A stretch of 36,282 nt of DNA from positions 1-36,282 of the IMG/VR virus record IMGVR_UViG_3300027619_000002; one strand, given 5' to 3'. Shown piece by piece: positions 1 through 36,282 of this stretch. The position numbers were made by a program, and so were the translations under genes. The DNA is from a virus. Every line of letters begins with the position of its first letter. Within the stretch, counting starts at the first letter, position 1. The notes beneath the pieces were generated by a model. The model had not been told where the DNA came from, searched no databases, and worked only from the letters and a program-made list of their open reading frames with translations.

Positions 1-99
1 GGATAATCAATCTGTGCCCGAAACGGGGGTGTCAAACCACTGAAAGGTTGAACAGGTGCGACATTTACAGTCTGAAACCAAGTGGATTTTGAATAGGCT
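1..99. repeat. Terminal direct repeat, copy 1 of 2 (overlap of a circular assembly)
   Basis: Bases 1..99 (ggataatcaatctgtgcccg...ttttgaataggct) are base-for-base identical to 36184..36282, compared by eye over the full length. Confidence 0.95.
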
Positions 100-263
100 T
101 CGTCTGCTGCTGCAACAACCACGAGTCGGTGAAACTCTGACACACCCTCATTTATTCTAGAGTTAATATCAGCTAAAGATGGTGTAGTGGCCGAAGTTGG
201 TGGCGGAAGATCCGCTTCAAACACCACTTTTGAACGCATCTGGGCAAGTGATCGAAGTTGCAT
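1..263 (-). CDS. N-terminal part of a junction-spanning virion gene (258 aa once circularised); positional candidate head-tail adaptor
   Basis: Manual minus-strand translation. ATG at 263..261 follows an in-frame TAA at 266..264. It reads MQLRSLAQMRSKVVFEADLPPPTSATTPSLADINSRINEGVSEFHRLVVVAAADEAYSKSTWFQTVNVAPVQPFSG and continues without a stop through base 1 (=36183) into the listed ORF 35670..36218. The TTG start of that listed ORF is therefore an artefact. The adaptor call is by position only. Confidence 0.7.
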   Translation of the reverse strand, partial: MQLRSLAQMRSKVVFEADLPPPTSATTPSLADINSRINEGVSEFHRLVVVAAADEAYSKSTWFQTVNVAPVQPFSGLTPPFRAQIDY

Positions 264-416
264 TTATTTCTTGATCCTATGTCCAGCAGCTTTTGCTTTA
301 CTTATGTTGATGGCTCGTTCTTGTGCTTCGGCATCAGCACGTGAGGTATGGGTTCCCAGTCGTTTTGAACCATCCTGTGTCATCAGAATGAACTTGGAAC
401 CCCTTTTGATAATCAC
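264..416 (-). CDS. Small basic hypothetical protein (50 aa), below the ORF-track size cutoff
   Basis: GTG at 416..414 is preceded by AAGAGG (427..422) with a 5-nt spacer. It reads (M)IIKRGSKFILMTQDGSKRLGTHTSRADAEAQERAINISKAKAAGHRIKK. The TAA at 266..264 abuts the next ATG at 263. This fills an otherwise empty 165-bp gap in a tightly packed operon. Confidence 0.4.
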   Translation of the reverse strand: MIIKRGSKFILMTQDGSKRLGTHTSRADAEAQERAINISKAKAAGHRIKK

Positions 417-428
417 GAGAGCCTCTTT

Positions 429-794
429 TCACAGCCACATAATCTCTAACACTTCGTTTGAAGTGAGTGTGAGACCAAGAGCTGTATCCGTGCTCTGAAT
501 TGGAATTAGAAATGGCTGAGCAGTGAATGACTTTCCAGTATCACCAGTGATACCTTTCAGCGTCTTAATATTAGTTGATGATGTAGGTGACAAAACCAGA
601 GCAAAGTTTGGTTTTCCACCATCAGACGCCGTCGCAAGTGAAACTGAATTGAATCCAGCAGAGAGAGAATAGGACATTCTCACTCCGGGTGAATCTTGAA
701 GTGAAATTGGGTTATATGTTGAGAGACGGAATGAGTCATTCGTCCCATCCCCTTGGACATTTATGACTAAATCAATGGTGCAGATTTTACTCAT
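429..794 (-). CDS. Hypothetical virion-module protein (121 aa, beta-rich)
   Basis: ATG-initiated ORF in the run of genes after the capsid gene. Ser/Thr/Gly-rich composition. No motif recognised. Confidence 0.6.
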   Translation of the reverse strand: MSKICTIDLVINVQGDGTNDSFRLSTYNPISLQDSPGVRMSYSLSAGFNSVSLATASDGGKPNFALVLSPTSSTNIKTLKGITGDTGKSFTAQPFLIPIQSTDTALGLTLTSNEVLEIMWL

Positions 795-803
795 GGGGCA
801 AAC

Positions 804-1013
804 TCAGCCCCCATGGTAAATGTCCAAGAAGGCGGCTAGTGCTTTTGCCATCCCAGCATGATCACCATCTGCACAGGCTTTCTCAAAGTCCGACATTGCA
901 GACTCTTCGCCCGGAGAGACCTCGTCTGACGAATCCTGATCTTCATCAGAATCATCATCACCTTTTGGCTTCATTCCCGCTAAAACGAGGAGCCCTTTGC
1001 CAGTATCAGCCAT
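804..1013 (-). CDS. Small highly acidic protein (69 aa)
   Basis: ATG ORF containing the tract GDDDSDEDQDSSDEVSPGEES. Located in the head module. Function unknown. Confidence 0.55.
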   Translation of the reverse strand: MADTGKGLLVLAGMKPKGDDDSDEDQDSSDEVSPGEESAMSDFEKACADGDHAGMAKALAAFLDIYHGG

Positions 1014-1024
1014 CGGGAACTCCT

Positions 1025-1438
1025 TTAGGGAACGAGTGTGGTATTGAACGAGAATACAAGCTCAATGAAGACCATTGTATTGGCATCATTGGCAATTGTA
1101 GCTCGTGAACCTGATGCGTTAACACCAGCGATTGCAACTACTGCCCCACCAGTTGTGGGGGTGAGGTTCGTCTGTGCATTATCAACCTCAAAAGTAAAGC
1201 CTTCCGCTGGCCCTCCTGAGTTTGACTGTTTACCGAACGTCATGAACAGCAACGACCCGTTGAAAGTCGAGGCAAAGTTCACAAGATAAACCCCAGTCCC
1301 TGTTCCGGAATAGGTCACGCTGGTGATGTAGTTGCCGTTGACTAATTTAGGCGTTGAGGTCCCATTTGGTTGGAATCGGAGCATATAACGCCCCGATCCA
1401 TAACCATTAGTCCCTGCTTCTTCGTGGAGAATATCCAT
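1025..1438 (-). CDS. Hypothetical virion-module protein (137 aa); possible head decoration or accessory protein
   Basis: ATG ORF two genes downstream of the capsid gene. Gly/Thr/Asn-rich, beta-type composition. The product call is by position only. Confidence 0.55.
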   Translation of the reverse strand: MDILHEEAGTNGYGSGRYMLRFQPNGTSTPKLVNGNYITSVTYSGTGTGVYLVNFASTFNGSLLFMTFGKQSNSGGPAEGFTFEVDNAQTNLTPTTGGAVVAIAGVNASGSRATIANDANTMVFIELVFSFNTTLVP

Positions 1439-1470
1439 CTTTTGATCCTTCTTAGGTTAAAGTGTCCGGA

Positions 1471-1998
1471 TCAAACGTCTTCAATTACAACGTCAACGTC
1501 AACTGCGAGGTTGTTGGCCACGCCGTTTCCAGTGACAGTGCAGTTAGCTGTCAGAACGTCACCCTGTGCTAGCTGATAGTTGGCTGCGTTTGCGACAAGA
1601 GCAAATGGAACCGGGGTCCATTGTGAAACTGCAACGTTAGCTAGGTTGGCTGATGCCACTAGAACGTGGGTTGCATAGTTAGATGCAGCGGTTACCTTGT
1701 AGATCTTGACTAAGGTGTAGTCAGTTGTGTTTGCAACTGCCGCCCCGTTAGAAGCCACCAGGTTAGCTGAAATGAAAGTTGATGTAAACTCAACTACCCG
1801 TGCTTCGCCAACAGATGCCTCGGTTGTAGTCGCTGAGATATTGGCCATTTTGAAATAGCCCTCTCGACGACACGACTGGGAAATAGCGTTAGCTGCCCCC
1901 GTAACCGTAGTTGTTGAACCCGTACCAGTTGTTGAGAACTGGGCGTTTGATGTTAGTTCCGAAGTCTTTAGAGACTTATAGATGCTGAAATCACTCAT
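1471..1998 (-). CDS. Hypothetical virion-module protein (175 aa); possible head decoration protein
   Basis: ATG ORF immediately downstream of the capsid gene. Ala/Thr/Val/Asn-rich, beta-type composition. The product call is by position only. Confidence 0.55.
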   Translation of the reverse strand: MSDFSIYKSLKTSELTSNAQFSTTGTGSTTTVTGAANAISQSCRREGYFKMANISATTTEASVGEARVVEFTSTFISANLVASNGAAVANTTDYTLVKIYKVTAASNYATHVLVASANLANVAVSQWTPVPFALVANAANYQLAQGDVLTANCTVTGNGVANNLAVDVDVVIEDV

Positions 1999-2025
1999 TT
2001 TACTTGTCCTTGTTACCTTTTACTC

Positions 2026-3318
2026 TTAGGAGTTCAGAGTGACGACAACGTTACGACCTGGTGCTTCGGTGTAAAGCTGTAGGTCCCCGACGATTCGGCC
2101 TTCGAATGCATCCGCATCCACTTCGCGAAGGATTTCATTACCATCCTCTGAATCGAAGTAGGGAGCATCACCCATGGTCCCGAAGGTCCATGTATCCATA
2201 TCCAATAGCATTGGATAGCCGTCTGGGGTGTTAATATCAAAGAAAGCCTTGATAGGTCCCATGCTGCCCATAAACTCAATGCCGTTGAATGTGACGCCGC
2301 TTGCATATTTGTTGATTGGCGCAGCGGGTTCTTTCACATTTCGAAGTGAACCGGATGACTCTAGCTCATATTGAAGGTTGAGGTAGTCGTTTGGTGATAG
2401 GAAGTAGTGAGTTCCATGACCATCAGCTTCTGCAATAACCTTCGCGGCCTTCATTGCAGCAGCCTTGGGTGAAATACCCTTTCCTGAAACGCGCCACCCA
2501 GATAGCCACTGCACATCTTGTGTTCGATCAAGACCGAACCAAGGCGTTGAAGTGGGCGCTGAGGTTGGGATCCAGCCTTGGAGACCAGAAACCACTTGGT
2601 TGTAATCGCCGTCAAAGTAGAGATAATCGGTCGAACCAAATGTTGGGCAAGATGTTGCTACTGGAACGTTGAAAGTGAGGATTGCATTATCACGGTCGAG
2701 GCTCGTGACGAGCAGTGGAACAACCTGGGTCCGTTGTGAAGATGCCCCAGTGTTGTCTGCTGAGAACCCGACGTTTAGGTTCTTCTGGAACTTCTTCATA
2801 TCAGCTACGTTGGTTAGCTGAATCTGACTCGTGGTCAGAACTTGTGTTGAGCCAGAGGGAACTGAGAGTGTGGCGGTCCCACCAGGAGCAGTAAGGATCT
2901 GGCCAACTGAACCAACCCCAGAGCCCCAGAGATAGATCCCCTGGCGACGCTTCCAGACGTTGAGCGCCATTTTGACTTGGCGTTCGAGAGCCGGCAGAAT
3001 TGCGGCTTTCTTATTCTGGGCCCGGCGGAGAAGCTGGCGTTGAATTGAGAACAGAGAGTAGTAGATTACGGGTGTAATGTCAAACTTAGACTCAACCGAA
3101 GGCGACTTGTTTCGCTTGGCGTTTGAGAACTGAGCTGACGCACCACCAGTGTAACCATAGCCAACTGCAATATGGCGGATTATTTCGTGGAATGTGGTAT
3201 CCTTAGCCACTTGGCCGTAAAACGATTGGTTGATGGTGTACAATTCATCATAAATGTCAGTCTGCGGCCAGATTTCCCGGAGTAACGCAGAGTAAGAGGT
3301 GGATGATGCAGCAGTCAT
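2026..3318 (-). CDS. Major capsid protein (430 aa)
   Basis: Gene order is TerL, portal, scaffold, then this ORF. The size is typical of HK97-fold or P22-type coat proteins. No sequence search was possible. Confidence 0.7.
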   Translation of the reverse strand: MTAASSTSYSALLREIWPQTDIYDELYTINQSFYGQVAKDTTFHEIIRHIAVGYGYTGGASAQFSNAKRNKSPSVESKFDITPVIYYSLFSIQRQLLRRAQNKKAAILPALERQVKMALNVWKRRQGIYLWGSGVGSVGQILTAPGGTATLSVPSGSTQVLTTSQIQLTNVADMKKFQKNLNVGFSADNTGASSQRTQVVPLLVTSLDRDNAILTFNVPVATSCPTFGSTDYLYFDGDYNQVVSGLQGWIPTSAPTSTPWFGLDRTQDVQWLSGWRVSGKGISPKAAAMKAAKVIAEADGHGTHYFLSPNDYLNLQYELESSGSLRNVKEPAAPINKYASGVTFNGIEFMGSMGPIKAFFDINTPDGYPMLLDMDTWTFGTMGDAPYFDSEDGNEILREVDADAFEGRIVGDLQLYTEAPGRNVVVTLNS

Positions 3319-3472
3319 TGTGATGTACTCAAAAGATCAGAAACTCCAACCCGCATGGATTCTGGCGCGAGCGAATTAACTTGATCCGAGTTGATGCTTT
3401 TTAGTGTGACGGCATCAGTCACATGACCTAAGATCTGATAAGGTCTAACCTTATTCAATTCAATAAAGAGCT

Positions 3473-3493
3473 AAGTGTAAAATTAATCAAATG
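3473..3493 (+). repeat. 21-bp direct repeat AAGTGTAAAATTAATCAAATG, copy 1 (contains the HNH start codon)
   Basis: Identical 21-mer at 3473..3493 and 3885..3905, read directly. Both copies end in an ATG that starts an ORF. Confidence 0.9.
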
Positions 3494-3892
3494 CCAACTA
3501 ACGCGGCAACTAGACGTTATCAACTTACCATTGCTTCCAAAATGAATCAATACAACGCTAAATCATATGCTAAAAACACTGCAAAACGTCGGGCTAAAGG
3601 ATATGCTTGGGAGATCAATAATCCTATGAATCGTAGGGCTATAACTCTTAGAAGACATGGTCTCACTATTGAAGAATATGATATTATGTTAGCAGATCAG
3701 AATGGACTTTGCAATATTTGTCTGGACCCACCCAAAGATGGGAAGAGACTTAACGTAGATCATGACCATGCAACTAATAAAATCAGGGCTCTGCTTTGTG
3801 ATAGATGTAATCGTGCACTTGGTATGTTCAAAGACGACGCCATGTTAATTCTGAAAGCAGTCGCTTATTTGATTAAGCATTCGAAAGTGTAA
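3491..3892 (+). CDS. HNH nuclease of the endonuclease VII type (133 aa), free-standing homing-endonuclease-like
   Basis: Motif CNICLDPPKDGKRLNVDHDHATNKIRALLCDRCNRALGMF matches the CxxC...DHDH...LC..CN..LG signature of the phage endonuclease VII / HNH family. Confidence 0.85.
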   Translation: MPTNAATRRYQLTIASKMNQYNAKSYAKNTAKRRAKGYAWEINNPMNRRAITLRRHGLTIEEYDIMLADQNGLCNICLDPPKDGKRLNVDHDHATNKIRALLCDRCNRALGMFKDDAMLILKAVAYLIKHSKV

Positions 3893-3905
3893 AATTAATC
3901 AAATG
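3885..3905 (+). repeat. 21-bp direct repeat AAGTGTAAAATTAATCAAATG, copy 2 (contains the HNH stop and the next start codon)
   Basis: Identical to 3473..3493. It spans K-V-stop of the HNH ORF and the ATG at 3903. Confidence 0.9.
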
Positions 3906-4166
3906 TGGCCTTGGACAAGTCTAGGTGACGAAAAACAAGAACTATTAGAAAAATATTGGGTTGAAATGGCCAAAACACAATCTGGCTCATATAATGAAAT
4001 TGAAGTGAAGGAAGCGCAGAAGCTAATAGAACAGATTTTAGTTGAAATGGACGATAATTATGCCAAAACAATGGGCGTTGAATGCCCTCATGGACGTAGT
4101 CAGAGGAATTGTCAAGATCCAGATTGTGCGAATCTATATGTTGTTAGTCAAGTACTCGAAAGTTGA
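3903..4166 (+). CDS. Small Cys/His protein, member of the C-terminal VL-tail family (87 aa)
   Basis: Ends ...ECPHGRSQRNCQDPDCANLYVVSQVLES-stop. The ATG lies inside repeat copy 2. Confidence 0.6.
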   Translation: MWPWTSLGDEKQELLEKYWVEMAKTQSGSYNEIEVKEAQKLIEQILVEMDDNYAKTMGVECPHGRSQRNCQDPDCANLYVVSQVLES

Positions 4167-4192
4167 GATTCGTAAGAAATGATGGATCCCGA

Positions 4193-4516
4193 ATGGCTAT
4201 AATCATCTACGTTCACACTCATAAGGCCACGGGGAAGCGTTATGTGGGCCAGACTTCGCAAACGATGCAAAAGCGCTGGCAACAGCACATTCGTCAGGCT
4301 CTGCGATTCACACTTAAGTGGCGGTCGCGCTTTCACTTTGCGCTCAAAGACTATGGCATTGATGGATGGACCAATGAAGTCATTGCAACATGTGACAGCC
4401 CTCGTGAAGCCGACCGCTTAGAGCGAGAATGGATTAATACATTCAAATCAGATGATCCTCGTTATGGATTCAATACTCAGCCCGGGAATGCGAAGAACCG
4501 CATTCTTGATCCGTAA
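4193..4516 (+). CDS. GIY-YIG nuclease (107 aa from ATG 4193; an in-frame TTG at 4163 is the ORF-track start)
   Basis: IIIYVHTHKATGKRYVGQTSQTMQKRWQQH followed by READRLEREWI fits the GIY...YVGqT...R..qH...E core of the GIY-YIG family. Confidence 0.8.
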   Translation: MAIIIYVHTHKATGKRYVGQTSQTMQKRWQQHIRQALRFTLKWRSRFHFALKDYGIDGWTNEVIATCDSPREADRLEREWINTFKSDDPRYGFNTQPGNAKNRILDP

Positions 4517-4559
4517 ATATTAAAGTTATTAACGTATCAGGAATTAAGGAGATACGAAA

Positions 4560-5024
4560 ATGAGCCAGAAATCTGACGAAAAGAAGCGACGCAAGGCCGA
4601 GAAGCAAGCACAAGTTAGAACTAATGATGCTTACACGGCTTGGATATATGACGAAAATGCGTTCATGGAACTTCTGTTCGGGTCAGAAGATTATGAGTTC
4701 GACTATTCGAAAACTCATCACATGTTTCAGGAATATTTGCGTAATAAGGGATTCGGAAAGCTTCTTTTTCTAGTTATCTCCAAAGGCACGCCCACCGAAA
4801 AACCCCCGATGAACGAACGGGATGCGTTGCAATATATTTTTGCGAACGCCGCCGACAAAGGCGGGAACGTCGTCTTCGCTTGGTCCATCACCAATCAAGT
4901 CCTCGTAACAGAAAATATGTCTTTCAGTCCTGACTACAGGACGACCGTTGATACCATCCCTGGAGATGATCAGAATGTCATCATCAATTCTAAAAGGATC
5001 GCTCATCCGAATCCTTTACACTAA
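4560..5024 (+). CDS. Hypothetical protein (154 aa), last gene of the rightward island
   Basis: ATG preceded by AAGGAG 8 nt upstream. Basic N-terminus (KKRRKAEKQ). No motif recognised. Confidence 0.6.
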   Translation: MSQKSDEKKRRKAEKQAQVRTNDAYTAWIYDENAFMELLFGSEDYEFDYSKTHHMFQEYLRNKGFGKLLFLVISKGTPTEKPPMNERDALQYIFANAADKGGNVVFAWSITNQVLVTENMSFSPDYRTTVDTIPGDDQNVIINSKRIAHPNPLH

Positions 5025-5040
5025 CTAGGTTTAGTGTAAC

Positions 5041-5074
5041 GAAAAAATGCTGCCTCTTTAGGCACCCGGGCAGC
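5041..5074 (-). terminator. Candidate rho-independent terminator after the scaffold gene
   Basis: Minus strand reads GCTGCCcgggTGCCTaaagAGGCAGC followed by ATTTTTTC. The inner stem is TGCCT/AGGCA with a 4-nt loop, nested in GCTGCC/GGCAGC, then a T6 run. It lies 47 nt after the scaffold stop. Confidence 0.45.
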
Positions 5075-5120
5075 TCAGGAGGAGATACGGTAACATGGCT
5101 AAAACCGCAGCCTAAAGTCT

Positions 5121-6167
5121 TTAGCTAGCTTTCCTAGCAGCCTCCATTGTCAAAGCCACTCGTTCTTTGTGAGTTAGTGGCTTTGCGGCGGCCCCATTAG
5201 TCTTTGCTGGTACTACTACCTTCTTTGGATCAACTTTGGCCACAACCTTGGTTTTATCCTCAGTTGTAGTTGCAGCCGCTTTCTTTGCAGGTAGTCCACG
5301 TGCGACTAGACGTTTGTAACGCTCATCTTCCTGAGCCCATTCATCTACGGCATCTGCTACAGCTTCCAAATCAAAATCACCATTTGGCTTTCGTGGCGTC
5401 TTACCTAAAGCATTTAATTTGTTACAAATGTCATCAGCAACTTTCCGTGCTTCGGCCCTCGAATAAATTAGACTCGAAGCCTCATATTTTTCATCTTGCA
5501 TCAGTTTATCAAAATTGATGTATATGGCTTCTGTTGCCTGTGTGGCCTCTCGCGCTTCACGATCCTTTTTTACAGCCGCCGCTACATCAGCTTCCGTAAG
5601 TGGTTTGGCATCTGTCGTAGTCCCAGTCTGTTGACGTTGCCATTGATTCTTCGCGTATTTCTTGAAATCTTCTTCCGTCTTTAGACCTAGATGATCGAAT
5701 CCATACTCGAAAAACTTAGTTGGATCATTGAAAAGGGCTTCTAGTTCTTTGACTCTTGCCTCAGCCTTTGACTGACGATCCTTCGCTTCATTGAGCATCG
5801 TCTCTGCTGCTTGTTTTTCAGTTGCGACTTTTGACTCTAACTGGCGTAGTTCAGTCTTTTGACGAGCTAAAGCTGCAAATGCCTTGGCATCAGCCTTTTC
5901 AGTCTCAGATTTCGGTTTCTCAGCGGATACCTTTTCTGGCGTTTTGGCTGGGGTTTCCTGTGTTTCAGAAGTATCCGCGGCTACCTCAGCCTCTAAGGCC
6001 GCCTTTGCCTCGGCTTCGCCTTCGGCCATAAGTCGAGAATGGAGATCCGCTTTTCTAGCTTGATGCGAAATAAACTTACCCGATTCATCCCGAGCAACTG
6101 CTGTTTCTGTTACTGGGGTCTCCGCGGTTTCGACCGCTACTTCTGGAACTATTACTTCGTTTGCCAT
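5121..6167 (-). CDS. Scaffolding protein (348 aa)
   Basis: Lies between the portal and capsid genes. Strongly Ala/Glu/Lys-rich with coiled-coil character (AEGEAEAKAALEAEVAAD, KTELRQLESKVATEKQAAE), typical of phage scaffolds. Confidence 0.65.
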   Translation of the reverse strand: MANEVIVPEVAVETAETPVTETAVARDESGKFISHQARKADLHSRLMAEGEAEAKAALEAEVAADTSETQETPAKTPEKVSAEKPKSETEKADAKAFAALARQKTELRQLESKVATEKQAAETMLNEAKDRQSKAEARVKELEALFNDPTKFFEYGFDHLGLKTEEDFKKYAKNQWQRQQTGTTTDAKPLTEADVAAAVKKDREAREATQATEAIYINFDKLMQDEKYEASSLIYSRAEARKVADDICNKLNALGKTPRKPNGDFDLEAVADAVDEWAQEDERYKRLVARGLPAKKAAATTTEDKTKVVAKVDPKKVVVPAKTNGAAAKPLTHKERVALTMEAARKAS

Positions 6168-6176
6168 TTGATTACT

Positions 6177-8204
6177 TTACGAGACCCCAGGTGTTGGGGC
6201 CGCTCCTTGTGGTTGAACATTAGCTGGTGCTGGATTCAATGCTCCGCCAGGCCCAGCTTGTGGTGATGGATTTACGCCTGATTGAGTTGGTGCTGCCATG
6301 GTCTTTGAAAGTTCGAACTTAGCGTCTTCAATATAACGACGTAAAAGACCTAGGATCGAATCTGGTACCCCAGTCATGAGACCCATGCATATTTGTTGTT
6401 GTGCTCGACGCATTGCATAAACAAGGTCTTGGTAAGCCTCGGGGCGTCTGTAGGATCCCTTTTTATTAACTTCATTTTCATCAAGATCCAGCATATGCTC
6501 AATTTGTTCATCTGCGAGCATAGTCATTGCTGATTCGAGGTCAACCTCGGCATCAATGTCCGGGGCATCTAAAAGCCGCAGATACATTGTGCGATCAATT
6601 AATCCACCATTGTAAAGATCACTGACAGACTGTCGTCTAGCAGCCGGAGTCCGACCTAACAACGCCGTTGGCCAGATCTGGATCTGAATTGCATCAGCGT
6701 CCATGTCAACATCTTCCCATTTAACTTCGAGAAGTTGACGTTTTTGGGATACGAATACAGCTAAATCAGGGTTTTCCTCATGCATTTCTTTGAACTCTTC
6801 GATGAAGCGTTCGGCGATCTGAACATGGAGGTCTTCATAAGCCTGTTCGAAAACAGCAAAATTATCATTTTCCAAATCGGCTAGAGTATTCAAGGCCACA
6901 GCAGCCGTGATACCAGATGGTTTTTCGGCATTGGCGCTCATCTGAGAGACGCCAATCCATTTCATCGAATCATTAGCGCATTGCTGTTGATAGCTATAAG
7001 TTTGAGCGTTAGCCGGCTCTGGTGATTGATATGTGGGTTCAAATCCCGGCTTATATTTGAGCAAATACCCCACTTCATTTACGAAGTGAGAATCAATCAT
7101 ATCACCACCGTCAGGAACTTTCCAAATACCTGTTCCAACCATTCGATGGGCCATTCTCAGAGTTTCAGTTACATAATTGCATTCCTCCTGAAATCCAGAC
7201 ATTTCTGCTGCCAAACCATCAGGCCAATAGCCAATCATGGGTTTGGTATATCCAAGCATAACTAGAGGGAAATGGTCTTTGTTATATTCGCCTTGATCTA
7301 AGAGACCACCATCTACCCCAACATAGAACTTCCCAGGTTTACCCCCACAAGGAAGACGCCAACAACGTGTAACTAACACACGATCCACGCCCTGTTCATA
7401 ATCGGGCATATCATCAATTAATCCAGATGTGCTACCAGAATGTTCTATTATAGTTGGTCGGTCTTCTCCCAATTCATTTGCACCAGGATAGTGACTTTCA
7501 AGATCAACTCTGTCTTCCCACCTCACCATCCACAATTGAGTTGGGTCACCATTATGAGCGTCCCCAATATCAACAAAAACTTCCCAAGCTAAAACTCGTT
7601 CACATCGTGGAAGTTTGTCACCAGGATAATGATGGATCCATTGGAGACCAGGACCAAGTGCTAAACAATCCCGTGCTTGCCAGGGGGTTTTAGCAAATAC
7701 ATCACAAGCGTTGAAAGCACCTTCAAGGAAATAACTTAGTGAACGGGCTCTCTTTGTTAATTTATAGTTTCCACGTGACGTGAGAACCATTGGTAATGGT
7801 TTATGTCGTCCAACTTTAGCTGTAACAGTGTTGACGCCTCGTCTTACTAAGTTATATGGGAGACTGGGAGCAACGAATCCAATAGACGCAGCTTCATAAT
7901 TTGTTAGACCCAGGCCTGTAAACTCATTAACACCATATAATTGTAGATAATATCTATACATCTCTCGTCGTGCACGTTGACGGTTTCGCAAGCGCGAAAC
8001 ACGTGACATGACTAAATTGTGAATGTCATCTGCCGAAGCTAAATACCAACGGAGATCTTGACCTAGTGGGTGAAAATCCGGTCCTGTGTTAAACTTCCCA
8101 GTGTCCGGTTTTTCGGTCTCCGGGTTATCTTTCTTTATCTTGTTCTTGCGTTTGGCGCGCATTTCCTGCGCTTTTGCCATCGCCTGGCTATCTTTTGAAC
8201 TCAT
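6177..8204 (-). CDS. Portal protein (675 aa)
   Basis: Large ORF between the TerL and scaffold genes with a typical portal size. It has a Pro/Gly/Ala-rich C-terminal tail. Called on synteny. Confidence 0.75.
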   Translation of the reverse strand: MSSKDSQAMAKAQEMRAKRKNKIKKDNPETEKPDTGKFNTGPDFHPLGQDLRWYLASADDIHNLVMSRVSRLRNRQRARREMYRYYLQLYGVNEFTGLGLTNYEAASIGFVAPSLPYNLVRRGVNTVTAKVGRHKPLPMVLTSRGNYKLTKRARSLSYFLEGAFNACDVFAKTPWQARDCLALGPGLQWIHHYPGDKLPRCERVLAWEVFVDIGDAHNGDPTQLWMVRWEDRVDLESHYPGANELGEDRPTIIEHSGSTSGLIDDMPDYEQGVDRVLVTRCWRLPCGGKPGKFYVGVDGGLLDQGEYNKDHFPLVMLGYTKPMIGYWPDGLAAEMSGFQEECNYVTETLRMAHRMVGTGIWKVPDGGDMIDSHFVNEVGYLLKYKPGFEPTYQSPEPANAQTYSYQQQCANDSMKWIGVSQMSANAEKPSGITAAVALNTLADLENDNFAVFEQAYEDLHVQIAERFIEEFKEMHEENPDLAVFVSQKRQLLEVKWEDVDMDADAIQIQIWPTALLGRTPAARRQSVSDLYNGGLIDRTMYLRLLDAPDIDAEVDLESAMTMLADEQIEHMLDLDENEVNKKGSYRRPEAYQDLVYAMRRAQQQICMGLMTGVPDSILGLLRRYIEDAKFELSKTMAAPTQSGVNPSPQAGPGGALNPAPANVQPQGAAPTPGVS

Positions 8205-8554
8205 TGGGCAGTCTTAGCGTCTAATTGAGCCCTAGCGGCCCGAACCTTTTCAGACTGACGCTGAAACCTCAACTGTTCCTCTTTTTCAGATTTATGCCTA
8301 ATTTCTATTTCATCAGCAGTTAATTGATTTGGAACAAAACCTCCCGAAGCACCAAACTTGCGTTTTTGTTCAATTGCCTCTTGTTGTTCAGCTCGCCGGG
8401 CTTCGACTTCCATCTGAGCCTCTTTGCTCATAGGCATCAGCACGGACTTTGGGGTGAAAAACGCCACCATCCCAGTCGTCGGGTCATGTTGAGCGACCCC
8501 AAACTCTTTCAATAATTCTAATCTAGCACGAAGATCAATAAGTGACTCTGTCAT
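8201..8554 (-). CDS. Hypothetical protein (117 aa), charged and helical
   Basis: ATG ORF whose stop overlaps the portal start (ATGA). Confidence 0.55.
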   Translation of the reverse strand: MTESLIDLRARLELLKEFGVAQHDPTTGMVAFFTPKSVLMPMSKEAQMEVEARRAEQQEAIEQKRKFGASGGFVPNQLTADEIEIRHKSEKEEQLRFQRQSEKVRAARAQLDAKTAQ

Positions 8555-8577
8555 ACCCCAATCCGGTCAAAACCGGG

Positions 8578-8772
8578 CTAACAATCCAGAACATATTTGA
8601 TTATGCAATTAGGGTCTAGACAGTCTTCTTGCTCAATTTGATGTTCACAAAATCCACACATCATTCGTTTGTATTCAGTTTCATTAATTAATCCACAATT
8701 CAGCCATTCTTGGAGGATTGTGATTTGGGCTGATGGCGACAGCACCTTGTTGAAGAAGAGTTGTGTTTTCAT
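8578..8772 (-). CDS. Small Cys protein, member of the C-terminal VL-tail family (64 aa)
   Basis: Ends ...CGFCEHQIEQEDCLDPNCIIKYVLDC-stop (CxxC-x9-C-x3-C). Its ATG overlaps the TerL stop (ATGA). Confidence 0.6.
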   Translation of the reverse strand: MKTQLFFNKVLSPSAQITILQEWLNCGLINETEYKRMMCGFCEHQIEQEDCLDPNCIIKYVLDC

Positions 8773-10433
8773 CTTGATCTATCTCCGGGGGTCCAATTTT
8801 GCCTTAGGGATTGGTCATTTCGCAATTGGGCTTGGCGACGACGCTCTTGTGCTTCTTTGACTTCAATCGCATCCGCTTCCGGGGTTCCAACTTTAGGTTT
8901 TGGAGCCAATACCAATTGTCCAGATTGTTGGAAGATAGAAAGAACAAACGCTGATACTATATCACCATGCTCCCCGGTTGGCCATTTTTGCAAAATGATT
9001 GTTATATTCCCACCCGAGTTTTTCCTCCAAGTGACTTCTTTTAACTGACGCAGTAATCGTGGATGATTTGGTATTTTGACCAACCCTTCCCTCATCAGGG
9101 TCCGAGTTTTGATGAATGATTCAGCAGGCGACATTGGGGCATCTACGAATCCTAGATTTAGCTTGCCAATTACCTCTATTGCAGTTTGTTTATAATGCTG
9201 GTCGGCCATAAAATAACTTCCGCCGTGACGGCGTATTTCTTCACCAAACTCACGACAAACTTCACTAGGCTGTAATGCTGCACCTTCTTGCGGTTTCTTC
9301 TCTATAATCTGGGCGACTCTGATAATCCCTTGTTTTAGATGCGAAACCACCAACGCACTGCTATTCTTGGTAAACCCGAGGTCAATACCCGCCATAACCC
9401 TGTCACCCGGTTCGGGGAGGGTTGGAAATTGATAGGTCGAATCAACACTCTTAGATAATACGATCGGGTCAAAGAAAGACTCAGTTCCAGCGCCCATGAA
9501 CTGGGCGCCGTATTCTCGTCGGGCATTTTCTGAATCCTGCTGATATTGTTGTTCAACCACTTGTCGTAAAATCGGACTATCTCTGAAAACCAGAGTGGGG
9601 CTGTGCATTGCGAGACATGTAGTCCCAAGCTTAAGGGTTGGAGGCAACCCGGCACATTCCGGATTCGGATGACACTGTGAAAAGAAATCGTATAACAACC
9701 CCGTTTGAGCCCAGGGTGTAGATACGATGATAATCTGAGATCCAGGAAGAACAGCGCGAATAGTAATAGCATCAAATTGTTCCTGATCATTTACAACACT
9801 TCCGGCATCTCTGAAAAATGCCGTCTCTTCTAAAGCTGCTCCAACTAAGTTCGAACCTCGTCCCGTTCGTCCCTTTCCCGACGCGGCTCTAACAACGATT
9901 TCGACAGATTTACCATCTCTAGCAAACTCAATTGATTCAGCTGCATCAGCTTTCCCGACCACCATCTTCAAAAGTTCAGGATGATTTCTGACTGCACCTT
10001 GGATAAATCTAAGTGGTTTACAAGCCTGATCCATATCTGGCGCTATGATTGGTGCTGAGGCTACTTCACCAGGTGCCAAATCGTCTAAAGGAACAGTAAG
10101 TGCCAGATGCAGGATCCGTAGGGCAATTAATACGTATGTCTTACCAGCTCTAGCTCCGGCCACAGCAACGAATACGCGACGCTGTTCATCAGTAATAGAC
10201 TCAATATCACCAAACAATTTGCGAGCTAATTCCCGATCGGACCCTCTCAAATCTTCGGGTTGAACGCCATCGTATGCGATTGCACATGCAACCAGTTGCG
10301 CACGACTTAATTTAACACCTATTTGGTCACAAAACTCTAGGAAACTCTCAGCAACCTTGAACTTCGATTTGGTATCAAACTTCAATCCACCAAGAAGATA
10401 ATCATTCGGGTCAGCTTTTTTCTTATTTGACAC
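8769..10433 (-). CDS. terL: Terminase large subunit (554 aa, GTG start)
   Basis: Walker A is VAVAGARAGKT. RNase-H-like nuclease acidic motifs are present: AGIDLGF, FMADQHY and EHGDIVSAF. It lies immediately upstream of the portal module. Confidence 0.85.
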   Translation of the reverse strand: MSNKKKADPNDYLLGGLKFDTKSKFKVAESFLEFCDQIGVKLSRAQLVACAIAYDGVQPEDLRGSDRELARKLFGDIESITDEQRRVFVAVAGARAGKTYVLIALRILHLALTVPLDDLAPGEVASAPIIAPDMDQACKPLRFIQGAVRNHPELLKMVVGKADAAESIEFARDGKSVEIVVRAASGKGRTGRGSNLVGAALEETAFFRDAGSVVNDQEQFDAITIRAVLPGSQIIIVSTPWAQTGLLYDFFSQCHPNPECAGLPPTLKLGTTCLAMHSPTLVFRDSPILRQVVEQQYQQDSENARREYGAQFMGAGTESFFDPIVLSKSVDSTYQFPTLPEPGDRVMAGIDLGFTKNSSALVVSHLKQGIIRVAQIIEKKPQEGAALQPSEVCREFGEEIRRHGGSYFMADQHYKQTAIEVIGKLNLGFVDAPMSPAESFIKTRTLMREGLVKIPNHPRLLRQLKEVTWRKNSGGNITIILQKWPTGEHGDIVSAFVLSIFQQSGQLVLAPKPKVGTPEADAIEVKEAQERRRQAQLRNDQSLRQNWTPGDRSR

Positions 10434-10755
10434 GCCTGAGTCGCTTTGATTTAGCTTTATCTAAACGTGCGCAATCAGCAGCTGATAAAATTAATGATTT
10501 TTCAGCCTTCTTCGCAACTAGATCTTCTGATAATTTTGCAGATGCAGCTCTAACGTTATCAATGAAATCGGGACATTCAGAGTCAGGTTTCTGACTATAG
10601 AGGAGTTCAAGAAAATCCTGACCAACTTCAATCAGAATATCTCCTAGACGTTCTGGTTGCTGACCTGGAATTAATACATCACATTTGTCAATCCGAGCCT
10701 TCTCCTTGTGGGCCAAAGCTAGAACACCGTATGCAAGTTTATCTACTGAGTTCAT
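10423..10755 (-). CDS. Hypothetical protein (110 aa); weak positional candidate for a small terminase subunit
   Basis: Overlaps the TerL start by 11 nt. Basic C-terminus (KAKSKRLRRVK). No motif recognised. Confidence 0.5.
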   Translation of the reverse strand: MNSVDKLAYGVLALAHKEKARIDKCDVLIPGQQPERLGDILIEVGQDFLELLYSQKPDSECPDFIDNVRAASAKLSEDLVAKKAEKSLILSAADCARLDKAKSKRLRRVK

Positions 10756-11192
10756 TCGTCTACTCCAAGAGCGTTTTGTAGTCTAGCTCGACGTGCTTCT
10801 TGTTTCTGCGCGTCTTCTTCGGAAGTCCGTTTCACGATATTAATGCCGGTTTGTTCAGCATTTGATCGTGCCTTCATTTCCCGTTCGTCTTTTCGCATTG
10901 CTTCAACGGCGGGATCTTCACCAATTAAATTAGCCACAGCATTCAAATCCAATGGTTTAGCTAAATTAATAGGGCCTGGTTTTGATGGTGTTCCCTCAAT
11001 AATCTGAGGCCGCGTCACATCTCGGGCAGCGTTCAAGATAGACTCTCGGGATGGAATTGTATCACCTAATGCAGCAGCTAACTGTCTTAGTGCTGATCGA
11101 GCCTCATCCTCAGAACAGCGGAACTTGACTTGTTTCCCACCATCTTGGCCAAAGAACACATAGTCACCATCATGTTTACCTATTGCCAGCAT
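10752..11192 (-). CDS. Hypothetical protein (146 aa from ATG 11192)
   Basis: The ATG overlaps the TAA of the glycosyltransferase gene (TAATG). The ORF-track GTG start at 11204 is less likely. Confidence 0.55.
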   Translation of the reverse strand: MLAIGKHDGDYVFFGQDGGKQVKFRCSEDEARSALRQLAAALGDTIPSRESILNAARDVTRPQIIEGTPSKPGPINLAKPLDLNAVANLIGEDPAVEAMRKDEREMKARSNAEQTGINIVKRTSEEDAQKQEARRARLQNALGVDE

Positions 11193-12601
11193 TATTTCAC
11201 CCACTCCTCAATTAAAGCTTGTAGTCCCGGAAACCATCTACCCATATGTAAATGAGGCCCATCATCATCGTATGATTCAGGGATTGGACCATCTCGCCAA
11301 TTACACACGGTGTTGCGACCAGGTGTATCTTCATTCCCCTGTGAACTTACCAATTTGGTGTCTTGATCCATGATTGTAGGGATAGGATGGTAAACCAATC
11401 GCTTGGTGCAAACAGCAAACATTCCATATAGAGCATCCATGCCAAATTGATTAGCGGCGTCAAGAGCGCCTTCTTTCAGGTTATTGTTAATCCATACAAG
11501 AAACTCCTCGAAGACAGATAAAGGAAAAATAACCCCCGAACCAATTGTGGCGTCGTCAGAAGTCACCCATTTTTCTTTGGCATACATAGCTTCCAAGCTA
11601 TCCACACAAGGATTATGGAGCGCAATAATTTCTCTAGGTTTGGATTTAATAATTTCATCGAGTCTCTCTCTCGCGTGCTGTGGGCAGAACAAAGCGTCGT
11701 CATCAAACATCACAACATGTGTTTCTTTTGCAGCATCCGCTGCGTTTGATGCGGCATACCAACGAGATAGCATGAACTCTCGTTGGCTTCCCTTGCATTC
11801 GTGAGTACGAATGTCTCCTAATAGGGATCCAATCCTCAAAAGACTTTGGGACCGCCCCGGAAGCCAAGGAGAATATAAGATCTGTGGAGTATATTTGATC
11901 TCAACTTTCTCAACTACCTTGACTTGTTTCTTTTTGGCTGCTTCCCACTGCTCCTCTAGAGATGGACAACTATACCCATACATTCCCCAATGTTTTAATT
12001 TTGCCTTAGTGTCCAACCAAGGCTGTATTCCATGGAGGCCGCATAACCGACTAAACCACCAGTCCTCACTGAGGTATTGACGGCCATCAACTCCACAATC
12101 AAAGAAATTATGATAAGCTCCAACGCCTGATCCAACTACATCGTCATCTACTTCCGGAACAAATGGTGCTAATTTATCAAATATTGTGCGAGAAATTATC
12201 ATAAATCCTGTTGGTAGATCTTGTCCCTCGGCCCATCCATTAACGACTTTCACACATCCATCTTTTACTTGCGGATTACCAATTAATTGTGTGCCAATAG
12301 CCTTAGCCGGATAAGGTGCTGCGCAAAAATCATGACCTGAATGTAACAGTCGTAATACATCTGCGGGAGAAAACTCAATATCTGAATCAATAAACATGAA
12401 ATGAGTGAAATCAGATTTCTTTCTGAAAGTATTAACTAGTTTGTTTCTCGCGCGCGTGATTAAAGATTCTCCCCACAATTCAACAACAGAATGTTGTATC
12501 CCACATCTCGTAAGAGATTTCTTCAATCGCTCCATAGAGGACTCGAAAGCTCGAACTTTCCCGCTGTAAACCGGAACTGCAATAAATAAAGAAGAGGTCA
12601 T
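11192..12601 (-). CDS. Two-domain GT-A-type glycosyltransferase (469 aa from ATG 12601)
   Basis: The N-terminal half has FIAVPVYSG...FTHFMFIDSDIEF (GT2-like with a DxD motif). The C-terminal half has a second DxD context, HVVMFDDDALF. ATG 12601 is preceded by AGAGGTGA, and the upstream ORF stop overlaps it (ATGA). Confidence 0.7.
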   Translation of the reverse strand: MTSSLFIAVPVYSGKVRAFESSMERLKKSLTRCGIQHSVVELWGESLITRARNKLVNTFRKKSDFTHFMFIDSDIEFSPADVLRLLHSGHDFCAAPYPAKAIGTQLIGNPQVKDGCVKVVNGWAEGQDLPTGFMIISRTIFDKLAPFVPEVDDDVVGSGVGAYHNFFDCGVDGRQYLSEDWWFSRLCGLHGIQPWLDTKAKLKHWGMYGYSCPSLEEQWEAAKKKQVKVVEKVEIKYTPQILYSPWLPGRSQSLLRIGSLLGDIRTHECKGSQREFMLSRWYAASNAADAAKETHVVMFDDDALFCPQHARERLDEIIKSKPREIIALHNPCVDSLEAMYAKEKWVTSDDATIGSGVIFPLSVFEEFLVWINNNLKEGALDAANQFGMDALYGMFAVCTKRLVYHPIPTIMDQDTKLVSSQGNEDTPGRNTVCNWRDGPIPESYDDDGPHLHMGRWFPGLQALIEEWVK

Positions 12602-12882
12602 GTTGTCATCACCTCTTTGCAAGTTATTAGTTTTTGGTCTTCTTTGTTCGGCAGTCTTACGAAGTAGTCTCCTCTCCATGTTCGAAATAAGAAACCATCA
12701 AAGATTAATTCGACATAATTGTGGTTGTATGTTTCGAACCAAAGTTGATACATAAACTCCTCGTCGACTGGTATTTGATGATCAGTCGGATCCATTTTGA
12801 TAATGCTACATATAGCTACACAAGCAGATCTCCCTATTAATCCTTGGTCAGACAAGGACCAGGTGCGTCTGGCATGAGTCAT
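12598..12882 (-). CDS. Hypothetical protein (94 aa)
   Basis: The ATG overlaps the upstream stop (ATGA) and its own stop overlaps the glycosyltransferase start (ATGA). Confidence 0.5.
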   Translation of the reverse strand: MTHARRTWSLSDQGLIGRSACVAICSIIKMDPTDHQIPVDEEFMYQLWFETYNHNYVELIFDGFLFRTWRGDYFVRLPNKEDQKLITCKEVMTT

Positions 12883-13211
12883 TTTCCCTCAAATCCTGGT
12901 TTATTTGGCGCTCTTTTTGGTCCGGTATAACCAGGTGGCGCTTCGATGTTCGCGCCATATTCCTTCTTGCGCCAATCCATTTGAGTCCCGTCGTTATGTC
13001 GCGATTGTTCCATTGCCGACCTAGCATCACGGTGCCAAGCCCCTGTGATGGTACCACCACAGGATTTATCATGAAATTGTTGCGAATAGACACCAGAATC
13101 TGTTTTACGTGTGAGTTTGGGAGCATCACATCGTGGGCAGCGCTCAGCTACGAAACAGACTCTCTTCCAGTCATCAAGTTCAAACTCTTGATCTCCCTCA
13201 AACCAACTCAT
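12879..13211 (-). CDS. Hypothetical Cys-containing protein (110 aa from ATG 13211)
   Basis: CPRC...SCGG suggests a zinc ribbon. ATG 13211 overlaps the upstream stop (ATGA). Confidence 0.5.
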   Translation of the reverse strand: MSWFEGDQEFELDDWKRVCFVAERCPRCDAPKLTRKTDSGVYSQQFHDKSCGGTITGAWHRDARSAMEQSRHNDGTQMDWRKKEYGANIEAPPGYTGPKRAPNKPGFEGK

Positions 13212-13393
13212 TGTGATAACACCCATTTAACGAGACACTCGGGATGACCACATTCCTCCACGTTTGAAATAACGGCTTTTTCACTTTCCTCAGGGAAAAT
13301 ATAGCACAACCCAATTTTTCGGTTAAGACTCCTGATTACTTCTCGTTCTTGAGTTAATTGGGAACGACGAACACGTTCTGCATGGTCAATCAT
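13208..13393 (-). CDS. Small Cys protein, VL-tail family (61 aa from ATG 13393)
   Basis: Ends ...NVEECGHPECLVKWVLSQ-stop. The ATG overlaps the upstream stop (ATGA). Confidence 0.6.
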   Translation of the reverse strand: MIDHAERVRRSQLTQEREVIRSLNRKIGLCYIFPEESEKAVISNVEECGHPECLVKWVLSQ

Positions 13394-13656
13394 CGATTCA
13401 TCACCCAATTCACAACACACTCTGGTTGAGTGCAACGACAACCTGGTAGATGTGGTCCTTTATCAATATTATATCCCCATGCCAGTATTCGGTCAGCAAC
13501 TATTTGATAGTCTGCTCCTTGTGGCCGAGAGTAACCCAGATCATTTAATCTTCTTGATACATAGTCATCATTGGATTCGTCATCCCTCCGCGTTGGATCT
13601 GGTCCATCCTGGTATTGGATTCCAACTGCATTCAAATATTGAGGTCTGACTCTCAT
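13390..13656 (-). CDS. Small Cys protein, VL-tail family (88 aa)
   Basis: Ends ...HLPGCRCTQPECVVNWVMNR-stop. The ATG overlaps the upstream stop (ATGA). Confidence 0.6.
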   Translation of the reverse strand: MRVRPQYLNAVGIQYQDGPDPTRRDDESNDDYVSRRLNDLGYSRPQGADYQIVADRILAWGYNIDKGPHLPGCRCTQPECVVNWVMNR

Positions 13657-13925
13657 GATTTCTTCTTTTTGGCTTTTGGGTCTGGAAGCTTAACAGTTTC
13701 TTCTATAGGATTCGGCATGGATTCGGCATAAACTACTCTAGTCCAGGGGATCAATAGATCATGAGCTGCGCCGTGATGGCTAATCACCAAAGTATCAAAA
13801 TCTTTTCCGATTTCATACCCATCAGCTGTTGAAAAACTTGATTTGTGTTCAGATTCCTCCATTGAGAGTGACCTGAGTGGTGGGACATGTCCCGAGATTT
13901 TGACGAACTGGATGTTATATTTCAT
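13653..13925 (-). CDS. Hypothetical protein (90 aa from ATG 13925)
   Basis: ATG 13925 overlaps the GNAT stop (ATGA). Lys-rich C-terminus (KAKKKKS). Confidence 0.5.
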   Translation of the reverse strand: MKYNIQFVKISGHVPPLRSLSMEESEHKSSFSTADGYEIGKDFDTLVISHHGAAHDLLIPWTRVVYAESMPNPIEETVKLPDPKAKKKKS

Positions 13926-14341
13926 TCTGATGCCCAGATGTACGAACCTTTGCTCCAACCGTGGAAATCGGGGGTCCAGTGTGTTATTACTGGTCTAGAT
14001 CCGATTCCAGCCAATTTCAGCATTTCGGCTGCCAGCCCGTGCCTCCGGAACTTGGATTCAACATATACATAATTTAATGTCTTTGAATTATGACTGATAA
14101 ACCCGATTAAGCTACCCTCTGACTCGGCCACATAGATGTTATCTTGTAATGTGGCAATTCGCTTGGATAATAGAGCTTCCCAGATTTTCTGGTCCATATA
14201 TAGAGTAACAAGACGAGATGAGTCACGGGCTTTATAGACTCGTGCTGGACGACAATCCTCTCGATTCGAGGATCTTATCCATGCCGCGTAAACAAATGGC
14301 ATCTCGTCTGGTCTGACCAGACGTAGACTAAAGTTACTCAT
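13922..14341 (-). CDS. GNAT-family N-acetyltransferase (139 aa)
   Basis: LIGFISHNSKTLNYVYVESKFRRHGLAAEMLKLAG contains the acetyl-CoA-binding motif A (R-x-x-G-x-A) in the expected beta4-alpha3 context. Confidence 0.7.
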   Translation of the reverse strand: MSNFSLRLVRPDEMPFVYAAWIRSSNREDCRPARVYKARDSSRLVTLYMDQKIWEALLSKRIATLQDNIYVAESEGSLIGFISHNSKTLNYVYVESKFRRHGLAAEMLKLAGIGSRPVITHWTPDFHGWSKGSYIWASE

Positions 14342-14546
14342 CTAATACCGCCTGACACAGACGTTCTCTGGCCTGTTCACAAATTATGTCGGCCATCACT
14401 TGTGATGGATACCAGCCGAAGACGCTGGTAGCTCGCTTTATCTGGCAAAAATGACATTGCCATTCGAACTTATGGTTATCAAAGTCGTTATGCGATCTTG
14501 ACCAGCAATGCCCCCCTTTGCCGAAAATGGCCTCATGTCCAATCAT
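14334..14546 (-). CDS. Small Cys/His protein, loose member of the VL-tail family (70 aa)
   Basis: HCWSRSH...CHFC...ICEQARERLCQAVLDE-stop. Overlaps the GNAT start by 8 nt. Confidence 0.55.
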   Translation of the reverse strand: MIGHEAIFGKGGHCWSRSHNDFDNHKFEWQCHFCQIKRATSVFGWYPSQVMADIICEQARERLCQAVLDE

Positions 14547-14995
14547 TCGTCCACCTCTGTCACTTCGCTAATTTCCTCAGGAGGAGGCGCCGAGAGAAGT
14601 TTTCGCTTCTCTTCTTCACACTTGGCTTCCAATTCATTAATCCGGGTGAGTTTCTCACTGCTGGTGAGTTTCTCCCACTCCTCGCGGGGACCTTGATTTA
14701 ATTGCAGCTTGGTTGTATCCGACCAACGTCCTGACGCTCTGCGTTGCAGCCACCAGGCAGAACACACCCAATTCTTAATTGAGTGCTTCTTGATGTTCTT
14801 GACGTGATATGCCTCAGCTTTCATTTCAGCATCAATAACATCCGCCTCGAACTTGGGATCTTGCAACCGCCATAAACGAAATGTGGACTCATTGATCCCA
14901 GCATCAGCAGCGGCAATCTTCCGATAATTACCTGCAATTAGCGATGCGAGTAGCGCTTTCTTGATAGCATCTGGATTTGAGTGTGGTTTGCCCAT
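14543..14995 (-). CDS. Helix-turn-helix DNA-binding protein resembling small terminase subunits (150 aa)
   Basis: IAGNYRKIAAADAGINESTFRLWRLQDPKFEADV (HTH) followed by NWVCSAWWLQRRASGRW. This resembles the HTH plus W..LERR pattern seen in many proteins annotated as TerS. Recognised by eye only. Confidence 0.4.
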   Translation of the reverse strand: MGKPHSNPDAIKKALLASLIAGNYRKIAAADAGINESTFRLWRLQDPKFEADVIDAEMKAEAYHVKNIKKHSIKNWVCSAWWLQRRASGRWSDTTKLQLNQGPREEWEKLTSSEKLTRINELEAKCEEEKRKLLSAPPPEEISEVTEVDE

Positions 14996-15192
14996 TACTC
15001 ATCCAACACGTGAGCGACAACACAATCTGGGTGATCACACTCTGCTCTTTTCACCATTTGAGAATGATGCTTAAAGCAATAAACGGTCGTTCCCATTATC
15101 TTACCCCAAAGGCTACCTGAATATAATTGTGCTTGAATGTCACTTTGTGGCCATAATTCCTGCAATACACTCGAAAAATCCGTAGGCTTCAT
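14995..15192 (-). CDS. Small fusion protein: capsid-protein N-arm-like segment plus VL-tail Cys module (65 aa from ATG 15192)
   Basis: MKPTDFSSVLQELWPQSDIQAQLYSGSLWGKIMGTTV aligns with capsid residues 9..45, SYSALLREIWPQTDIYDELYTINQSFYGQVAKDTTF. Ends RAECDHPDCVVAHVLDE-stop. The ATG overlaps the upstream stop (ATGA). Confidence 0.6.
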   Translation of the reverse strand: MKPTDFSSVLQELWPQSDIQAQLYSGSLWGKIMGTTVYCFKHHSQMVKRAECDHPDCVVAHVLDE

Positions 15193-15374
15193 TGATTCAA
15201 CACGTATGCACAAACGCATTCCGGATTTGTGCATTGGGAAATAGGTCTGTACATGGATCTTCCTTCCTCTTCATGATAACACCAATTCATATCAGAATAA
15301 TCCTCCCATCTAATCTTGAATACACCACCTAGCTTACCTGTGCCATCCCGTAACCAGTCATATAGATCGGACAT
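15189..15374 (-). CDS. Small Cys protein, VL-tail family (61 aa)
   Basis: Ends ...WCYHEEEGRSMYRPISQCTNPECVCAYVLNQ-stop. Confidence 0.6.
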   Translation of the reverse strand: MSDLYDWLRDGTGKLGGVFKIRWEDYSDMNWCYHEEEGRSMYRPISQCTNPECVCAYVLNQ

Positions 15375-15654
15375 TTTGTCGTTTCCTTTTGCGTGTCTGA
15401 CTTAGTTGATCCCGATGATATTTACACCTAACTAGTCCATTGGCATTAGCACCACACTCAAAGCATAGTCCGGCAGCAGTTCGTTCATCATATAACCGTT
15501 TGGCGCTAATTCTGGCGGACTCGTTGTGTTTTAATTGATGGTTGCGACAGAAATATTTGGATGAAAGTGGTAAATTGCAATCCGAACAGAGCCCTTTCGC
15601 AACCTGACTCTTTTTACGAGCCCTGATGGCTTGTCTCTTGGCATCACTGATCAT
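15358..15654 (-). CDS. Tandem zinc-ribbon protein, probably nucleic-acid binding (98 aa)
   Basis: Two internal repeats of GLC-x-[DE]-C-x(8-9)-C-[RK]-x-H: GLCSDCNLPLSSKYFCRNH and GLCFECGANANGLVRCKYH. Both termini are basic. Confidence 0.5.
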   Translation of the reverse strand: MISDAKRQAIRARKKSQVAKGLCSDCNLPLSSKYFCRNHQLKHNESARISAKRLYDERTAAGLCFECGANANGLVRCKYHRDQLSQTRKRKRQNVRSI

Positions 15655-16112
15655 GGCAATTTATATGTGCCAGGTCGGAAACATGACAATAGTCTCTTCT
15701 CGTGACACAATGTGACACAAGCAGTCATGACCTGATCCACCCTGAGTGCGGGATTAACTAGTGCTAATGCTTCATGACAAAGTACTACATTTGTCTCCGG
15801 ATTCGATTTATAGAACCCAAGGACGAAAGCCCTAATATTAAACTTAGATTTCTTGCTACGATAATGATAAAATGGGACGTAATCTTTCCACCCCTGCTTT
15901 TTGAGCGACGTGGTACTCGGAACTGTTTCTGTCGTTTCAGAGCCATTAGAATGGCTCTCTTGTGTGAGAGATTCAGAAGGGCCCTTTTTGAAACATCCGG
16001 ATTCGGTCATTAAACTGAGAACTTCCCGGATGTGATTAGAGTCATGTCCATTCTCTACTAGAGTCCGGATCATTTCAGTTCGATTTTTCGGTGATTCTTG
16101 TGTATTGACCAT
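15651..16112 (-). CDS. Hypothetical protein (153 aa)
   Basis: ATG ORF whose stop overlaps the next start (ATGA). No motif recognised. Confidence 0.55.
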   Translation of the reverse strand: MVNTQESPKNRTEMIRTLVENGHDSNHIREVLSLMTESGCFKKGPSESLTQESHSNGSETTETVPSTTSLKKQGWKDYVPFYHYRSKKSKFNIRAFVLGFYKSNPETNVVLCHEALALVNPALRVDQVMTACVTLCHEKRLLSCFRPGTYKLP

Positions 16113-16156
16113 CTTAGATATTTAGAGATCATAAAAAGTTTATCAATATTTTGAAA

Positions 16157-16450
16157 TCACTTCTTCTGTTTTGCTGCCCATTGACGCTGCAATTTTTCTT
16201 CTTCTACAGCAAGCCAAATATGATATGGAGTTTGAAAGGCAATAACTGCTTGTCTTGCAACCTTGTGGGCAGCCAGCACTTCTTTGATTAAATTGCCTGT
16301 GGCTTGATGCATTGCTAGTGTAGATACATCTTCATCGTGAGCAGCTCTCATTGCTAACTTCAATTTTTTAAAGTCATACGTTATACCTTTATGAGTCCAC
16401 ATATCAGGCAACATTTCCGGCCTAACTTGCACTGAATTAGGGTCTCTCAT
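16157..16450 (-). CDS. Hypothetical protein (97 aa from ATG 16450; the ORF track uses TTG 16462)
   Basis: Helical and charged. One of the first genes of the leftward unit. Confidence 0.5.
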   Translation of the reverse strand: MRDPNSVQVRPEMLPDMWTHKGITYDFKKLKLAMRAAHDEDVSTLAMHQATGNLIKEVLAAHKVARQAVIAFQTPYHIWLAVEEEKLQRQWAAKQKK

Positions 16451-16595
16451 CCGAAACTTCAACCATCCTACGACAATCTAAGCACAAATGCCTGATTGCT
16501 TCAATTAATTCCTCGTAATGATCCTCTTCCGTAATGAAGTTTCTCTCACATTGTGCACAAGAGTAATACCAGGTCGGTCTAACTTCACTGTTCAT
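16437..16595 (-). CDS. Small zinc-ribbon protein (52 aa from ATG 16595)
   Basis: MNSEVRPTWYYSCAQCERNF...RHLCLDCRRMVEVSDERP has a CxxC-x23-CxxC arrangement. The ORF-track extension up to 16844 translates the GGGGAC repeat array into low-complexity sequence and is rejected. No clear SD is present. Confidence 0.45.
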   Translation of the reverse strand: MNSEVRPTWYYSCAQCERNFITEEDHYEELIEAIRHLCLDCRRMVEVSDERP

Positions 16596-16626
16596 ATCGG
16601 ACTTTACATTTGAAGATGTTCGTTCT

Positions 16627-16739
16627 GGGGACGGATACCTTAAGATCCCTCGTCCCTCAGTCCCCCGTCCCCTTTTTAAGTTTGGGGACCGGGGACCGGA
16701 CTGATCCCGGGATCCGGGACTGAGTGGGGACTCGGGGAT
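16627..16739. promoter_or_regulatory. Dyad-symmetric array of GGGGAC-type hexamers (candidate operator or iteron array) with a central 12-bp palindrome
   Basis: GGGGAC or GGGAC on the plus strand at 16627, 16684, 16691, 16716 and 16726, plus GGGGAT at 16734 and GGAC at 16698. The complement GTCCC(C) occurs at 16652, 16660 and 16667. Spacing is 7-10 bp. GATCCCGGGATC is a palindrome at 16703..16714. The region is non-coding and lies between divergent gene blocks. Confidence 0.55.
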
Positions 16740-16740
16740 G

Positions 16741-16842
16741 GCAGATTTGATCGTAGAAAATGAGAACACCCACAAATATATGAAATGTATAGTATTATAA
16801 GCCTTCGATGGTTTATTAGGTACAGTAGAAATAGAGGAACTC
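16741..16842. promoter_or_regulatory. AT-rich divergent promoter region (candidate -10 boxes on both strands)
   Basis: A perfect TATAAT lies on the minus strand at 16799..16794 and overlaps TATTAT on the plus strand at 16793..16798. GAGGA at 16834..16838 is the RBS for the ATG at 16843. No convincing -35 elements were seen. Confidence 0.4.
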
Positions 16843-17004
16843 ATGAGTGGTCTATCAAAAAGTCGTCCAGTATTGATCCAATTTCCTGCAAGTAAACAGG
16901 AAAAATCAGATGCTCAGAAACTTGCAAAATCACAAGATATTCCTCTTTCACAACTTATTCGCCGCCTCTTAAAGGAAGAACAAGACAGGGTCACGTCACC
17001 TTAA
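16843..17004 (+). CDS. Ribbon-helix-helix (Arc/CopG-like) DNA-binding protein (53 aa), below the ORF-track size cutoff
   Basis: Manual translation: MSGLSKSRPVLIQFPASKQEKSDAQKLAKSQDIPLSQLIRRLLKEEQDRVTSP. The beta-strand (VLIQFP) followed by two helices is the RHH pattern. GAGGA RBS lies 4 nt upstream. Confidence 0.6.
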   Translation: MSGLSKSRPVLIQFPASKQEKSDAQKLAKSQDIPLSQLIRRLLKEEQDRVTSP

Positions 17005-17011
17005 ATACGTT

Positions 17012-17051
17012 TCAGCCACACTCCCGGGGTCTAATCGGAGAGTGTGGCTGA
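17012..17051 (+). promoter_or_regulatory. Perfect 11-12 bp inverted repeat (stem-loop) between the RHH and helicase genes
   Basis: CAGCCACACTC (17013..17023) pairs with GAGTGTGGCTG (17040..17050), with a 16-nt loop and a flanking T/A pair. No T-run follows it. Confidence 0.5.
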
Positions 17052-17104
17052 GGAAAGAAAAGTTCCATGGAAAAAGTACATTCGAAGTCCAACAAGGTGT
17101 CCAC

Positions 17105-18658
17105 ATGAATAATCTTATTCGTGGACTATTCCAATATGGCTCGGAAGGACCCGAGGCCTCCGAGTGCATGAATAATTGGATTCAACTACAACGTTCGAAC
17201 GTTGAATTCACTGATCAGTTTGATCAGCAGATAATTGACCAAATAAGCCAATGGAACTGGCTTACAACCAAATATTCAGGGGGTGGGGATCGTGAGCAGG
17301 TAATAGATGCTCCATCCTTTGACACCTTGCACAGTTGGTTGGAAAGCCTTAATCAAATAGAGGCATCCAGTCGTTTAGACGAAATAAAAGGATTGCACCC
17401 AAAGATTCGAACTAATTACCAATCATTCATTGTCGCTCGGCAAGACGAACAAAAACTATCAGCCTTTACAAAATTAAATAACACCTGCAACCATATTGCT
17501 GCTCACGGATTAGTTATAACGACCACTAGCCCAACTGGTAAGAAAATAACACGACACTGGAAAGGCATAGCCGACTCAGACGAATATCGTCAACTAATGT
17601 CTGGAAATCTCCACGAATCGGATGATTTCCAAATGAATAATTTGTCCAGTCTTTTAGCATCGCCGGACCAACCATGCAAATATGTGATTCCTCAATTTCG
17701 ATTCGCTGAGGGGCGCCCAAATATGATCATTGCATGGGCAGGTCTGTCAAAGACGTTCCTCATGCTAGATCTCGCTTTATCTGTTGGAGCCGGCCTGCCA
17801 ACTTGTTGGGGTGATGTTGGGGTGATGTTAAAGGGGAAGGTGGCAATATTAGATTATGAAATGGGGATCAAAATCACCAAACGGAGACTTCGACGACTAG
17901 CTTTCGGTCGAGGGATCACTAATTTTGACAACATTGATGTGGTGAGCTTCTCTCCTGTTAGCTTGACTAGCAAAGCCGCGGAGTCTAAGTTCATGCGGCT
18001 TTGCGATGGGCGTGCTCTCTGTGTTATTGATTCGTTTCGAGCGGCAACACCATCCTCGAAGGATGAAAACTCGTCCGAAATGGCCGAATACCTGGTCATG
18101 TTGTCTAAGGTAAGCGACAAAACTGGTTGCATATTTGTGATCCTCCATCATGAGAGAAAAACTCAGGAACTCACGGCTGCCGAAGAATTATCACATGATT
18201 TCACTCAGGACGCTCGTGGGTCATCAGCATTAATGGCGGCGCTTGGTGCAACAATTAGCATCAGACGCGTTAAAGGGTCTGACGATTTCAAAATCTCCCA
18301 GGGCAAAGTATCTATGGGCAGACGTGGTGATAGTGTCCTGTTTCGTTTGGAGGATACGGGGAATACTGTGCCAGATTTTGAGGATCATGAGGGATTAGTA
18401 ATCAAGACGATTAATCCGGGAGATGAGACTGACAATGCTGCCAAAAAGGAACGTGATTTAATCTATCAGACTATTGAAAACTATGGTCCAAAGAGCTTGT
18501 CGGTCTTGCGAGAAATGCTCCGTAAGCAAAATTGGAAGGGAAGGAATGGGGCCGAAAAGAAAGTCCTTGACCAGTTAATAGAAGATGGAGTCGTAATACG
18601 ATCACCAACTGGCGGTTATGTAACGTCTGCCACTGCAACATTTTATGGTGTTATATGA
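17105..18658 (+). CDS. RepA/AAA_25-type RecA-fold replicative helicase or ATPase (517 aa from ATG 17105)
   Basis: Walker A-like IIAWAGLSKTFLMLDLALSVGAG, Walker B ALCVIDSF, and FVILHHERK (the HH..K motif typical of RepA/AAA_25 proteins). The ORF-track GTG start at 17042 lies inside the stem-loop. ATG 17105 has AAGGTG 5 nt upstream. Confidence 0.7.
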   Translation: MNNLIRGLFQYGSEGPEASECMNNWIQLQRSNVEFTDQFDQQIIDQISQWNWLTTKYSGGGDREQVIDAPSFDTLHSWLESLNQIEASSRLDEIKGLHPKIRTNYQSFIVARQDEQKLSAFTKLNNTCNHIAAHGLVITTTSPTGKKITRHWKGIADSDEYRQLMSGNLHESDDFQMNNLSSLLASPDQPCKYVIPQFRFAEGRPNMIIAWAGLSKTFLMLDLALSVGAGLPTCWGDVGVMLKGKVAILDYEMGIKITKRRLRRLAFGRGITNFDNIDVVSFSPVSLTSKAAESKFMRLCDGRALCVIDSFRAATPSSKDENSSEMAEYLVMLSKVSDKTGCIFVILHHERKTQELTAAEELSHDFTQDARGSSALMAALGATISIRRVKGSDDFKISQGKVSMGRRGDSVLFRLEDTGNTVPDFEDHEGLVIKTINPGDETDNAAKKERDLIYQTIENYGPKSLSVLREMLRKQNWKGRNGAEKKVLDQLIEDGVVIRSPTGGYVTSATATFYGVI

Positions 18659-18981
18659 TGACTCTAGATAAAATCCATGACTTGTTAGATTTCAATCATC
18701 GTAATTATACGTCTGCACATAAACTGAATATGAATACTAGTATGTTCTTATTTGCTGCTTTAGAAGCCCATAACGAATTATGGGAGATTCCAATTCAATT
18801 TGAAGATCCAATAATTGAATTGGAACGAATCGCTTCACGACGCAGTAGTCCAATATGTAATCGGGCATTTCCATGTGTTAAATGTGGTAGATTCATTTGG
18901 AAAGGTGAAAGTTTCGAATGGGCCGGACAAAATCTTGATGGTAAATGGGTTCCTAAACATCCTTATGATTGTATAAGATGA
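18655..18981 (+). CDS. Hypothetical protein with a Cys cluster (108 aa)
   Basis: The ATG overlaps the helicase stop (ATGA). Contains CNRAFPCVKCGRF. Confidence 0.55.
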   Translation: MMTLDKIHDLLDFNHRNYTSAHKLNMNTSMFLFAALEAHNELWEIPIQFEDPIIELERIASRRSSPICNRAFPCVKCGRFIWKGESFEWAGQNLDGKWVPKHPYDCIR

Positions 18982-19361
18982 ATTGTAATCACCAGCCCAA
19001 CTCGAACTCTTGTATCAGTTGTCTCTCGCCAGCCTACCAAAATGCTGTTGCATCATTGCAACAGCAATCCGCCGCCTCACAGTATTGGAGCCATCAGATG
19101 ACTTTGTCAAATCATCCTCAGACAAATCAGAATCTAGTTGACCAAGCGAGACCAACACCCATTAGCCCCGGACTCGGGGAGCAGTATGACCAAGCAATTC
19201 GCCAGATCATCATCGAAGAAAACCGATTAAAATTTGTCGAGACTAGACTCGCAGAGTGTGGTCACAGTCTTGCCAAAGCTGTGAAATATGCGGATGACCT
19301 GTGGGCACAATTGGTCGCTGAGAGAGAATTGAAAATCGTTCGAGAGGTTCTAGATGAATAA
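18978..19361 (+). CDS. Hypothetical protein with a VL-tail ending (127 aa from ATG 18978)
   Basis: The ATG overlaps the upstream stop (ATGA). The N-terminus is MNCNHQPNSNSCISC. Ends ...LKIVREVLDE-stop. Confidence 0.55.
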   Translation: MNCNHQPNSNSCISCLSPAYQNAVASLQQQSAASQYWSHQMTLSNHPQTNQNLVDQARPTPISPGLGEQYDQAIRQIIIEENRLKFVETRLAECGHSLAKAVKYADDLWAQLVAERELKIVREVLDE

Positions 19362-19527
19362 CTATTGGCTCACAGATGAGTGTCCTCTCAGCCTCCAAGT
19401 AGAGATGAACAAGATCATCCAAGATATTCAATTTGCCCATCATCAATGGGACGCATGTATTCACAATAGACTTCTTGGTAAATGTGAGGACGAAGATTGC
19501 ATCGTCCAGTTCGTATTACAGGAATAA
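19354..19527 (+). CDS. Small Cys protein, VL-tail family (57 aa), below the ORF-track size cutoff
   Basis: Manual translation: MNNYWLTDECPLSLQVEMNKIIQDIQFAHHQWDACIHNRLLGKCEDEDCIVQFVLQE-stop. The ATG lies inside the last codons of the upstream ORF. It replaces the antisense ORF 19243..19464. Confidence 0.6.
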   Translation: MNNYWLTDECPLSLQVEMNKIIQDIQFAHHQWDACIHNRLLGKCEDEDCIVQFVLQE

Positions 19528-19530
19528 CTT

Positions 19531-19776
19531 ATGTTCGGACACAAGTGGGTTCAATATACTGATAATGGAGAGAAATGTGAATTGTGTGGTCTTTTGCGTA
19601 TAACCAAAACCAAAACCAAAAATCCTAATAATATATTATACGTAGATTATAGCGTATTTAATTCACCCGAATATTTATATTGGAGTTACATAGAAAATCA
19701 TTTCCTGCCATCAGATACTCAGTGCACCGAACAGCGACGTGTTGATTGGATAATCCGACAGGTCTTGGAAGAATGA
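19531..19776 (+). CDS. Small Cys protein with a VL-tail ending (81 aa)
   Basis: Contains CELCG and ends ...DTQCTEQRRVDWIIRQVLEE-stop. AGGA lies 7 nt upstream of the ATG. Confidence 0.55.
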   Translation: MFGHKWVQYTDNGEKCELCGLLRITKTKTKNPNNILYVDYSVFNSPEYLYWSYIENHFLPSDTQCTEQRRVDWIIRQVLEE

Positions 19777-19982
19777 TACATAGGTTTGGTTACCACGGTC
19801 CGTATGTTTGCGAATATGAGTACTTAGCCACTAGCCATTGTAATAAGAGAGGTCAATATTATCGGAACCGATACGGCTTAATAATAGCATTATGCCATTC
19901 TCACATGTTGGATACGATTTCCGATGGATATGTGCTTCTAACTGATGAAGAGGCGCTATGTCATCTAGTTCTTTCGAACTAA
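19773..19982 (+). CDS. Small Cys/His protein with a VL-tail ending (69 aa from ATG 19773)
   Basis: The ATG overlaps the upstream stop (ATGA). Ends ...DEEALCHLVLSN-stop. Confidence 0.5.
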   Translation: MIHRFGYHGPYVCEYEYLATSHCNKRGQYYRNRYGLIIALCHSHMLDTISDGYVLLTDEEALCHLVLSN

Positions 19983-20344
19983 TTATACCACCTCAAACGC
20001 AGTGTGGTGGCCTAGGGTATCCAGCCGGTTGTTGGGAATGTGGCGCAGTATTAGTACGCCGAGAAACTCCGGCCGCGGAGAAAGCAGCTTTTGGTGCTGC
20101 TTGCAAAACCATCGCTGATCAACTAATTGTATGCGGTAAGCACAAAACCCAAGACTCAGCCTGGAATGAGGCCAAAGCTTGGATGCGTGCTCTCAAAACT
20201 GGCGAAGAGACCGAGAGTGAGTATAAAGCTCTAGCTCTGGAAGCCAGTAAATGGTGTGAGGAGCATGATCCGGACGAAGTCCCGATGCTGCGTATTCAAG
20301 AAGATGATCCGGAAGAATACGCTCGAATCATATTGGAAGAATAG
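19958..20344 (+). CDS. Hypothetical Cys-containing acidic protein with an IL-tail ending (128 aa)
   Basis: Contains CGGLGYPAGCWECG and ends ...DPEEYARIILEE-stop. Overlaps the upstream ORF by 25 nt. Confidence 0.55.
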   Translation: MSSSSFELIIPPQTQCGGLGYPAGCWECGAVLVRRETPAAEKAAFGAACKTIADQLIVCGKHKTQDSAWNEAKAWMRALKTGEETESEYKALALEASKWCEEHDPDEVPMLRIQEDDPEEYARIILEE

Positions 20345-20357
20345 TGTAATATCAACG

Positions 20358-20591
20358 ATGACAATTGAGGAATTGATCAATCGCCACGACTGGGCGCATA
20401 GCGACGGCGATGTTATTGGTGGTTGGACCGAATATAGATGTTACCATTGTGATTTAGTCGCTTATAATCATGATGATGGTCTTCCTTTGTACATATATGA
20501 TTATGCTGATGAACCCATTGGTAGTGATGATCCAGGTTGCACTAATGAGGCAAGAGCCTTTGCTGCATGCCGAGAGGTTCTTGAATCTTAA
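20358..20591 (+). CDS. Small Cys protein with a VL-tail ending (77 aa from ATG 20358)
   Basis: Contains RCYHC and ends ...DPGCTNEARAFAACREVLES-stop. It is the last gene of the rightward block. Confidence 0.55.
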   Translation: MTIEELINRHDWAHSDGDVIGGWTEYRCYHCDLVAYNHDDGLPLYIYDYADEPIGSDDPGCTNEARAFAACREVLES

Positions 20592-20592
20592 T

Positions 20593-20817
20593 TTATTTAG
20601 TGTGAGATTTTACAACCGCCAACACCGCAACATCTAATACTTTCTTAGCTCCTTCGACACCGAACTTCTGTTCTAGATTATGGAGTAACTTGCGTTTCGT
20701 CGCGGATGAGAGAGTGAACTCTTGTTCTATCTCAGTGTTAGATACAGGTTTCCATAAGCCATATTCACGTTCGATTTCATCCGTGAAATCCTGAGGCGAC
20801 CAAACAATTGGGATCAT
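20593..20817 (-). CDS. Hypothetical protein (74 aa), last gene of the leftward unit; possible fibre assembly factor
   Basis: The ATG overlaps the fibre gene stop (ATGA). The product call is by position only. Confidence 0.5.
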
Positions 20818-23800
20818 GCGATCCTCACAACATTGAAATTACATGTTTCCCATGGAGGAGGGTTTTGATAAAATGTATTATAACTTTGGAATATAATGCT
20901 TTCAGCTGCTCCATAAATGGAAATAATAGCCCCCGCGGGGCAATATACTATACAACTACCATTGGCAACTACTGTCCAAAGAGTTGTGGTACCAGCTGTT
21001 GGCCCCGCGGATGAGAGAGCTGTTACCACACCATTATATGCAAATACCCCGTTTATCCCAACATAAAAATATTGTATCCTAGTTGAAGCTGTTGCTGTAT
21101 CACCACCAGGTGTTATCTGGAAATTAACTAAATAATAACCAGCATTCGTCACTGTTATTCCAGTATAACCTATAGTCATATTTGACACCACCCCCGTGGC
21201 AGTACCAGTCCACCCCCCGATTATGGCGCCAGTCAATCCACCCGAGTTGGGAAGTGTAACACCATATGATTGTCCAAATGCCTGTGCGTATCCTGGTGTT
21301 ATACCTCCTCCGCCACCTCCGGCGGGTCCGGTGACTCCTTGAACTCCTGTAGCTCCCTGTGGACCTGTCGCACCTTGTGATCCGTTAGATCCGGCCGGAC
21401 CTGTGGGTCCGGTTACACCAGGGGATCCTTGAATACCCTGGGGCCCTGTGGGTCCATTTGAAGGACCCGTAGCCCCCTGTGGGCCAGTAGCACCTTGCGC
21501 CCCGGCAGACCCTGCCGGGCCAGTTGGCCCGGTTACACCAGGGGATCCCTGTGGACCCTGACTGCCATTTGCGCCATTAGGTCCAGTTGCCCCTGTTACG
21601 CCAGGTGATCCTTGAATACCTTGGGATCCATTAGCGCCGGCCGGGCCAGTTGGTCCTGTGGCCCCAGTGACACCTTGGGGACCTGTTGGCCCACCATAGG
21701 GGCCTGTAACACCAGCTGGCCCGGTGGGGCCCATAGCCCCCTGCACACCAGATTGTAATGTGACAGTCAAATAGGCGTTATTTACTACTCCGCCATTTTG
21801 AGCGGTGATGGTTCTGAGTGTTACTACATCATTCGCATTAAGTTGTTTGAGACCTTGAACAACTAGCAGCTGTGTTGCTGATGTATTAGTTAGAGATAAA
21901 TCTTGTGCTTGGGTTCCATTAATATAAACCGCCAATCCTGAGACATATAAGCTACCACCATCAGTTAATCCAACAATTAGATACGTTCCGGCTTGAAGAA
22001 CTGTGACTGATGAATTACTCGTGTTTAATGTAGTCTGATTCGATGGACCGCTGGCATTGAATGGAATGGTTACTGGCCCGCCACCTGATGGAACACTGAC
22101 GCCAGATCCCCATAATCCACCAAATACTCCGGTAGCACCGGCGGCCGGGCCAGTAACTCCCTGTGCACCAGTAGGTCCTTGTGGTCCAGTAGGACCAGTT
22201 GAACCTTGCGGTCCAGTAGATCCTGCCCCAGCCGGGCCCGTGGGACCTGTAGCCCCAGTGACCCCTTGGATACCTTGTGGACCCTGAGGTCCAGTAGATC
22301 CTGTGACGCCAGGTGACCCTTGGGGACCAGTAGATCCAGTGACACCCTGAATACCTTGTGATCCTTGGGGTCCAGTAGATCCTGTGACACCAGGTGATCC
22401 TTGTGGTCCGGTAGATCCTGTGACACCTTGAATACCTTGTGGTCCTTGGGGACCGGTAGATCCTGTGACACCAGATGACCCTTGTGGTCCGGTGGCACCA
22501 GTAACCCCATTGATTCCTTGTAAACCAGTAGCTCCTTGTGGACCTGTAACACCTTGGGGTCCTGTAGGTCCACCATAAGGGCCTGTAACACCTTGAATGC
22601 CTGTGGCCCCTTGCGCACCCGTGGGACCAGTTGCCCCAGTGACTCCTTGGATACCCTGTGGTCCCTGAGGCCCAGTAGCACCAGTCTGACCTTGGGGTCC
22701 TGTGGGCCCAGTGACTCCTTGAACACCTTGTGCACCAGTGGGGCCTGTAGCACCAGTGATCCCTTGAATACCTTGTGGTCCCTGATTCCCTTGGGGCCCG
22801 GTTGCTCCTCTTGCACCAGTGGGACCCGTGGCCCCAGTTAATCCTTGTGGGCCCGTAGGTCCACCATAAGGTCCTGTGACACCAGCTGGACCTGTAACAC
22901 CTGTTGCACCTTGTTTTGAGCTAACATTCCATACAGTGAATTGAACTTGTGACAGCGTAGCCAGTTCTGATTGTTCGTTATTTACTAATAGCGTTAGAAC
23001 ATCGCCAGAGTTTAATGCCAACAACCCAGTAATAGCTATAGTTCCTTGATCTGAATGATCAAAACCAACTGGGCCCCAAATTAGATTTGGTTGAGGTACA
23101 CCATTTTTAAGAACTTGTAATATTAACTGAATATCAAATCCATATTCATATGTTATGCCACCTGTTACACTAACTCCATATATGTCAGTCTGATTTACAG
23201 TAATAGATGAATTAGTGCCGGATACTAATGTAACATTTGTTGATATACCAGAATTACTGAATGCTACAGTTCCAGTATAACTCCCTGTTGCTGTTGTTGA
23301 GGTGGTTGAGTATAACTGTCCGTATGCGGGAGATATTGTGCCAGTTCCTAATGGACCACCAGGACCGGTAGTTCCTTGAATACCTTGTGGCCCTGTGACT
23401 CCACGTGCACCAGTAGGTCCTTGAATACCTTGTGGCCCTGTGACACCTTGTGGCCCAGTTGGCCCACCATATGGGCCTGTGACACCGGGTGAGCCTTGAC
23501 TTCCTTGTAATCCAGTTGGACCTTTACTTCCTGTTGGTCCTTGTAATCCAGTTGGACCCTGTGGTCCCGTAACCCCCTGCACACCCTGTAATCCAATACC
23601 ACCTACACTGACAACAGAGAAAAACGCAGAATCAATGACAATCCCTGTAGAAACGAAAGATTCTAATGATTTACCTATTGCTTGAACATTAAAAACATCA
23701 CCACCTGTCGCACTAGCTAAAGCAATGACAGTTGTAGTCGTGAATTGGCTGGAATCTTCATCAAGTATACCCGTATCAGTCTGAGACGTAAGTAATAATG

Positions 23801-25232
23801 TGCCATTCTGATAAATCCCATATGTAACGCCTACTTGATTATCTTCTCCACCAGGATATGCATATTGCCATGAAATCACACATTTGATTTCAACTATTGC
23901 CGAAGCATCAATAGTTATACTATCACTAGGTCCGTGTGTTAAATATCCAGGAGAACCAAGATACCTGAATGGGACTGTGACGAGATTCGGCGCAGTAGCA
24001 CCGCTCGTGAGTGTGAACCCTGGATACGCTGGCCCACTTGCGCCAGCACCACTTGGAACATCATAGAGAAACCCATATACTTGTACACCACCTGTGATGC
24101 CAATAGCACCTGGTGGCCCTTGGGGCCCGGTTGTTCCTGTTATTCCAGGAAATCCCTGACTCCCAGTAGGACCGACCGGTCCTTGGGGACCCTCAGTTCC
24201 ACCTATTGCTATTACGTTAAATGATCCATCTTTGATTGTGAGTGATGCATTCGATCCAGTGACCGAAGCCATGACCTGGACTTGATCGAACCCATTCAAA
24301 TAATGTTGAGTTGAAATGGGAAGTATTGCTTGTGACGATGGACCGATTAATGTAACGGTCTCAGCTAATACTGATCCGTTGACTGCAACAGATAACGTGA
24401 CGTTGTTCCCAGTTATTACAGATTCTCCAATACTAACAGTTATTAGATATGGTCCCCCGACATTGGAATCAATTCCAATGCTATTAGCAATAGTCCCGCT
24501 CGTGCAAAATGTGTTTTGGAATAAACCAACATGATCCCAAATCAGAACTTGTGGAGATGTGGCTGCCTTAATTGTATTAACAGTTGTTGATCCGTAATTA
24601 ACTAATTGTCCATAAGCTTGGGTTGCTGCACCTGGACCAGTAGGTCCTGGTAAGCCAGTAGGTCCCATGGGTCCGCCAGCGGGGCCCGTAGCCCCCATAG
24701 GACCTGTATATCCAGTAACACCTTGTGGACCTGTAGCACCTTGTGCTCCGGTTAATCCCTGAGGTCCAGTTGCTCCGGTTATACCAGCGGCTCCTTGGGG
24801 TCCAGTAGCACCCTGAGGTCCTGTAGATCCAGTGACCCCTTGAACCCCAGTTGCTCCCGTGACTCCCTGTATACCCTGGTTCCCTTGGGGTCCAGTTTGG
24901 CCTTGTGGTCCGGTGGGGCCTGTTGCACCCGTGACCCCTTGGACACCCTGAGGGCCTTGAATCCCCTGTGCCCCAGTCTGACCTTGGGGTCCTGTGGGCC
25001 CAGTTACACCAGTTAATCCTGTAACACCAGCAATTCCTTGAATACCCTGAGGCCCAGTAATACCCTGTGCCCCAGTCGGACCAATACTTCCTTGAACTCC
25101 GGTTGAACCCTGAGGTCCTTGGGGTCCAGTGGCCCCTGTGGGTCCAGGAGGGCCTCCGAAAGCCCCTGTGGGTCCCTCGGCCCCTGTGGGTCCTTGTAAT
25201 GAAATAAATGCGCCGCCACGACGACTAAGCAT
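20814..25232 (-). CDS. Collagen-like tail fibre (1472 aa): five Gly-X-Y tracts alternating with five C1q/TNF-like globular domains
   Basis: Residues were counted from the translation. Collagen tracts are aa 14-201, 347-381, 546-629, 775-1035 and 1162-1310 ([13 protein letters not shown]-type triplets). Globular segments are aa 202-346, 382-545, 630-774, 1036-1161 and 1311-1472. These share AYGQL-type starts, ITV..G.Y[LG][IV], [VI]NG, and GDV[LF]/NDVVTL/FDQVQV motifs, as in C1q and BclA C-terminal domains. Confidence 0.8.
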
Positions 25233-25270
25233 GATTATGGCGCCTTATTCGTGACTTGGACGGTTCTCCG

Positions 25271-25645
25271 TCAGTTCTTGGCCGAATACACAAACGTACT
25301 CGTCTCAGTTTGACTTGTGGATTTAAGAGCAAATGTTCCTGATGCCTGTGTAGCGACACTGACTTCTCCCAATGTCCCACCAGCAACATACCTGGCATAC
25401 ATGATTGGGATTGTTGCAGACACAGTTGGATCATTCACAGTCAGCATACCAGTCGGCCCCATGGCACTCGTCACTTGGTATGACGGACCAGCTGGTCCTT
25501 GTACTCCCTGAACGCCCTGTACTCCGGTCGCTCCTTGGGGTCCCGTGACTCCTTGGACACCCGTAGCCCCCTGAGCACCCCCTGACGGGCCTGTGGCTCC
25601 GGTGACCCCTTGAAGGCCGGCAAATGCACCACCACGTCTCCACAT
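25271..25645 (-). CDS. Short collagen-like fibre or whisker protein (124 aa)
   Basis: [53 protein letters not shown] followed by a roughly 70-aa beta-type C-terminal domain. It shares the RRGGAF..LQG N-terminus with the long fibre. Confidence 0.7.
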
Positions 25646-25646
25646 A

Positions 25647-26096
25647 TCAGCCTACACCTGCCATTGGCTGGCTAGATAGCCAGAACCTGAGCGTAGACGA
25701 TTTGCCCGTGGCACACTTCAAAATCAGAGTCTTGTGGGAAAAATGATCAACACGTTCGTCTTTCCAAACCCCAGCTGGAATCTTGCCGCACATGCAAGTT
25801 GCAAGACCTAAACCAGGGGAATCGAACGCCAATGTAGACCCAGCTGCAAGGATTGCAGTGTCCGAAATCTCATTAACTCCAACCGCGGCCGAATCAAATG
25901 CATAGAAAACATCAGATATGCCATCTACGTTGAAAGTCCAATACATCTGGTTGTTCTGGCCGTTATGAGCACCAAAGTAAGCAAGTGGTGTTAGGTCATA
26001 ACCTCGACTCGTCCCATCAACTGTCAAGGCAATGATATACCCAATTGCTGGCGGGACGACGTTGGACGCCTGATCTACGGACTGATCTAAACTCAT
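25647..26096 (-). CDS. Hypothetical virion protein (149 aa)
   Basis: ATG ORF between the internal-core-like genes and the fibre genes. Beta-type composition. Confidence 0.55.
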
Positions 26097-26122
26097 AGTT
26101 ACTTCTCTCTTAGACTAATGGG

Positions 26123-28960
26123 CTAACGCCGCCCTGGTGATTGACCGATTCCCATGCCTGATGCTCGTGCTTCTGAGGCGCTCATCATCTTACTAGCAGT
26201 TGAGTCCACTACTTTCTTTCCAGCTTTACCCCCACCTGTCGGAGGGGTAGCTGAATTAGGAAGTGGCTGTGTGTTGTCTTGTAGAGCTTTGACACCTTCT
26301 GGTGATTGTGACCAATCGGGTTCATTGAAAATTAAATGTATGCTCTGTTGTAAGTCGTACGGAAGTGATTTCAATTTACCAGCCGTGGCTGCTTTTTTCA
26401 ATTCACCAGCAATTGTCTTTTGAAGTGAGTCTAATAATTTGCTATAACTTCCACAGTCACGAATAGCGTTCATTTGAGTTGGGGATACATTTCCAGTGGC
26501 CAGTCCGTTTGAAATAGTCCCAACAGGATCATTCACCGCCGAATATTTCATCAGGAATGATGAAATATCTTGATCTGATGGCGTCTTGGACCCAATAGGT
26601 GGATTAGGTGGGATCTGACCCAAGAGCCACATTGTGGCCTGTTTCGTTGCATCAATGAATCGTCGAGCCAATAATGGTGTGTGTTCTACTAATTGACCGG
26701 CTACTGGTGTGTGATCGATCGTGGCCGAGGCCATTATATCTTTCGTAATTTTCTCGAAAAATGCAACTTTTTCATCCGGATCAGATGGGATCTCAGCACC
26801 TTTCGGGATTTTGACCACGAAAGTTTTCCCTCCACCAATAGCATGATCGACTGCATCCTGCAAAGTCACATCTACTTTGGCAGCATGATTAGCAATAGAC
26901 TTAATTGCTGATAATTTTTCAAACGTTGAAGCTAGGAAAGCATTACCACGTCCTCTTAATGTCCTATGAACTAAAGCAGCGCCAGCGGCAGCAGCTCCAC
27001 CTAGTATGTGACCAGAAGCTGCCGCTTGCATTGCCGGACCGAAACCCATAGTATAATCAGACAGAGAAAAATTGCGATTGGTTTTCCATGAAGTGGTATT
27101 CTTCTCCAATGCTTCTTTGGCGAGACTCAATGCCTGATATTGTTTATTTAGAGATTTCTTTAATTCAGGTGTGGGAAGTTTGGCTACAGGTTGGAAAGCA
27201 TCTAAGAAAGTCTTTTCACCTGAATAGACAGCTTTGCTAGCCTCAGCCTCTGATTGTGTCCGAAGCCTTCCGATAGAGTCCATAATCATGTCCTCCATCT
27301 TCCCTGTGATTTGACGTAATTGCTGAACTCGTTGAACTGGATCGTTTGATTTTATATCTTTATATACTAGAGCGGCTAGAGCTTTCTTCTGTTGAAATAA
27401 AGTCTCGGCCGGGACTTCAATATTCATCAGGTCTTTTTCAGGAACTTCTGTTCCCGACTCTGGTGTTGTTCGTACAACACCATGTTCTTTTTCCCACTGC
27501 TTCATTGAGTTAATAGCAGATTGATCACCCGCCGAAGCCGCTTGTGCTGTCTTTTCAATAGTTTCACGTAATGGTTCAAGATGTGGAGGGATATATAAAC
27601 TTGGAGCTTTCTTTCCAGCTGCAACTGCTCCTTCATCTACAGTAGCAGTCATCTTTTTGATTAAATCATCACGATAATCTTCAATCGATTTGACAATGTG
27701 GCCCCATCCCGCGTTCTTTCGAAGGTCCGCAATAACCCCTTCTATTTGATCATTCAAATCCTTAATTTTGATTTTCAGGCCTTGGGTCTTGACTATTTCA
27801 CCTAATTTTTGACCAATCTCATCTTGTTTTGCTTCAATACGAGGTAATAACTCTTCTGGTCTTAAGGCATTTTCAAGAATATTCCCTTCTTTCGGGAGAA
27901 TATCCAGATCTAATAGTGTTCGACCCAAACCACGAGTTCCACCATCGAAGGTATTCTCAATTTTCTCTGTAATCTTCTTGGTCGAATTGAGCATCTTGAA
28001 GCTCTGATCTGCCGCGGCATTTTTCAACTCTGGACTTAATTTTTCTAGAGACGCGGATAACGCATCACCAGCTAAACTAAATGCCCCACCAGTTAATCCA
28101 CCAATGACCGCACCATGATTGAGTGAAGCTAATAGTTTTTCAGCTGTGAGGTCAGTATCACCAAGTGTTGATTCCGATATGGTCTGACCAAGGTTAATCA
28201 AACCACCTTCGGCCGCCGCACCCACAGCCTTACTTGCAGCTTTACTAGCTAATCCAGCGAGACCTTCACCAATTTCTGGTAAAACATTAGCAGCTGATCT
28301 TTCAGCTAATCGCCCTATTCCAGATATACCATCTAAAGGCGCACTTAGAAGTCTGGCAGTTCGGGCCAGAACTGATGCCCCTTCCGCGCCTTCCGCTGCC
28401 ACAGAAGCGCCATCTGTAAGCAAAGCGGGGGCCAACATCCCGGCCATTTCAGAAGCCGTACTCGTGACCGGGAAAACATCTTCAAAACCCTTCAACCGAG
28501 AACGCATTCTCTCAGCTGATTGATCACCGCCTACAAGTCGCGCTGCACCAACAGCTAATGGATCAGATATACCAACTGAAAGACCACGTGCAACACCAGC
28601 GACACCTGCACCAATAGCGCCAGTGATCCCGCCGTATTCTTTCTTTTCATGTGCTTTATCAATCCATGCCTGGGGAATGATTCGCCCCCCGCCATTGATT
28701 ACATCAGTGACCTGATCATGTGAAACTGTCCCAGTTCTACCATCTTTGAGAAGAACCGGGATTTTTTCCTCTGGATTGAATTGTAGAACACCAGATTGAT
28801 ATGCCTGATTTAATTTATCAGCAGGGAGGGTATTAGTATGCTGGACCCCAATGACTGTTGGTGGGGGTGGAAGTGAATCAGCACTTGGTGTAGTAGGGGG
28901 TGCTACAACAGGAGCTACCGGTGGTGATACAACCGGGGTAGGCGGAATTGGATCCGGCAT
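26123..28960 (-). CDS. Internal virion / ejection protein, large (945 aa; T7 gp16-like position)
   Basis: Third of three large genes after the nozzle-like gene. Pro-rich N-terminus, Gly/Ala hydrophobic segments (GAIGAGVAGVARGLSVG) and long helical regions. No lysozyme motif was seen. Confidence 0.5.
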   Translation of the reverse strand: MPDPIPPTPVVSPPVAPVVAPPTTPSADSLPPPPTVIGVQHTNTLPADKLNQAYQSGVLQFNPEEKIPVLLKDGRTGTVSHDQVTDVINGGGRIIPQAWIDKAHEKKEYGGITGAIGAGVAGVARGLSVGISDPLAVGAARLVGGDQSAERMRSRLKGFEDVFPVTSTASEMAGMLAPALLTDGASVAAEGAEGASVLARTARLLSAPLDGISGIGRLAERSAANVLPEIGEGLAGLASKAASKAVGAAAEGGLINLGQTISESTLGDTDLTAEKLLASLNHGAVIGGLTGGAFSLAGDALSASLEKLSPELKNAAADQSFKMLNSTKKITEKIENTFDGGTRGLGRTLLDLDILPKEGNILENALRPEELLPRIEAKQDEIGQKLGEIVKTQGLKIKIKDLNDQIEGVIADLRKNAGWGHIVKSIEDYRDDLIKKMTATVDEGAVAAGKKAPSLYIPPHLEPLRETIEKTAQAASAGDQSAINSMKQWEKEHGVVRTTPESGTEVPEKDLMNIEVPAETLFQQKKALAALVYKDIKSNDPVQRVQQLRQITGKMEDMIMDSIGRLRTQSEAEASKAVYSGEKTFLDAFQPVAKLPTPELKKSLNKQYQALSLAKEALEKNTTSWKTNRNFSLSDYTMGFGPAMQAAASGHILGGAAAAGAALVHRTLRGRGNAFLASTFEKLSAIKSIANHAAKVDVTLQDAVDHAIGGGKTFVVKIPKGAEIPSDPDEKVAFFEKITKDIMASATIDHTPVAGQLVEHTPLLARRFIDATKQATMWLLGQIPPNPPIGSKTPSDQDISSFLMKYSAVNDPVGTISNGLATGNVSPTQMNAIRDCGSYSKLLDSLQKTIAGELKKAATAGKLKSLPYDLQQSIHLIFNEPDWSQSPEGVKALQDNTQPLPNSATPPTGGGKAGKKVVDSTASKMMSASEARASGMGIGQSPGRR

Positions 28961-28962
28961 GT

Positions 28963-30684
28963 TTACTCAGATCCAGACGATTCAAAACTTGAAGGAGTGT
29001 TATCACCAGCAATGGAAGATCGGATCGCTTCCGGATGCATACTTTGCAGTTTTCTTGCAAATCCTACAGGGTCTGCATCAATCCCTTGGTCCCGACGAAT
29101 ATCTTTGATTTGTTCAGGTGATGGGACACGTTTGTTTTGTGGATAAGTTGCTCGGAACCACGCACGAGCAAGGTCGTCGTGATTGGCATTCGCTTGGATT
29201 ACATCTGACCCGCCTACAACTCGTCCGACTGCCCCAACTGCCCCATTTTGACGAGCCAGGAATCCAATGACTCCACCTGCGGGGTCTTCACCACCGTTTT
29301 CAGCTTTAGCTCTGTAAAAGTTAGATAGTGCTTGGGTAGCCCCGTTATCACCGGCTGCTGATAAACTGTGTAACTTTTCTAAAGTCTCAGCTTCAACTTT
29401 TTTAGTCTCAGCTTCGGTTTTAGCGGTATTGGCAACTTTTTGTTGCATATCAAGAAGTTGTCCAACAGAACTTCCCTGAGCAGCTCTATGCGAAGCTGTG
29501 CGATTCTGATCTGTCCACATTGCATCTTGCAAATGAAGCTGACCTAATGTGTCTTGAATTGCTTTCTTTTTATCCACATCTTTTTCAGCATCACGTGCGG
29601 CTGTGAGTTTTTCACTTGCTGAGTCAAGTAAAGCACCATGTGTTAAAGCGATAGCTTGTTGATCAGATCCAGTTTTTTGAAGGAAGTGATTATATAAGGT
29701 ATCTTGTTCACCAATCTTCATTTGTGACTGGGCACGTGCATTTTGTGTATAATGGGCGATATTGGCGTTGATTTCATCTACTGCTGGATTTGAACCTAAC
29801 CGATTCCATCCTTGAAGGAATCCACCAGCCGCTTTTGCAAGAGCCCCAGCAATACGAGATCCAGTCCCGCCCAAAGCTCGACTATTCCAATAATCATCAG
29901 TGTAATTTCGTGCGGCCTCTGACTTGATTAGATCAGAACGATTTTTCTCCAAAACATCTCGTTGAGCATTAGATTTGGCGATAGAATCTTGTATTTGTTT
30001 GGCATAACTGGTATTTTCACCACGCATACCTTCTTCCGCTGCGATCCTGTTGCGAACAGCTTCGGCTGATTCAGCACCATATGGGAAAAGTCTTCCCTCA
30101 GCTGCTCCAAGAACACCACGTTGAGTTGCATATGGATCGAATGGCTCGCCGGGGGCACCTGATCCTAATCCGGTATTCGGTTTGGCTTCGGCAGGTTTTG
30201 CTTTTGTTTCTTCTGCCGCTTTGACCACCGGAGGCGCAACTTGAACCGGAGGCGCTGATGGGGGCGGCGTAACATACCCCTGAGGAACAACTGTGGGGAG
30301 TCCGTTATCACCAACAGGACCTGATGGCAACACGGGCGCTGAACTGATAGCCGAGGGCGGAGCAAACTTTGCTTGTGCAGCTCTTTGCTCTGGCGTCATT
30401 TGAGCTTGCATCCGTTGCTGGTATGTTTGGGTCGAAGGTGACCCATACCCATATTGCTGAGTCCCAGCTTGTCTCGCCCATCCAAAAGTCCCATTTGGAT
30501 TGCTATCTGCGGCGGATTGATCGAATGGTACAGATACATTGGCATCTGGCCCAAGACCACCAATTGATGATTGTATGCTATTTGGGGTTGTAACAGGCGG
30601 AGGCACAGATGCTAATGGACCACCAGCAATTGATTGCTGGATCCCTTGCGGATCTACTGGCGTGTAATTTAATTCATCTGCCAT
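28963..30684 (-). CDS. Internal virion / ejection protein (573 aa; T7 gp15-like position)
   Basis: Pro/Gln-rich disordered N-terminal third followed by a helical, charged region. Called by position. Confidence 0.45.
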   Translation of the reverse strand: MADELNYTPVDPQGIQQSIAGGPLASVPPPVTTPNSIQSSIGGLGPDANVSVPFDQSAADSNPNGTFGWARQAGTQQYGYGSPSTQTYQQRMQAQMTPEQRAAQAKFAPPSAISSAPVLPSGPVGDNGLPTVVPQGYVTPPPSAPPVQVAPPVVKAAEETKAKPAEAKPNTGLGSGAPGEPFDPYATQRGVLGAAEGRLFPYGAESAEAVRNRIAAEEGMRGENTSYAKQIQDSIAKSNAQRDVLEKNRSDLIKSEAARNYTDDYWNSRALGGTGSRIAGALAKAAGGFLQGWNRLGSNPAVDEINANIAHYTQNARAQSQMKIGEQDTLYNHFLQKTGSDQQAIALTHGALLDSASEKLTAARDAEKDVDKKKAIQDTLGQLHLQDAMWTDQNRTASHRAAQGSSVGQLLDMQQKVANTAKTEAETKKVEAETLEKLHSLSAAGDNGATQALSNFYRAKAENGGEDPAGGVIGFLARQNGAVGAVGRVVGGSDVIQANANHDDLARAWFRATYPQNKRVPSPEQIKDIRRDQGIDADPVGFARKLQSMHPEAIRSSIAGDNTPSSFESSGSE

Positions 30685-30693
30685 AGTGATTCC

Positions 30694-31995
30694 TTATGCT
30701 GACGCAAGGGCGCCAAGAATACCAACACCAAGTCCAACACCCGCAGATATACCTTGTGATTGTTGGTTGGCACCAATTTGCATCGCTGTTCCAGCTAGCC
30801 CTAGGTTGTTGGCATACGCAGATGAGTTAGCAGCTAATTGTGCTTCTTCAACAGAGTTGGCTTGTCCAGTCCACCCTTGTGCAATTTGTGCGTTTTGGGC
30901 AGTCTGAGCTTGTTGAAGTCCAGCGACGCCCATTTGCTGTTGATATTGAGCATTGGCATCAGATATATCCGCTGCTTGTTGAGCCTGAGTTGCCCCAACA
31001 TACTGCCCTTGTGCTTGTGCTTCCATATTTGCTTGGAGATTGCTTGCCGCCGTAGCACCACCAGCTATGGTCGAAGTCACATTATTCAATGCACCAGCTT
31101 GGGCAGCCGCTTGTGCTGGACCTCCGCCACGTGCTGAGTTAGCTAATGCCATCCCACCAGTGAGAGCTTGATCAGTCCCTTGTGCTAAAGTTGCTTGTGC
31201 TGCTTGTTCCGCAGGTCCACCCCCCGCTGCCGTAGCTCCAAGTAAACCTAACCCAGCACCAGTGGCATTTCTATCTTGATCTGCATTTCCGAAACTGGTG
31301 TTAGCACCTGTCAGATTTAAGGTGGGTGTGGCAGTCCCCATAGCATTTGATGCTAATCCTGCATATTGATTCGCTGCGTTATTCGCCCCACCGTATGCAC
31401 CACCAAATTGTGCTGTCCCCGGGTTTAATTCATTTTGAGGATTAGAACCGTTAGTAGGTCCATACACAACAGTCGGTTGGTATCCGTTTCCACCTGTAGA
31501 AGCGGGGGGTGTTGAACTGAAACTTCCGTTCGGTCCTGAATAATAAGTTGTTCCATTGATGACTGTCGAACTATATCCAGGAGGTAGAGCCCCACCGACC
31601 CCACTTGTCGTATTACTACCACCAGCTGTAGGAGGCGGCGCTAATGGGTTTGCTGGGTTATAATTATAGTTAGCACCTGCACCTGATGGTGTTGGAACAC
31701 CACCAGGGTTATTAGATCCGTTATCTCCACCACCAAAGAGGCTTCCGAATATCACACCTGGTCCAGTGTTATTATTGTGAGTGTTGACCGTTGGATTAAC
31801 AGCAGACCCACCCAATCCACCCTGAGGAGCGGGACCTGCAACCGCAGGGGCCGCCGGTGTTACAGTTGGAGCCGCCACAGTGGGTTGTTTTGGAGCACCA
31901 GGAGGTGGGGGATTAGCATTTGCACTTAGACCCCCCAAACCAGGTCCAATTGATCTGGTATTAGGATTGACGTAGCCTGCTAGTCCCTGAGTCAT
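30694..31995 (-). CDS. Low-complexity Gly/Ala/Asn/Gln/Thr/Pro-rich virion protein with a C-terminal glycine-zipper segment (433 aa; T7 gp13/14-like position)
   Basis: Composition read from the translation. Q/A repeats (AQAQGQYVGATQAQQAADISDANAQYQQQ). Ends GISAGVGLGVGILGALASA. Confidence 0.5.
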   Translation of the reverse strand: MTQGLAGYVNPNTRSIGPGLGGLSANANPPPPGAPKQPTVAAPTVTPAAPAVAGPAPQGGLGGSAVNPTVNTHNNNTGPGVIFGSLFGGGDNGSNNPGGVPTPSGAGANYNYNPANPLAPPPTAGGSNTTSGVGGALPPGYSSTVINGTTYYSGPNGSFSSTPPASTGGNGYQPTVVYGPTNGSNPQNELNPGTAQFGGAYGGANNAANQYAGLASNAMGTATPTLNLTGANTSFGNADQDRNATGAGLGLLGATAAGGGPAEQAAQATLAQGTDQALTGGMALANSARGGGPAQAAAQAGALNNVTSTIAGGATAASNLQANMEAQAQGQYVGATQAQQAADISDANAQYQQQMGVAGLQQAQTAQNAQIAQGWTGQANSVEEAQLAANSSAYANNLGLAGTAMQIGANQQSQGISAGVGLGVGILGALASA

Positions 31996-32030
31996 AATTA
32001 TTCCTTACCCTTATCCAATTGACCTAAAGA

Positions 32031-35000
32031 CTAACGCCGAAGGTTATTCGGAATCTGCTTGAACTCGCCACGCTTCCCTCTGAGTCTGACTTGTAGATTT
32101 TGCCAAACTATGGATTGTCCTATTCCAACAGACTCTGTAGTTGGAGCTGATGTGGAAAGATCAACTGAAATAGCTTCACATTTCTGCGGCGATGCTGTAT
32201 ACTGAACTTGAAGTTGAGTTAGGCCGTTCAAATCCGCGTCTGTGAAAGTTTGAACATAATCTGATACATTGGTGTAATCTCGATATTGAGTCACATTTAT
32301 CTCAGCGGGTGTAACTTGTTGACCTAGAACTGTTAGACGATGGATCCGCATATTGGCTTGCATCCCTTCTGGATGAAAATTGCCAGTACGCAAGTGACTT
32401 GTTACGAAGGTTGAATTATCTAGACAAGTAGTTGAGTCTTCCATTGAAAGAGTCGTCGAATCAGGGTTGGCTCCCACCGGGAACAGTCCATACCAAACCC
32501 CATTAATACATGCGGAACTAATGCAATAGTCGGCACTCGCACCATTTTGTTTAGTCTTATGAGTCGAGAACTTATCTCGTCTATAATCCCAATGGATTAT
32601 ATTTCCGGCCGTACCTGAAAACCCGAGACCGTTCCAAGCAGTGAATCGTATTACTCCGTCATCAACTAATGGTGTGATGCTAGTCAAAATTGGATAGCTT
32701 GTTCCAGGTCCCATTTCACGTTGGATTCGTTCTCCAAGCCAAGTGAAGTTTCCAGAGCGATCCTCCATATATAAACCACGTGGACTCCAAAATAGTGTTC
32801 CTCCTGGGAACACTGCTAATCCGCGCGGGTCTACGACGCCCTGAGTGGCTTGCCACAATTGAGGCAATTGAATGTCATTCCCAGATCCATTATCGGCTGG
32901 ACCGTCACCTATTGTATACCAAATGTCTCGATCTGTAGCGGCATGGAATCGTCCATCAATTGACCATTGTGCCGTAAGTGGACCTTCTGGCCACGTAAGA
33001 GTGAAGGCATCAGTAAATCGTGGGCACTCACCACGGACGAAAGAAGTTGTGAAGTAAGAAGTCTGCCCATCTTCTGAGACACCGAATACTCGGTCTGAAT
33101 GTTGTACTAGAGCATATAGATTGGGCGGTCCATCTGATGGAACACCTCCACCTGTGATGTATAGAATCTTAGCTGTGGCGTTTGAATTATCAGGCACAGT
33201 ATCAGTGAAAGTCGAGGCCGCTTGACCTTGAACGTTCTCAATAGTGGCGATTAACTGCAAAACCGCAGGTGCATCTGACGAGTTACGATATATTTCGATT
33301 TGAACTTGCTGTCCTGCCTGGTATCCGACTGTGAATGGTTGACGGTAAGTCGTAACGCAAGGGAAGATTTCAAGCGTGGCTGATGGGTAACCTGCTGAGG
33401 CATCAACAATCGTGACTAGACTGGGTGGTGACTGATGCAAATTACCATGTACATCTTGTTGGGTATAAACACAGCAGTAAGTCAAATCTGTAATTTGTGG
33501 TATAACGACTGATCCAGCAGCAGGGAGACCAACAACTGGACTTAATGGTTGATTCGTGAATCCAGCTTCGCAGAGAAGATTACCATCATAGATCATTGGC
33601 AGACCACCAGCAATCCAGGTCCAGTCTCCTAGTTCTACTGATTGCCATAATCCAGGATCTTGAAAGTCCAGAACGAGCTGAGTCAAAGATGTGTTTCCAC
33701 CAACATCAGTTTCTGTCCCAATAGCGTAGATCTGGTTGTTATATAGAGATGTATCGTAGAACGCCGGAACGGCATCTCCCGCGAATCTTGGCGCCACCAC
33801 AGCTATTGGTAGTGGGATCCCCGCTGAGTTGCCAGAGCTGATAGGGATCTGACAAATTATGACTGTTTGATATGCGCCAGATGCTGGCCGGGTGTTGTCA
33901 TATCGTTGACCTTCTTGCCATAGTAGTACACAATAAACATTAACTGTCCCATTTGTTGTAAAGGTGAAGGGTTTACTTAATTGTTGATAACCAATAGGTG
34001 TTGTAACCGAGAGAGCCAGCGGTGTGGTGGTTCCATCCACACTTACTGTCCCATATTGCACCATTGTATTAATTTTTTGAGTCACAGTTGTGGCTGAAAC
34101 AGTGGTTGTATAATCGCATGATGCAACAACACACCATAGAGCAGAATTACCTGTTCCAGATTGCATATCAACAAGTCCAACAGTTCGATACGTCGTTGCA
34201 CCAGTCAATAGGTTCGCAACGTTGCCTGACCCGACTGAGTTGAGAGTGGATTCATTGACTGCAACATTGCATGCATAATATAATTTGTGTACAGTGCTTG
34301 ATGTTGAAGTTGCGATCAACACTGCAACATTGTTCTGTGTATTAGTTGCAATAGTGATTAGAGTTGGGGTTGCTGGGACTGTAGTGACCACAGTGGTTGA
34401 TACAGCAATTAGAGCACCAGCAGTGTGATTATAGAAAGTAACTTTCGCTTGATAAGTCCCTGAGTTATTATGAAGATAAGCCAAAGCTAAGATTTGTGTT
34501 GAATCTTGGCATACAGCTGTACAAATATCAAAGCTGATTGCTGGATCTGTGCCTGCTAATGAAGTTGCTGCACCCCACCCATTCATCACGCCAGCTAATT
34601 GGATTGAGCGATACCTTAAAACTGCAAAGTTTTGGTCATAATAGATCACATAGGCATATCCAGCATAAATGGCGACACGTGGTTGATACTGAGGTGTAGC
34701 TACTGGTCCACCTGAAAACAGTGTTTGAGCAATAACCTGTCCAGTTTGAATATATGCCCCAGTCGAAAGATCTAATATTGATGCCTGAACCGAAGTCCCA
34801 TCTTGCCAAATTTGAACGCACGTTTGTGTCGTCACATCCGTTGCGACGCTTCCAAGAGGAGTGATTGGATAATTATAATTTGGAACTTGCTGGTCTTTAT
34901 TGTTTCCTGATGCAAACAGACGACGACTGACCATGCATGGAGATACTTGACCACGATTGGTCACACCATCTTGATTCGCATTCCAACTTTGAAGATTTAG

Positions 35001-35231
35001 ACCATCTGATACCAAGACCTCATTCTGGTGAGGAACGATCTTTCTTCCATTAGATATTGTGGTGAGGGCTGTGATACCCTGACGTTGTTGACATGATTGA
35101 CGATCCGCGAATACAACGTTAGAACAGATCTGCATTTTATCAAATGGCAGATTTGTCGCAGATGTAGTCTCATCCAGACCTCCACCCAGGGAAATCTCAA
35201 TTAAACTTGCGTCTCCGGGTTGAACAGGCAT
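32031..35231 (-). CDS. Tail nozzle / tail tubular protein B-like (1066 aa)
   Basis: Largest non-fibre structural ORF. It sits directly after the adaptor-position genes and before the internal-core-like genes, matching the T7 gp12 position. Beta-rich. Synteny only. Confidence 0.45.
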   Translation of the reverse strand: MPVQPGDASLIEISLGGGLDETTSATNLPFDKMQICSNVVFADRQSCQQRQGITALTTISNGRKIVPHQNEVLVSDGLNLQSWNANQDGVTNRGQVSPCMVSRRLFASGNNKDQQVPNYNYPITPLGSVATDVTTQTCVQIWQDGTSVQASILDLSTGAYIQTGQVIAQTLFSGGPVATPQYQPRVAIYAGYAYVIYYDQNFAVLRYRSIQLAGVMNGWGAATSLAGTDPAISFDICTAVCQDSTQILALAYLHNNSGTYQAKVTFYNHTAGALIAVSTTVVTTVPATPTLITIATNTQNNVAVLIATSTSSTVHKLYYACNVAVNESTLNSVGSGNVANLLTGATTYRTVGLVDMQSGTGNSALWCVVASCDYTTTVSATTVTQKINTMVQYGTVSVDGTTTPLALSVTTPIGYQQLSKPFTFTTNGTVNVYCVLLWQEGQRYDNTRPASGAYQTVIICQIPISSGNSAGIPLPIAVVAPRFAGDAVPAFYDTSLYNNQIYAIGTETDVGGNTSLTQLVLDFQDPGLWQSVELGDWTWIAGGLPMIYDGNLLCEAGFTNQPLSPVVGLPAAGSVVIPQITDLTYCCVYTQQDVHGNLHQSPPSLVTIVDASAGYPSATLEIFPCVTTYRQPFTVGYQAGQQVQIEIYRNSSDAPAVLQLIATIENVQGQAASTFTDTVPDNSNATAKILYITGGGVPSDGPPNLYALVQHSDRVFGVSEDGQTSYFTTSFVRGECPRFTDAFTLTWPEGPLTAQWSIDGRFHAATDRDIWYTIGDGPADNGSGNDIQLPQLWQATQGVVDPRGLAVFPGGTLFWSPRGLYMEDRSGNFTWLGERIQREMGPGTSYPILTSITPLVDDGVIRFTAWNGLGFSGTAGNIIHWDYRRDKFSTHKTKQNGASADYCISSACINGVWYGLFPVGANPDSTTLSMEDSTTCLDNSTFVTSHLRTGNFHPEGMQANMRIHRLTVLGQQVTPAEINVTQYRDYTNVSDYVQTFTDADLNGLTQLQVQYTASPQKCEAISVDLSTSAPTTESVGIGQSIVWQNLQVRLRGKRGEFKQIPNNLRR

Positions 35232-35719
35232 TATGGAACCACCACGATAAACATGCCAGCTGTGAACTCGCTATTTGGGGTCACATATGCATATGTATTA
35301 TCAAAAGTGACAGTCCCAACTATATTTCCAAATCCTGAGGAAGGGATCGACCAGAAAGCAATAAGTGACGCCGTCTTTAGATAATGAGGGATTTGATAAT
35401 TTGTTCCGACCTTGAACGTAATCGGAAGTATTACGGTGCCACCTGCTCCAAACGGAAGGCTTCGAGACCCCACTGTGGCTTGTTCTACATCATTCATGAA
35501 TAGATTGGCCCATTGAATTATAGTGGCCAGACTCGCACTCTGTGGATCTAATCTTCGACGAAGAAATGGGACAGCAGTTTTCGTTAATAGTGTAGCAGAT
35601 GAGGTTCCGGCATTTTGGACATAAGTCCAACTTCGCTGCAAAATCGTGGGTTGCGCTTGAATGTTAGGATTAGGCATTAAACCCGCCACGTCTTCGACCA
35701 CGACCGAACCATTGGTCAC
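35231..35719 (-). CDS. Hypothetical tail/adaptor-module protein (162 aa from GTG 35719, or 148 aa from ATG 35677)
   Basis: Its stop overlaps the nozzle-like gene start (TAATG). ATG 35677 overlaps the end of the upstream gene by 8 nt. The start is unresolved. Confidence 0.5.
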   Translation of the reverse strand: MTNGSVVVEDVAGLMPNPNIQAQPTILQRSWTYVQNAGTSSATLLTKTAVPFLRRRLDPQSASLATIIQWANLFMNDVEQATVGSRSLPFGAGGTVILPITFKVGTNYQIPHYLKTASLIAFWSIPSSGFGNIVGTVTFDNTYAYVTPNSEFTAGMFIVVVP

Positions 35720-36282
35720 GAGTCATACTGACTTTGGCTGGTCTTGATGCATCACGGCTTCTGAGTTGGCCAAGCATGTCTGATTTCAGACGCAGCATTT
35801 CTGCCCCTGCACGATCAGATTTCTCAAACTCCTCAATTTTGAGGCAACAACTGCGGATTGCGAACTGAATTGCATAATCTTCATATCCAGCAAAACCATC
35901 TAATTGATCTGTGTCATTAACTAATGGTGTTGGTCCAAAGATATAATCGACCTGAATTGTGATTGCCCCTGTTGGAGGCGGAAGTAAACGAATCTTCCCT
36001 GTATCAGAACCATCAGCTGTGGTCTTTCCAATTAATCTGTATTTGAAAGGCTCACCGGAGAAACCTGGCGTCGCGCTTAAGAGATATGACTCTTCGGCCA
36101 GTGTGAACTTCTCCATATCACGATAGTCAGCCCCATTTATTTGTGAGGCGATCCGTTTTAGTTGATAAAAGTCACTCGGAATCGGATAATCAATCTGTGC
36201 CCGAAACGGGGGTGTCAAACCACTGAAAGGTTGAACAGGTGCGACATTTACAGTCTGAAACCAAGTGGATTTTGAATAGGCT
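35670..36282 (-). CDS. C-terminal part of the junction-spanning virion gene (continues from 263..1)
   Basis: The reading frame stays open from 36218 up to the window edge (…AYSKSTWFQTVNVAPVQPFSG-LTPPFRAQIDYP…). It joins the frame starting at ATG 263 once the 99-bp overlap is collapsed. Confidence 0.7.
   Translation of the reverse strand, partial: AYSKSTWFQTVNVAPVQPFSGLTPPFRAQIDYPIPSDFYQLKRIASQINGADYRDMEKFTLAEESYLLSATPGFSGEPFKYRLIGKTTADGSDTGKIRLLPPPTGAITIQVDYIFGPTPLVNDTDQLDGFAGYEDYAIQFAIRSCCLKIEEFEKSDRAGAEMLRLKSDMLGQLRSRDASRPAKVSMTRDQWFGRGRRRGGFNA
36184..36282. repeat. Terminal direct repeat, copy 2 of 2
   Basis: Identical to 1..99. Confidence 0.95.

Follow-up and report, generated by a model that had tools for sequence, protein, structure and literature searches.

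An uncommon feature of a soil phage is that about 27% of its genes, all coding for small acidic proteins, share one C-terminal ending set at a constant distance from the stop codon. The window, the whole stretch of 36,282 nucleotides analyzed here, is the complete, circularly assembled genome of this phage (~36.2 kb). Seven of its proteins, the core members, share a C-terminal module of ~27-40 residues in which C-x-H-x6-C-x2-P-x-C (CHCC) is followed by h-h-x-aromatic-V-L-x-x-COOH, and seven further, tail-only proteins have just the h-h-x-x-V-L-x-x ending in common with the core. The combination of the CHCC pattern and a terminal helix is a previously undescribed, predicted metal-binding unit. 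Our preferred reading, which we hold tentatively and at slightly less than an even chance, is that the core members are zinc-clamped mini-proteins, forming a new, lineage-specific and fast-diverging paralogous family whose conserved half is a fold scaffold.

A shared C-terminal ending in fourteen phage genes

The first-pass annotation had described an unusually dense family of eight core and five tail-only copies. The family is real, and all the C-termini it quoted are present at their coordinates and on their strands. Its counts, however, have to be changed to seven and seven: 14334..14546 is placed in the tail-only group, and 12598..12882 (ending …ITCKEVMTT), an extra tail-only member, had been missed. 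The density is indeed unusual, since the [VI][LM]-x-x-stop ending is found in 14 of the 52 greedily called genes compared to 0.58 expected (binomial P 5.6e-16). The [VI][LM] dipeptide occurs 14 times at C-terminal offset 2, and at most once at each other offset among 0-11. Shuffling the last 40 residues over 5000 rounds gave [VI][LM]xx 0.63 times on average and never more than 4 times, showing that the ending exceeds composition, and gave no occurrence of the strict core motif. Moreover, in a background of 75 unrelated loci the polar-tail pattern was seen in 2 of 768 genes, and in none together with the upstream hydrophobic pair, compared to 11 of 52 genes in the window.

We also searched the six-frame translation of the window with the strict motif C-x2-[PE]-x-C-x3-[WYFH]-V-[LMV]. 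It occurs seven times, always in the frame of tightly packed ORFs and in six cases exactly two residues ahead of the stop; the exception, 3903..4166, has a 4-residue insert straight after the second Cys (C-ANLY-VVSQVLES). The codons used at the tails vary for both V (GTG/GTA/GTT/GTC) and L (TTA/TTG/CTG/CTC/CTA/CTT), and the ending is therefore conserved and selected at the protein level. Thus, the shared ending is real and lies far above chance. That it reflects chance, composition or non-coding ORFs is practically inconceivable given the P value, the shuffles, which never reach the observed counts, and the low background; we found no support for this explanation. The ORFs, in addition, are called by independent pipelines on many soil-metagenome contigs, tile the strand with overlaps of 1-8 nt and have a counterpart in a second lineage with the same array.

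A hidden Markov model (HMM) of the tail matches just seven ORFs of the window, with scores of 30-48 bits, the next best ORF reaching 4.8 bits. These are the core members:

3903..4166, plus strand (g3903): core, 87 aa, ending …ECPHGRSQRNCQDPDC-ANLY-VVSQVLES; tail HMM 47.7 bits; independently called as P0001; canonical C-P-H-G-R knuckle; flanked by the genes for endonuclease VII and GIY-YIG.
8578..8772, minus strand (g8578): core, 64 aa, ending …CGFCEHQIEQEDCLDPNCIIKYVLDC; tail HMM 46.9 bits; lies between the large terminase and portal genes; its protein (P0006) is found on 14 soil-metagenome contigs.
13208..13393, minus strand (g13208): core, 61 aa, ending …EECGHPECLVKWVLSQ; tail HMM 32.8 bits; P0002; ATGA-coupled start, alternative TTG start at 13441.
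13390..13656, minus strand (g13390): core, 88 aa, ending …HLPGCRCTQPECVVNWVMNR; tail HMM 45.3 bits; P0007 is a close variant ending …VVNLVMND.
14995..15192, minus strand: core, 65 aa, ending …CFKHHSQMVKRAECDHPDCVVAHVLDE; tail HMM 30.8 bits; P0003; gene callers favour a 79-aa form from a start at 15234.
15189..15374, minus strand: core, 61 aa, ending …WCYHEEEGRSMYRPISQCTNPECVCAYVLNQ; tail HMM 36.5 bits; P0008.
19354..19527, plus strand (g19354): core, 57 aa, ending …ACIHNRLLGKCEDEDCIVQFVLQE; tail HMM 46.7 bits; P0004 and P0005; Glu replaces Pro.

Pairwise alignments between core proteins cover 30-40 C-terminal residues. The earlier view that the N-terminal parts are unrelated is therefore only partly right, because the homologous region reaches beyond the ~14 residues of the tail. 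An upstream Cys/His pair had been noted in most copies and is found; its spacing, described as variable, has a commonest form in the core, C-x-H exactly six residues ahead of C-x4-C. The canonical C-x-H is missing from two core proteins, g13208 and g13390, which would require alternative ligands. Over the whole family the proteins measure 57-130 aa and are all acidic (pI 4.2-6.3). The seven tail-only members are the following:

12598..12882, minus strand: tail-only, 94 aa, ending …QKLITCKEVMTT; C-[KR]-E-V-[LM] subtype, as in 20358..20591.
14334..14546, minus strand: tail-only, 70 aa, N-terminal W…C-x2-C, ending …CEQARERLCQAVLDE; its N-terminus resembles that of 20358..20591 (E 0.008); the start codon of the next gene falls within GAT GAG TAA.
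18978..19361, plus strand (g18969): tail-only, ~127 aa, N-terminal C-x-H-x6-C-x2-C, ending …ERELKIVREVLDE; ATGA-coupled start, alternative ORF call with a TTG start at 18969.
19531..19776, plus strand: tail-only, 81 aa, C-x2-C close to the N-terminus, ending …QCTEQRRVDWIIRQVLEE.
19773..19982, plus strand (g19746): tail-only, 69 aa, ATGA-coupled start, ending …TDEEALCHLVLSN.
19958..20344, plus strand: tail-only, 128 aa, very acidic, ending …DDPEEYARIILEE.
20358..20591, plus strand (g20358): tail-only, 77 aa, W…C-x2-C, ending …GCTNEARAFAACREVLES; last gene of the plus strand unit, alternative ORF call with a GTG start at 20256.

Between the tail-only and core proteins hhalign aligned nothing, and the tail HMM gave the tail-only proteins no score; descent of the seven from the core family is an assumption.

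When 1.84 billion proteins were searched exhaustively with the profile, one other lineage came up, L022, a 1-kb contig of 66% GC with at least five tandem small genes. They end in C-x-H-G-[KR]-x4-C-x2-P-[ED]-C-V-[VA]-x-x-[VI]-[VIM]-E-[ST]-stop, a ligand spacing identical to that of the window core, and C-P-H-G-[RK] is present in four of the L022 proteins as well as in g3903. The tail was found again in two or three related phages, whose helicases are 31-35% identical, and was not found in more distant ones. In the L022 proteins and in those of the related phages L092 and L093 the position is exactly C-terminal.

Predicted fold and comparison with known families

AlphaFold was run with a 14-sequence alignment, and secondary structure was assigned by DSSP in two Zn-free models. 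The g8578 model (pLDDT 80, pTM 0.54) has helices at residues 2-10, 13-25, 31-39 and 54-63, with a hairpin at 41-47 ahead of the last of them; in the g19354 model (pLDDT 75) a hairpin at 34-40 separates two helices, 12-32 and 47-56. In both, a helix is predicted to lead into a beta-bridge hairpin at the C-x-H and then into a terminal helix, which spans from Pro/Glu to the penultimate residue and has the last Cys in its first turn. The zinc knuckle capped by a terminal helix that the first-pass annotation had considered plausible agrees with both models and with the C-x-H-x6-C-x4-C spacing common to L022.

In the fold that we propose, the C-terminal domain, of ~35-40 residues, would consist of an aromatic-bearing helix, a short Cys-x-His knuckle hairpin, six residues and Cys-x2-Pro-x-Cys. 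A D/x-P-E/D would cap a three-turn amphipathic helix that has the second Cys in its first turn, and this terminal h-h-x-aromatic-V-L-x-x helix would extend to the protein end. The four ligands (CHCC) would most likely hold one Zn2+ and clamp the two helices into a treble-clef-like mini-fold, with the hydrophobic side (i, i+1, i+4, i+5) of the terminal helix as its core. Specificity would reside in the variable N-terminal halves. The module is short enough for a minimal zinc-stabilised scaffold. The family may have grown as duplicated genes took up accessory slots between core genes. As accessory factors, its small members would most likely bind proteins, modulating those of the host or of defence, and not DNA. 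The fixed stop position would be due partly to descent and partly to gene packing. The hydrophobic pattern and the confident compact models count for a structural role of the tail. What counts against a scaffold is that ~25 highly diverged proteins from 4-5 phage lineages have no C-terminal extension, since such tails are more uniform than usual for a purely structural last helix. Moreover, the aromatic at -5 widens the hydrophobic arc to ~200 degrees, which hints at an extra partner surface. Were the ending only a scaffold, the family would illustrate in compact form how phages diversify small binders while the zinc clamp stays fixed, and would be a candidate place to look for anti-host or anti-defence factors.

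The motif had been reported to fall outside named families, and our searches agree: the core proteins have no match in Pfam, PHROGs, NCBIfam or PDB sequences (a PDB-sequence profile search gave nothing at E <= 10), and Foldseek found no structural match in PDB or BFVD. The best PHROG E-value, 0.012, belongs to part of the N-terminus in a single tail-only protein, the core yielding nothing. However, the metagenome proteins P0009, P0011 and L086, which are giant-virus-like or eukaryotic, carry tandem CHCC repeats of 22 residues, and these have a C-x-H-G-[KR]-x4-C-x2-P-x-C spacing identical to that of the phage core, again followed by a short hydrophobic helix. By this spacing g3903, g8578, g19354 and L022 belong to the repeat unit, and the family profile run against our whole library retrieves P0009 (E 6e-8) and P0011 (E 6e-4). 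Since C-x-H-x6-C-x4-C recurs as tandem repeats in P0009 and P0011, it appears to behave as an autonomous metal-binding unit. The repeats are basic, come in arrays of 5-10 copies and lie N-terminal to an enzyme domain, several P0009-type proteins being fused to a C-terminal nuclease-like domain. The phage core proteins, in contrast, are acidic and hold a single unit which finishes the protein with V-L-x-x, without any other domain, so that the full P0009-type architecture is not seen in the window. No Pfam model exists for the P0009-type proteins, and the module ties the phage mini-proteins to these unannotated repeats of giant-virus-like proteins.

EsV-1-7 (PF19114), known from brown-algal IMMEDIATE UPRIGHT and from phaeovirus proteins, is also a short Cys/His motif with a C-x2-[PH]-x-C like that of the core, and the family profile weakly matches the PF19114 protein P0010 (E 2e-4 across 7 repeats). 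Its ligands, C-x4-C-x16-17-C-x2-H, differ in order and spacing from the C-x-H-x6-C-x4-C of the core. With membership defined by the 25-bit gathering score plus a repeated C-x4-C-x16-17-C-x2-H unit, no window family protein belongs to PF19114, none matching even at E <= 1, whereas the positive control P0010 scores 357 bits. EsV-1-7 has no assigned function (PMC7457493). Another likeness is the C-P-H-G-R pentapeptide, identical in g3903 and the MutL/PMS2 endonuclease. The MutL endonuclease domain comprises ~180 residues and takes its remaining ligands from distant DQHAx2Ex4E and ACR motifs; it lacks the C-x2-P-x-C and the terminal V-L helix, both of which the phage core has. In MutL, Cys and His of C(P/N)HGRP coordinate zinc near the C-terminus (PMC10366529); C-P-H-G-R is thus already established as a source of zinc ligands, which counts in favour of our reading. 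The core proteins, of 57-88 aa, have no MutL_C Pfam match and only the pentapeptide in common with MutL; the likeness is undetectable by Pfam or PDB sequence profile and therefore a local look-alike. A retroviral-type zf-CCHC (C-x2-C-x4-H-x4-C) is contradicted by the C-x-H-x6-C-x4-C spacing and finds no match. In the Krishna-Grishin classification, a treble clef takes its first ligand pair from a knuckle in a beta-hairpin and its second from the start of an alpha-helix, a placement with which the predicted secondary structure of our models agrees. The treble clef has C-P-x-C-G first and C-x2-C/H second, whereas the phage core has C-x-H first and a Pro-capped C-x4-C second.

The tail as a possible address tag or degron

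The h-h-x-x-V-L-x-x helix could alternatively be an address or docking tag which presents a free carboxylate at a fixed distance to one receptor and has been added to, or kept on, heads that are otherwise unrelated. We consider this unlikely, if worth serious attention. Such a receptor might be found in a hub protein of the host, in a protease or an adaptor, or in part of the phage assembly, for instance the inside of the capsid. What speaks for a tag is that the offset is fixed in 14 window proteins, 5 in L022 and 5-6 in L092 and L093, without extensions, and that the tail sits on heads without demonstrable homology. In g18969 the knuckle is N-terminal, ~110 residues from the tail. Moreover, the tail is kept in phages of GC 0.42 to 0.71, copies adjoin the genes for terS, terL and portal, and the tail is the best-conserved segment between g19746 and its ortholog in the related phage L092 (L092_12071, 12071-12280), which ends …SDEEAICWEILNS (E 1.6e-4, last 28 residues). 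Microcompartment encapsulation helices, whose h-h-x-x-h-h pattern is similar to that of the phage tail by an analogy from general knowledge, and T4 gp45 (clamp)-binding tails are short C-terminal elements on otherwise unrelated proteins. By the same analogy, these and encapsulin cargo-loading peptides, which bind HK97-fold shells (PMC10960027), may serve as precedents. The phage tail has no sequence relationship to such docking peptides.

No receptor or shell is known here, however, and by eye the tail fits none of the ssrA LAA, beta-clamp QL[SD]LF, SSB tip and PDZ classes: against the beta-clamp consensus (Q-L-[SD]-L-F or Q-x-x-L-x-x-F) it has adjacent V-L followed by polar residues, and against the ssrA/ClpX-type L-A-A-COOH the last two residues of all 14 tails are polar or charged. 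The tail shows the same hydrophobic pattern as an ordinary packed helix, AlphaFold places it inside a compact fold, and its final two residues are variable and in part dictated by overlapping starts. In addition, L092 14445-14936 is a lipoprotein-like exported protein bearing a g3903-type tail (CANLKIVAEIMES), which is hard to square with a single cytoplasmic receptor and fits a structural element better. That the tail is a transferable tag, sending a quarter of the proteome, non-homologous proteins included, to one receptor and the same fate, is rather improbable. The tagged proteins might be loaded into an HK97-type capsid and co-injected with the DNA, by analogy with encapsulin cargo, or else be recruited to a single host hub or protease, with the zinc knuckle merely stiffening and presenting the tag. 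Such a tag would be a new phage protein-sorting or recruitment signal.

A C-terminal degron for the timed degradation of accessory proteins by a host or phage protease would likewise be exactly C-terminal, with hydrophobic then polar residues on many unrelated small proteins, and the VLAS and LLAS tails of the relatives loosely resemble Ala-rich tags. Most tails, however, finish acidic or amide (DE, EE, ES, NQ), endings that block ClpX-type recognition, and no protease gene was found in the window. A degron is thus very unlikely.

Gene context and overlapping start codons

The members are spread across three transcription units, interleaved with the small terminase (terS, 14543-14995), large terminase (terL) and portal genes, with a GNAT acetyltransferase and with an endonuclease VII / GIY-YIG island. 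Because of this interleaving with terS, terL and portal, the suggestion that the family serves early host takeover is unsupported.

Junctions were examined for 13 members; in 8 of them, the start of the next gene overlaps the last one or two codons, as NNA-TGA (ATGA), GAT-GAx-TAA (GATGA) or TAATG, and the final residues are therefore biased towards Q/E/R/S/D. The polar-polar end, which had been counted as part of the motif, is present but partly a by-product, the last one or two residues being set in part by the overlapping start codons. Overlapping start and stop codons thus mould C-terminal residues, and should be discounted before C-terminal 'motifs' are read in compact genomes.

These overlaps could also mean that the ending is a signal in the DNA or RNA, either a ribosome-binding or start context for the coupled downstream gene or a nascent-peptide termination pause for re-initiation. 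In agreement with this, tail genes of related phages mostly finish GAR TCA TGA, E-V and Q-V codon pairs occasionally yield GAGGT or AGGT 5-9 nt before the next ATG, and the conserved last ~14 residues would occupy the exit tunnel at termination. However, Shine-Dalgarno use is weak and irregular in this phage, and the tail is kept by g20358, the last gene of its unit, and by g8578, which has a 24-nt gap to the next gene. Moreover, V and L codons are free to vary at the third position, genes outside the family in the same operons have identical ATGA overlaps without VL, and the CHCC ligand pattern points to a folded domain. We therefore regard a nucleic acid signal as scarcely probable; it explains only the last one or two residues.

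The shared C-terminal ending

The C-termini quoted in the first-pass annotation are all present as written in the translations. In a six-frame translation the strict motif C-x2-[PE]-x-C-x3-[WYFH]-V-[LMV] occurs seven times, always in frame with one of the tightly packed ORFs. The looser ending [VI][LM]-x-x is found in 14 of 52 genes, against 0.58 expected (binomial 5.6e-16). When the last 40 residues were shuffled 5000 times, such endings averaged 0.63 and never exceeded four, and the core motif never appeared. Moreover, the [VI][LM] dipeptide lies exactly two residues before the C-terminus in 14 cases; at every other offset between 0 and 11 it is found once at most. In 75 unrelated loci the polar-tail pattern occurs in two of 768 genes, and its combination with an upstream hydrophobic pair in none of the 768, versus 11 of the 52 genes of the window. 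The shared C-terminal ending is a real, statistically strong feature, and chance is rejected as an explanation of it.

All synonymous options are in use for the V and L codons of the tails, and conservation therefore acts on the protein; an RNA-level signal or an arrest peptide is at most a marginal explanation, as is a C-terminal degron. The DNA does contribute to the last two positions. Junctions were examined for 13 tail genes, and in eight of them the final codons run into the start of the next gene (NNA-TGA, GAT-GAx-TAA, TAATG). Tails in the relatives mostly terminate in GAR TCA TGA (E-S-stop). In L022 and L091-L093 many genes, some of them without the hydrophobic pair, do so, with the ATG of the next gene inside TCATGA, which looks like a clade-wide stop/start junction context. 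Overlapping starts account for much of the polar-polar ending, but not for V-L, since non-family genes with the same overlaps have no V-L, third codon positions are free, and two members that are uncoupled to the downstream gene keep the tail. A Shine-Dalgarno explanation of V-L was also rejected, since Shine-Dalgarno use is weak in this phage.

Core members, tail-only members and the predicted fold

A tail HMM recovers exactly seven ORFs at 30-48 bits, all other ORFs scoring 4.8 bits or less. These core members end at 4166, 8578, 13208, 13390, 14995, 15189 and 19527, and pairwise alignments between them cover 30-40 C-terminal residues. Their consensus is [aromatic in a helix]…C-x-H-x6-C-x2-P-[ED]-C-h-h-x-[WYFH]-V-L-x-x-COOH; in g3903, the member that ends at 4166, four extra residues immediately follow the last Cys. 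For g14995, gene callers take a 79-aa start rather than the 65-aa form. The tail-only members end at 12598, 14334, 19361, 19776, 19982, 20344 and 20591 and have in common only h-h-x-x-V-L-x-x, often with a Cys at -7. Some of them are interrelated, as an N-terminal W…C-x2-C is common to g14334, g20358 and g19531. Neither the tail HMM nor hhalign of the tails, which gave no alignment, links core and tail-only members. All 14 proteins are acidic. One tail-only gene has a knuckle-like N-terminus:

18978-19361, plus strand: g18969, with N-terminal C-x-H-x6-C-x2-C, its first spacing as in the family, and, some 110 residues further on, a …KIVREVLDE tail

An internal …AECGHS… of this protein resembles …EECGHP… of the core member g13208.

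AlphaFold models were made, with a 14-sequence alignment, for two core members, g8578 and g19354. In the g8578 model (pLDDT 80, pTM 0.54) helices span residues 2-10, 13-25 and 31-39, and a beta-bridge hairpin (41-47) precedes the final helix (54-63); in the g19354 model (pLDDT 75) helix 12-32 is followed by a hairpin at 34-40 and then by a second helix, 47-56. Both models place C-x-H on the hairpin, and the terminal helix runs from Pro/Glu to the penultimate residue, with the last Cys in its first turn. The predicted core fold is modelled in a treble-clef-like arrangement. Foldseek searches of the models against PDB and BFVD returned nothing significant.

Known families, relatives and interpretation

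The motif, which the first-pass annotation could not place, belongs to no named family: Pfam, PHROGs, NCBIfam and a PDB sequence profile gave no significant match, and no description of such a family was found in the literature. Three likenesses come nearest. One is to 22-residue CHCC tandem repeats of giant-virus-like metagenome proteins, whose ligand spacing is identical to that of the core (E 6e-8 for protein P0009) and which no Pfam model matches. In P0009, P0011, L067 and the motif-bearing minus-strand ORF of L086 the repeats read C-x-H-G-x5-C-x2-P-x-C-h-x2-A-x2-h, and several repeat proteins carry a fused nuclease-like domain (…VIVEVDE…FIRFNPD…) at the C-terminus. Another is to the EsV-1-7 motif (PF19114), which has a ligand order unlike that of the core module and whose model matches no protein of the window. 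The third, to the MutL C(P/N)HGRP zinc motif, is limited to a pentapeptide.

Word-indexed homology searches with full-length and tail alignments found only proteins of this phage and the L022 set. When 1.84 billion representative proteins were searched exhaustively with a HMMER profile, three kinds of matches were obtained, namely the seven query proteins, one new small protein (P0012) and Cys-rich repeat proteins. P0012 is located on L022, a 1,057-bp contig of 66% GC on which five or more small genes lie in tandem, all terminating in C-x-H-G-[KR]-x4-C-x2-P-[ED]-C-V-[VA]-x-x-[VI]-[VIM]-E-[ST]-stop. An independent lineage thus shows the same ligand spacing, again in multiple copies and again placed exactly at the C-terminus. 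Phages with a helicase 31-35% identical (L091-L093) also have small genes with similar endings downstream of the helicase:

L092: ILNS (in the ortholog of g19746), IMES, VMES and LLAS
L093: VLSS and VLAS
L091, weaker cases: VMEE and VHES

A lipoprotein-like protein of 163 aa in L092 (14445-14936), Cys-rich at its end and with an LVAC lipobox and long runs of poly-Ser, terminates in CANLKIVAEIMES, the g3903 tail subtype. No such tails occur in the helicase relatives at greater distance (L094-L096, L099-L105), which restricts the trait to a narrow clade. In the related phages a C-x2-P-x-C plus helix element also stands at the extreme N-terminus (L093, 5212-5475; L092, 11653-11856; MCTNPGCINGEIVEL…, MKCTVPGTRDCQNPVVKYFVV…), so that outside the family the element is not always C-terminal. 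A CPHG…C..P[ED]C DNA pattern, scanned in IMG/VR, 185,579 species genomes (one per bacterial or archaeal species) and JGI metagenomes, gave neither additional C-terminal arrays nor any pointer to a prophage or host; the bare knuckle was N-terminal, internal or repeated in scattered metagenome proteins. Ten matches to a strict back-translated DNA pattern in IMG/VR, all within stop-to-stop segments no longer than 25 codons, were dismissed as chance.

The protein family and its module are new; the general kind, small zinc-knuckle phage proteins, is already known, and the strictly C-terminal multi-copy habit is unusual. Our preferred reading, put forward tentatively, is a paralogous family of zinc-clamped helical mini-proteins that is lineage-restricted and diverges fast. 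Its conserved C-terminal half would serve as scaffold, specificity would reside in the variable half, and the members would act as small protein-binding accessory factors. The main rival, which we consider less likely, takes the ending for a true docking or address tag at the C-terminus. Its absolutely fixed offset from the C-terminus and its presence on proteins without demonstrable homology speak for a tag, whereas the hydrophobic pattern, which is that of a packed helix, and the lipoprotein-like carrier in L092 speak against it.

Gene setting in the phage genome

Bases 1-99 of the window are repeated identically at 36184-36282, which marks the window as a complete, circularly assembled phage genome with a length of about 36,183 bp; several soil metagenomes have contigs 99-100% identical to it. 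Its sole relative in the phage database is Virus Rctr16k, whose terminase is 37% identical and which has no tails. Apart from this terminase, terminase and helicase searches of the phage database and IMG/VR yielded only contigs that were already known. Besides a major capsid protein, portal, large terminase (8769-10433) and GNAT acetyltransferase, the window encodes:

3491-5024, plus strand: opposite-strand island inside the structural module, with endonuclease VII (3491-3892), g3903, GIY-YIG nuclease (4163-4516) and a 154-aa ORF
11192-12679, minus strand: 495-aa ORF, no Pfam match
14543-14995, minus strand: small terminase (phrog_4102, E 3e-15)
17042-18658: AAA_25 helicase
20814-25232, minus strand: 1472-aa collagen-like protein, presumably a tail fibre, with several long G-x-y blocks and globular segments between them
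25271-25645, minus strand: 124-aa ORF with a short collagen-like stretch, adjoining the fibre gene

The family is represented in the packaging/structural unit, in the replication unit and also in the endonuclease island, and the label of early host-takeover proteins proposed in the first-pass annotation is not supported. Its genes sit in accessory slots; the interval between large terminase and portal holds g8578 in the window versus an endonuclease VII gene in L092. The island looks like a mobile or accessory insertion. The small terminase gene, about 4 kb from that of the large terminase, has family members on either side. A promoter/terminator scan of the window was uninformative, with 43 sites versus 37 expected. 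The true start of the 495-aa ORF is probably an internal ATG at 12601, overlapping the stop of g12598; in L091 the equivalent position (14647-16416) is taken by a gene of comparable size with a weak Glycos_transf_2 match.

Follow-up and report, generated by a model that had tools for sequence, protein, structure and literature searches.

Results

A 65-aa gene coupled to terS

The window analysed here is the whole 36,282-nucleotide stretch of the virus record. On its minus strand, a 65-aa gene (14995..15192, stop codon included) encodes a two-module chimera: residues 4-38 (TDFSSVLQELWPQSDIQAQLYSGSLWGKIMGTTVY; 15079..15183, minus) resemble the N-terminal arm (N-arm) of the major capsid protein (MCP), and residues 35-65 (TTVYCFKHHSQMVKRAECDHPDCVVAHVLDE; 14998..15090, minus) form a Cys/His, zinc-knuckle-like tail. 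The two modules overlap at a common D/T-x-x-aromatic position and the fusion is seamless; sequence comparison resolves the gene into an N-arm copy and a zinc-knuckle-like module, with no other part.

The ATG of the 65-aa ORF overlaps the stop codon of the upstream gene at 15189..15374 (ATGA), and its own stop codon overlaps the ATG of the downstream gene (TAATG), which encodes the terminase small subunit (terS; 14543..14995, minus; phrog_4102, E 2.9e-15). The 65-aa gene is thus translationally coupled to terS and lies directly upstream of it, within a long leftward, morphogenesis-oriented operon whose further genes include terL, portal, scaffold and MCP. The first-pass annotation had placed the gene in an early region, a label that does not fit this coupling and this operon. 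Gene callers report a longer, 79-aa version (P0052) with its start at 15234; the ATGA-coupled 65-aa start, in turn, reproduces the junction seen in the other tandem pair of tail-family genes (13390..13656, then a start at 13393). No Shine-Dalgarno sequence was found for any gene here, the MCP gene included, so this signal cannot choose between the 65-aa and 79-aa starts. Likewise, a scan for promoters and terminators gave counts at chance level and was therefore uninformative. The same 65-aa protein is present in JGI, Logan and ENA samples, and the gene is intact in independent samples.

The major capsid protein and its head module

An AlphaFold2 model of the 430-aa product of 2026..3318 (minus strand; pLDDT 86.9, pTM 0.84) bears out its earlier assignment as a capsid protein and gives it the HK97 fold: Foldseek ranks the SU10 capsid first (7z48/7z45/7z46, E down to 2.7e-10), ahead of HK97, lambda and other capsids. 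At E<=1e-3 the structure search gave 220 PDB matches; phage capsid chains make up nearly all of the best 50 listed, the others being a few encapsulin and satellite-capsid chains. The MCP has 51 metagenomic homologues and no match in Pfam or PHROGs; among GenBank phages, nothing was found for either the window or the MCP (megablast, tblastn).

The segment common to the MCP and the small protein (MCP residues 7-43; 3190..3300, minus) is the N-arm, with helices 6-16 and 19-26 located before the E-loop and the spine helix. Its motif, Y[SD]ALL[RK]E[IL]WPQxDIxDELY, is nearly invariant across the 51 metagenomic MCP relatives, is retained in family members that are only ~40% identical overall, and represents the most conserved part of the family. 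The 5' end of the MCP gene is a hot spot for mobile DNA: an endonuclease island lies beside it in the window, and in relatives the stretch of the gene that encodes the N-arm is interrupted by group I introns.

The head genes follow the order terL, portal (a weak phrog_332 match, E 0.0017), a 348-aa Ala/Glu/Lys-rich protein (5121..6167, minus) and MCP, and the same order is found in relatives. The 348-aa protein has no family match in Pfam or PHROGs, and its C-terminus is conserved in an alignment with five relatives (NGAA..LSHKER.A). From its position between portal and MCP and from its composition, we infer that it is the scaffolding protein and the partner of the N-arm.

The small protein carries a diverged copy of the capsid N-arm

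BLASTP aligns residues 4-38 of the 65-aa protein with residues 7-43 of the 430-aa protein, N-terminus to N-terminus and in register (36.2 bits, E 1e-8, 14/37 identities, 26/37 positives). The Smith-Waterman score is 77, compared with 26.1 +/- 3.9 for 2000 shuffled sequences, whose maximum was 49 (0/2000 reach 77; Gumbel P = 4e-8). The similarity first noticed from the sequence alone therefore stands up to shuffling, and the count of 10 identities over a 19-residue core given at that stage is correct. In an all-against-all BLASTP of the 219 window ORFs, with overlapping-frame and internal-repeat artefacts set aside, the small protein and the MCP emerged as the strongest genuine paralogous pair of the 36.2-kb genome (E 1.1e-6). 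A profile of 46 columns built from 39 MCP N-arms matched the small ORF among 31,234 stop-to-stop ORFs at E 5e-5. The helices predicted for the small protein (6-13 and 17-25) mirror MCP helices 6-16 and 19-26, in an AlphaFold2 model of low confidence (pLDDT 58).

The two genes are much less alike as DNA: identity is 59% (39/66) in the 22-codon core and 47% (49/105) across the 35 aligned codons. The earlier figure of about 75% for the best stretch was only roughly right, the best 25 nt being 80% identical. Because DNA identity is this low, the segment is not an assembly duplicate, and the occurrence of the same gene in independent samples agrees with its proposed status as a diverged paralogue. 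On the strength of these alignments, the N-arm-like segment is truly homologous to the MCP N-arm, of which it is a diverged paralogue.

The N-arm copy has been maintained by selection

Whereas synonymous sites are saturated and third codon positions near random between the copy and the MCP gene (9/22), the copy keeps 12 of the 13 bulky hydrophobic positions of the MCP arm and an exact W-P-Q-x-D-I core. In neutral simulations run to the same amino-acid identity, 70/105 nucleotides would be expected to match, versus the 49/105 observed. The BLOSUM score of the copy is 89, as opposed to 59 +/- 9 in neutral simulations (P 0.0013), and its hydrophobic retention is also higher than simulated (P 0.011). 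This substitution pattern indicates that the N-arm copy, with its amphipathic and aromatic-rich character, has been selectively maintained and has not undergone neutral decay. However, a hydrophobic pattern is required of every small protein that folds, and the signal of selection is accordingly no proof that the copy retains the same partner. The acidic MCP residues D24, E25 and D40 are replaced by A, Q and T, and the nearly invariant positions A11 and K39 are altered. In P22, acidic N-arm residues are reportedly the scaffold contact.

A zinc-knuckle-like tail shared by eight small proteins

The tail of the 65-aa protein has the pattern C-x2-H, 8 residues, C-x4-C, and a profile of the tail scores this ORF at 62.6 bits. 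The Cys/VL-tail module recognized in the first-pass annotation does make up the remainder of the protein, and it is more widespread than reported there, being common to eight small proteins of the genome. Five of the other seven are encoded on the minus strand: a 61-aa protein (P0173; 15189..15374) immediately upstream of the 65-aa gene, P0175 (13208..13441, with a likely start at 13393, giving 61 aa), an 88-aa protein (13390..13656), a 70-aa protein (P0180; 14334..14546) and a 64-aa protein (P0174; 8578..8772) located between terL and the portal gene. The remaining two are on the plus strand, namely an 87-aa protein (3903..4166) in the homing-endonuclease island adjoining the 5' end of the MCP gene and a 57-aa protein (P0176; 19354..19527) in the rightward replication operon. 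The pattern C-x(1-2)-H, 7-12 residues, C-x4-C is found in 6/8 paralogues; of the two that deviate, P0180 has a degenerate C-x8-C and P0175 lacks the upstream His.

Neither the small protein nor its tail paralogues match Pfam or PHROGs, and the tail profile found nothing significant against PDB sequences of solved structures. In a HMMER search of 1.84 billion representative proteins, the only occurrences of the module beyond this phage were two tandem-repeat proteins, P0179 and P0181, which like the phage proteins match no Pfam family. Their repeats (C-x-H-G-R-x-K-x2-C-K-E-P-E-C-I) share the Cys/His spacing and the P-E-C-hydrophobic core of the tail, which matches single units; whereas P0179 and P0181 carry 5-6 tandem units, the phage proteins carry one unit at their extreme C-terminus, ending in V-L-x-x. 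By eye, the end of P0181 looks like an HNH-type nuclease motif, and it has no Pfam support.

The N-terminal parts of the other seven family members show no relationship among themselves or with the remaining window proteins, and the N-arm motif occurs in none of the seven, nor in any other window ORF apart from the MCP. We considered whether the family could be a set of baits, each paralogue mimicking a different phage protein, and rejected this idea because no other N-terminal part resembles a window protein. We also rejected the idea that the tail is a repeat maintained as DNA or a linker for recombination, as its DNA is divergent and contains synonymous differences.

Distribution

The expectation that the N-arm pairing would be conserved in related genomes largely did not hold, an outcome that the first-pass annotation had itself named as speaking against its proposal. 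The second N-arm and the tail family are absent from TerL-/MCP-anchored loci of five related phages (L002, L003, L004, L006 and L007; 63-83% MCP identity), and DNA-pattern scans with hand-made patterns found no such pairing in IMG/VR, JGI metagenomes or GTDB genomes; what these scans returned were MCP genes and chance matches to LytTR regulators, glycosyltransferases, dehydrogenases and a phosphoesterase. The gene and module occur otherwise only in a twin genome (L005) that is 99.95% identical to the window; seven SNPs separate the two, and two of these fall within the 198-nt gene. A word-indexed protein search recovered only the near-identical P0052 as an orthologue of the small protein. No terS homologue was found in the five relatives, so that no positional analogue of the gene can be defined in them. 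To date the fusion has been seen in a single phage lineage, and its absence from the five relatives and from the large collections implies that it is dispensable for this capsid type.

The C-terminal sequence of L032, an unrelated metagenomic protein, is YGNRLREIWPQSDIYGELY, with 14/19 positions identical to the MCP core. L032 has no Pfam or GenBank-phage match and no IMG/VR relative, is a singleton in the protein collection, and at the DNA level does not copy any of the MCPs compared.

Discussion

The N-arm and the scaffolding protein have reportedly been discussed for P22, SPP1, phi29 and D3. That HK97-fold N-arms contact the scaffolding protein, the general premise of the first-pass annotation, is supported by published procapsid structures: in 80alpha, a C-terminal helix-and-hook of the scaffold binds helix alpha1 of the coat N-arm (PMC5644958). 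As our best explanation of the 65-aa protein, which we favor tentatively, its free N-arm would dock on the N-arm's normal partner, scaffold or coat protein, and thereby tether the putative zinc knuckle to procapsids. The surface normally taken by the capsid N-arm would most likely be the scaffold's conserved C-terminal helix; alternatively, it could be the N-arm groove of the coat subunit itself. In either case the zinc knuckle would be held on assembling procapsids, and the protein may act as a low-copy assembly or packaging accessory or as a capsid-targeted passenger, similar to proteins bearing the T4 capsid-targeting sequence (CTS). Low copy is suggested by the position of the gene upstream of terS and its coupling to it, which speaks against a bulk inhibitor that titrates scaffold. 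Against the docking reading itself stand the loss of the acidic residues D24, E25 and D40 in the copy, the changes at A11 and K39, the low-confidence model of the small protein, the absence of the gene from relatives and large collections, and the N-terminal parts of the other tail-family members, which resemble no structural protein.

A strong rival, and a distinctly possible one, holds that the chimera has nothing to do with capsids. Here, a captured 5' piece of the MCP gene would have been fused by recombination to a member of an expanding zinc-knuckle-like family within a fast-turnover block of small genes; the N-arm piece would serve as a generic helical N-terminal part, with function residing in the zinc knuckle, e.g., in binding nucleic acids or a host protein. 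The eight paralogues are alike only in their tails, and since the other seven have unrelated N-terminal parts, none of them like structural proteins, the N-terminal part may be arbitrary. The confinement of family and chimera to one lineage, the seamless joint at the overlapping D/T-x-x-aromatic position, the attraction of mobile DNA to the 5' end of the MCP gene (the endonuclease island, and the group I introns of relatives) and the share of the twin-genome SNPs that falls within so short a gene all agree with such an origin. However, the substitutions are far more conservative than neutral decay would leave, the MCP-specific W-P-Q-x-D-I is exact, a generic helix would have no need to retain the motif, and the alignment runs in register from the N-terminus.

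It is improbable that the protein serves, as proposed in the first-pass annotation, as a bulk competitor, a dominant-negative N-arm that titrates scaffold or caps coat subunits, either to delay self-assembly or to poison the assembly of co-infecting relatives and so exclude superinfection. The same homology and selection evidence could be read in this way, and the gene is near the start of the leftward operon; moreover, because members of the MCP family hardly differ in the N-arm motif, a mimic would have a broad effect. Yet a gene that shares the placement and coupling of terS is a poor candidate for bulk titration, as its expression is probably low next to that of a coat protein, of which hundreds of copies are required. 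A peptide with dominant-negative action would, in addition, disrupt assembly of the very phage that makes it, and no relative has such a gene.

Certain bacterial defence systems detect the capsid proteins of phages, and the lineage-specific, accessory character of the gene would suit an anti-defence decoy in which the N-arm mimic occupies or blocks such host sensors. We consider this very improbable, since a faithful mimic of the trigger would be expected to activate a sensor and not block it, no defence or anti-defence homology was found, and nothing in the data points in this direction. Finally, the ORF is short and the gene callers took another start codon, but a chance similarity, an assembly artefact or a non-coding ORF is effectively refuted already by the BLASTP and shuffling statistics, the rank of the pair as the best true one of the genome, the low DNA identity, the intact gene across independent samples, the operon packing with overlapping start and stop codons, and a conservation that is stronger at the protein than at the DNA level.

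The favored reading, in which a free N-arm docks on procapsids, can be set against known systems. As in HK97-fold systems with an N-arm and scaffold, such as 80alpha, the coat protein here has an N-arm and its gene follows those for portal and, putatively, scaffold; there, however, the N-arm occurs nowhere but in the coat protein, whereas this phage encodes a further, free copy joined to a zinc-knuckle-like module. A targeted literature search found no free N-arm copy. Among satellites, SaPI1 CpmB copies the C-terminal motif of the scaffold and competes at the coat-scaffold interface (PMC5644958), and SaPIbov5 Ccm is described as a full-length coat homologue that competes at the same interface (PMC8569155). 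Both resemble the present case in that an assembly motif or a whole coat homologue has been duplicated into a second protein, and both differ from it in being satellite-encoded, whereas the 65-aa gene belongs to the phage itself and copies nothing of the coat protein but its N-arm. The small protein showed no similarity to the 348-aa putative scaffold in the all-against-all BLASTP, and thus carries no scaffold motif of the CpmB type.

In T4, the CTS is a short N-terminal peptide that targets the otherwise unrelated internal proteins IPI-III to the prohead scaffolding core (PMC3012670). The assembly-related peptide of the small protein is also at the extreme N-terminus, but while the CTS is common to several internal proteins, the N-arm peptide is found in only 1/8 tail-family proteins and is shared with the coat protein. 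The T4 CTS is removed by the prohead protease; the Pfam and PHROGs scans of window proteins turned up no such protease. Encapsulin cargo-loading peptides are likewise short and terminal, docking cargo inside an HK97-fold shell near the N-terminal helix and P-domain. They are usually C-terminal, however, have different sequences and are not derived from the shell protein.

The C-terminal MCP-core likeness of L032 would fit, as a hint, a portable peptide. In this rather unlikely extension, the N-arm core L-x-E-hydrophobic-W-P-Q-x-D-I-x3-L-Y would be a docking peptide that phages of this SU10-like group can graft onto unrelated proteins, loading or tethering them to procapsids through the scaffold or the N-arm site. 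The peptide is at the N-terminus of the 65-aa protein and at the C-terminus of L032. If true, this would represent a natural, coat-derived cargo-loading tag for tailed-phage capsids.

Capsid assembly relies on short interface peptides, including the coat N-arm, the scaffold C-terminus and cargo or targeting peptides, and the known copies of such peptides belong to satellites that hijack helper phages or to T4 internal proteins. A phage-encoded free N-arm, retained by selection and joined to a zinc-knuckle-like module, would depart from both of these patterns. If the docking role is true, the 65-aa protein would offer a handle on the partner of the N-arm in an uncultured SU10-like podovirus group that lacks Pfam and PHROG capsid annotation, and could supply a natural tag with which proteins are loaded into HK97-fold shells. 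If the chimera is instead unrelated to capsids, it would provide a clean example of how an ORFan gene originates, with a conserved 5' segment captured at a locus prone to introns and homing endonucleases.

Identification of the capsid partner

The 430-aa protein encoded at 2026..3318 on the minus strand has no match in Pfam, PHROG or GenBank phages, and has 51 metagenomic homologues. When an AlphaFold2 model built on 39 of these 51 (pLDDT 86.9, pTM 0.84) was compared with Foldseek, it matched the HK97 fold, with the phage SU10 capsid as best hit (7z48, 7z45, 7z46; E down to 2.7e-10) and further matches to HK97, lambda, D3, SPO1 and other capsids. Since these matches are accompanied by an SU10-type adaptor encoded at 35670..36218 and by the gene order terL, portal, a 348-aa Ala/Glu/Lys-rich protein and the protein itself, it is the major capsid protein (MCP), as the first-pass annotation had named it. 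In the model, residues 1 to ~45 contain helices 6-16, 19-26 and 32-36 and precede the E-loop strands and a long spine helix (104-129); the predicted fold thus supports the earlier description of the segment shared with the small protein as the N-terminal arm (N-arm) of the capsid. The most conserved stretch of the MCP family is Y[SD]ALL[RK]E[IL]WPQxDIxDELY, and the N-arm motif persists in family members only ~40% identical overall.

A diverged copy of the N-arm in a 65-aa protein

The small gene (14995..15192, minus strand) encodes the product MKPTDFSSVLQELWPQSDIQAQLYSGSLWGKIMGTTVYCFKHHSQMVKRAECDHPDCVVAHVLDE, of which residues 4-38 pair with MCP residues 7-43 in BLASTP (36.2 bits, E 1e-8, 14/37 identities, 26/37 positives); the ten identities originally counted in the 19-residue core are correct. 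The Smith-Waterman test with shuffled sequences that had been proposed proved significant, the score of 77 standing against 26.1 +/- 3.9 in 2000 shuffles (maximum 49; Gumbel P 4e-8). When 219 window ORFs were compared all against all by BLASTP, this was the strongest pair outside overlapping-frame and internal-repeat artefacts (E 1.1e-6), and the similarity survives multiple testing. An N-arm profile (first 46 columns, 39 capsid homologues), run against the 31,234 stop-to-stop ORFs of every sequence fetched, likewise recovers the small ORF (E 5e-5). Chance similarity or artefact is excluded. In the same all-against-all comparison, overlapping-frame ORFs of a 1472-aa gene with internal repeats (20814..25232, minus strand) match each other, for example 22536..22841 and 24795..25016 (E 1e-5).

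At the DNA level, the ~75% identity initially quoted holds only for the best 25 nt (80%); it is 59% over the 22-codon core and 47% over the 35 aligned codons, which bears out the view of a diverged paralogue and not an assembly duplicate. Of the 22 core codons, 14 match at the first position, 16 at the second and 9 at the third, so that synonymous sites are essentially saturated with the peptide pattern kept. MCP N-arm codons were mutated neutrally in simulation down to the observed amino acid identity of 14/35. The observed BLOSUM62 sum was 89 versus a simulated 59 +/- 9 (P 0.0013), bulky hydrophobic residues were kept at 12/13 positions versus 8.1/13 (P 0.011), and nucleotide identity was 49/105 versus 70/105; the copy therefore holds many more nucleotide changes than its amino acid divergence requires. 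The replacements are unusually conservative, and this substitution pattern shows selection acting on the peptide pattern.

The copy branched from within the resident MCP clade and then followed its own evolution, as it scores about equally against all members of that clade (69-82) and lower against the distant clade (46-50). The closest known MCP N-arm shares no more than 16/37 residues with it. The nearly invariant MCP residues A11 and K39 are altered, three acidic residues (D24, E25 and D40) are replaced by A, Q and T, and there is a 2-residue deletion; all three features set the copy apart from every MCP. An AlphaFold2 model of the small protein, of low confidence (pLDDT 58), has helices at residues 6-13 and 17-25, an arrangement like that of the MCP arm.

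The Cys/His tail module

The small protein consists of exactly two modules, which tile it in a composite alignment (A5), with an overlap of a few residues where both have a D/T-x-x-aromatic position: the N-arm copy (residues 4-38) and a C-terminal module of ~32 residues (35-65). The latter, rightly singled out earlier as a Cys/VL-tail, fits a pattern of an aromatic, C-x(1-2)-H, 7-12 residues, C-x2-P-[ED]-C, two hydrophobic residues, one variable residue, an aromatic and V-[LM]-x-x at the C-terminus. It occurs in eight small window proteins, on both strands and in several regions: besides the small gene, these are encoded at 3903..4166 (plus strand, in an endonuclease island), 8578..8772, 13208..13441, 13390..13656, 14334..14546, 15189..15374 and 19354..19527. 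A DNA repeat is ruled out by the many synonymous differences between the DNA copies; the module is a protein-level feature.

When 1.84 billion representative proteins were scanned in full with HMMER and the tail profile, only the paralogues of this phage and two other proteins were retrieved, P0179 and P0181, which have 5-6 tandem units of C-P-H-G-R-x-K-x2-C-K-E-P-E-C-I. These similar units support reading the tail as a putative single zinc-knuckle-like unit. The tail profile matched no solved structure, and no Pfam family was matched by the paralogues, P0179 or P0181. The C-terminal end of P0181 resembles, by eye and without Pfam support, an HNH-type nuclease motif.

Gene start and neighbourhood

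The small gene overlaps both of its neighbours: its ATG with the stop codon of the preceding gene (ATGA), and its own stop codon with the ATG of the following one (TAATG). Public gene callers start at an upstream ATG (15234), giving 79 aa (P0052). We favour the 65-aa start because the other tandem tail-family pair has the same "...AAT CRA TGA" junction at the opening of its second gene (13393), a start that public gene calls do use (P0175). No Shine-Dalgarno-like sequence precedes the minus-strand genes checked in the window, including the capsid, portal and scaffold genes, so this signal cannot arbitrate between the two starts. ATGA or TAATG overlaps join most window genes; taken with the absence of Shine-Dalgarno sequences, they suggest weak usage of this signal by the host.

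The gene directly downstream is terS, the small terminase subunit gene (14543..14995, minus strand; phrog_4102, E 2.9e-15), to which the small gene is translationally coupled. Both lie within a long leftward array that begins at a divergent region near 16.85-17.04 kb and runs through a GNAT acetyltransferase, terL, portal, the putative scaffold (5121..6167, minus strand) and MCP; the first gene of the rightward operon encodes a primase/helicase-like protein. The "early region" label given in the first pass is consequently not established: with terS next door, the neighbourhood is at least as much one of packaging and morphogenesis. The leftward structural operon wraps across the window ends.

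Distribution and origin of the copy

An exact 99-nt terminal direct repeat (1..99 and 36184..36282) identifies the window as a complete, circularly assembled genome (unit length 36,183 bp, 45.8% GC), so that it holds no extra N-arm copy besides the small gene. L005, assembled from another sample and matching the window at 99.95% identity across 15 kb, carries the gene as well. The two show seven differences, of which two lie within the 198-nt small gene (positions 15125 and 15148; binomial estimate for this clustering, P ~0.004): one is synonymous (P15), and the other, L23S, affects the motif's conserved L-Y. The pairing was also sought in related phages, a check proposed at the outset, and the fetched regions of five relatives (MCP identity 63-83%) contain no second N-arm or tail-family protein; those of L002, L003 and L004 include the equivalent stretch upstream of terL, and those of L006 and L007, anchored on the MCP gene, cover only ~10 kb upstream of it. 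The regions fetched from the relatives yielded no terS homologue. Apart from MCP genes, motif pattern scans of IMG/VR, JGI metagenomes and GTDB genomes gave chance matches (profile scores at most ~19-23 bits), with one exception. This is an unrelated protein on a 1.5-kb soil contig (L032, 308-865, plus strand) that ends ...IAYGNRLREIWPQSDIYGELYGQAK, is 14/19 identical to the MCP N-arm core (25.5 bits) and carries the motif at its C-terminus; it forms a singleton in the protein collection, matches no family and is not a DNA copy of any MCP compared. An RHH-like gene follows it. The small gene is thus confined to one lineage.

N-arm coding DNA attracts mobile elements, as group I introns lie inside it and an endonuclease island sits at the MCP 5' end. 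In distant family members the introns split the MCP gene at two different N-arm sites, between ...DIYDL and LYEN in L163 (9697-9933; RF00028, 68.8 bits) and between ...VWP and QSDI in L164 (2862-3102; RF00028, 63.6 bits), which is why the gene calls P0042, P0043, P0045 and P0047 seemingly lack the N-arm. In L163, exon 1 is closely preceded by an HNH_3 gene. The plus-strand island of the window (3491..5024), between the putative scaffold and MCP genes, comprises an endonuclease VII-like gene (3491..3892), a GIY-YIG gene (4163..4516), a 154-aa ORF and the tail-family gene at 3903..4166. Other genes of homing-endonuclease type occur at different places in the head module of relatives (HNH_3 in L004, Endonuclease_7 in L007). 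Repeated breakage and repair at this locus could plausibly have released an ectopic 5' MCP fragment. The head module has a mosaic composition: identity among MCP relatives goes up to 83-98%, but the best non-identical TerL (window 8769..10433) reaches only 60%, and L006 (MCP 83%) has a different, Terminase_6N-type TerL.

Possible roles of a free N-arm

Homology, the N-arm source, the two-module architecture, selection on the peptide pattern, coupling to terS within the operon and confinement to one lineage are firmly established. A free N-arm would still bind whatever the coat N-arm binds, and by analogy with 80alpha the prime candidate partner would be the scaffold C-terminus. In 80alpha, a C-terminal scaffold element binds the coat N-arm helix (PMC5644958), and the conserved C-terminal segment of the putative scaffold (NGAA..LSHKER.A..) may be an element of this kind. 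Our tentative reading is that the small protein, bound to that partner, serves as a tether or passenger at low copy number, comparable in function to the T4 capsid-targeting sequence (PMC3012670). Such a role seems more likely than bulk titration, because the gene is placed and coupled like terS and coat protein is needed in hundreds of copies.

The main rival, only slightly less likely, is a capsid-unrelated chimera, in which a captured 5' MCP fragment only gives an N-terminal helix to a member of an expanding zinc-knuckle family. The unrelated N-termini of the other seven tail-family members and the dispensability of the small gene in relatives are in line with this, but the MCP-specific W-P-Q-x-D-I core is kept exactly and the substitutions are conservative, both of which count against it.

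Encapsulin cargo-loading peptides, which dock cargo on an HK97-fold shell, are among the closest functional analogues, together with SaPI1 CpmB, SaPIbov5 Ccm and the T4 capsid-targeting sequence; the small protein belongs to none of these families. CpmB copies a scaffold C-terminal motif, whereas the small protein has no similarity to scaffold; Ccm is a full coat homologue, whereas the small protein has the coat N-arm only, plus the tail. Both are satellite-encoded, unlike the phage-encoded small protein. The T4 sequence is a short N-terminal targeting peptide (PMC3012670), and differs in that the N-arm peptide here is not common to several cargo proteins; none of the scanned window proteins was identified as a prohead protease. 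A targeted full-text literature search yielded no description of a free coat N-arm copy. The small gene is classed as an assembly-interface peptide duplicated into an accessory protein, with a putative role.

Follow-up and report, generated by a model that had tools for sequence, protein, structure and literature searches.

Initiator and helicase functions combined in one protein are well studied for the SF3/AAA+ helicases (SV40 T antigen, papillomavirus E1, P4 alpha and SaPI Rep), and to our knowledge all of the studied helicase-initiators use an AAA+/SF3 motor. Helicases of the DnaB/RepA type, in contrast, are normally put on DNA by separate initiators and loaders. P4 alpha and polyomavirus large T, each an initiator and helicase in a single polypeptide, bind short repeats in both orientations, which in P4 are TGTTCACC octamers (at ori and crr) and in SV40 are GAGGC pentamers that form a dyad beside an AT tract. 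RSF1010 has its own primase (RepB'), ssi hairpins and iterons that are 20-bp direct repeats, and the omega protein of pSM19035 binds 7-bp repeats, both direct and inverted.

The Rep helicases of SaPIs use a C-terminal winged helix to bind iterons of five or six nucleotides, present in 6-12 copies, and their origins lie beside the rep gene with iterons on both sides of an AT-rich centre, at least two per side and in opposite orientation (PMC9371898). The iteron sequence is element-specific, and no separate loader is known (PMC9371898). RSF1010 RepA lacks a DNA-recognition domain and is loaded after a separate protein, RepC, has bound the iterons and melted oriV (PMC8965321). In pRN1 a small repressor, orf56, is co-transcribed with the multidomain replication protein orf904, which has helicase and winged-helix domains, and an essential dyad element, variable between lineages, sits about 54 bp past the replication gene's stop codon (PMC4234260).

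The window analysed here is a 36,282-nucleotide stretch of viral DNA (IMG/VR record IMGVR_UViG_3300027619_000002, positions 1 to 36,282). It contains an array of short GGGAC-type repeats 363 bp upstream of a helicase gene, with a gene for a small ribbon-helix-helix (RHH)-like protein in between (Table 1). The initial annotation, made from the letters of the window, had proposed an iteron-type origin beside a replication helicase, and comparison with related loci strongly supports this proposal: in dozens of lineages the helicase gene is accompanied by the same layout, which may precede or follow it and has repeats specific to the lineage. From these sequence comparisons we judge it probable that the array is the replication origin of the phage, with GGGAC-core iterons recognised by the helicase encoded to the right, and the helicase is probably an origin-binding, self-loading one.

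Table 1. Features around the GGGAC repeat array, in window coordinates
Feature	Position	Strand	Details
52-aa CxxC...CxxC ORF	16437..16595	-	Left bound of gap; zf_Tbcl 0.006, sub-threshold; uncalled on public contig
Outlying iteron GGGGAC	16627..16632	+	Left of main dyad
Left arm, dyad 1	16645..16672	-	ATCCC 16645-16649 (degenerate); GTCCC (GGGAC on - strand) 16652; GTCCCC (GGGGAC on - strand) 16660 and 16667
All-A/T centre TTTTTAAGTTT	16673..16683		Between C-run and G-run
Right arm, dyad 1	16684..16701	+	GGGGAC 16684; GGGGAC 16691; GGAC 16698-16701; 7-bp steps
Dyad 2, GATCCCGGGATC	16703..16714		Two abutting inverted degenerate iterons, ATCCC and GGGAT
Three direct iterons toward helicase gene	16716..16739	+	GGGAC 16716; GGGGAC 16726; GGGGAT 16734-16739
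AT-rich segment	16740..16842		66% A+T
53-aa RHH-like protein	16843..17004	+	Sub-threshold Pfam matches, all to RHH families
517-aa helicase, proposed initiator	17105..18658	+	DnaB-like N-terminal domain, RecA-fold ATPase core, C-terminal winged-helix-like domain

Eight of the 73 GGGAC pentamers in the genome fall within 16628-16731, accompanied by five one-off variants (16627-16739). Read from the left, three to four leftward copies are separated by the 11-bp all-A/T centre from three rightward ones, and the palindrome GATCCCGGGATC then leads to another three rightward copies. Every repeat position given in the initial annotation, as well as the perfect palindrome that it reported, was recovered when the sequence was re-examined, and three degenerate copies can be added to its list, the leftmost copy of the left arm and the two that make up the palindrome. 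Copies follow each other at intervals of 7, 8 and 7 bp on the left and 7 and 7 bp on the right, and then at about 6, 11 and 8 bp, the last two being the core-to-core spacings of the three direct iterons. Dyad 1 includes an inverted repeat in which its right arm and 16660-16672 show 92% complementarity, and the palindrome holds two of the four GATC sites in the array. The clustering is real and far above chance: eight copies lie within 104 bp, compared with a maximum of 4 and a mean of 2.45 in 200 dinucleotide-preserving shuffles, a comparison that was restricted to GGGAC because a statistic on any 5-mer is inflated by low-complexity words. It is also the largest 5-mer cluster of the real genome, which contains a single array of this kind. 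Single-strand folding of the 126-nt array is not clearly better than that of shuffled sequences (z of -1.64, with 14 of 200 shuffles equally good), and we therefore claim no selected hairpin beyond the dyad itself. The array matches no Rfam family, the sole match being at chance level (16.3 bits against a threshold of 80).

Related helicase genes with arrays occur at dozens of loci in soil phages and myxobacterial prophages. A crude detector, which counts as strong a top 6-mer cluster of at least six copies per 150 bp, finds a strong cluster at 37 of 58 non-redundant related loci and none at the other 21. Thirty-one of the 37 are helicase-adjacent, 23 of them within 300 bp after the stop codon and eight within 700 bp before the start, where random placement predicts about nine of the 58 loci. 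The usual position is 50-130 bp past the helicase stop, and in the clade to which the window belongs it is 360-630 bp before the start. The layout itself recurs, co-oriented with the helicase gene, and consists of inverted iterons around a C-run/TA/G-run core, an abutting dyad, and three to four direct iterons, and it does so with helicases that share just 27-37% identity. An equivalent of the left arm of dyad 1 is found in relatives, abutting dyads equivalent to dyad 2 are seen as GGTTCCGGGAACC at three loci (L022, L025, L026) and as GTCCCGGGAC at L011, and three to four direct copies follow the second dyad in relatives too. The core is present in at least 28 of 39 related arrays, and TTTTTAAGTTT is the local version of a family-wide pattern in which a C-run and a G-run enclose TTAAG, CTAAAG, CTATAG or GTAG; the A/T centre is 11 bp in the window and 4-6 bp in GC-rich relatives. 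The repeat unit differs by lineage, with GGGACAC, GGGAGCACG, GGCGGA, GGGTCCG, GGGAACC, GGGCAC and GTGGAC among others. We found no close relatives among GenBank phages by distant blastn, and none in IMG/VR either by protein pattern or by the exact DNA of the central dyad.

The helicase begins at 17105, rather than at 17042. Its core matches Pfam AAA_25 (3.3e-20) and a profile of RSF1010 RepA (PDB 1g8y; E of 3.7e-17), its N-terminus matches the DnaB N-domain (1e-3), and the Walker A Lys, DYE, Walker B Asp, HH and RGSS motifs are invariant among the related helicases. The C-terminal domain (residues about 443-510, nt about 18431-18634) is variable and appears to be winged-helix-like: it has a weak profile match to the RPA32 winged helix (E of 7e-3), the C-termini of seven of ten relatives give winged-helix/HTH Pfam matches, all sub-threshold, and a single AlphaFold2 model of moderate confidence (pLDDT about 70-79 in this region) predicts a helix-helix-helix-strand-strand topology. 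The initial annotation had suggested binding tests with the N-terminal domain of the helicase; this domain resembles that of DnaB, and the winged-helix-like C-terminal domain is the more likely binder. Similarity between iterons follows similarity of this domain when that of the ATPase core is controlled (partial rho 0.17, permutation p 0.0075), whereas it does not follow the core when the C-terminal domain is controlled (rho -0.03, p 0.59). The repeats thus appear to track the C-terminal domain and not the core, with a signal that is small and could reflect nothing more than fast evolution of both iterons and domain. Apart from the helicase gene no replisome gene, such as one for a primase or polymerase, was recognised in the genome, and the many unannotated small ORFs could hide an initiator.

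The annotated gap of 247 bp was described as the longest non-coding one in the genome, which is roughly right; in public gene calls for an identical contig (present in ERR1700735 and in other samples), covering 21.5 kb, the longest uncalled stretch is one of 393 bp that includes it, its greater length being due to the absence of the 52-aa ORF from those calls. This ORF may or may not be a real gene, and if it is not the gap extends to 16463. For a longer ORF that crosses the repeats (16437..16844) there is no sign of translation, and we reject that reading: the ORF is uncalled on the public contig, and the equivalent DNA of relatives is non-coding. The AT-rich tract to the right of the repeats is real but not extreme, containing the fourth least stable non-overlapping 60-bp window of the genome, and its annotated minus-strand TATAAT is present (as ATTATA at 16794-16799) but is not part of any -35/-10 pair in the gap in a sigma-70 scan. 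Across 16300-17300 the only sigma-70 consensus promoter found falls within the helicase gene, and a scan for intrinsic terminators found none in the gap. A ribosome-binding site, AGAGGAA, lies at 16833-16839. We think that the tract probably serves the RHH-helicase operon as promoter and leader and that it may be an unwinding region. A requirement for it in unwinding is not supported, since in relatives of high GC content about 40-80 bp separate the last repeat from the start of the next gene. GC skew, suggested as a check, does turn near 16.7 kb, but it follows the coding strand throughout the genome and we therefore reject it as independent evidence for an origin.

The same repeats were alternatively annotated as operators for the RHH protein, to control divergent promoters. 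On this explanation the 53-aa protein would bind the 7-bp-spaced repeats cooperatively, in the manner of omega, CopG or Arc-type repressors, and control the leftward and rightward promoters. This protein, whose Pfam matches are all sub-threshold (DUF6290, 0.007; NikA-like, 0.024; CopG_antitoxin, 0.077), is probably a CopG-like repressor of its own operon; its gene begins 104 bp rightward of the array, divergent transcription units flank the repeats, the 7-bp spacing and mixed orientation recall the omega heptads of pSM19035, and RHH genes occupy the equivalent position at L002, L005, L011 and L014. Nonetheless the array keeps its layout at L009 and L013, where a gene for a winged-helix protein takes the place of the small gene, and at L010, which lacks a small gene and has co-directional genes, and L010 shares its GGGACAC iteron with L011, which does have an RHH gene. 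At L033 an RHH gene likewise precedes the helicase, with the array downstream of the helicase and 1.8 kb from the RHH promoter, and in the 23 loci with the array after the helicase stop the gene beyond it differs from locus to locus. No sigma-70-type promoter overlies the repeats, and a better candidate operator is a different conserved motif nearer the start codon of the regulator, GGTTTATTAGG at 16810-16820, which by eye resembles a motif upstream of the small regulator gene in relatives. By these comparisons the array is tied neither to the RHH gene nor to divergent promoters or the terminase genes, and we regard the operator explanation as unlikely.

Independence from the terminase genes bears on whether the array is instead a packaging signal, with pac- or cos-like terminase sites at the head of a leftward operon. 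The small terminase gene does lie 1.6 kb to the left in the same leftward unit, and lambda cosB carries terminase sites repeated in both orientations; however, the array of relatives remains with the helicase, terminase and portal genes being 6-9 kb off or absent, and many copies are in prophage-like or island contexts where they adjoin only the helicase, so that we give this idea very little weight. An equally slight chance attaches to the G-quadruplexes noted on both strands being a functional element in their own right, acting in replication pausing or priming or in transcription control. The pattern of four runs of at least three G with loops of 1-7 nt is present as annotated, at 16709 (plus) and 16647 (minus), the former is the only match on its strand genome-wide, and shuffled sequences average 0.5 such loci; the remaining minus-strand matches sit in a collagen-repeat gene. 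The pattern is, though, an automatic result of four GGG-containing repeats spaced by 7-8 bp, and among 39 related arrays just two have it on both strands, ten on either strand and 29 on neither, with many lineages having iterons that are unable to form a quadruplex (GGAACC, GTGGAC, ATAGCA). Somewhat more credible than the operator explanation, although still improbable, is that the array gives the helicase, or another phage protein, a platform for binding and is not an origin, serving autoregulation, copy control (handcuffing) or transcriptional control. Iteron plasmids use extra iterons for control, and linkage to the helicase and covariation with it show a cognate protein-DNA pair and not initiation itself. 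Against this, the genome has a single such array, no other candidate origin was seen in it, and head-to-head iterons around an A/T centre are the arrangement reported to be conserved in studied helicase-initiator origins (PMC9371898).

If the array is the origin, initiation might proceed as follows. The C-terminal winged-helix domain of the helicase would bind the iterons, and the two opposed iteron groups around the C-run/A-T/G-run centre would place two helicase rings facing opposite ways. The DNA would open at the A/T centre, with the AT-rich tract on the right perhaps opening as well, and the DnaB-like N-terminal domain would recruit host primase and replisome, which fits a genome with no recognised primase or polymerase gene. 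The extra direct iterons on the helicase side could be added binding sites or serve copy control, and the RHH protein would most likely repress the RHH-helicase operon from a separate site nearer its own start codon, in the manner of CopG in pMV158 and ORF56 in pRN1.

A broader proposal, which we put forward tentatively and at somewhat less than even confidence, is that these loci represent an undescribed family of origin-specific, self-loading helicase-initiators built on a RecA-fold (SF4, RepA/DnaB-like) motor. Such a family, found in soil phages and Myxococcota prophages, would use two-part iteron origins with a common core and iterons that co-diversify with the C-terminal winged helix, and would replicate with one protein and the host replisome. 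A literature search of incomplete coverage turned up no account of the helicase family or of its origin. If the proposal is true, a RecA-fold helicase able to read its own origin would amount to a second, independent way of combining initiator and helicase, and would explain how replication starts in a 36-kb phage without a recognisable primase or polymerase. The helicase-plus-array module would provide a rule by which origins could be located in uncultivated phages and in prophages of myxobacteria, along with dozens of natural specificity variants for studies of protein-DNA recognition and candidate minimal replicons for the Myxococcota, for which there are few plasmid tools. The idea is testable, as the cultured strain Sorangium sp. 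So ce315 carries a copy (locus L021, at about 7.993-7.996 Mb of NZ_CP150328.1); Anaeromyxobacter has modules of this kind too.

Each of the systems introduced above resembles this locus in part. As with CopG of pMV158 and omega of pSM19035, a small RHH gene heads the replication operon, although among relatives of this locus the occurrence of the array does not follow that of the RHH gene. P4 alpha and large T are SF3 helicases with no sequence relationship to the helicase of the window, and the layout and spacing of their repeats differ. The placement of the pRN1 element after the stop codon is like that in most relatives of this locus, but ORF904 combines a prim-pol with an SF3 helicase, the element is a 100-nt stem-loop and not an iteron array, and the host is archaeal. 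RSF1010 RepA, an IncQ protein, has a helicase core homologous to the one described here, and oriV likewise combines iterons with an AT-rich region; its 20-bp iterons are all direct whereas those of the window are of 5-7 bp and in both orientations, and we recognised no counterpart of RepC or RepB' in the genome.

The resemblance to SaPIs extends to the number and length of the iterons (eight exact GGGAC copies and the five one-off variants), to the opposed groups of three to four leftward and three rightward copies around TTTTTAAGTTT, to an array that lies beside the helicase gene and travels with it, to iterons whose sequence is specific to the element, and, as proposed here, to a helicase that would also be the initiator. 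The two also differ in several respects. The SaPI AT-rich region is far longer than the 11-bp A/T centre between C and G runs seen here or the 4-6 bp of GC-rich relatives, and the proposed origin of the window, unlike that of SaPIs, lies upstream, separated from the helicase gene by a small regulator gene. SaPI Reps are AAA+/SF3-like proteins with a partner or fused primase, whereas the protein described here has a RecA-fold AAA_25 core and a DnaB-like N-terminal domain in a genome where no primase was found, and there is no sequence homology to SaPI Rep or ori. Given the RecA-fold core and the lack of a detected primase, we view this locus as SaPI-like in its proposed working but not as a member of that group by descent.

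The array lies at the junction of leftward and rightward gene units, and every coordinate that the initial annotation had assigned to its repeats was confirmed on the sequence. Eight of the 73 GGGAC pentamers of the genome (both strands) are packed into 16628-16731, whereas the largest cluster per 110 bp across 200 dinucleotide-preserving shuffles has four; this cluster also ranks first among the 5-mer clusters of the real genome. Four GATC sites are present in the array (0.6 expected), and the fourth least stable 60-bp window of the genome falls in the AT-rich stretch to its right. A scan of the gap detected neither a sigma-70-type promoter nor a terminator, and Rfam has no family matching the array. 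The large terminase gene contains two additional GTCCC, 9 bp apart, in a tandem TCGTCCCGT (2.2 copies), probably by chance.

Features of the array (one-off repeat variants included), its surroundings and its counterparts at loci carrying helicase homologues (L numbers); other coordinates are those of the window
Feature	Position	Strand	Remark
Large terminase	8769-10433	-	
Tandem TCGTCCCGT	9858-9877		
Small terminase	14543-14995	-	
Cys-rich ORFs, left	14995-15234, 15189-15374	-	
Zinc-ribbon ORF	16437-16595	-	52 aa; possible gene; last of leftward unit
Outlying copy	16627		rightward
Four copies	16645, 16652, 16660, 16667		leftward
Centre TTTTTAAGTTT	16673-16683		all A/T
Three copies	16684, 16691, 16698		rightward
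Palindrome GATCCCGGGATC	16703-16714		perfect; two abutting inverted degenerate copies
Three further copies	16716, 16726, 16734		rightward
AT-rich stretch			66% A+T; last repeat to RHH start codon
Candidate RHH site GGTTTATTAGG	16810-16820		
RHH-like gene	16843-17004	+	53 aa; first of rightward unit
Hairpin TCAGCCACACTC...GAGTGTGGCTGA	17012-17051		
GAGGA	17050-17054		leader ribosome-binding site
Leader ORF MEKVHSKSNKVST	17067-17108		13 codons
Cys-rich ORFs, right	19354-19527, 19531-19776, 19746-19982, 19958-20344, 20256-20591	+	
Collagen-repeat protein	20814-25232	-	1472 aa; Pfam Collagen 2.6e-84
CCTTTTATAGG-like motif (approximate)	L002 8135-8147; L005 9593-9606; L009 3338-3350; L011 5561-5575; L013 92-104; L033 2658-2672		inverted in L033
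Hairpins	L002 8437-8468; L005 9944-9985; L011 5877-5903; L010 5790-5820; L014 3735-3770		
Leader overlap	L002 8490-8531; L011		L011: 17 codons, TGATG
Cys-rich ORF	L010 5166-5387		same C-terminal motif
Long tandem repeats	L005 8960-9215		
Array of L011			GGGACAC (16 GGGAC cores); central element GTGTCCCTTCATGAAAAAGGGACAC
Array of L010			GGGACAC / CGGACAC; central element GTGTCCCCCCTAGGGGGGGGGACAC
Array of L009			GGGAGCACG; central element GCTCCCCCTAAGGGGGGGAGC
Array of L002			GGCGGA; central element TGCCCCCCTTAAGGGGGCA
Array of L005			GGGTCCG; central element GTCCCTCCCCTTTTCAAGGGGAC

Searches of GenBank phages and IMG/VR yielded no similar DNA; a protein search recovered helicase relatives at 30-35% identity, whose contigs were then fetched. 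The gene layout of the window is common to six lineages of its clade, each of which has a long gap with a dense array of a different short repeat, and the central element of each clade array consists of inverted repeat copies about a C-run, a short T/A centre and a G-run, a plan that GTCCCCTTTTTAAGTTTGGGGAC in the window matches exactly. L005 also carries long tandem repeats (about 22-45 bp per unit, at least three copies each) directly left of its short-iteron array, and these are a second repeat class distinct from the short iterons. More distant relatives came from scans of GTDB genomes (17 loci) and metagenomes (73 loci). In most distant relatives, short repeats cluster most strongly 50-130 bp past the helicase stop codon when the entire 4-7 kb locus is considered. 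Read along the helicase strand, these arrays have the layout and polarity of the one in the window: leftward copies, a core (C-run, then TTAAG, CTAAAG, CTATAG or GTAG, then G-run), rightward copies, an abutting dyad (GGTTCCGGGAACC, for example), and three or four direct copies spaced by 8-11 bp. The top cluster has at least six copies in 37 of 58 non-redundant loci, and 31 of these 37 are helicase-adjacent (23 downstream, 8 upstream); chance placement would put about nine of the 58 clusters beside the helicase. At least 28 of 39 arrays contain the C-run/A-T/G-run core. The array is a non-random dyad with homologues built of lineage-specific repeats, and it is tightly linked to a single helicase family, whether before or after the gene.

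These homologous arrays travelling with the helicase gene back the origin interpretation of the initial annotation, and it is reasonably probable that the array is a replication origin bound by the helicase. The repeats had alternatively been proposed as operators for the RHH protein, and the small gene beside the array is RHH-like in the window, L002, L005, L011 and L014. However, a winged-helix protein occupies this position in L009 and L013, the small gene is missing from L010, where the genes flanking the array are co-directional, and in L033, where the RHH gene directly precedes the helicase, the array follows the helicase and the RHH promoter is 1.8 kb away from it. An array kept when the RHH gene is replaced, absent or distant argues against the operator proposal. 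Genes after downstream arrays are heterogeneous among loci, and terminase and portal genes in relatives are 6-9 kb off or absent; the array is independent of the RHH gene, of divergent promoters and of packaging genes. A G-quadruplex role had also been suggested, and the pattern is satisfied on both strands of the array, but this suggestion is not supported. Folding of the array strand was not significantly better than that of shuffles.

The AAA_25 helicase is the sole replication gene recognisable in the window, with no primase, polymerase or integrase found among its genes. A profile built from ten family members and compared with PDB sequences matches RSF1010 RepA over the core (3.7e-17), the DnaB N-terminal domain over the N-terminal part (about 1e-3) and the RPA32 winged helix over the last ~80 residues (7e-3). 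Residues 443-507 form three helices and a two-strand wing in an AlphaFold2 model (mean pLDDT 75), and in seven of ten relatives the C-terminal segment has winged-helix or HTH Pfam matches, all below threshold. Within the family the catalytic motifs are invariant and the C-terminus is highly variable, and iteron types sort with C-terminal subfamilies, as in the GACGnGAAT group (L018, L020, L038, L039 and L047) and the GGGAACCGAT group (L022, L024, L025 and L028). In a partial Mantel-type test of 33 modules, iteron similarity correlates with C-terminal similarity when the ATPase core is controlled (rho 0.17, permutation p 0.0075), and not with core similarity when the C-terminus is controlled (rho -0.03, p 0.59). 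The correlation lends weak support to the C-terminal domain as iteron reader; two fast-evolving characters with recent ancestry in common could also produce it. The helicase N-terminal domain, initially suggested for repeat binding, is not supported in that role.

The likeliest scenario for a helicase-bound origin is that the iterons would be read by the C-terminal winged helix, and that the opposed iteron groups would load two rings about the conserved core and melting would start there, with the DnaB-like N-domain bringing in host primase. The RHH protein would repress its own operon in the manner of CopG or ORF56, from a site separate from the array.

The rightward unit runs from the RHH-like gene through a hairpin and a leader ORF to the helicase, whose true start is 17105. 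In the window's clade a CCTTTTATAGG-like motif, found by eye, lies 25-45 nt upstream of the start codon of the small regulator; its form in the window is GGTTTATTAGG. The motif differs from the iterons and may serve as a promoter element or as an RHH operator. The hairpin, with a perfect 12-bp stem and 16-nt loop, follows the RHH stop codon and has no T-run; five relatives, even the RHH-less L010, have a hairpin of other sequence at the equivalent place before the helicase gene. The hairpin may act in attenuation, RNA processing or priming. The leader TGA overlaps the helicase ATG as ATGA, and L002 and L011 have the same kind of overlap; the helicase N-terminus of L009 carries a similar peptide (MSNVHSSPING...) joined in frame. 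These arrangements suggest that helicase synthesis is translationally coupled.

The window is a phage genome from a soil metagenome, and ENA contig ERR1700735...k127_84556 (L001; 36,530 bp) is identical to it over the fetched region. Judged by coordinate arithmetic, the contig would be the window with 248 bp of terminal overlap added near window 6303-6550; this would make the assembly circular or terminally redundant, with ends away from the array. Endonuclease VII, a GIY-YIG nuclease and an SU10-type adaptor are also recognised. The collagen-repeat protein, rich in collagen triple-helix repeats and with a region weakly similar to BclA_C, is probably a fibre; all remaining G-quadruplex-pattern matches of the genome sit in the G-rich coding strand of its gene. 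At least seven small Cys-rich ORFs flank the array on both sides and look like a paralogous family, with a common C-terminal motif C-x4-5-V/I-L-x-E/Q (...DCVVAHVLDE, ...ECVCAYVLNQ, ...DCIVQFVLQE) and no Pfam or PHROG match. The 17 GTDB loci are nearly all from Myxococcota (Polyangiaceae, Sorangium and Anaeromyxobacter); the host of the phage may differ, since its G+C is only 46% versus 64-73% for these genome-borne loci (L016-L032).

A literature search of incomplete coverage found no description of this helicase family or its arrays. The feature is of interest because it yields a family of RecA-fold helicases whose proposed reading of origins can be tested. The nearest functional match is the Rep/ori system of Staphylococcus aureus pathogenicity islands (SaPIs), in which 6-12 penta- or hexanucleotide iterons, oppositely oriented either side of an AT centre, adjoin the helicase gene and a C-terminal winged helix reads them; no separate loader is known (PMC9371898). 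A further parallel is pRN1, where a repressor and a replication protein share one operon and a dyad origin lies 54 bp past the gene (PMC4234260). RSF1010 differs: its RepA, homologous to the motor here and the one relative of that motor to be well studied, is loaded by RepC, a separate iteron-binding protein (PMC8965321). The window system would thus function as members of the SaPI, P4 and T-antigen class do, yet it does not belong to that class by descent.

Follow-up and report, generated by a model that had tools for sequence, protein, structure and literature searches.

A phage fibre protein with five collagen-like tracts and five globular segments, probably a rare multi-knob form of a BclA-like adhesion fibre

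The window, by which we mean the whole 36,282-nucleotide stretch of an IMG/VR virus record (IMGVR_UViG_3300027619_000002), contains a fibre gene in which five Gly-X-Y regions alternate with five globular segments. We consider it probable (roughly 70%) that in an uncultivated tailed phage its product assembles as a homotrimer into a collagenous, BclA-like adhesion fibre, with five modules in tandem that each combine a collagen tract with a head of the BclA_C/C1q/TNF type. A head follows each of the five tracts and the last, D5, forms the C-terminus, which is the order found in BclA; the presence of five such units per chain departs from the single-module layout that defines BclA (PMC8968730). 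The gene is the final one of the minus-strand late (structural) block and has a Shine-Dalgarno-like AAGG ~10 nt 5' of its start. Its parts and the adjoining mini collagen gene are as follows (tract lengths are for the extended form, with the nm per residue taken from PMC12357932).

20814..25232, minus strand: fibre gene, 1472 aa, ATG start
25194..25232, minus strand: N-terminal 13 aa, the sole non-collagen sequence ahead of tract 1
24630..25193, minus strand: collagen tract 1, aa 14-201, 62 triplets, two one-residue register breaks, ~54 nm
24201..24629, minus strand: head D1, aa 202-344, BclA_C/C1q/TNF-type by profile, family HMM 44.0 bits
24084..24200, minus strand: collagen tract 2, aa 345-383, 13 triplets, ~11 nm
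23604..24083, minus strand: head D2, aa 384-543, beta-rich globular, family HMM 13.7 bits
23340..23603, minus strand: collagen tract 3, aa 544-631, 29 triplets, one break, ~25 nm
22911..23339, minus strand: head D3, aa 632-774, closest to the family norm, family HMM 95.1 bits
22143..22910, minus strand: collagen tract 4, aa 775-1030, 84 triplets, two breaks, ~73 nm
21750..22142, minus strand: head D4, aa 1031-1161, family HMM 72.8 bits
21303..21749, minus strand: collagen tract 5, aa 1162-1310, 49 triplets, ~43 nm
20817..21302, minus strand: head D5, aa 1311-1472, C-terminal (distal), family HMM 17.2 bits
25271..25645, minus strand: mini collagen protein, 124 aa, N-terminal RRGGAF..LQG motif and a small C-terminal domain

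Exact Gly-X-Y triplets number 237 and make up 48% of the residues; the five runs with glycine at every third residue are interrupted solely by register shifts of one or two residues. Pfam Collagen (PF01391) matches the protein in 15 stretches with 277.4 bits, against a cut-off of 27.2, and Collagen and BclA_C are the only Pfam domains detected, with none before the first tract. The Y position is occupied by threonine in 100 and by glutamine in 79 of the 237 triplets, the X position by proline in 86, and five of the 711 collagen residues are charged, so that the composition is BclA-like. Tract 4 holds diverged tandem duplications of 81 nt. The linkers between collagen and heads measure 1-8 residues. 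The first-pass annotation had described five collagen tracts and five globular domains in a 1472-aa protein, and this architecture is confirmed: its tract limits agree with the exact glycine runs within 2-5 residues and its nucleotide ranges for the globular domains coincide with D1-D5.

Using a D3+D4 profile in an exhaustive search of 1.84 billion representatives, we found 49 matches at E <=1e-3, with P0001 as the top match and matching in five stretches. The head family recovered in this way is small and unannotated. Its HMM, built without any sequence from the window, gave each of D1-D5 a score that was reached by 0 of 2000 shuffles of the head's own composition, and a six-frame scan of the whole window returned the five heads and nothing else. 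The heads have diverged to 15-30% identity. The pairwise alignment proposed at first pass, run here as Smith-Waterman against shuffles, was significant for D3-D4 (z 5.6), with z <=2.6 for every other pair; in leave-one-out tests D1, D2 and D5 were missed by a profile made from the remaining four heads, and a profile of all five heads matched GITRL only, and weakly. Mutual similarity is thus lower than the first-pass annotation implied: its claim of paralogy does not follow from the five sequences by themselves, beyond D3-D4, and the landmarks that it listed gain significance only through the outside family profile.

Pfam BclA_C matched D4 with 30.7 bits (E 3e-7), under its gathering threshold of 38 bits, and did not match D1, D2, D3 or D5. 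Family members exceed the Pfam cut-offs for BclA_C (P0001, 61.5 bits against 38), C1q (P0003, 33.5 against 23.7) and TNF (P0020, 25.4 against 23), and BclA_C matches 33 of 43 family members at E <=0.01. As D4 falls below the cut-off that the homologue P0001 passes and the other heads give no match, the window heads are relatives of BclA_C and not members by the Pfam rule. In PDB, the family profile matched ExsFA (3e-5), BxpB, C1q-related factor, ExsF, TNFSF18 and the NC1 domain of collagen X, and D4 itself matched GITRL (E 0.005).

For D5, an AlphaFold (AF2) monomer model (pLDDT 73.4, pTM 0.73) has ten strands plus an additional loop of low confidence spanning domain residues 136-150, and the head ends in ...NVVRIA; the model may lean to the family fold because its alignment consists mostly of family members. 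Foldseek matched it at E ~1e-5 to ExsFA, BxpB, 4-1BBL, RANKL, F-BclA and Cbln1, and its best 50 PDB matches were all TNF, C1q or ExsF/BxpB proteins, including complexes with them (TM 0.45-0.66). AF2 on aa 1021-1472 without an alignment gave a pLDDT of 34.5. In hhalign, D5 reached a probability of 64% and D2 one of 33% (E 4.5e-4), and a single-sequence PDB search with D2 returned chance-level immunoglobulin chains and nothing informative. By sequence profile, D1, D3 and D4 are firmly predicted to belong to the C1q/TNF/BclA-C jelly-roll superfamily, and D5 may be placed there more weakly by its model and Foldseek matches. The description of all five as C1q/TNF-like heads is well supported for D1, D3 and D4 and less so for D5, and D2 is a probable, unproven divergent member of the same family.

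Five heads on collagen, put down at first pass as an unrecognised arrangement, are rare but not unique. P0001 (contig L001, Logan SRR21473933) is a five-head collagen protein, in L004 (ENA ERZ3421838), a contig with 1.8x coverage, a frameshift divides the gene of another five-head fibre, and P0003 (L003, JGI 3300085990) has two heads with collagen; no description of these multi-head proteins was found in the searchable literature. P0001 resembles the window fibre in its GGGGG-ITP-x-Y junction and its ...RIA C-terminus; the junction that closes tract 5 recurs in its last module. These homologues differ from the window fibre in their N-termini (VVIV-x-TG type) and in having shorter collagen (~115 triplets in P0001). 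Furthermore, the L004 protein ends in collagen whereas the window fibre ends in a head, and P0003 carries further globular units as well as a pectate-lyase domain. The heads of the window and of L001 show no one-to-one correspondence, and between D5 and its L001 homologue the junction and the last strand are conserved but the core is not.

Other searches recovered few relatives. Word-indexed homologue searches returned nothing with D4 or D5 and 15 proteins only with the family alignment, while in 50,697 phage records from GenBank tblastn detected nothing relevant with D3, D4, D5, the family consensus or one family member as query; tblastn with the full-length fibre found collagen-only matches covering 6% of the query. 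Locus scans detected no relative with the 945-aa neighbour of the fibre (viral and metagenome contigs), with D3 (metagenome contigs), with TerL (genome contigs) or with P0001 (viral contigs). In viral contigs, TerL found a single relative, a 7-kb fragment of the same phage, and an exact-sequence look-up of the fibre gave no matching record.

The window encodes the large and small terminases (TerL, TerS) and a primase/helicase, and a 99-nt exact terminal repeat shows that this phage genome of 36.2 kb is complete. The fibre gene shares its strand with TerS, TerL and large proteins that have no annotation, which places it in the structural module. Synteny with L001 supports this: in that contig the five-head gene comes after a gene whose product is distantly homologous to the 945-aa protein of the window. 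The neighbouring structural proteins received no annotation from PHROGs, Pfam or PDB sequence searches. PHROG 'tail fibre' labels on the fibre itself were set aside, as they match collagen stretches only and carry no information on location. Pfam identified no known domain, and no recognisable tail-attachment domain, in the 13-aa N-terminus. The RRGGAF..LQG motif in this segment is also present in the adjoining 124-aa collagen protein. We presume that the 13 residues form a virion-attachment peptide, and the mini collagen protein is probably a second, short fibre that would use the same attachment site.

Where such a fibre sits on the virion, and what its heads do, may be read in other ways. 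A non-tail surface fibre, such as a capsid nap or decoration comparable with giant-virus fibrils or with BclA on the spore surface, would serve adhesion to particles or surfaces and not primary receptor recognition. The family member P0022, in which the head is fused to a Phage_cement_2 capsid-decoration domain, fits such a role, as do the giant-virus collagen-like proteins that carry the fold of the D5 model (Foldseek) and the short N-terminus that has no recognisable tail-attachment domain. We nevertheless think it unlikely, since the gene closes a block with large tail or ejection-type proteins and directly follows the protein whose homologue also precedes the L001 fibre, and since other family members belong to proteins that carry fibre repeats or a tailspike domain of the pectate-lyase type (P0004, P0003). 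Closer to the preferred reading, and differing from it mainly in emphasis, is a fibre whose five heads chiefly bind different host surface ligands with collagen as a flexible spacer, to which we give somewhat less than an even chance. The strong divergence of the heads and their lack of one-to-one correspondence with those of L001 agree with this, and the head domain is C-terminal in many fibre-like proteins, short and long. Variable regions of phages repeatedly contain C1q-like domains as putative receptor-binding proteins (PMC7468147), and up to three carbohydrate-binding modules (CBMs) split by collagen-like linkers are known from the tail-associated lysin (Tal) of Streptococcus thermophilus phages (PMC9437275). 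However, no ligand site was identified in the heads, internal heads may be less accessible sterically, and a head after every collagen tract is the pattern expected of folding nuclei.

Two further explanations concern the integrity of the chain. As every module is a complete collagen-plus-head unit, and C. difficile BclA1 and the N-terminus of BclA are known to be processed proteolytically (PMC8968730), the protein could be a polyprotein that is cleaved behind each head to release five individual BclA-like fibres. This is very unlikely: neither a protease domain nor a conserved cleavage motif was seen at the four junctions, where the linkers from head to collagen span 1-4 residues, and the released pieces would lack an anchor because the N-terminal motif occurs on the first module only. 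Collapse or chaining of several fibre genes during assembly, named in the first-pass annotation as a possible flaw, draws on the metagenomic source and the repetitive collagen-coding DNA, in which many copies are 60-88% identical. We regard it as highly improbable, because the longest exact repeat within the ORF is 32 nt, the frame is open over 4.4 kb, the terminal repeat closes the contig on itself, and five-head proteins of different sequence occur in the independent Logan and ENA samples.

In spores, complement and matrix collagens, collagen with a C1q- or BclA-type head is a classic design that uses a single module. The window fibre is best seen as a rare multi-knob form of this familiar type of adhesion fibre and does not define a new class. 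Among the known systems close to it is BclA/F-BclA of the Bacillus cereus group, located in the exosporium nap and at the tip of endospore appendages (PF18573; PDB 1WCK, 9H38). These proteins have a short N-terminal anchor peptide, an uncharged collagen-like region rich in GPT/GXT and a C-terminal jelly-roll head of the TNF/C1q type, to which the presumed anchor, the collagen and the predicted C-terminal head of the window fibre correspond; BclA_C is the best Pfam match of D4, and the D5 model matches the F-BclA C-terminal domain, ExsFA and BxpB. BclA-C belongs to the TNF/C1q superfamily, and BclA itself has glycosylated collagen and a very stable C-terminal domain (PMC12357932, PMC8968730). 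BclA has one collagen-head module and acts on the spore surface, while the window fibre belongs to a phage, carries five modules per chain with heads under the BclA_C cut-off, has no exosporium-leader motif and uses Gln about as often as Thr at Y. Eukaryotic proteins with collagen and gC1q (C1q, adiponectin, collagens VIII and X, otolin-1, cerebellins) likewise have a collagen stalk leading into a trimeric C1q head at the C-terminus, by which trimerisation is driven, and kinship is indicated by the family profile matches to C1q-related factor and collagen X NC1 and by P0003 passing the Pfam C1q threshold. They differ in having one C-terminal head per chain, no internal heads and hydroxyproline-stabilised collagen.

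The closest published 'beads on collagen' design is the Tal extension of S. thermophilus phages TP-778L, 9851 and SW13, a trimeric adhesion protein with globular modules on collagen-like linkers (PMC9437275). It is a functional analogue with other domain folds: in place of TNF/C1q-type modules it carries CBMs whose folds are unrelated (BppA-like, CBM4-like), along with small three-strand '3-beta' domains. Tal also has at most three modules and a large N-terminal Tal domain, whereas the window fibre has five and no Tal (gp27-like) domain, and is therefore not of the Tal type. C1q/TNF-like modules presumed to bind receptors, as in the window, also occur at fibre tips of phages and extracellular contractile injection systems (eCIS), namely the C1q receptor-binding proteins of marine and cryoconite phages, cyanophage Pam3 gp24 and eCIS C1q fibres (PMC7468147, PMC9608196, PMC12923769). 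These have a single head on mostly non-collagen shafts, with an alpha-helical shaft and a glycine-rich tip in Pam3 gp24.

For the BclA-like adhesion fibre that we favour, analogy with BclA, C1q and collagens VIII and X suggests that each head would trimerise, nucleate the triple helix N-terminal to itself and set its register. If so, the ~200 nm of collagen, which is uncharged, rich in Thr/Gln and free of hydroxyproline, would not fold in one long piece but in five short ones, each clamped independently. The heads probably register the preceding collagen and may bind ligand as well: at 15-30% identity they are also candidate ligand-binding surfaces, with the C-terminal D5 as the likeliest primary receptor-binding tip. 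The several receptor-binding nodules suggested at first pass would likewise be putative. The RRGGAF peptide shared with the mini collagen neighbour is the likely virion anchor, and the architecture probably arose, and continues to be reshuffled, as the repetitive DNA that encodes GXY duplicates and recombines.

In heads of the TNF/C1q/BclA type, both chain ends exit at the base of the trimer. For this reason the earlier picture of heads threaded along one stalk sits badly with the fold, and with linkers of 1-8 residues it seems unlikely that the beads line up coaxially in a straight string. Very tentatively, an internal head may instead be a node at which one triple helix ends and the next starts alongside, giving a zig-zag, hairpinned or bouquet-like fibre that brings several different trimeric heads together. 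We know of no fibre described as having an adhesin architecture that is multivalent and possibly extensible in this way.

The finding places the collagen-head module five times in one polypeptide, in at least three unrelated environmental phage contigs. The base-exit topology raises the question of how a trimeric TNF-type head sits inside a triple-helical rod, where an internal head would have to cap one triple helix and start the next. If the heads each nucleate their own collagen, the fibre would represent a natural route to folding very long hydroxyproline-free collagen, with relevance to engineered bacterial collagens; if they bind different ligands, it would be a compact way of building a multi-specific phage adhesin.

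The fibre gene at 20814..25232(-) closes the late-gene block, of which it is the longest member, and encodes a protein of 1472 aa. Gly occupies every third position in five collagen tracts (aa 14-201, 345-383, 544-631, 775-1030, and 1162-1310), and five globular segments of 131-162 aa, here called heads D1 to D5 from the N- to the C-terminus, lie between and after them. The boundaries of these segments in the first-pass annotation, which was made from the sequence alone, are right within a few residues. The five-head arrangement is real. The longest exact DNA repeat within the ORF is 32 nt, the collagen DNA repeats are only 60-88% identical, and the reading frame is open from end to end, which argues for a single intact ORF and against mis-assembly.

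The window begins and ends with an exact direct terminal repeat of 99 nt (1-99 and 36184-36282) and therefore represents a complete genome of a phage, which either closes into a circle or is terminally redundant; the unit length is 36,183 bp. Among its products are a large terminase (TerL), a small terminase (TerS), and a primase/helicase. Features near the fibre gene, together with TerL, are:

8769-10433, (-), large terminase (TerL), with one relative only among GenBank phages
25271-25645, (-), 124-aa mini-collagen protein, directly upstream of the fibre gene
26123-28960, (-), 945-aa Gly/Ala-rich protein without a family match

The sole GenBank-phage relative of TerL is from Virus Rctr16k (37% identity), detected in a methane-oxidising (DAMO/AAA) enrichment culture, and a 100% identical copy is present on a 7-kb IMG/VR contig (UViG_3300002245_000045). 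The phage lineage is essentially undescribed, and a TerL scan of genome contigs gave no clue to the host. The 945-aa protein may have an internal-virion, ejection, or tape-measure-like role. The fibre N-terminus is only 13 aa long and carries an RRGGAF..LQG motif in common with the adjoining mini-collagen protein ([13 protein letters not shown] against [14 protein letters not shown]), which suggests that the two proteins use a common virion attachment site. The C-terminal domain of the mini-collagen protein (~55 aa) scores 26.6 bits against Pfam K1-lyase_C, just short of the cut-off of 27, and the protein is possibly a second, short fibre on the same anchor.

The five-head layout had been described as unfamiliar. 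This holds for GenBank, where no similar protein was found among 50,697 phage records at BLAST sensitivity, but the arrangement is not unique, as it recurs on two metagenomic contigs. A 33.7-kb phage-like contig (L001, Logan SRR21473933) encodes a 1047-aa protein (P0001) with five collagen tracts and five heads, in which, as in the fibre, a GGGGG-ITP-x-Y junction precedes the last head and the chain ends in ...RIA. The P0001 gene lies two small genes downstream of a gene for a 983-aa protein (3764-6715) that is a distant homologue of the 945-aa protein (E 5e-11, collinear pieces), which holds the same position in the window. The second contig (L004, ENA ERZ3421838; 1.8x coverage) encodes five heads and a C-terminal collagen tail when its frameshift-split gene is read through:

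374-4038, split fibre gene, 404-aa and 809-aa ORFs, frameshift inside the second head
4967-5467, separate downstream gene, 166 aa, carrying a head domain

A further homologue on a JGI contig (P0003, 3300085990) starts with a pectate-lyase-type N-terminus and contains, besides two heads and collagen, other globular units.

The first-pass annotation had read the five heads as paralogous from shared landmarks and proposed aligning them pairwise. Only the pair D3-D4 stands out from composition-preserving shuffles (z 5.6; all other pairs z <= 2.6), and when each head was searched with a profile of the other four, D1, D2, and D5 did not rise above shuffles. Kinship is thus mostly not demonstrable from the five sequences by themselves, and the landmarks could have been partly wishful. 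The relationship emerges through outside sequences. A D3+D4 profile matched 49 proteins at E <= 1e-3 among 1.84 billion representative proteins, the majority short single-head proteins and all of them lacking annotation. We made a family HMM from these matches, leaving out every window sequence, and none of 2000 shuffles of each head reached its real score.

Scores of the five heads against the family HMM
D1, aa 202-344, 44.0 bits
D2, aa 384-543, 13.7 bits
D3, aa 632-774, 95.1 bits
D4, aa 1031-1161, 72.8 bits
D5, aa 1311-1472, 17.2 bits

Scanning all six frames of the window with the family HMM gave matches at exactly five places, the heads D1 to D5. Comparison with the family alignment using hhalign gave a probability of 64% for D5 and 33% for D2, both aligned on the core motifs SITV..G.Y.I, NG, and GD.V. 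By these profile comparisons, D1, D3, and D4 are firm members of the family and D5 a probable one, while for D2 membership is suggestive only. A PDB search with D2 returned only immunoglobulin light chains at chance level.

Two further proteins matched by the D3+D4 profile carry the head elsewhere, in one case (P0022) fused to a Phage_cement_2 capsid-decoration domain and in the other (P0020) as two tandem heads without intervening collagen. The head domain is thus a mobile module used in several virion contexts.

D4 is the only head matching Pfam BclA_C (30.7 bits, under the 38-bit cut-off), and in PDB it matched the TNF-family ligand GITRL (E 0.005). By Pfam's own rule, the heads are too divergent for membership of PF18573. 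Their relatives bridge the gap: P0001 passes BclA_C (61.5 bits), P0003 passes C1q (33.5 bits), P0020 passes TNF (25.4 bits), and 33 of 43 family members match BclA_C at E <= 0.01 (C1q 3, TNF 3). Among solved structures, the family profile found ExsFA (3e-5), BxpB, C1q-related factor, ExsF, TNFSF18, and collagen X NC1. An AlphaFold2 model of D5 has ten strands (pLDDT 73.4, pTM 0.73), although the family alignment used for it could bias it toward the family fold. In a Foldseek search, its top 50 PDB matches (E about 1e-5, TM 0.45-0.66) were all ExsFA/BxpB/ExsF, the F-BclA CTD, TNF-family ligands, or C1q/cerebellin heads, including complexes containing such heads. Matches in BFVD were mostly uncharacterised proteins from uncultured tailed phages, including several 'collagen triple helix repeat' proteins of 800-1500 aa, along with giant-virus collagen-like proteins and a haloarchaeal virus C1q protein. 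The bridging matches and the D5 model place the heads in the C1q/TNF/BclA-C superfamily, nearest to BclA_C. Membership of this superfamily, which the first-pass annotation had proposed for all five heads as C1q-type jelly rolls, is firm for D1, D3, and D4, probable for D5, and suggestive only for D2.

The collagen part comprises 237 triplets, which make up 48% of the protein and are interrupted by eight short breaks in register, and scores 277 bits against Pfam Collagen. Its composition is BclA-like, with Thr (100) and Gln (79) in the Y position, Pro (86) in the X position, and charged residues at 5 of 711. Scaled from 273 aa = 77 nm (PMC12357932), the extended tracts 1 to 5 would measure about 54, 11, 25, 73, and 43 nm, and the contour of a straight fibre would come to roughly 220 nm. 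Four of the breaks share one motif, [11 protein letters not shown], with a shift of one residue (aa 589-599, 790-800, 887-897, and 1180-1190; DNA copies at about nt 23436, 22833, 22542, and 21663, 79-86% identical over 56 nt), two copies lying exactly 18 residues past D3 and D4; the motif may mark a conserved kink or be left over from the duplication of modules. In tract 4, an 81-nt (27-aa) unit has been duplicated in tandem and has since diverged (22243-22485, copies up to 86% identical), which shows that the stalk lengthened recently. The long ORFs that overlap the collagen-coding DNA in other frames (22070-22816 (-), 22536-22841 (+), and 23348-23602 (-)) are not genes but shadow ORFs, an artefact of reading the GXY repeat out of frame.

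Fibres made of a single collagen-plus-head module are familiar from BclA, F-BclA, C1q, and phage C1q-type receptor-binding proteins. Prokaryotic collagens are reviewed as a single collagen region between flanking terminal domains (PMC8968730). Several binding modules on collagen linkers in one phage adhesin have been described in the Tal extensions of Streptococcus thermophilus phages, but the modules there adopt unrelated folds, those of carbohydrate-binding modules (CBMs), and are carried by a large Tal domain (PMC9437275). Whereas BclA has one collagen-head module, the fibre is a five-fold concatenation of a BclA-like module, and thus a variant of a known design.

By analogy with BclA, C1q, and collagens VIII and X, each head would trimerise and bring the collagen tract on its N-terminal side into register; a head follows every tract (5/5). 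A very long, uncharged, hydroxyproline-free collagen could in this way fold as five clamped segments. The Y-position Thr, which is glycosylated in BclA, may carry glycans here too (PMC8968730; PMC12357932). The heads of the fibre and P0001 are strongly diverged and show no one-to-one pairing, a pattern compatible with shuffling via repetitive collagen DNA and with possible binding roles. The best candidate for a putative receptor-binding tip is D5, which is distal; conservation with P0001 extends to its N-terminal junction and last strand but not to its core (z 0.1).

In TNF, C1q, and BclA heads, both termini lie at the base of the trimer. The linkers of the fibre are short (4-8 residues entering each head, 1-4 leaving), so the outgoing helix would have to start beside the incoming one, which makes beads threaded on one straight stalk doubtful. 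Kinked or hairpinned nodes are more plausible than a straight stalk.
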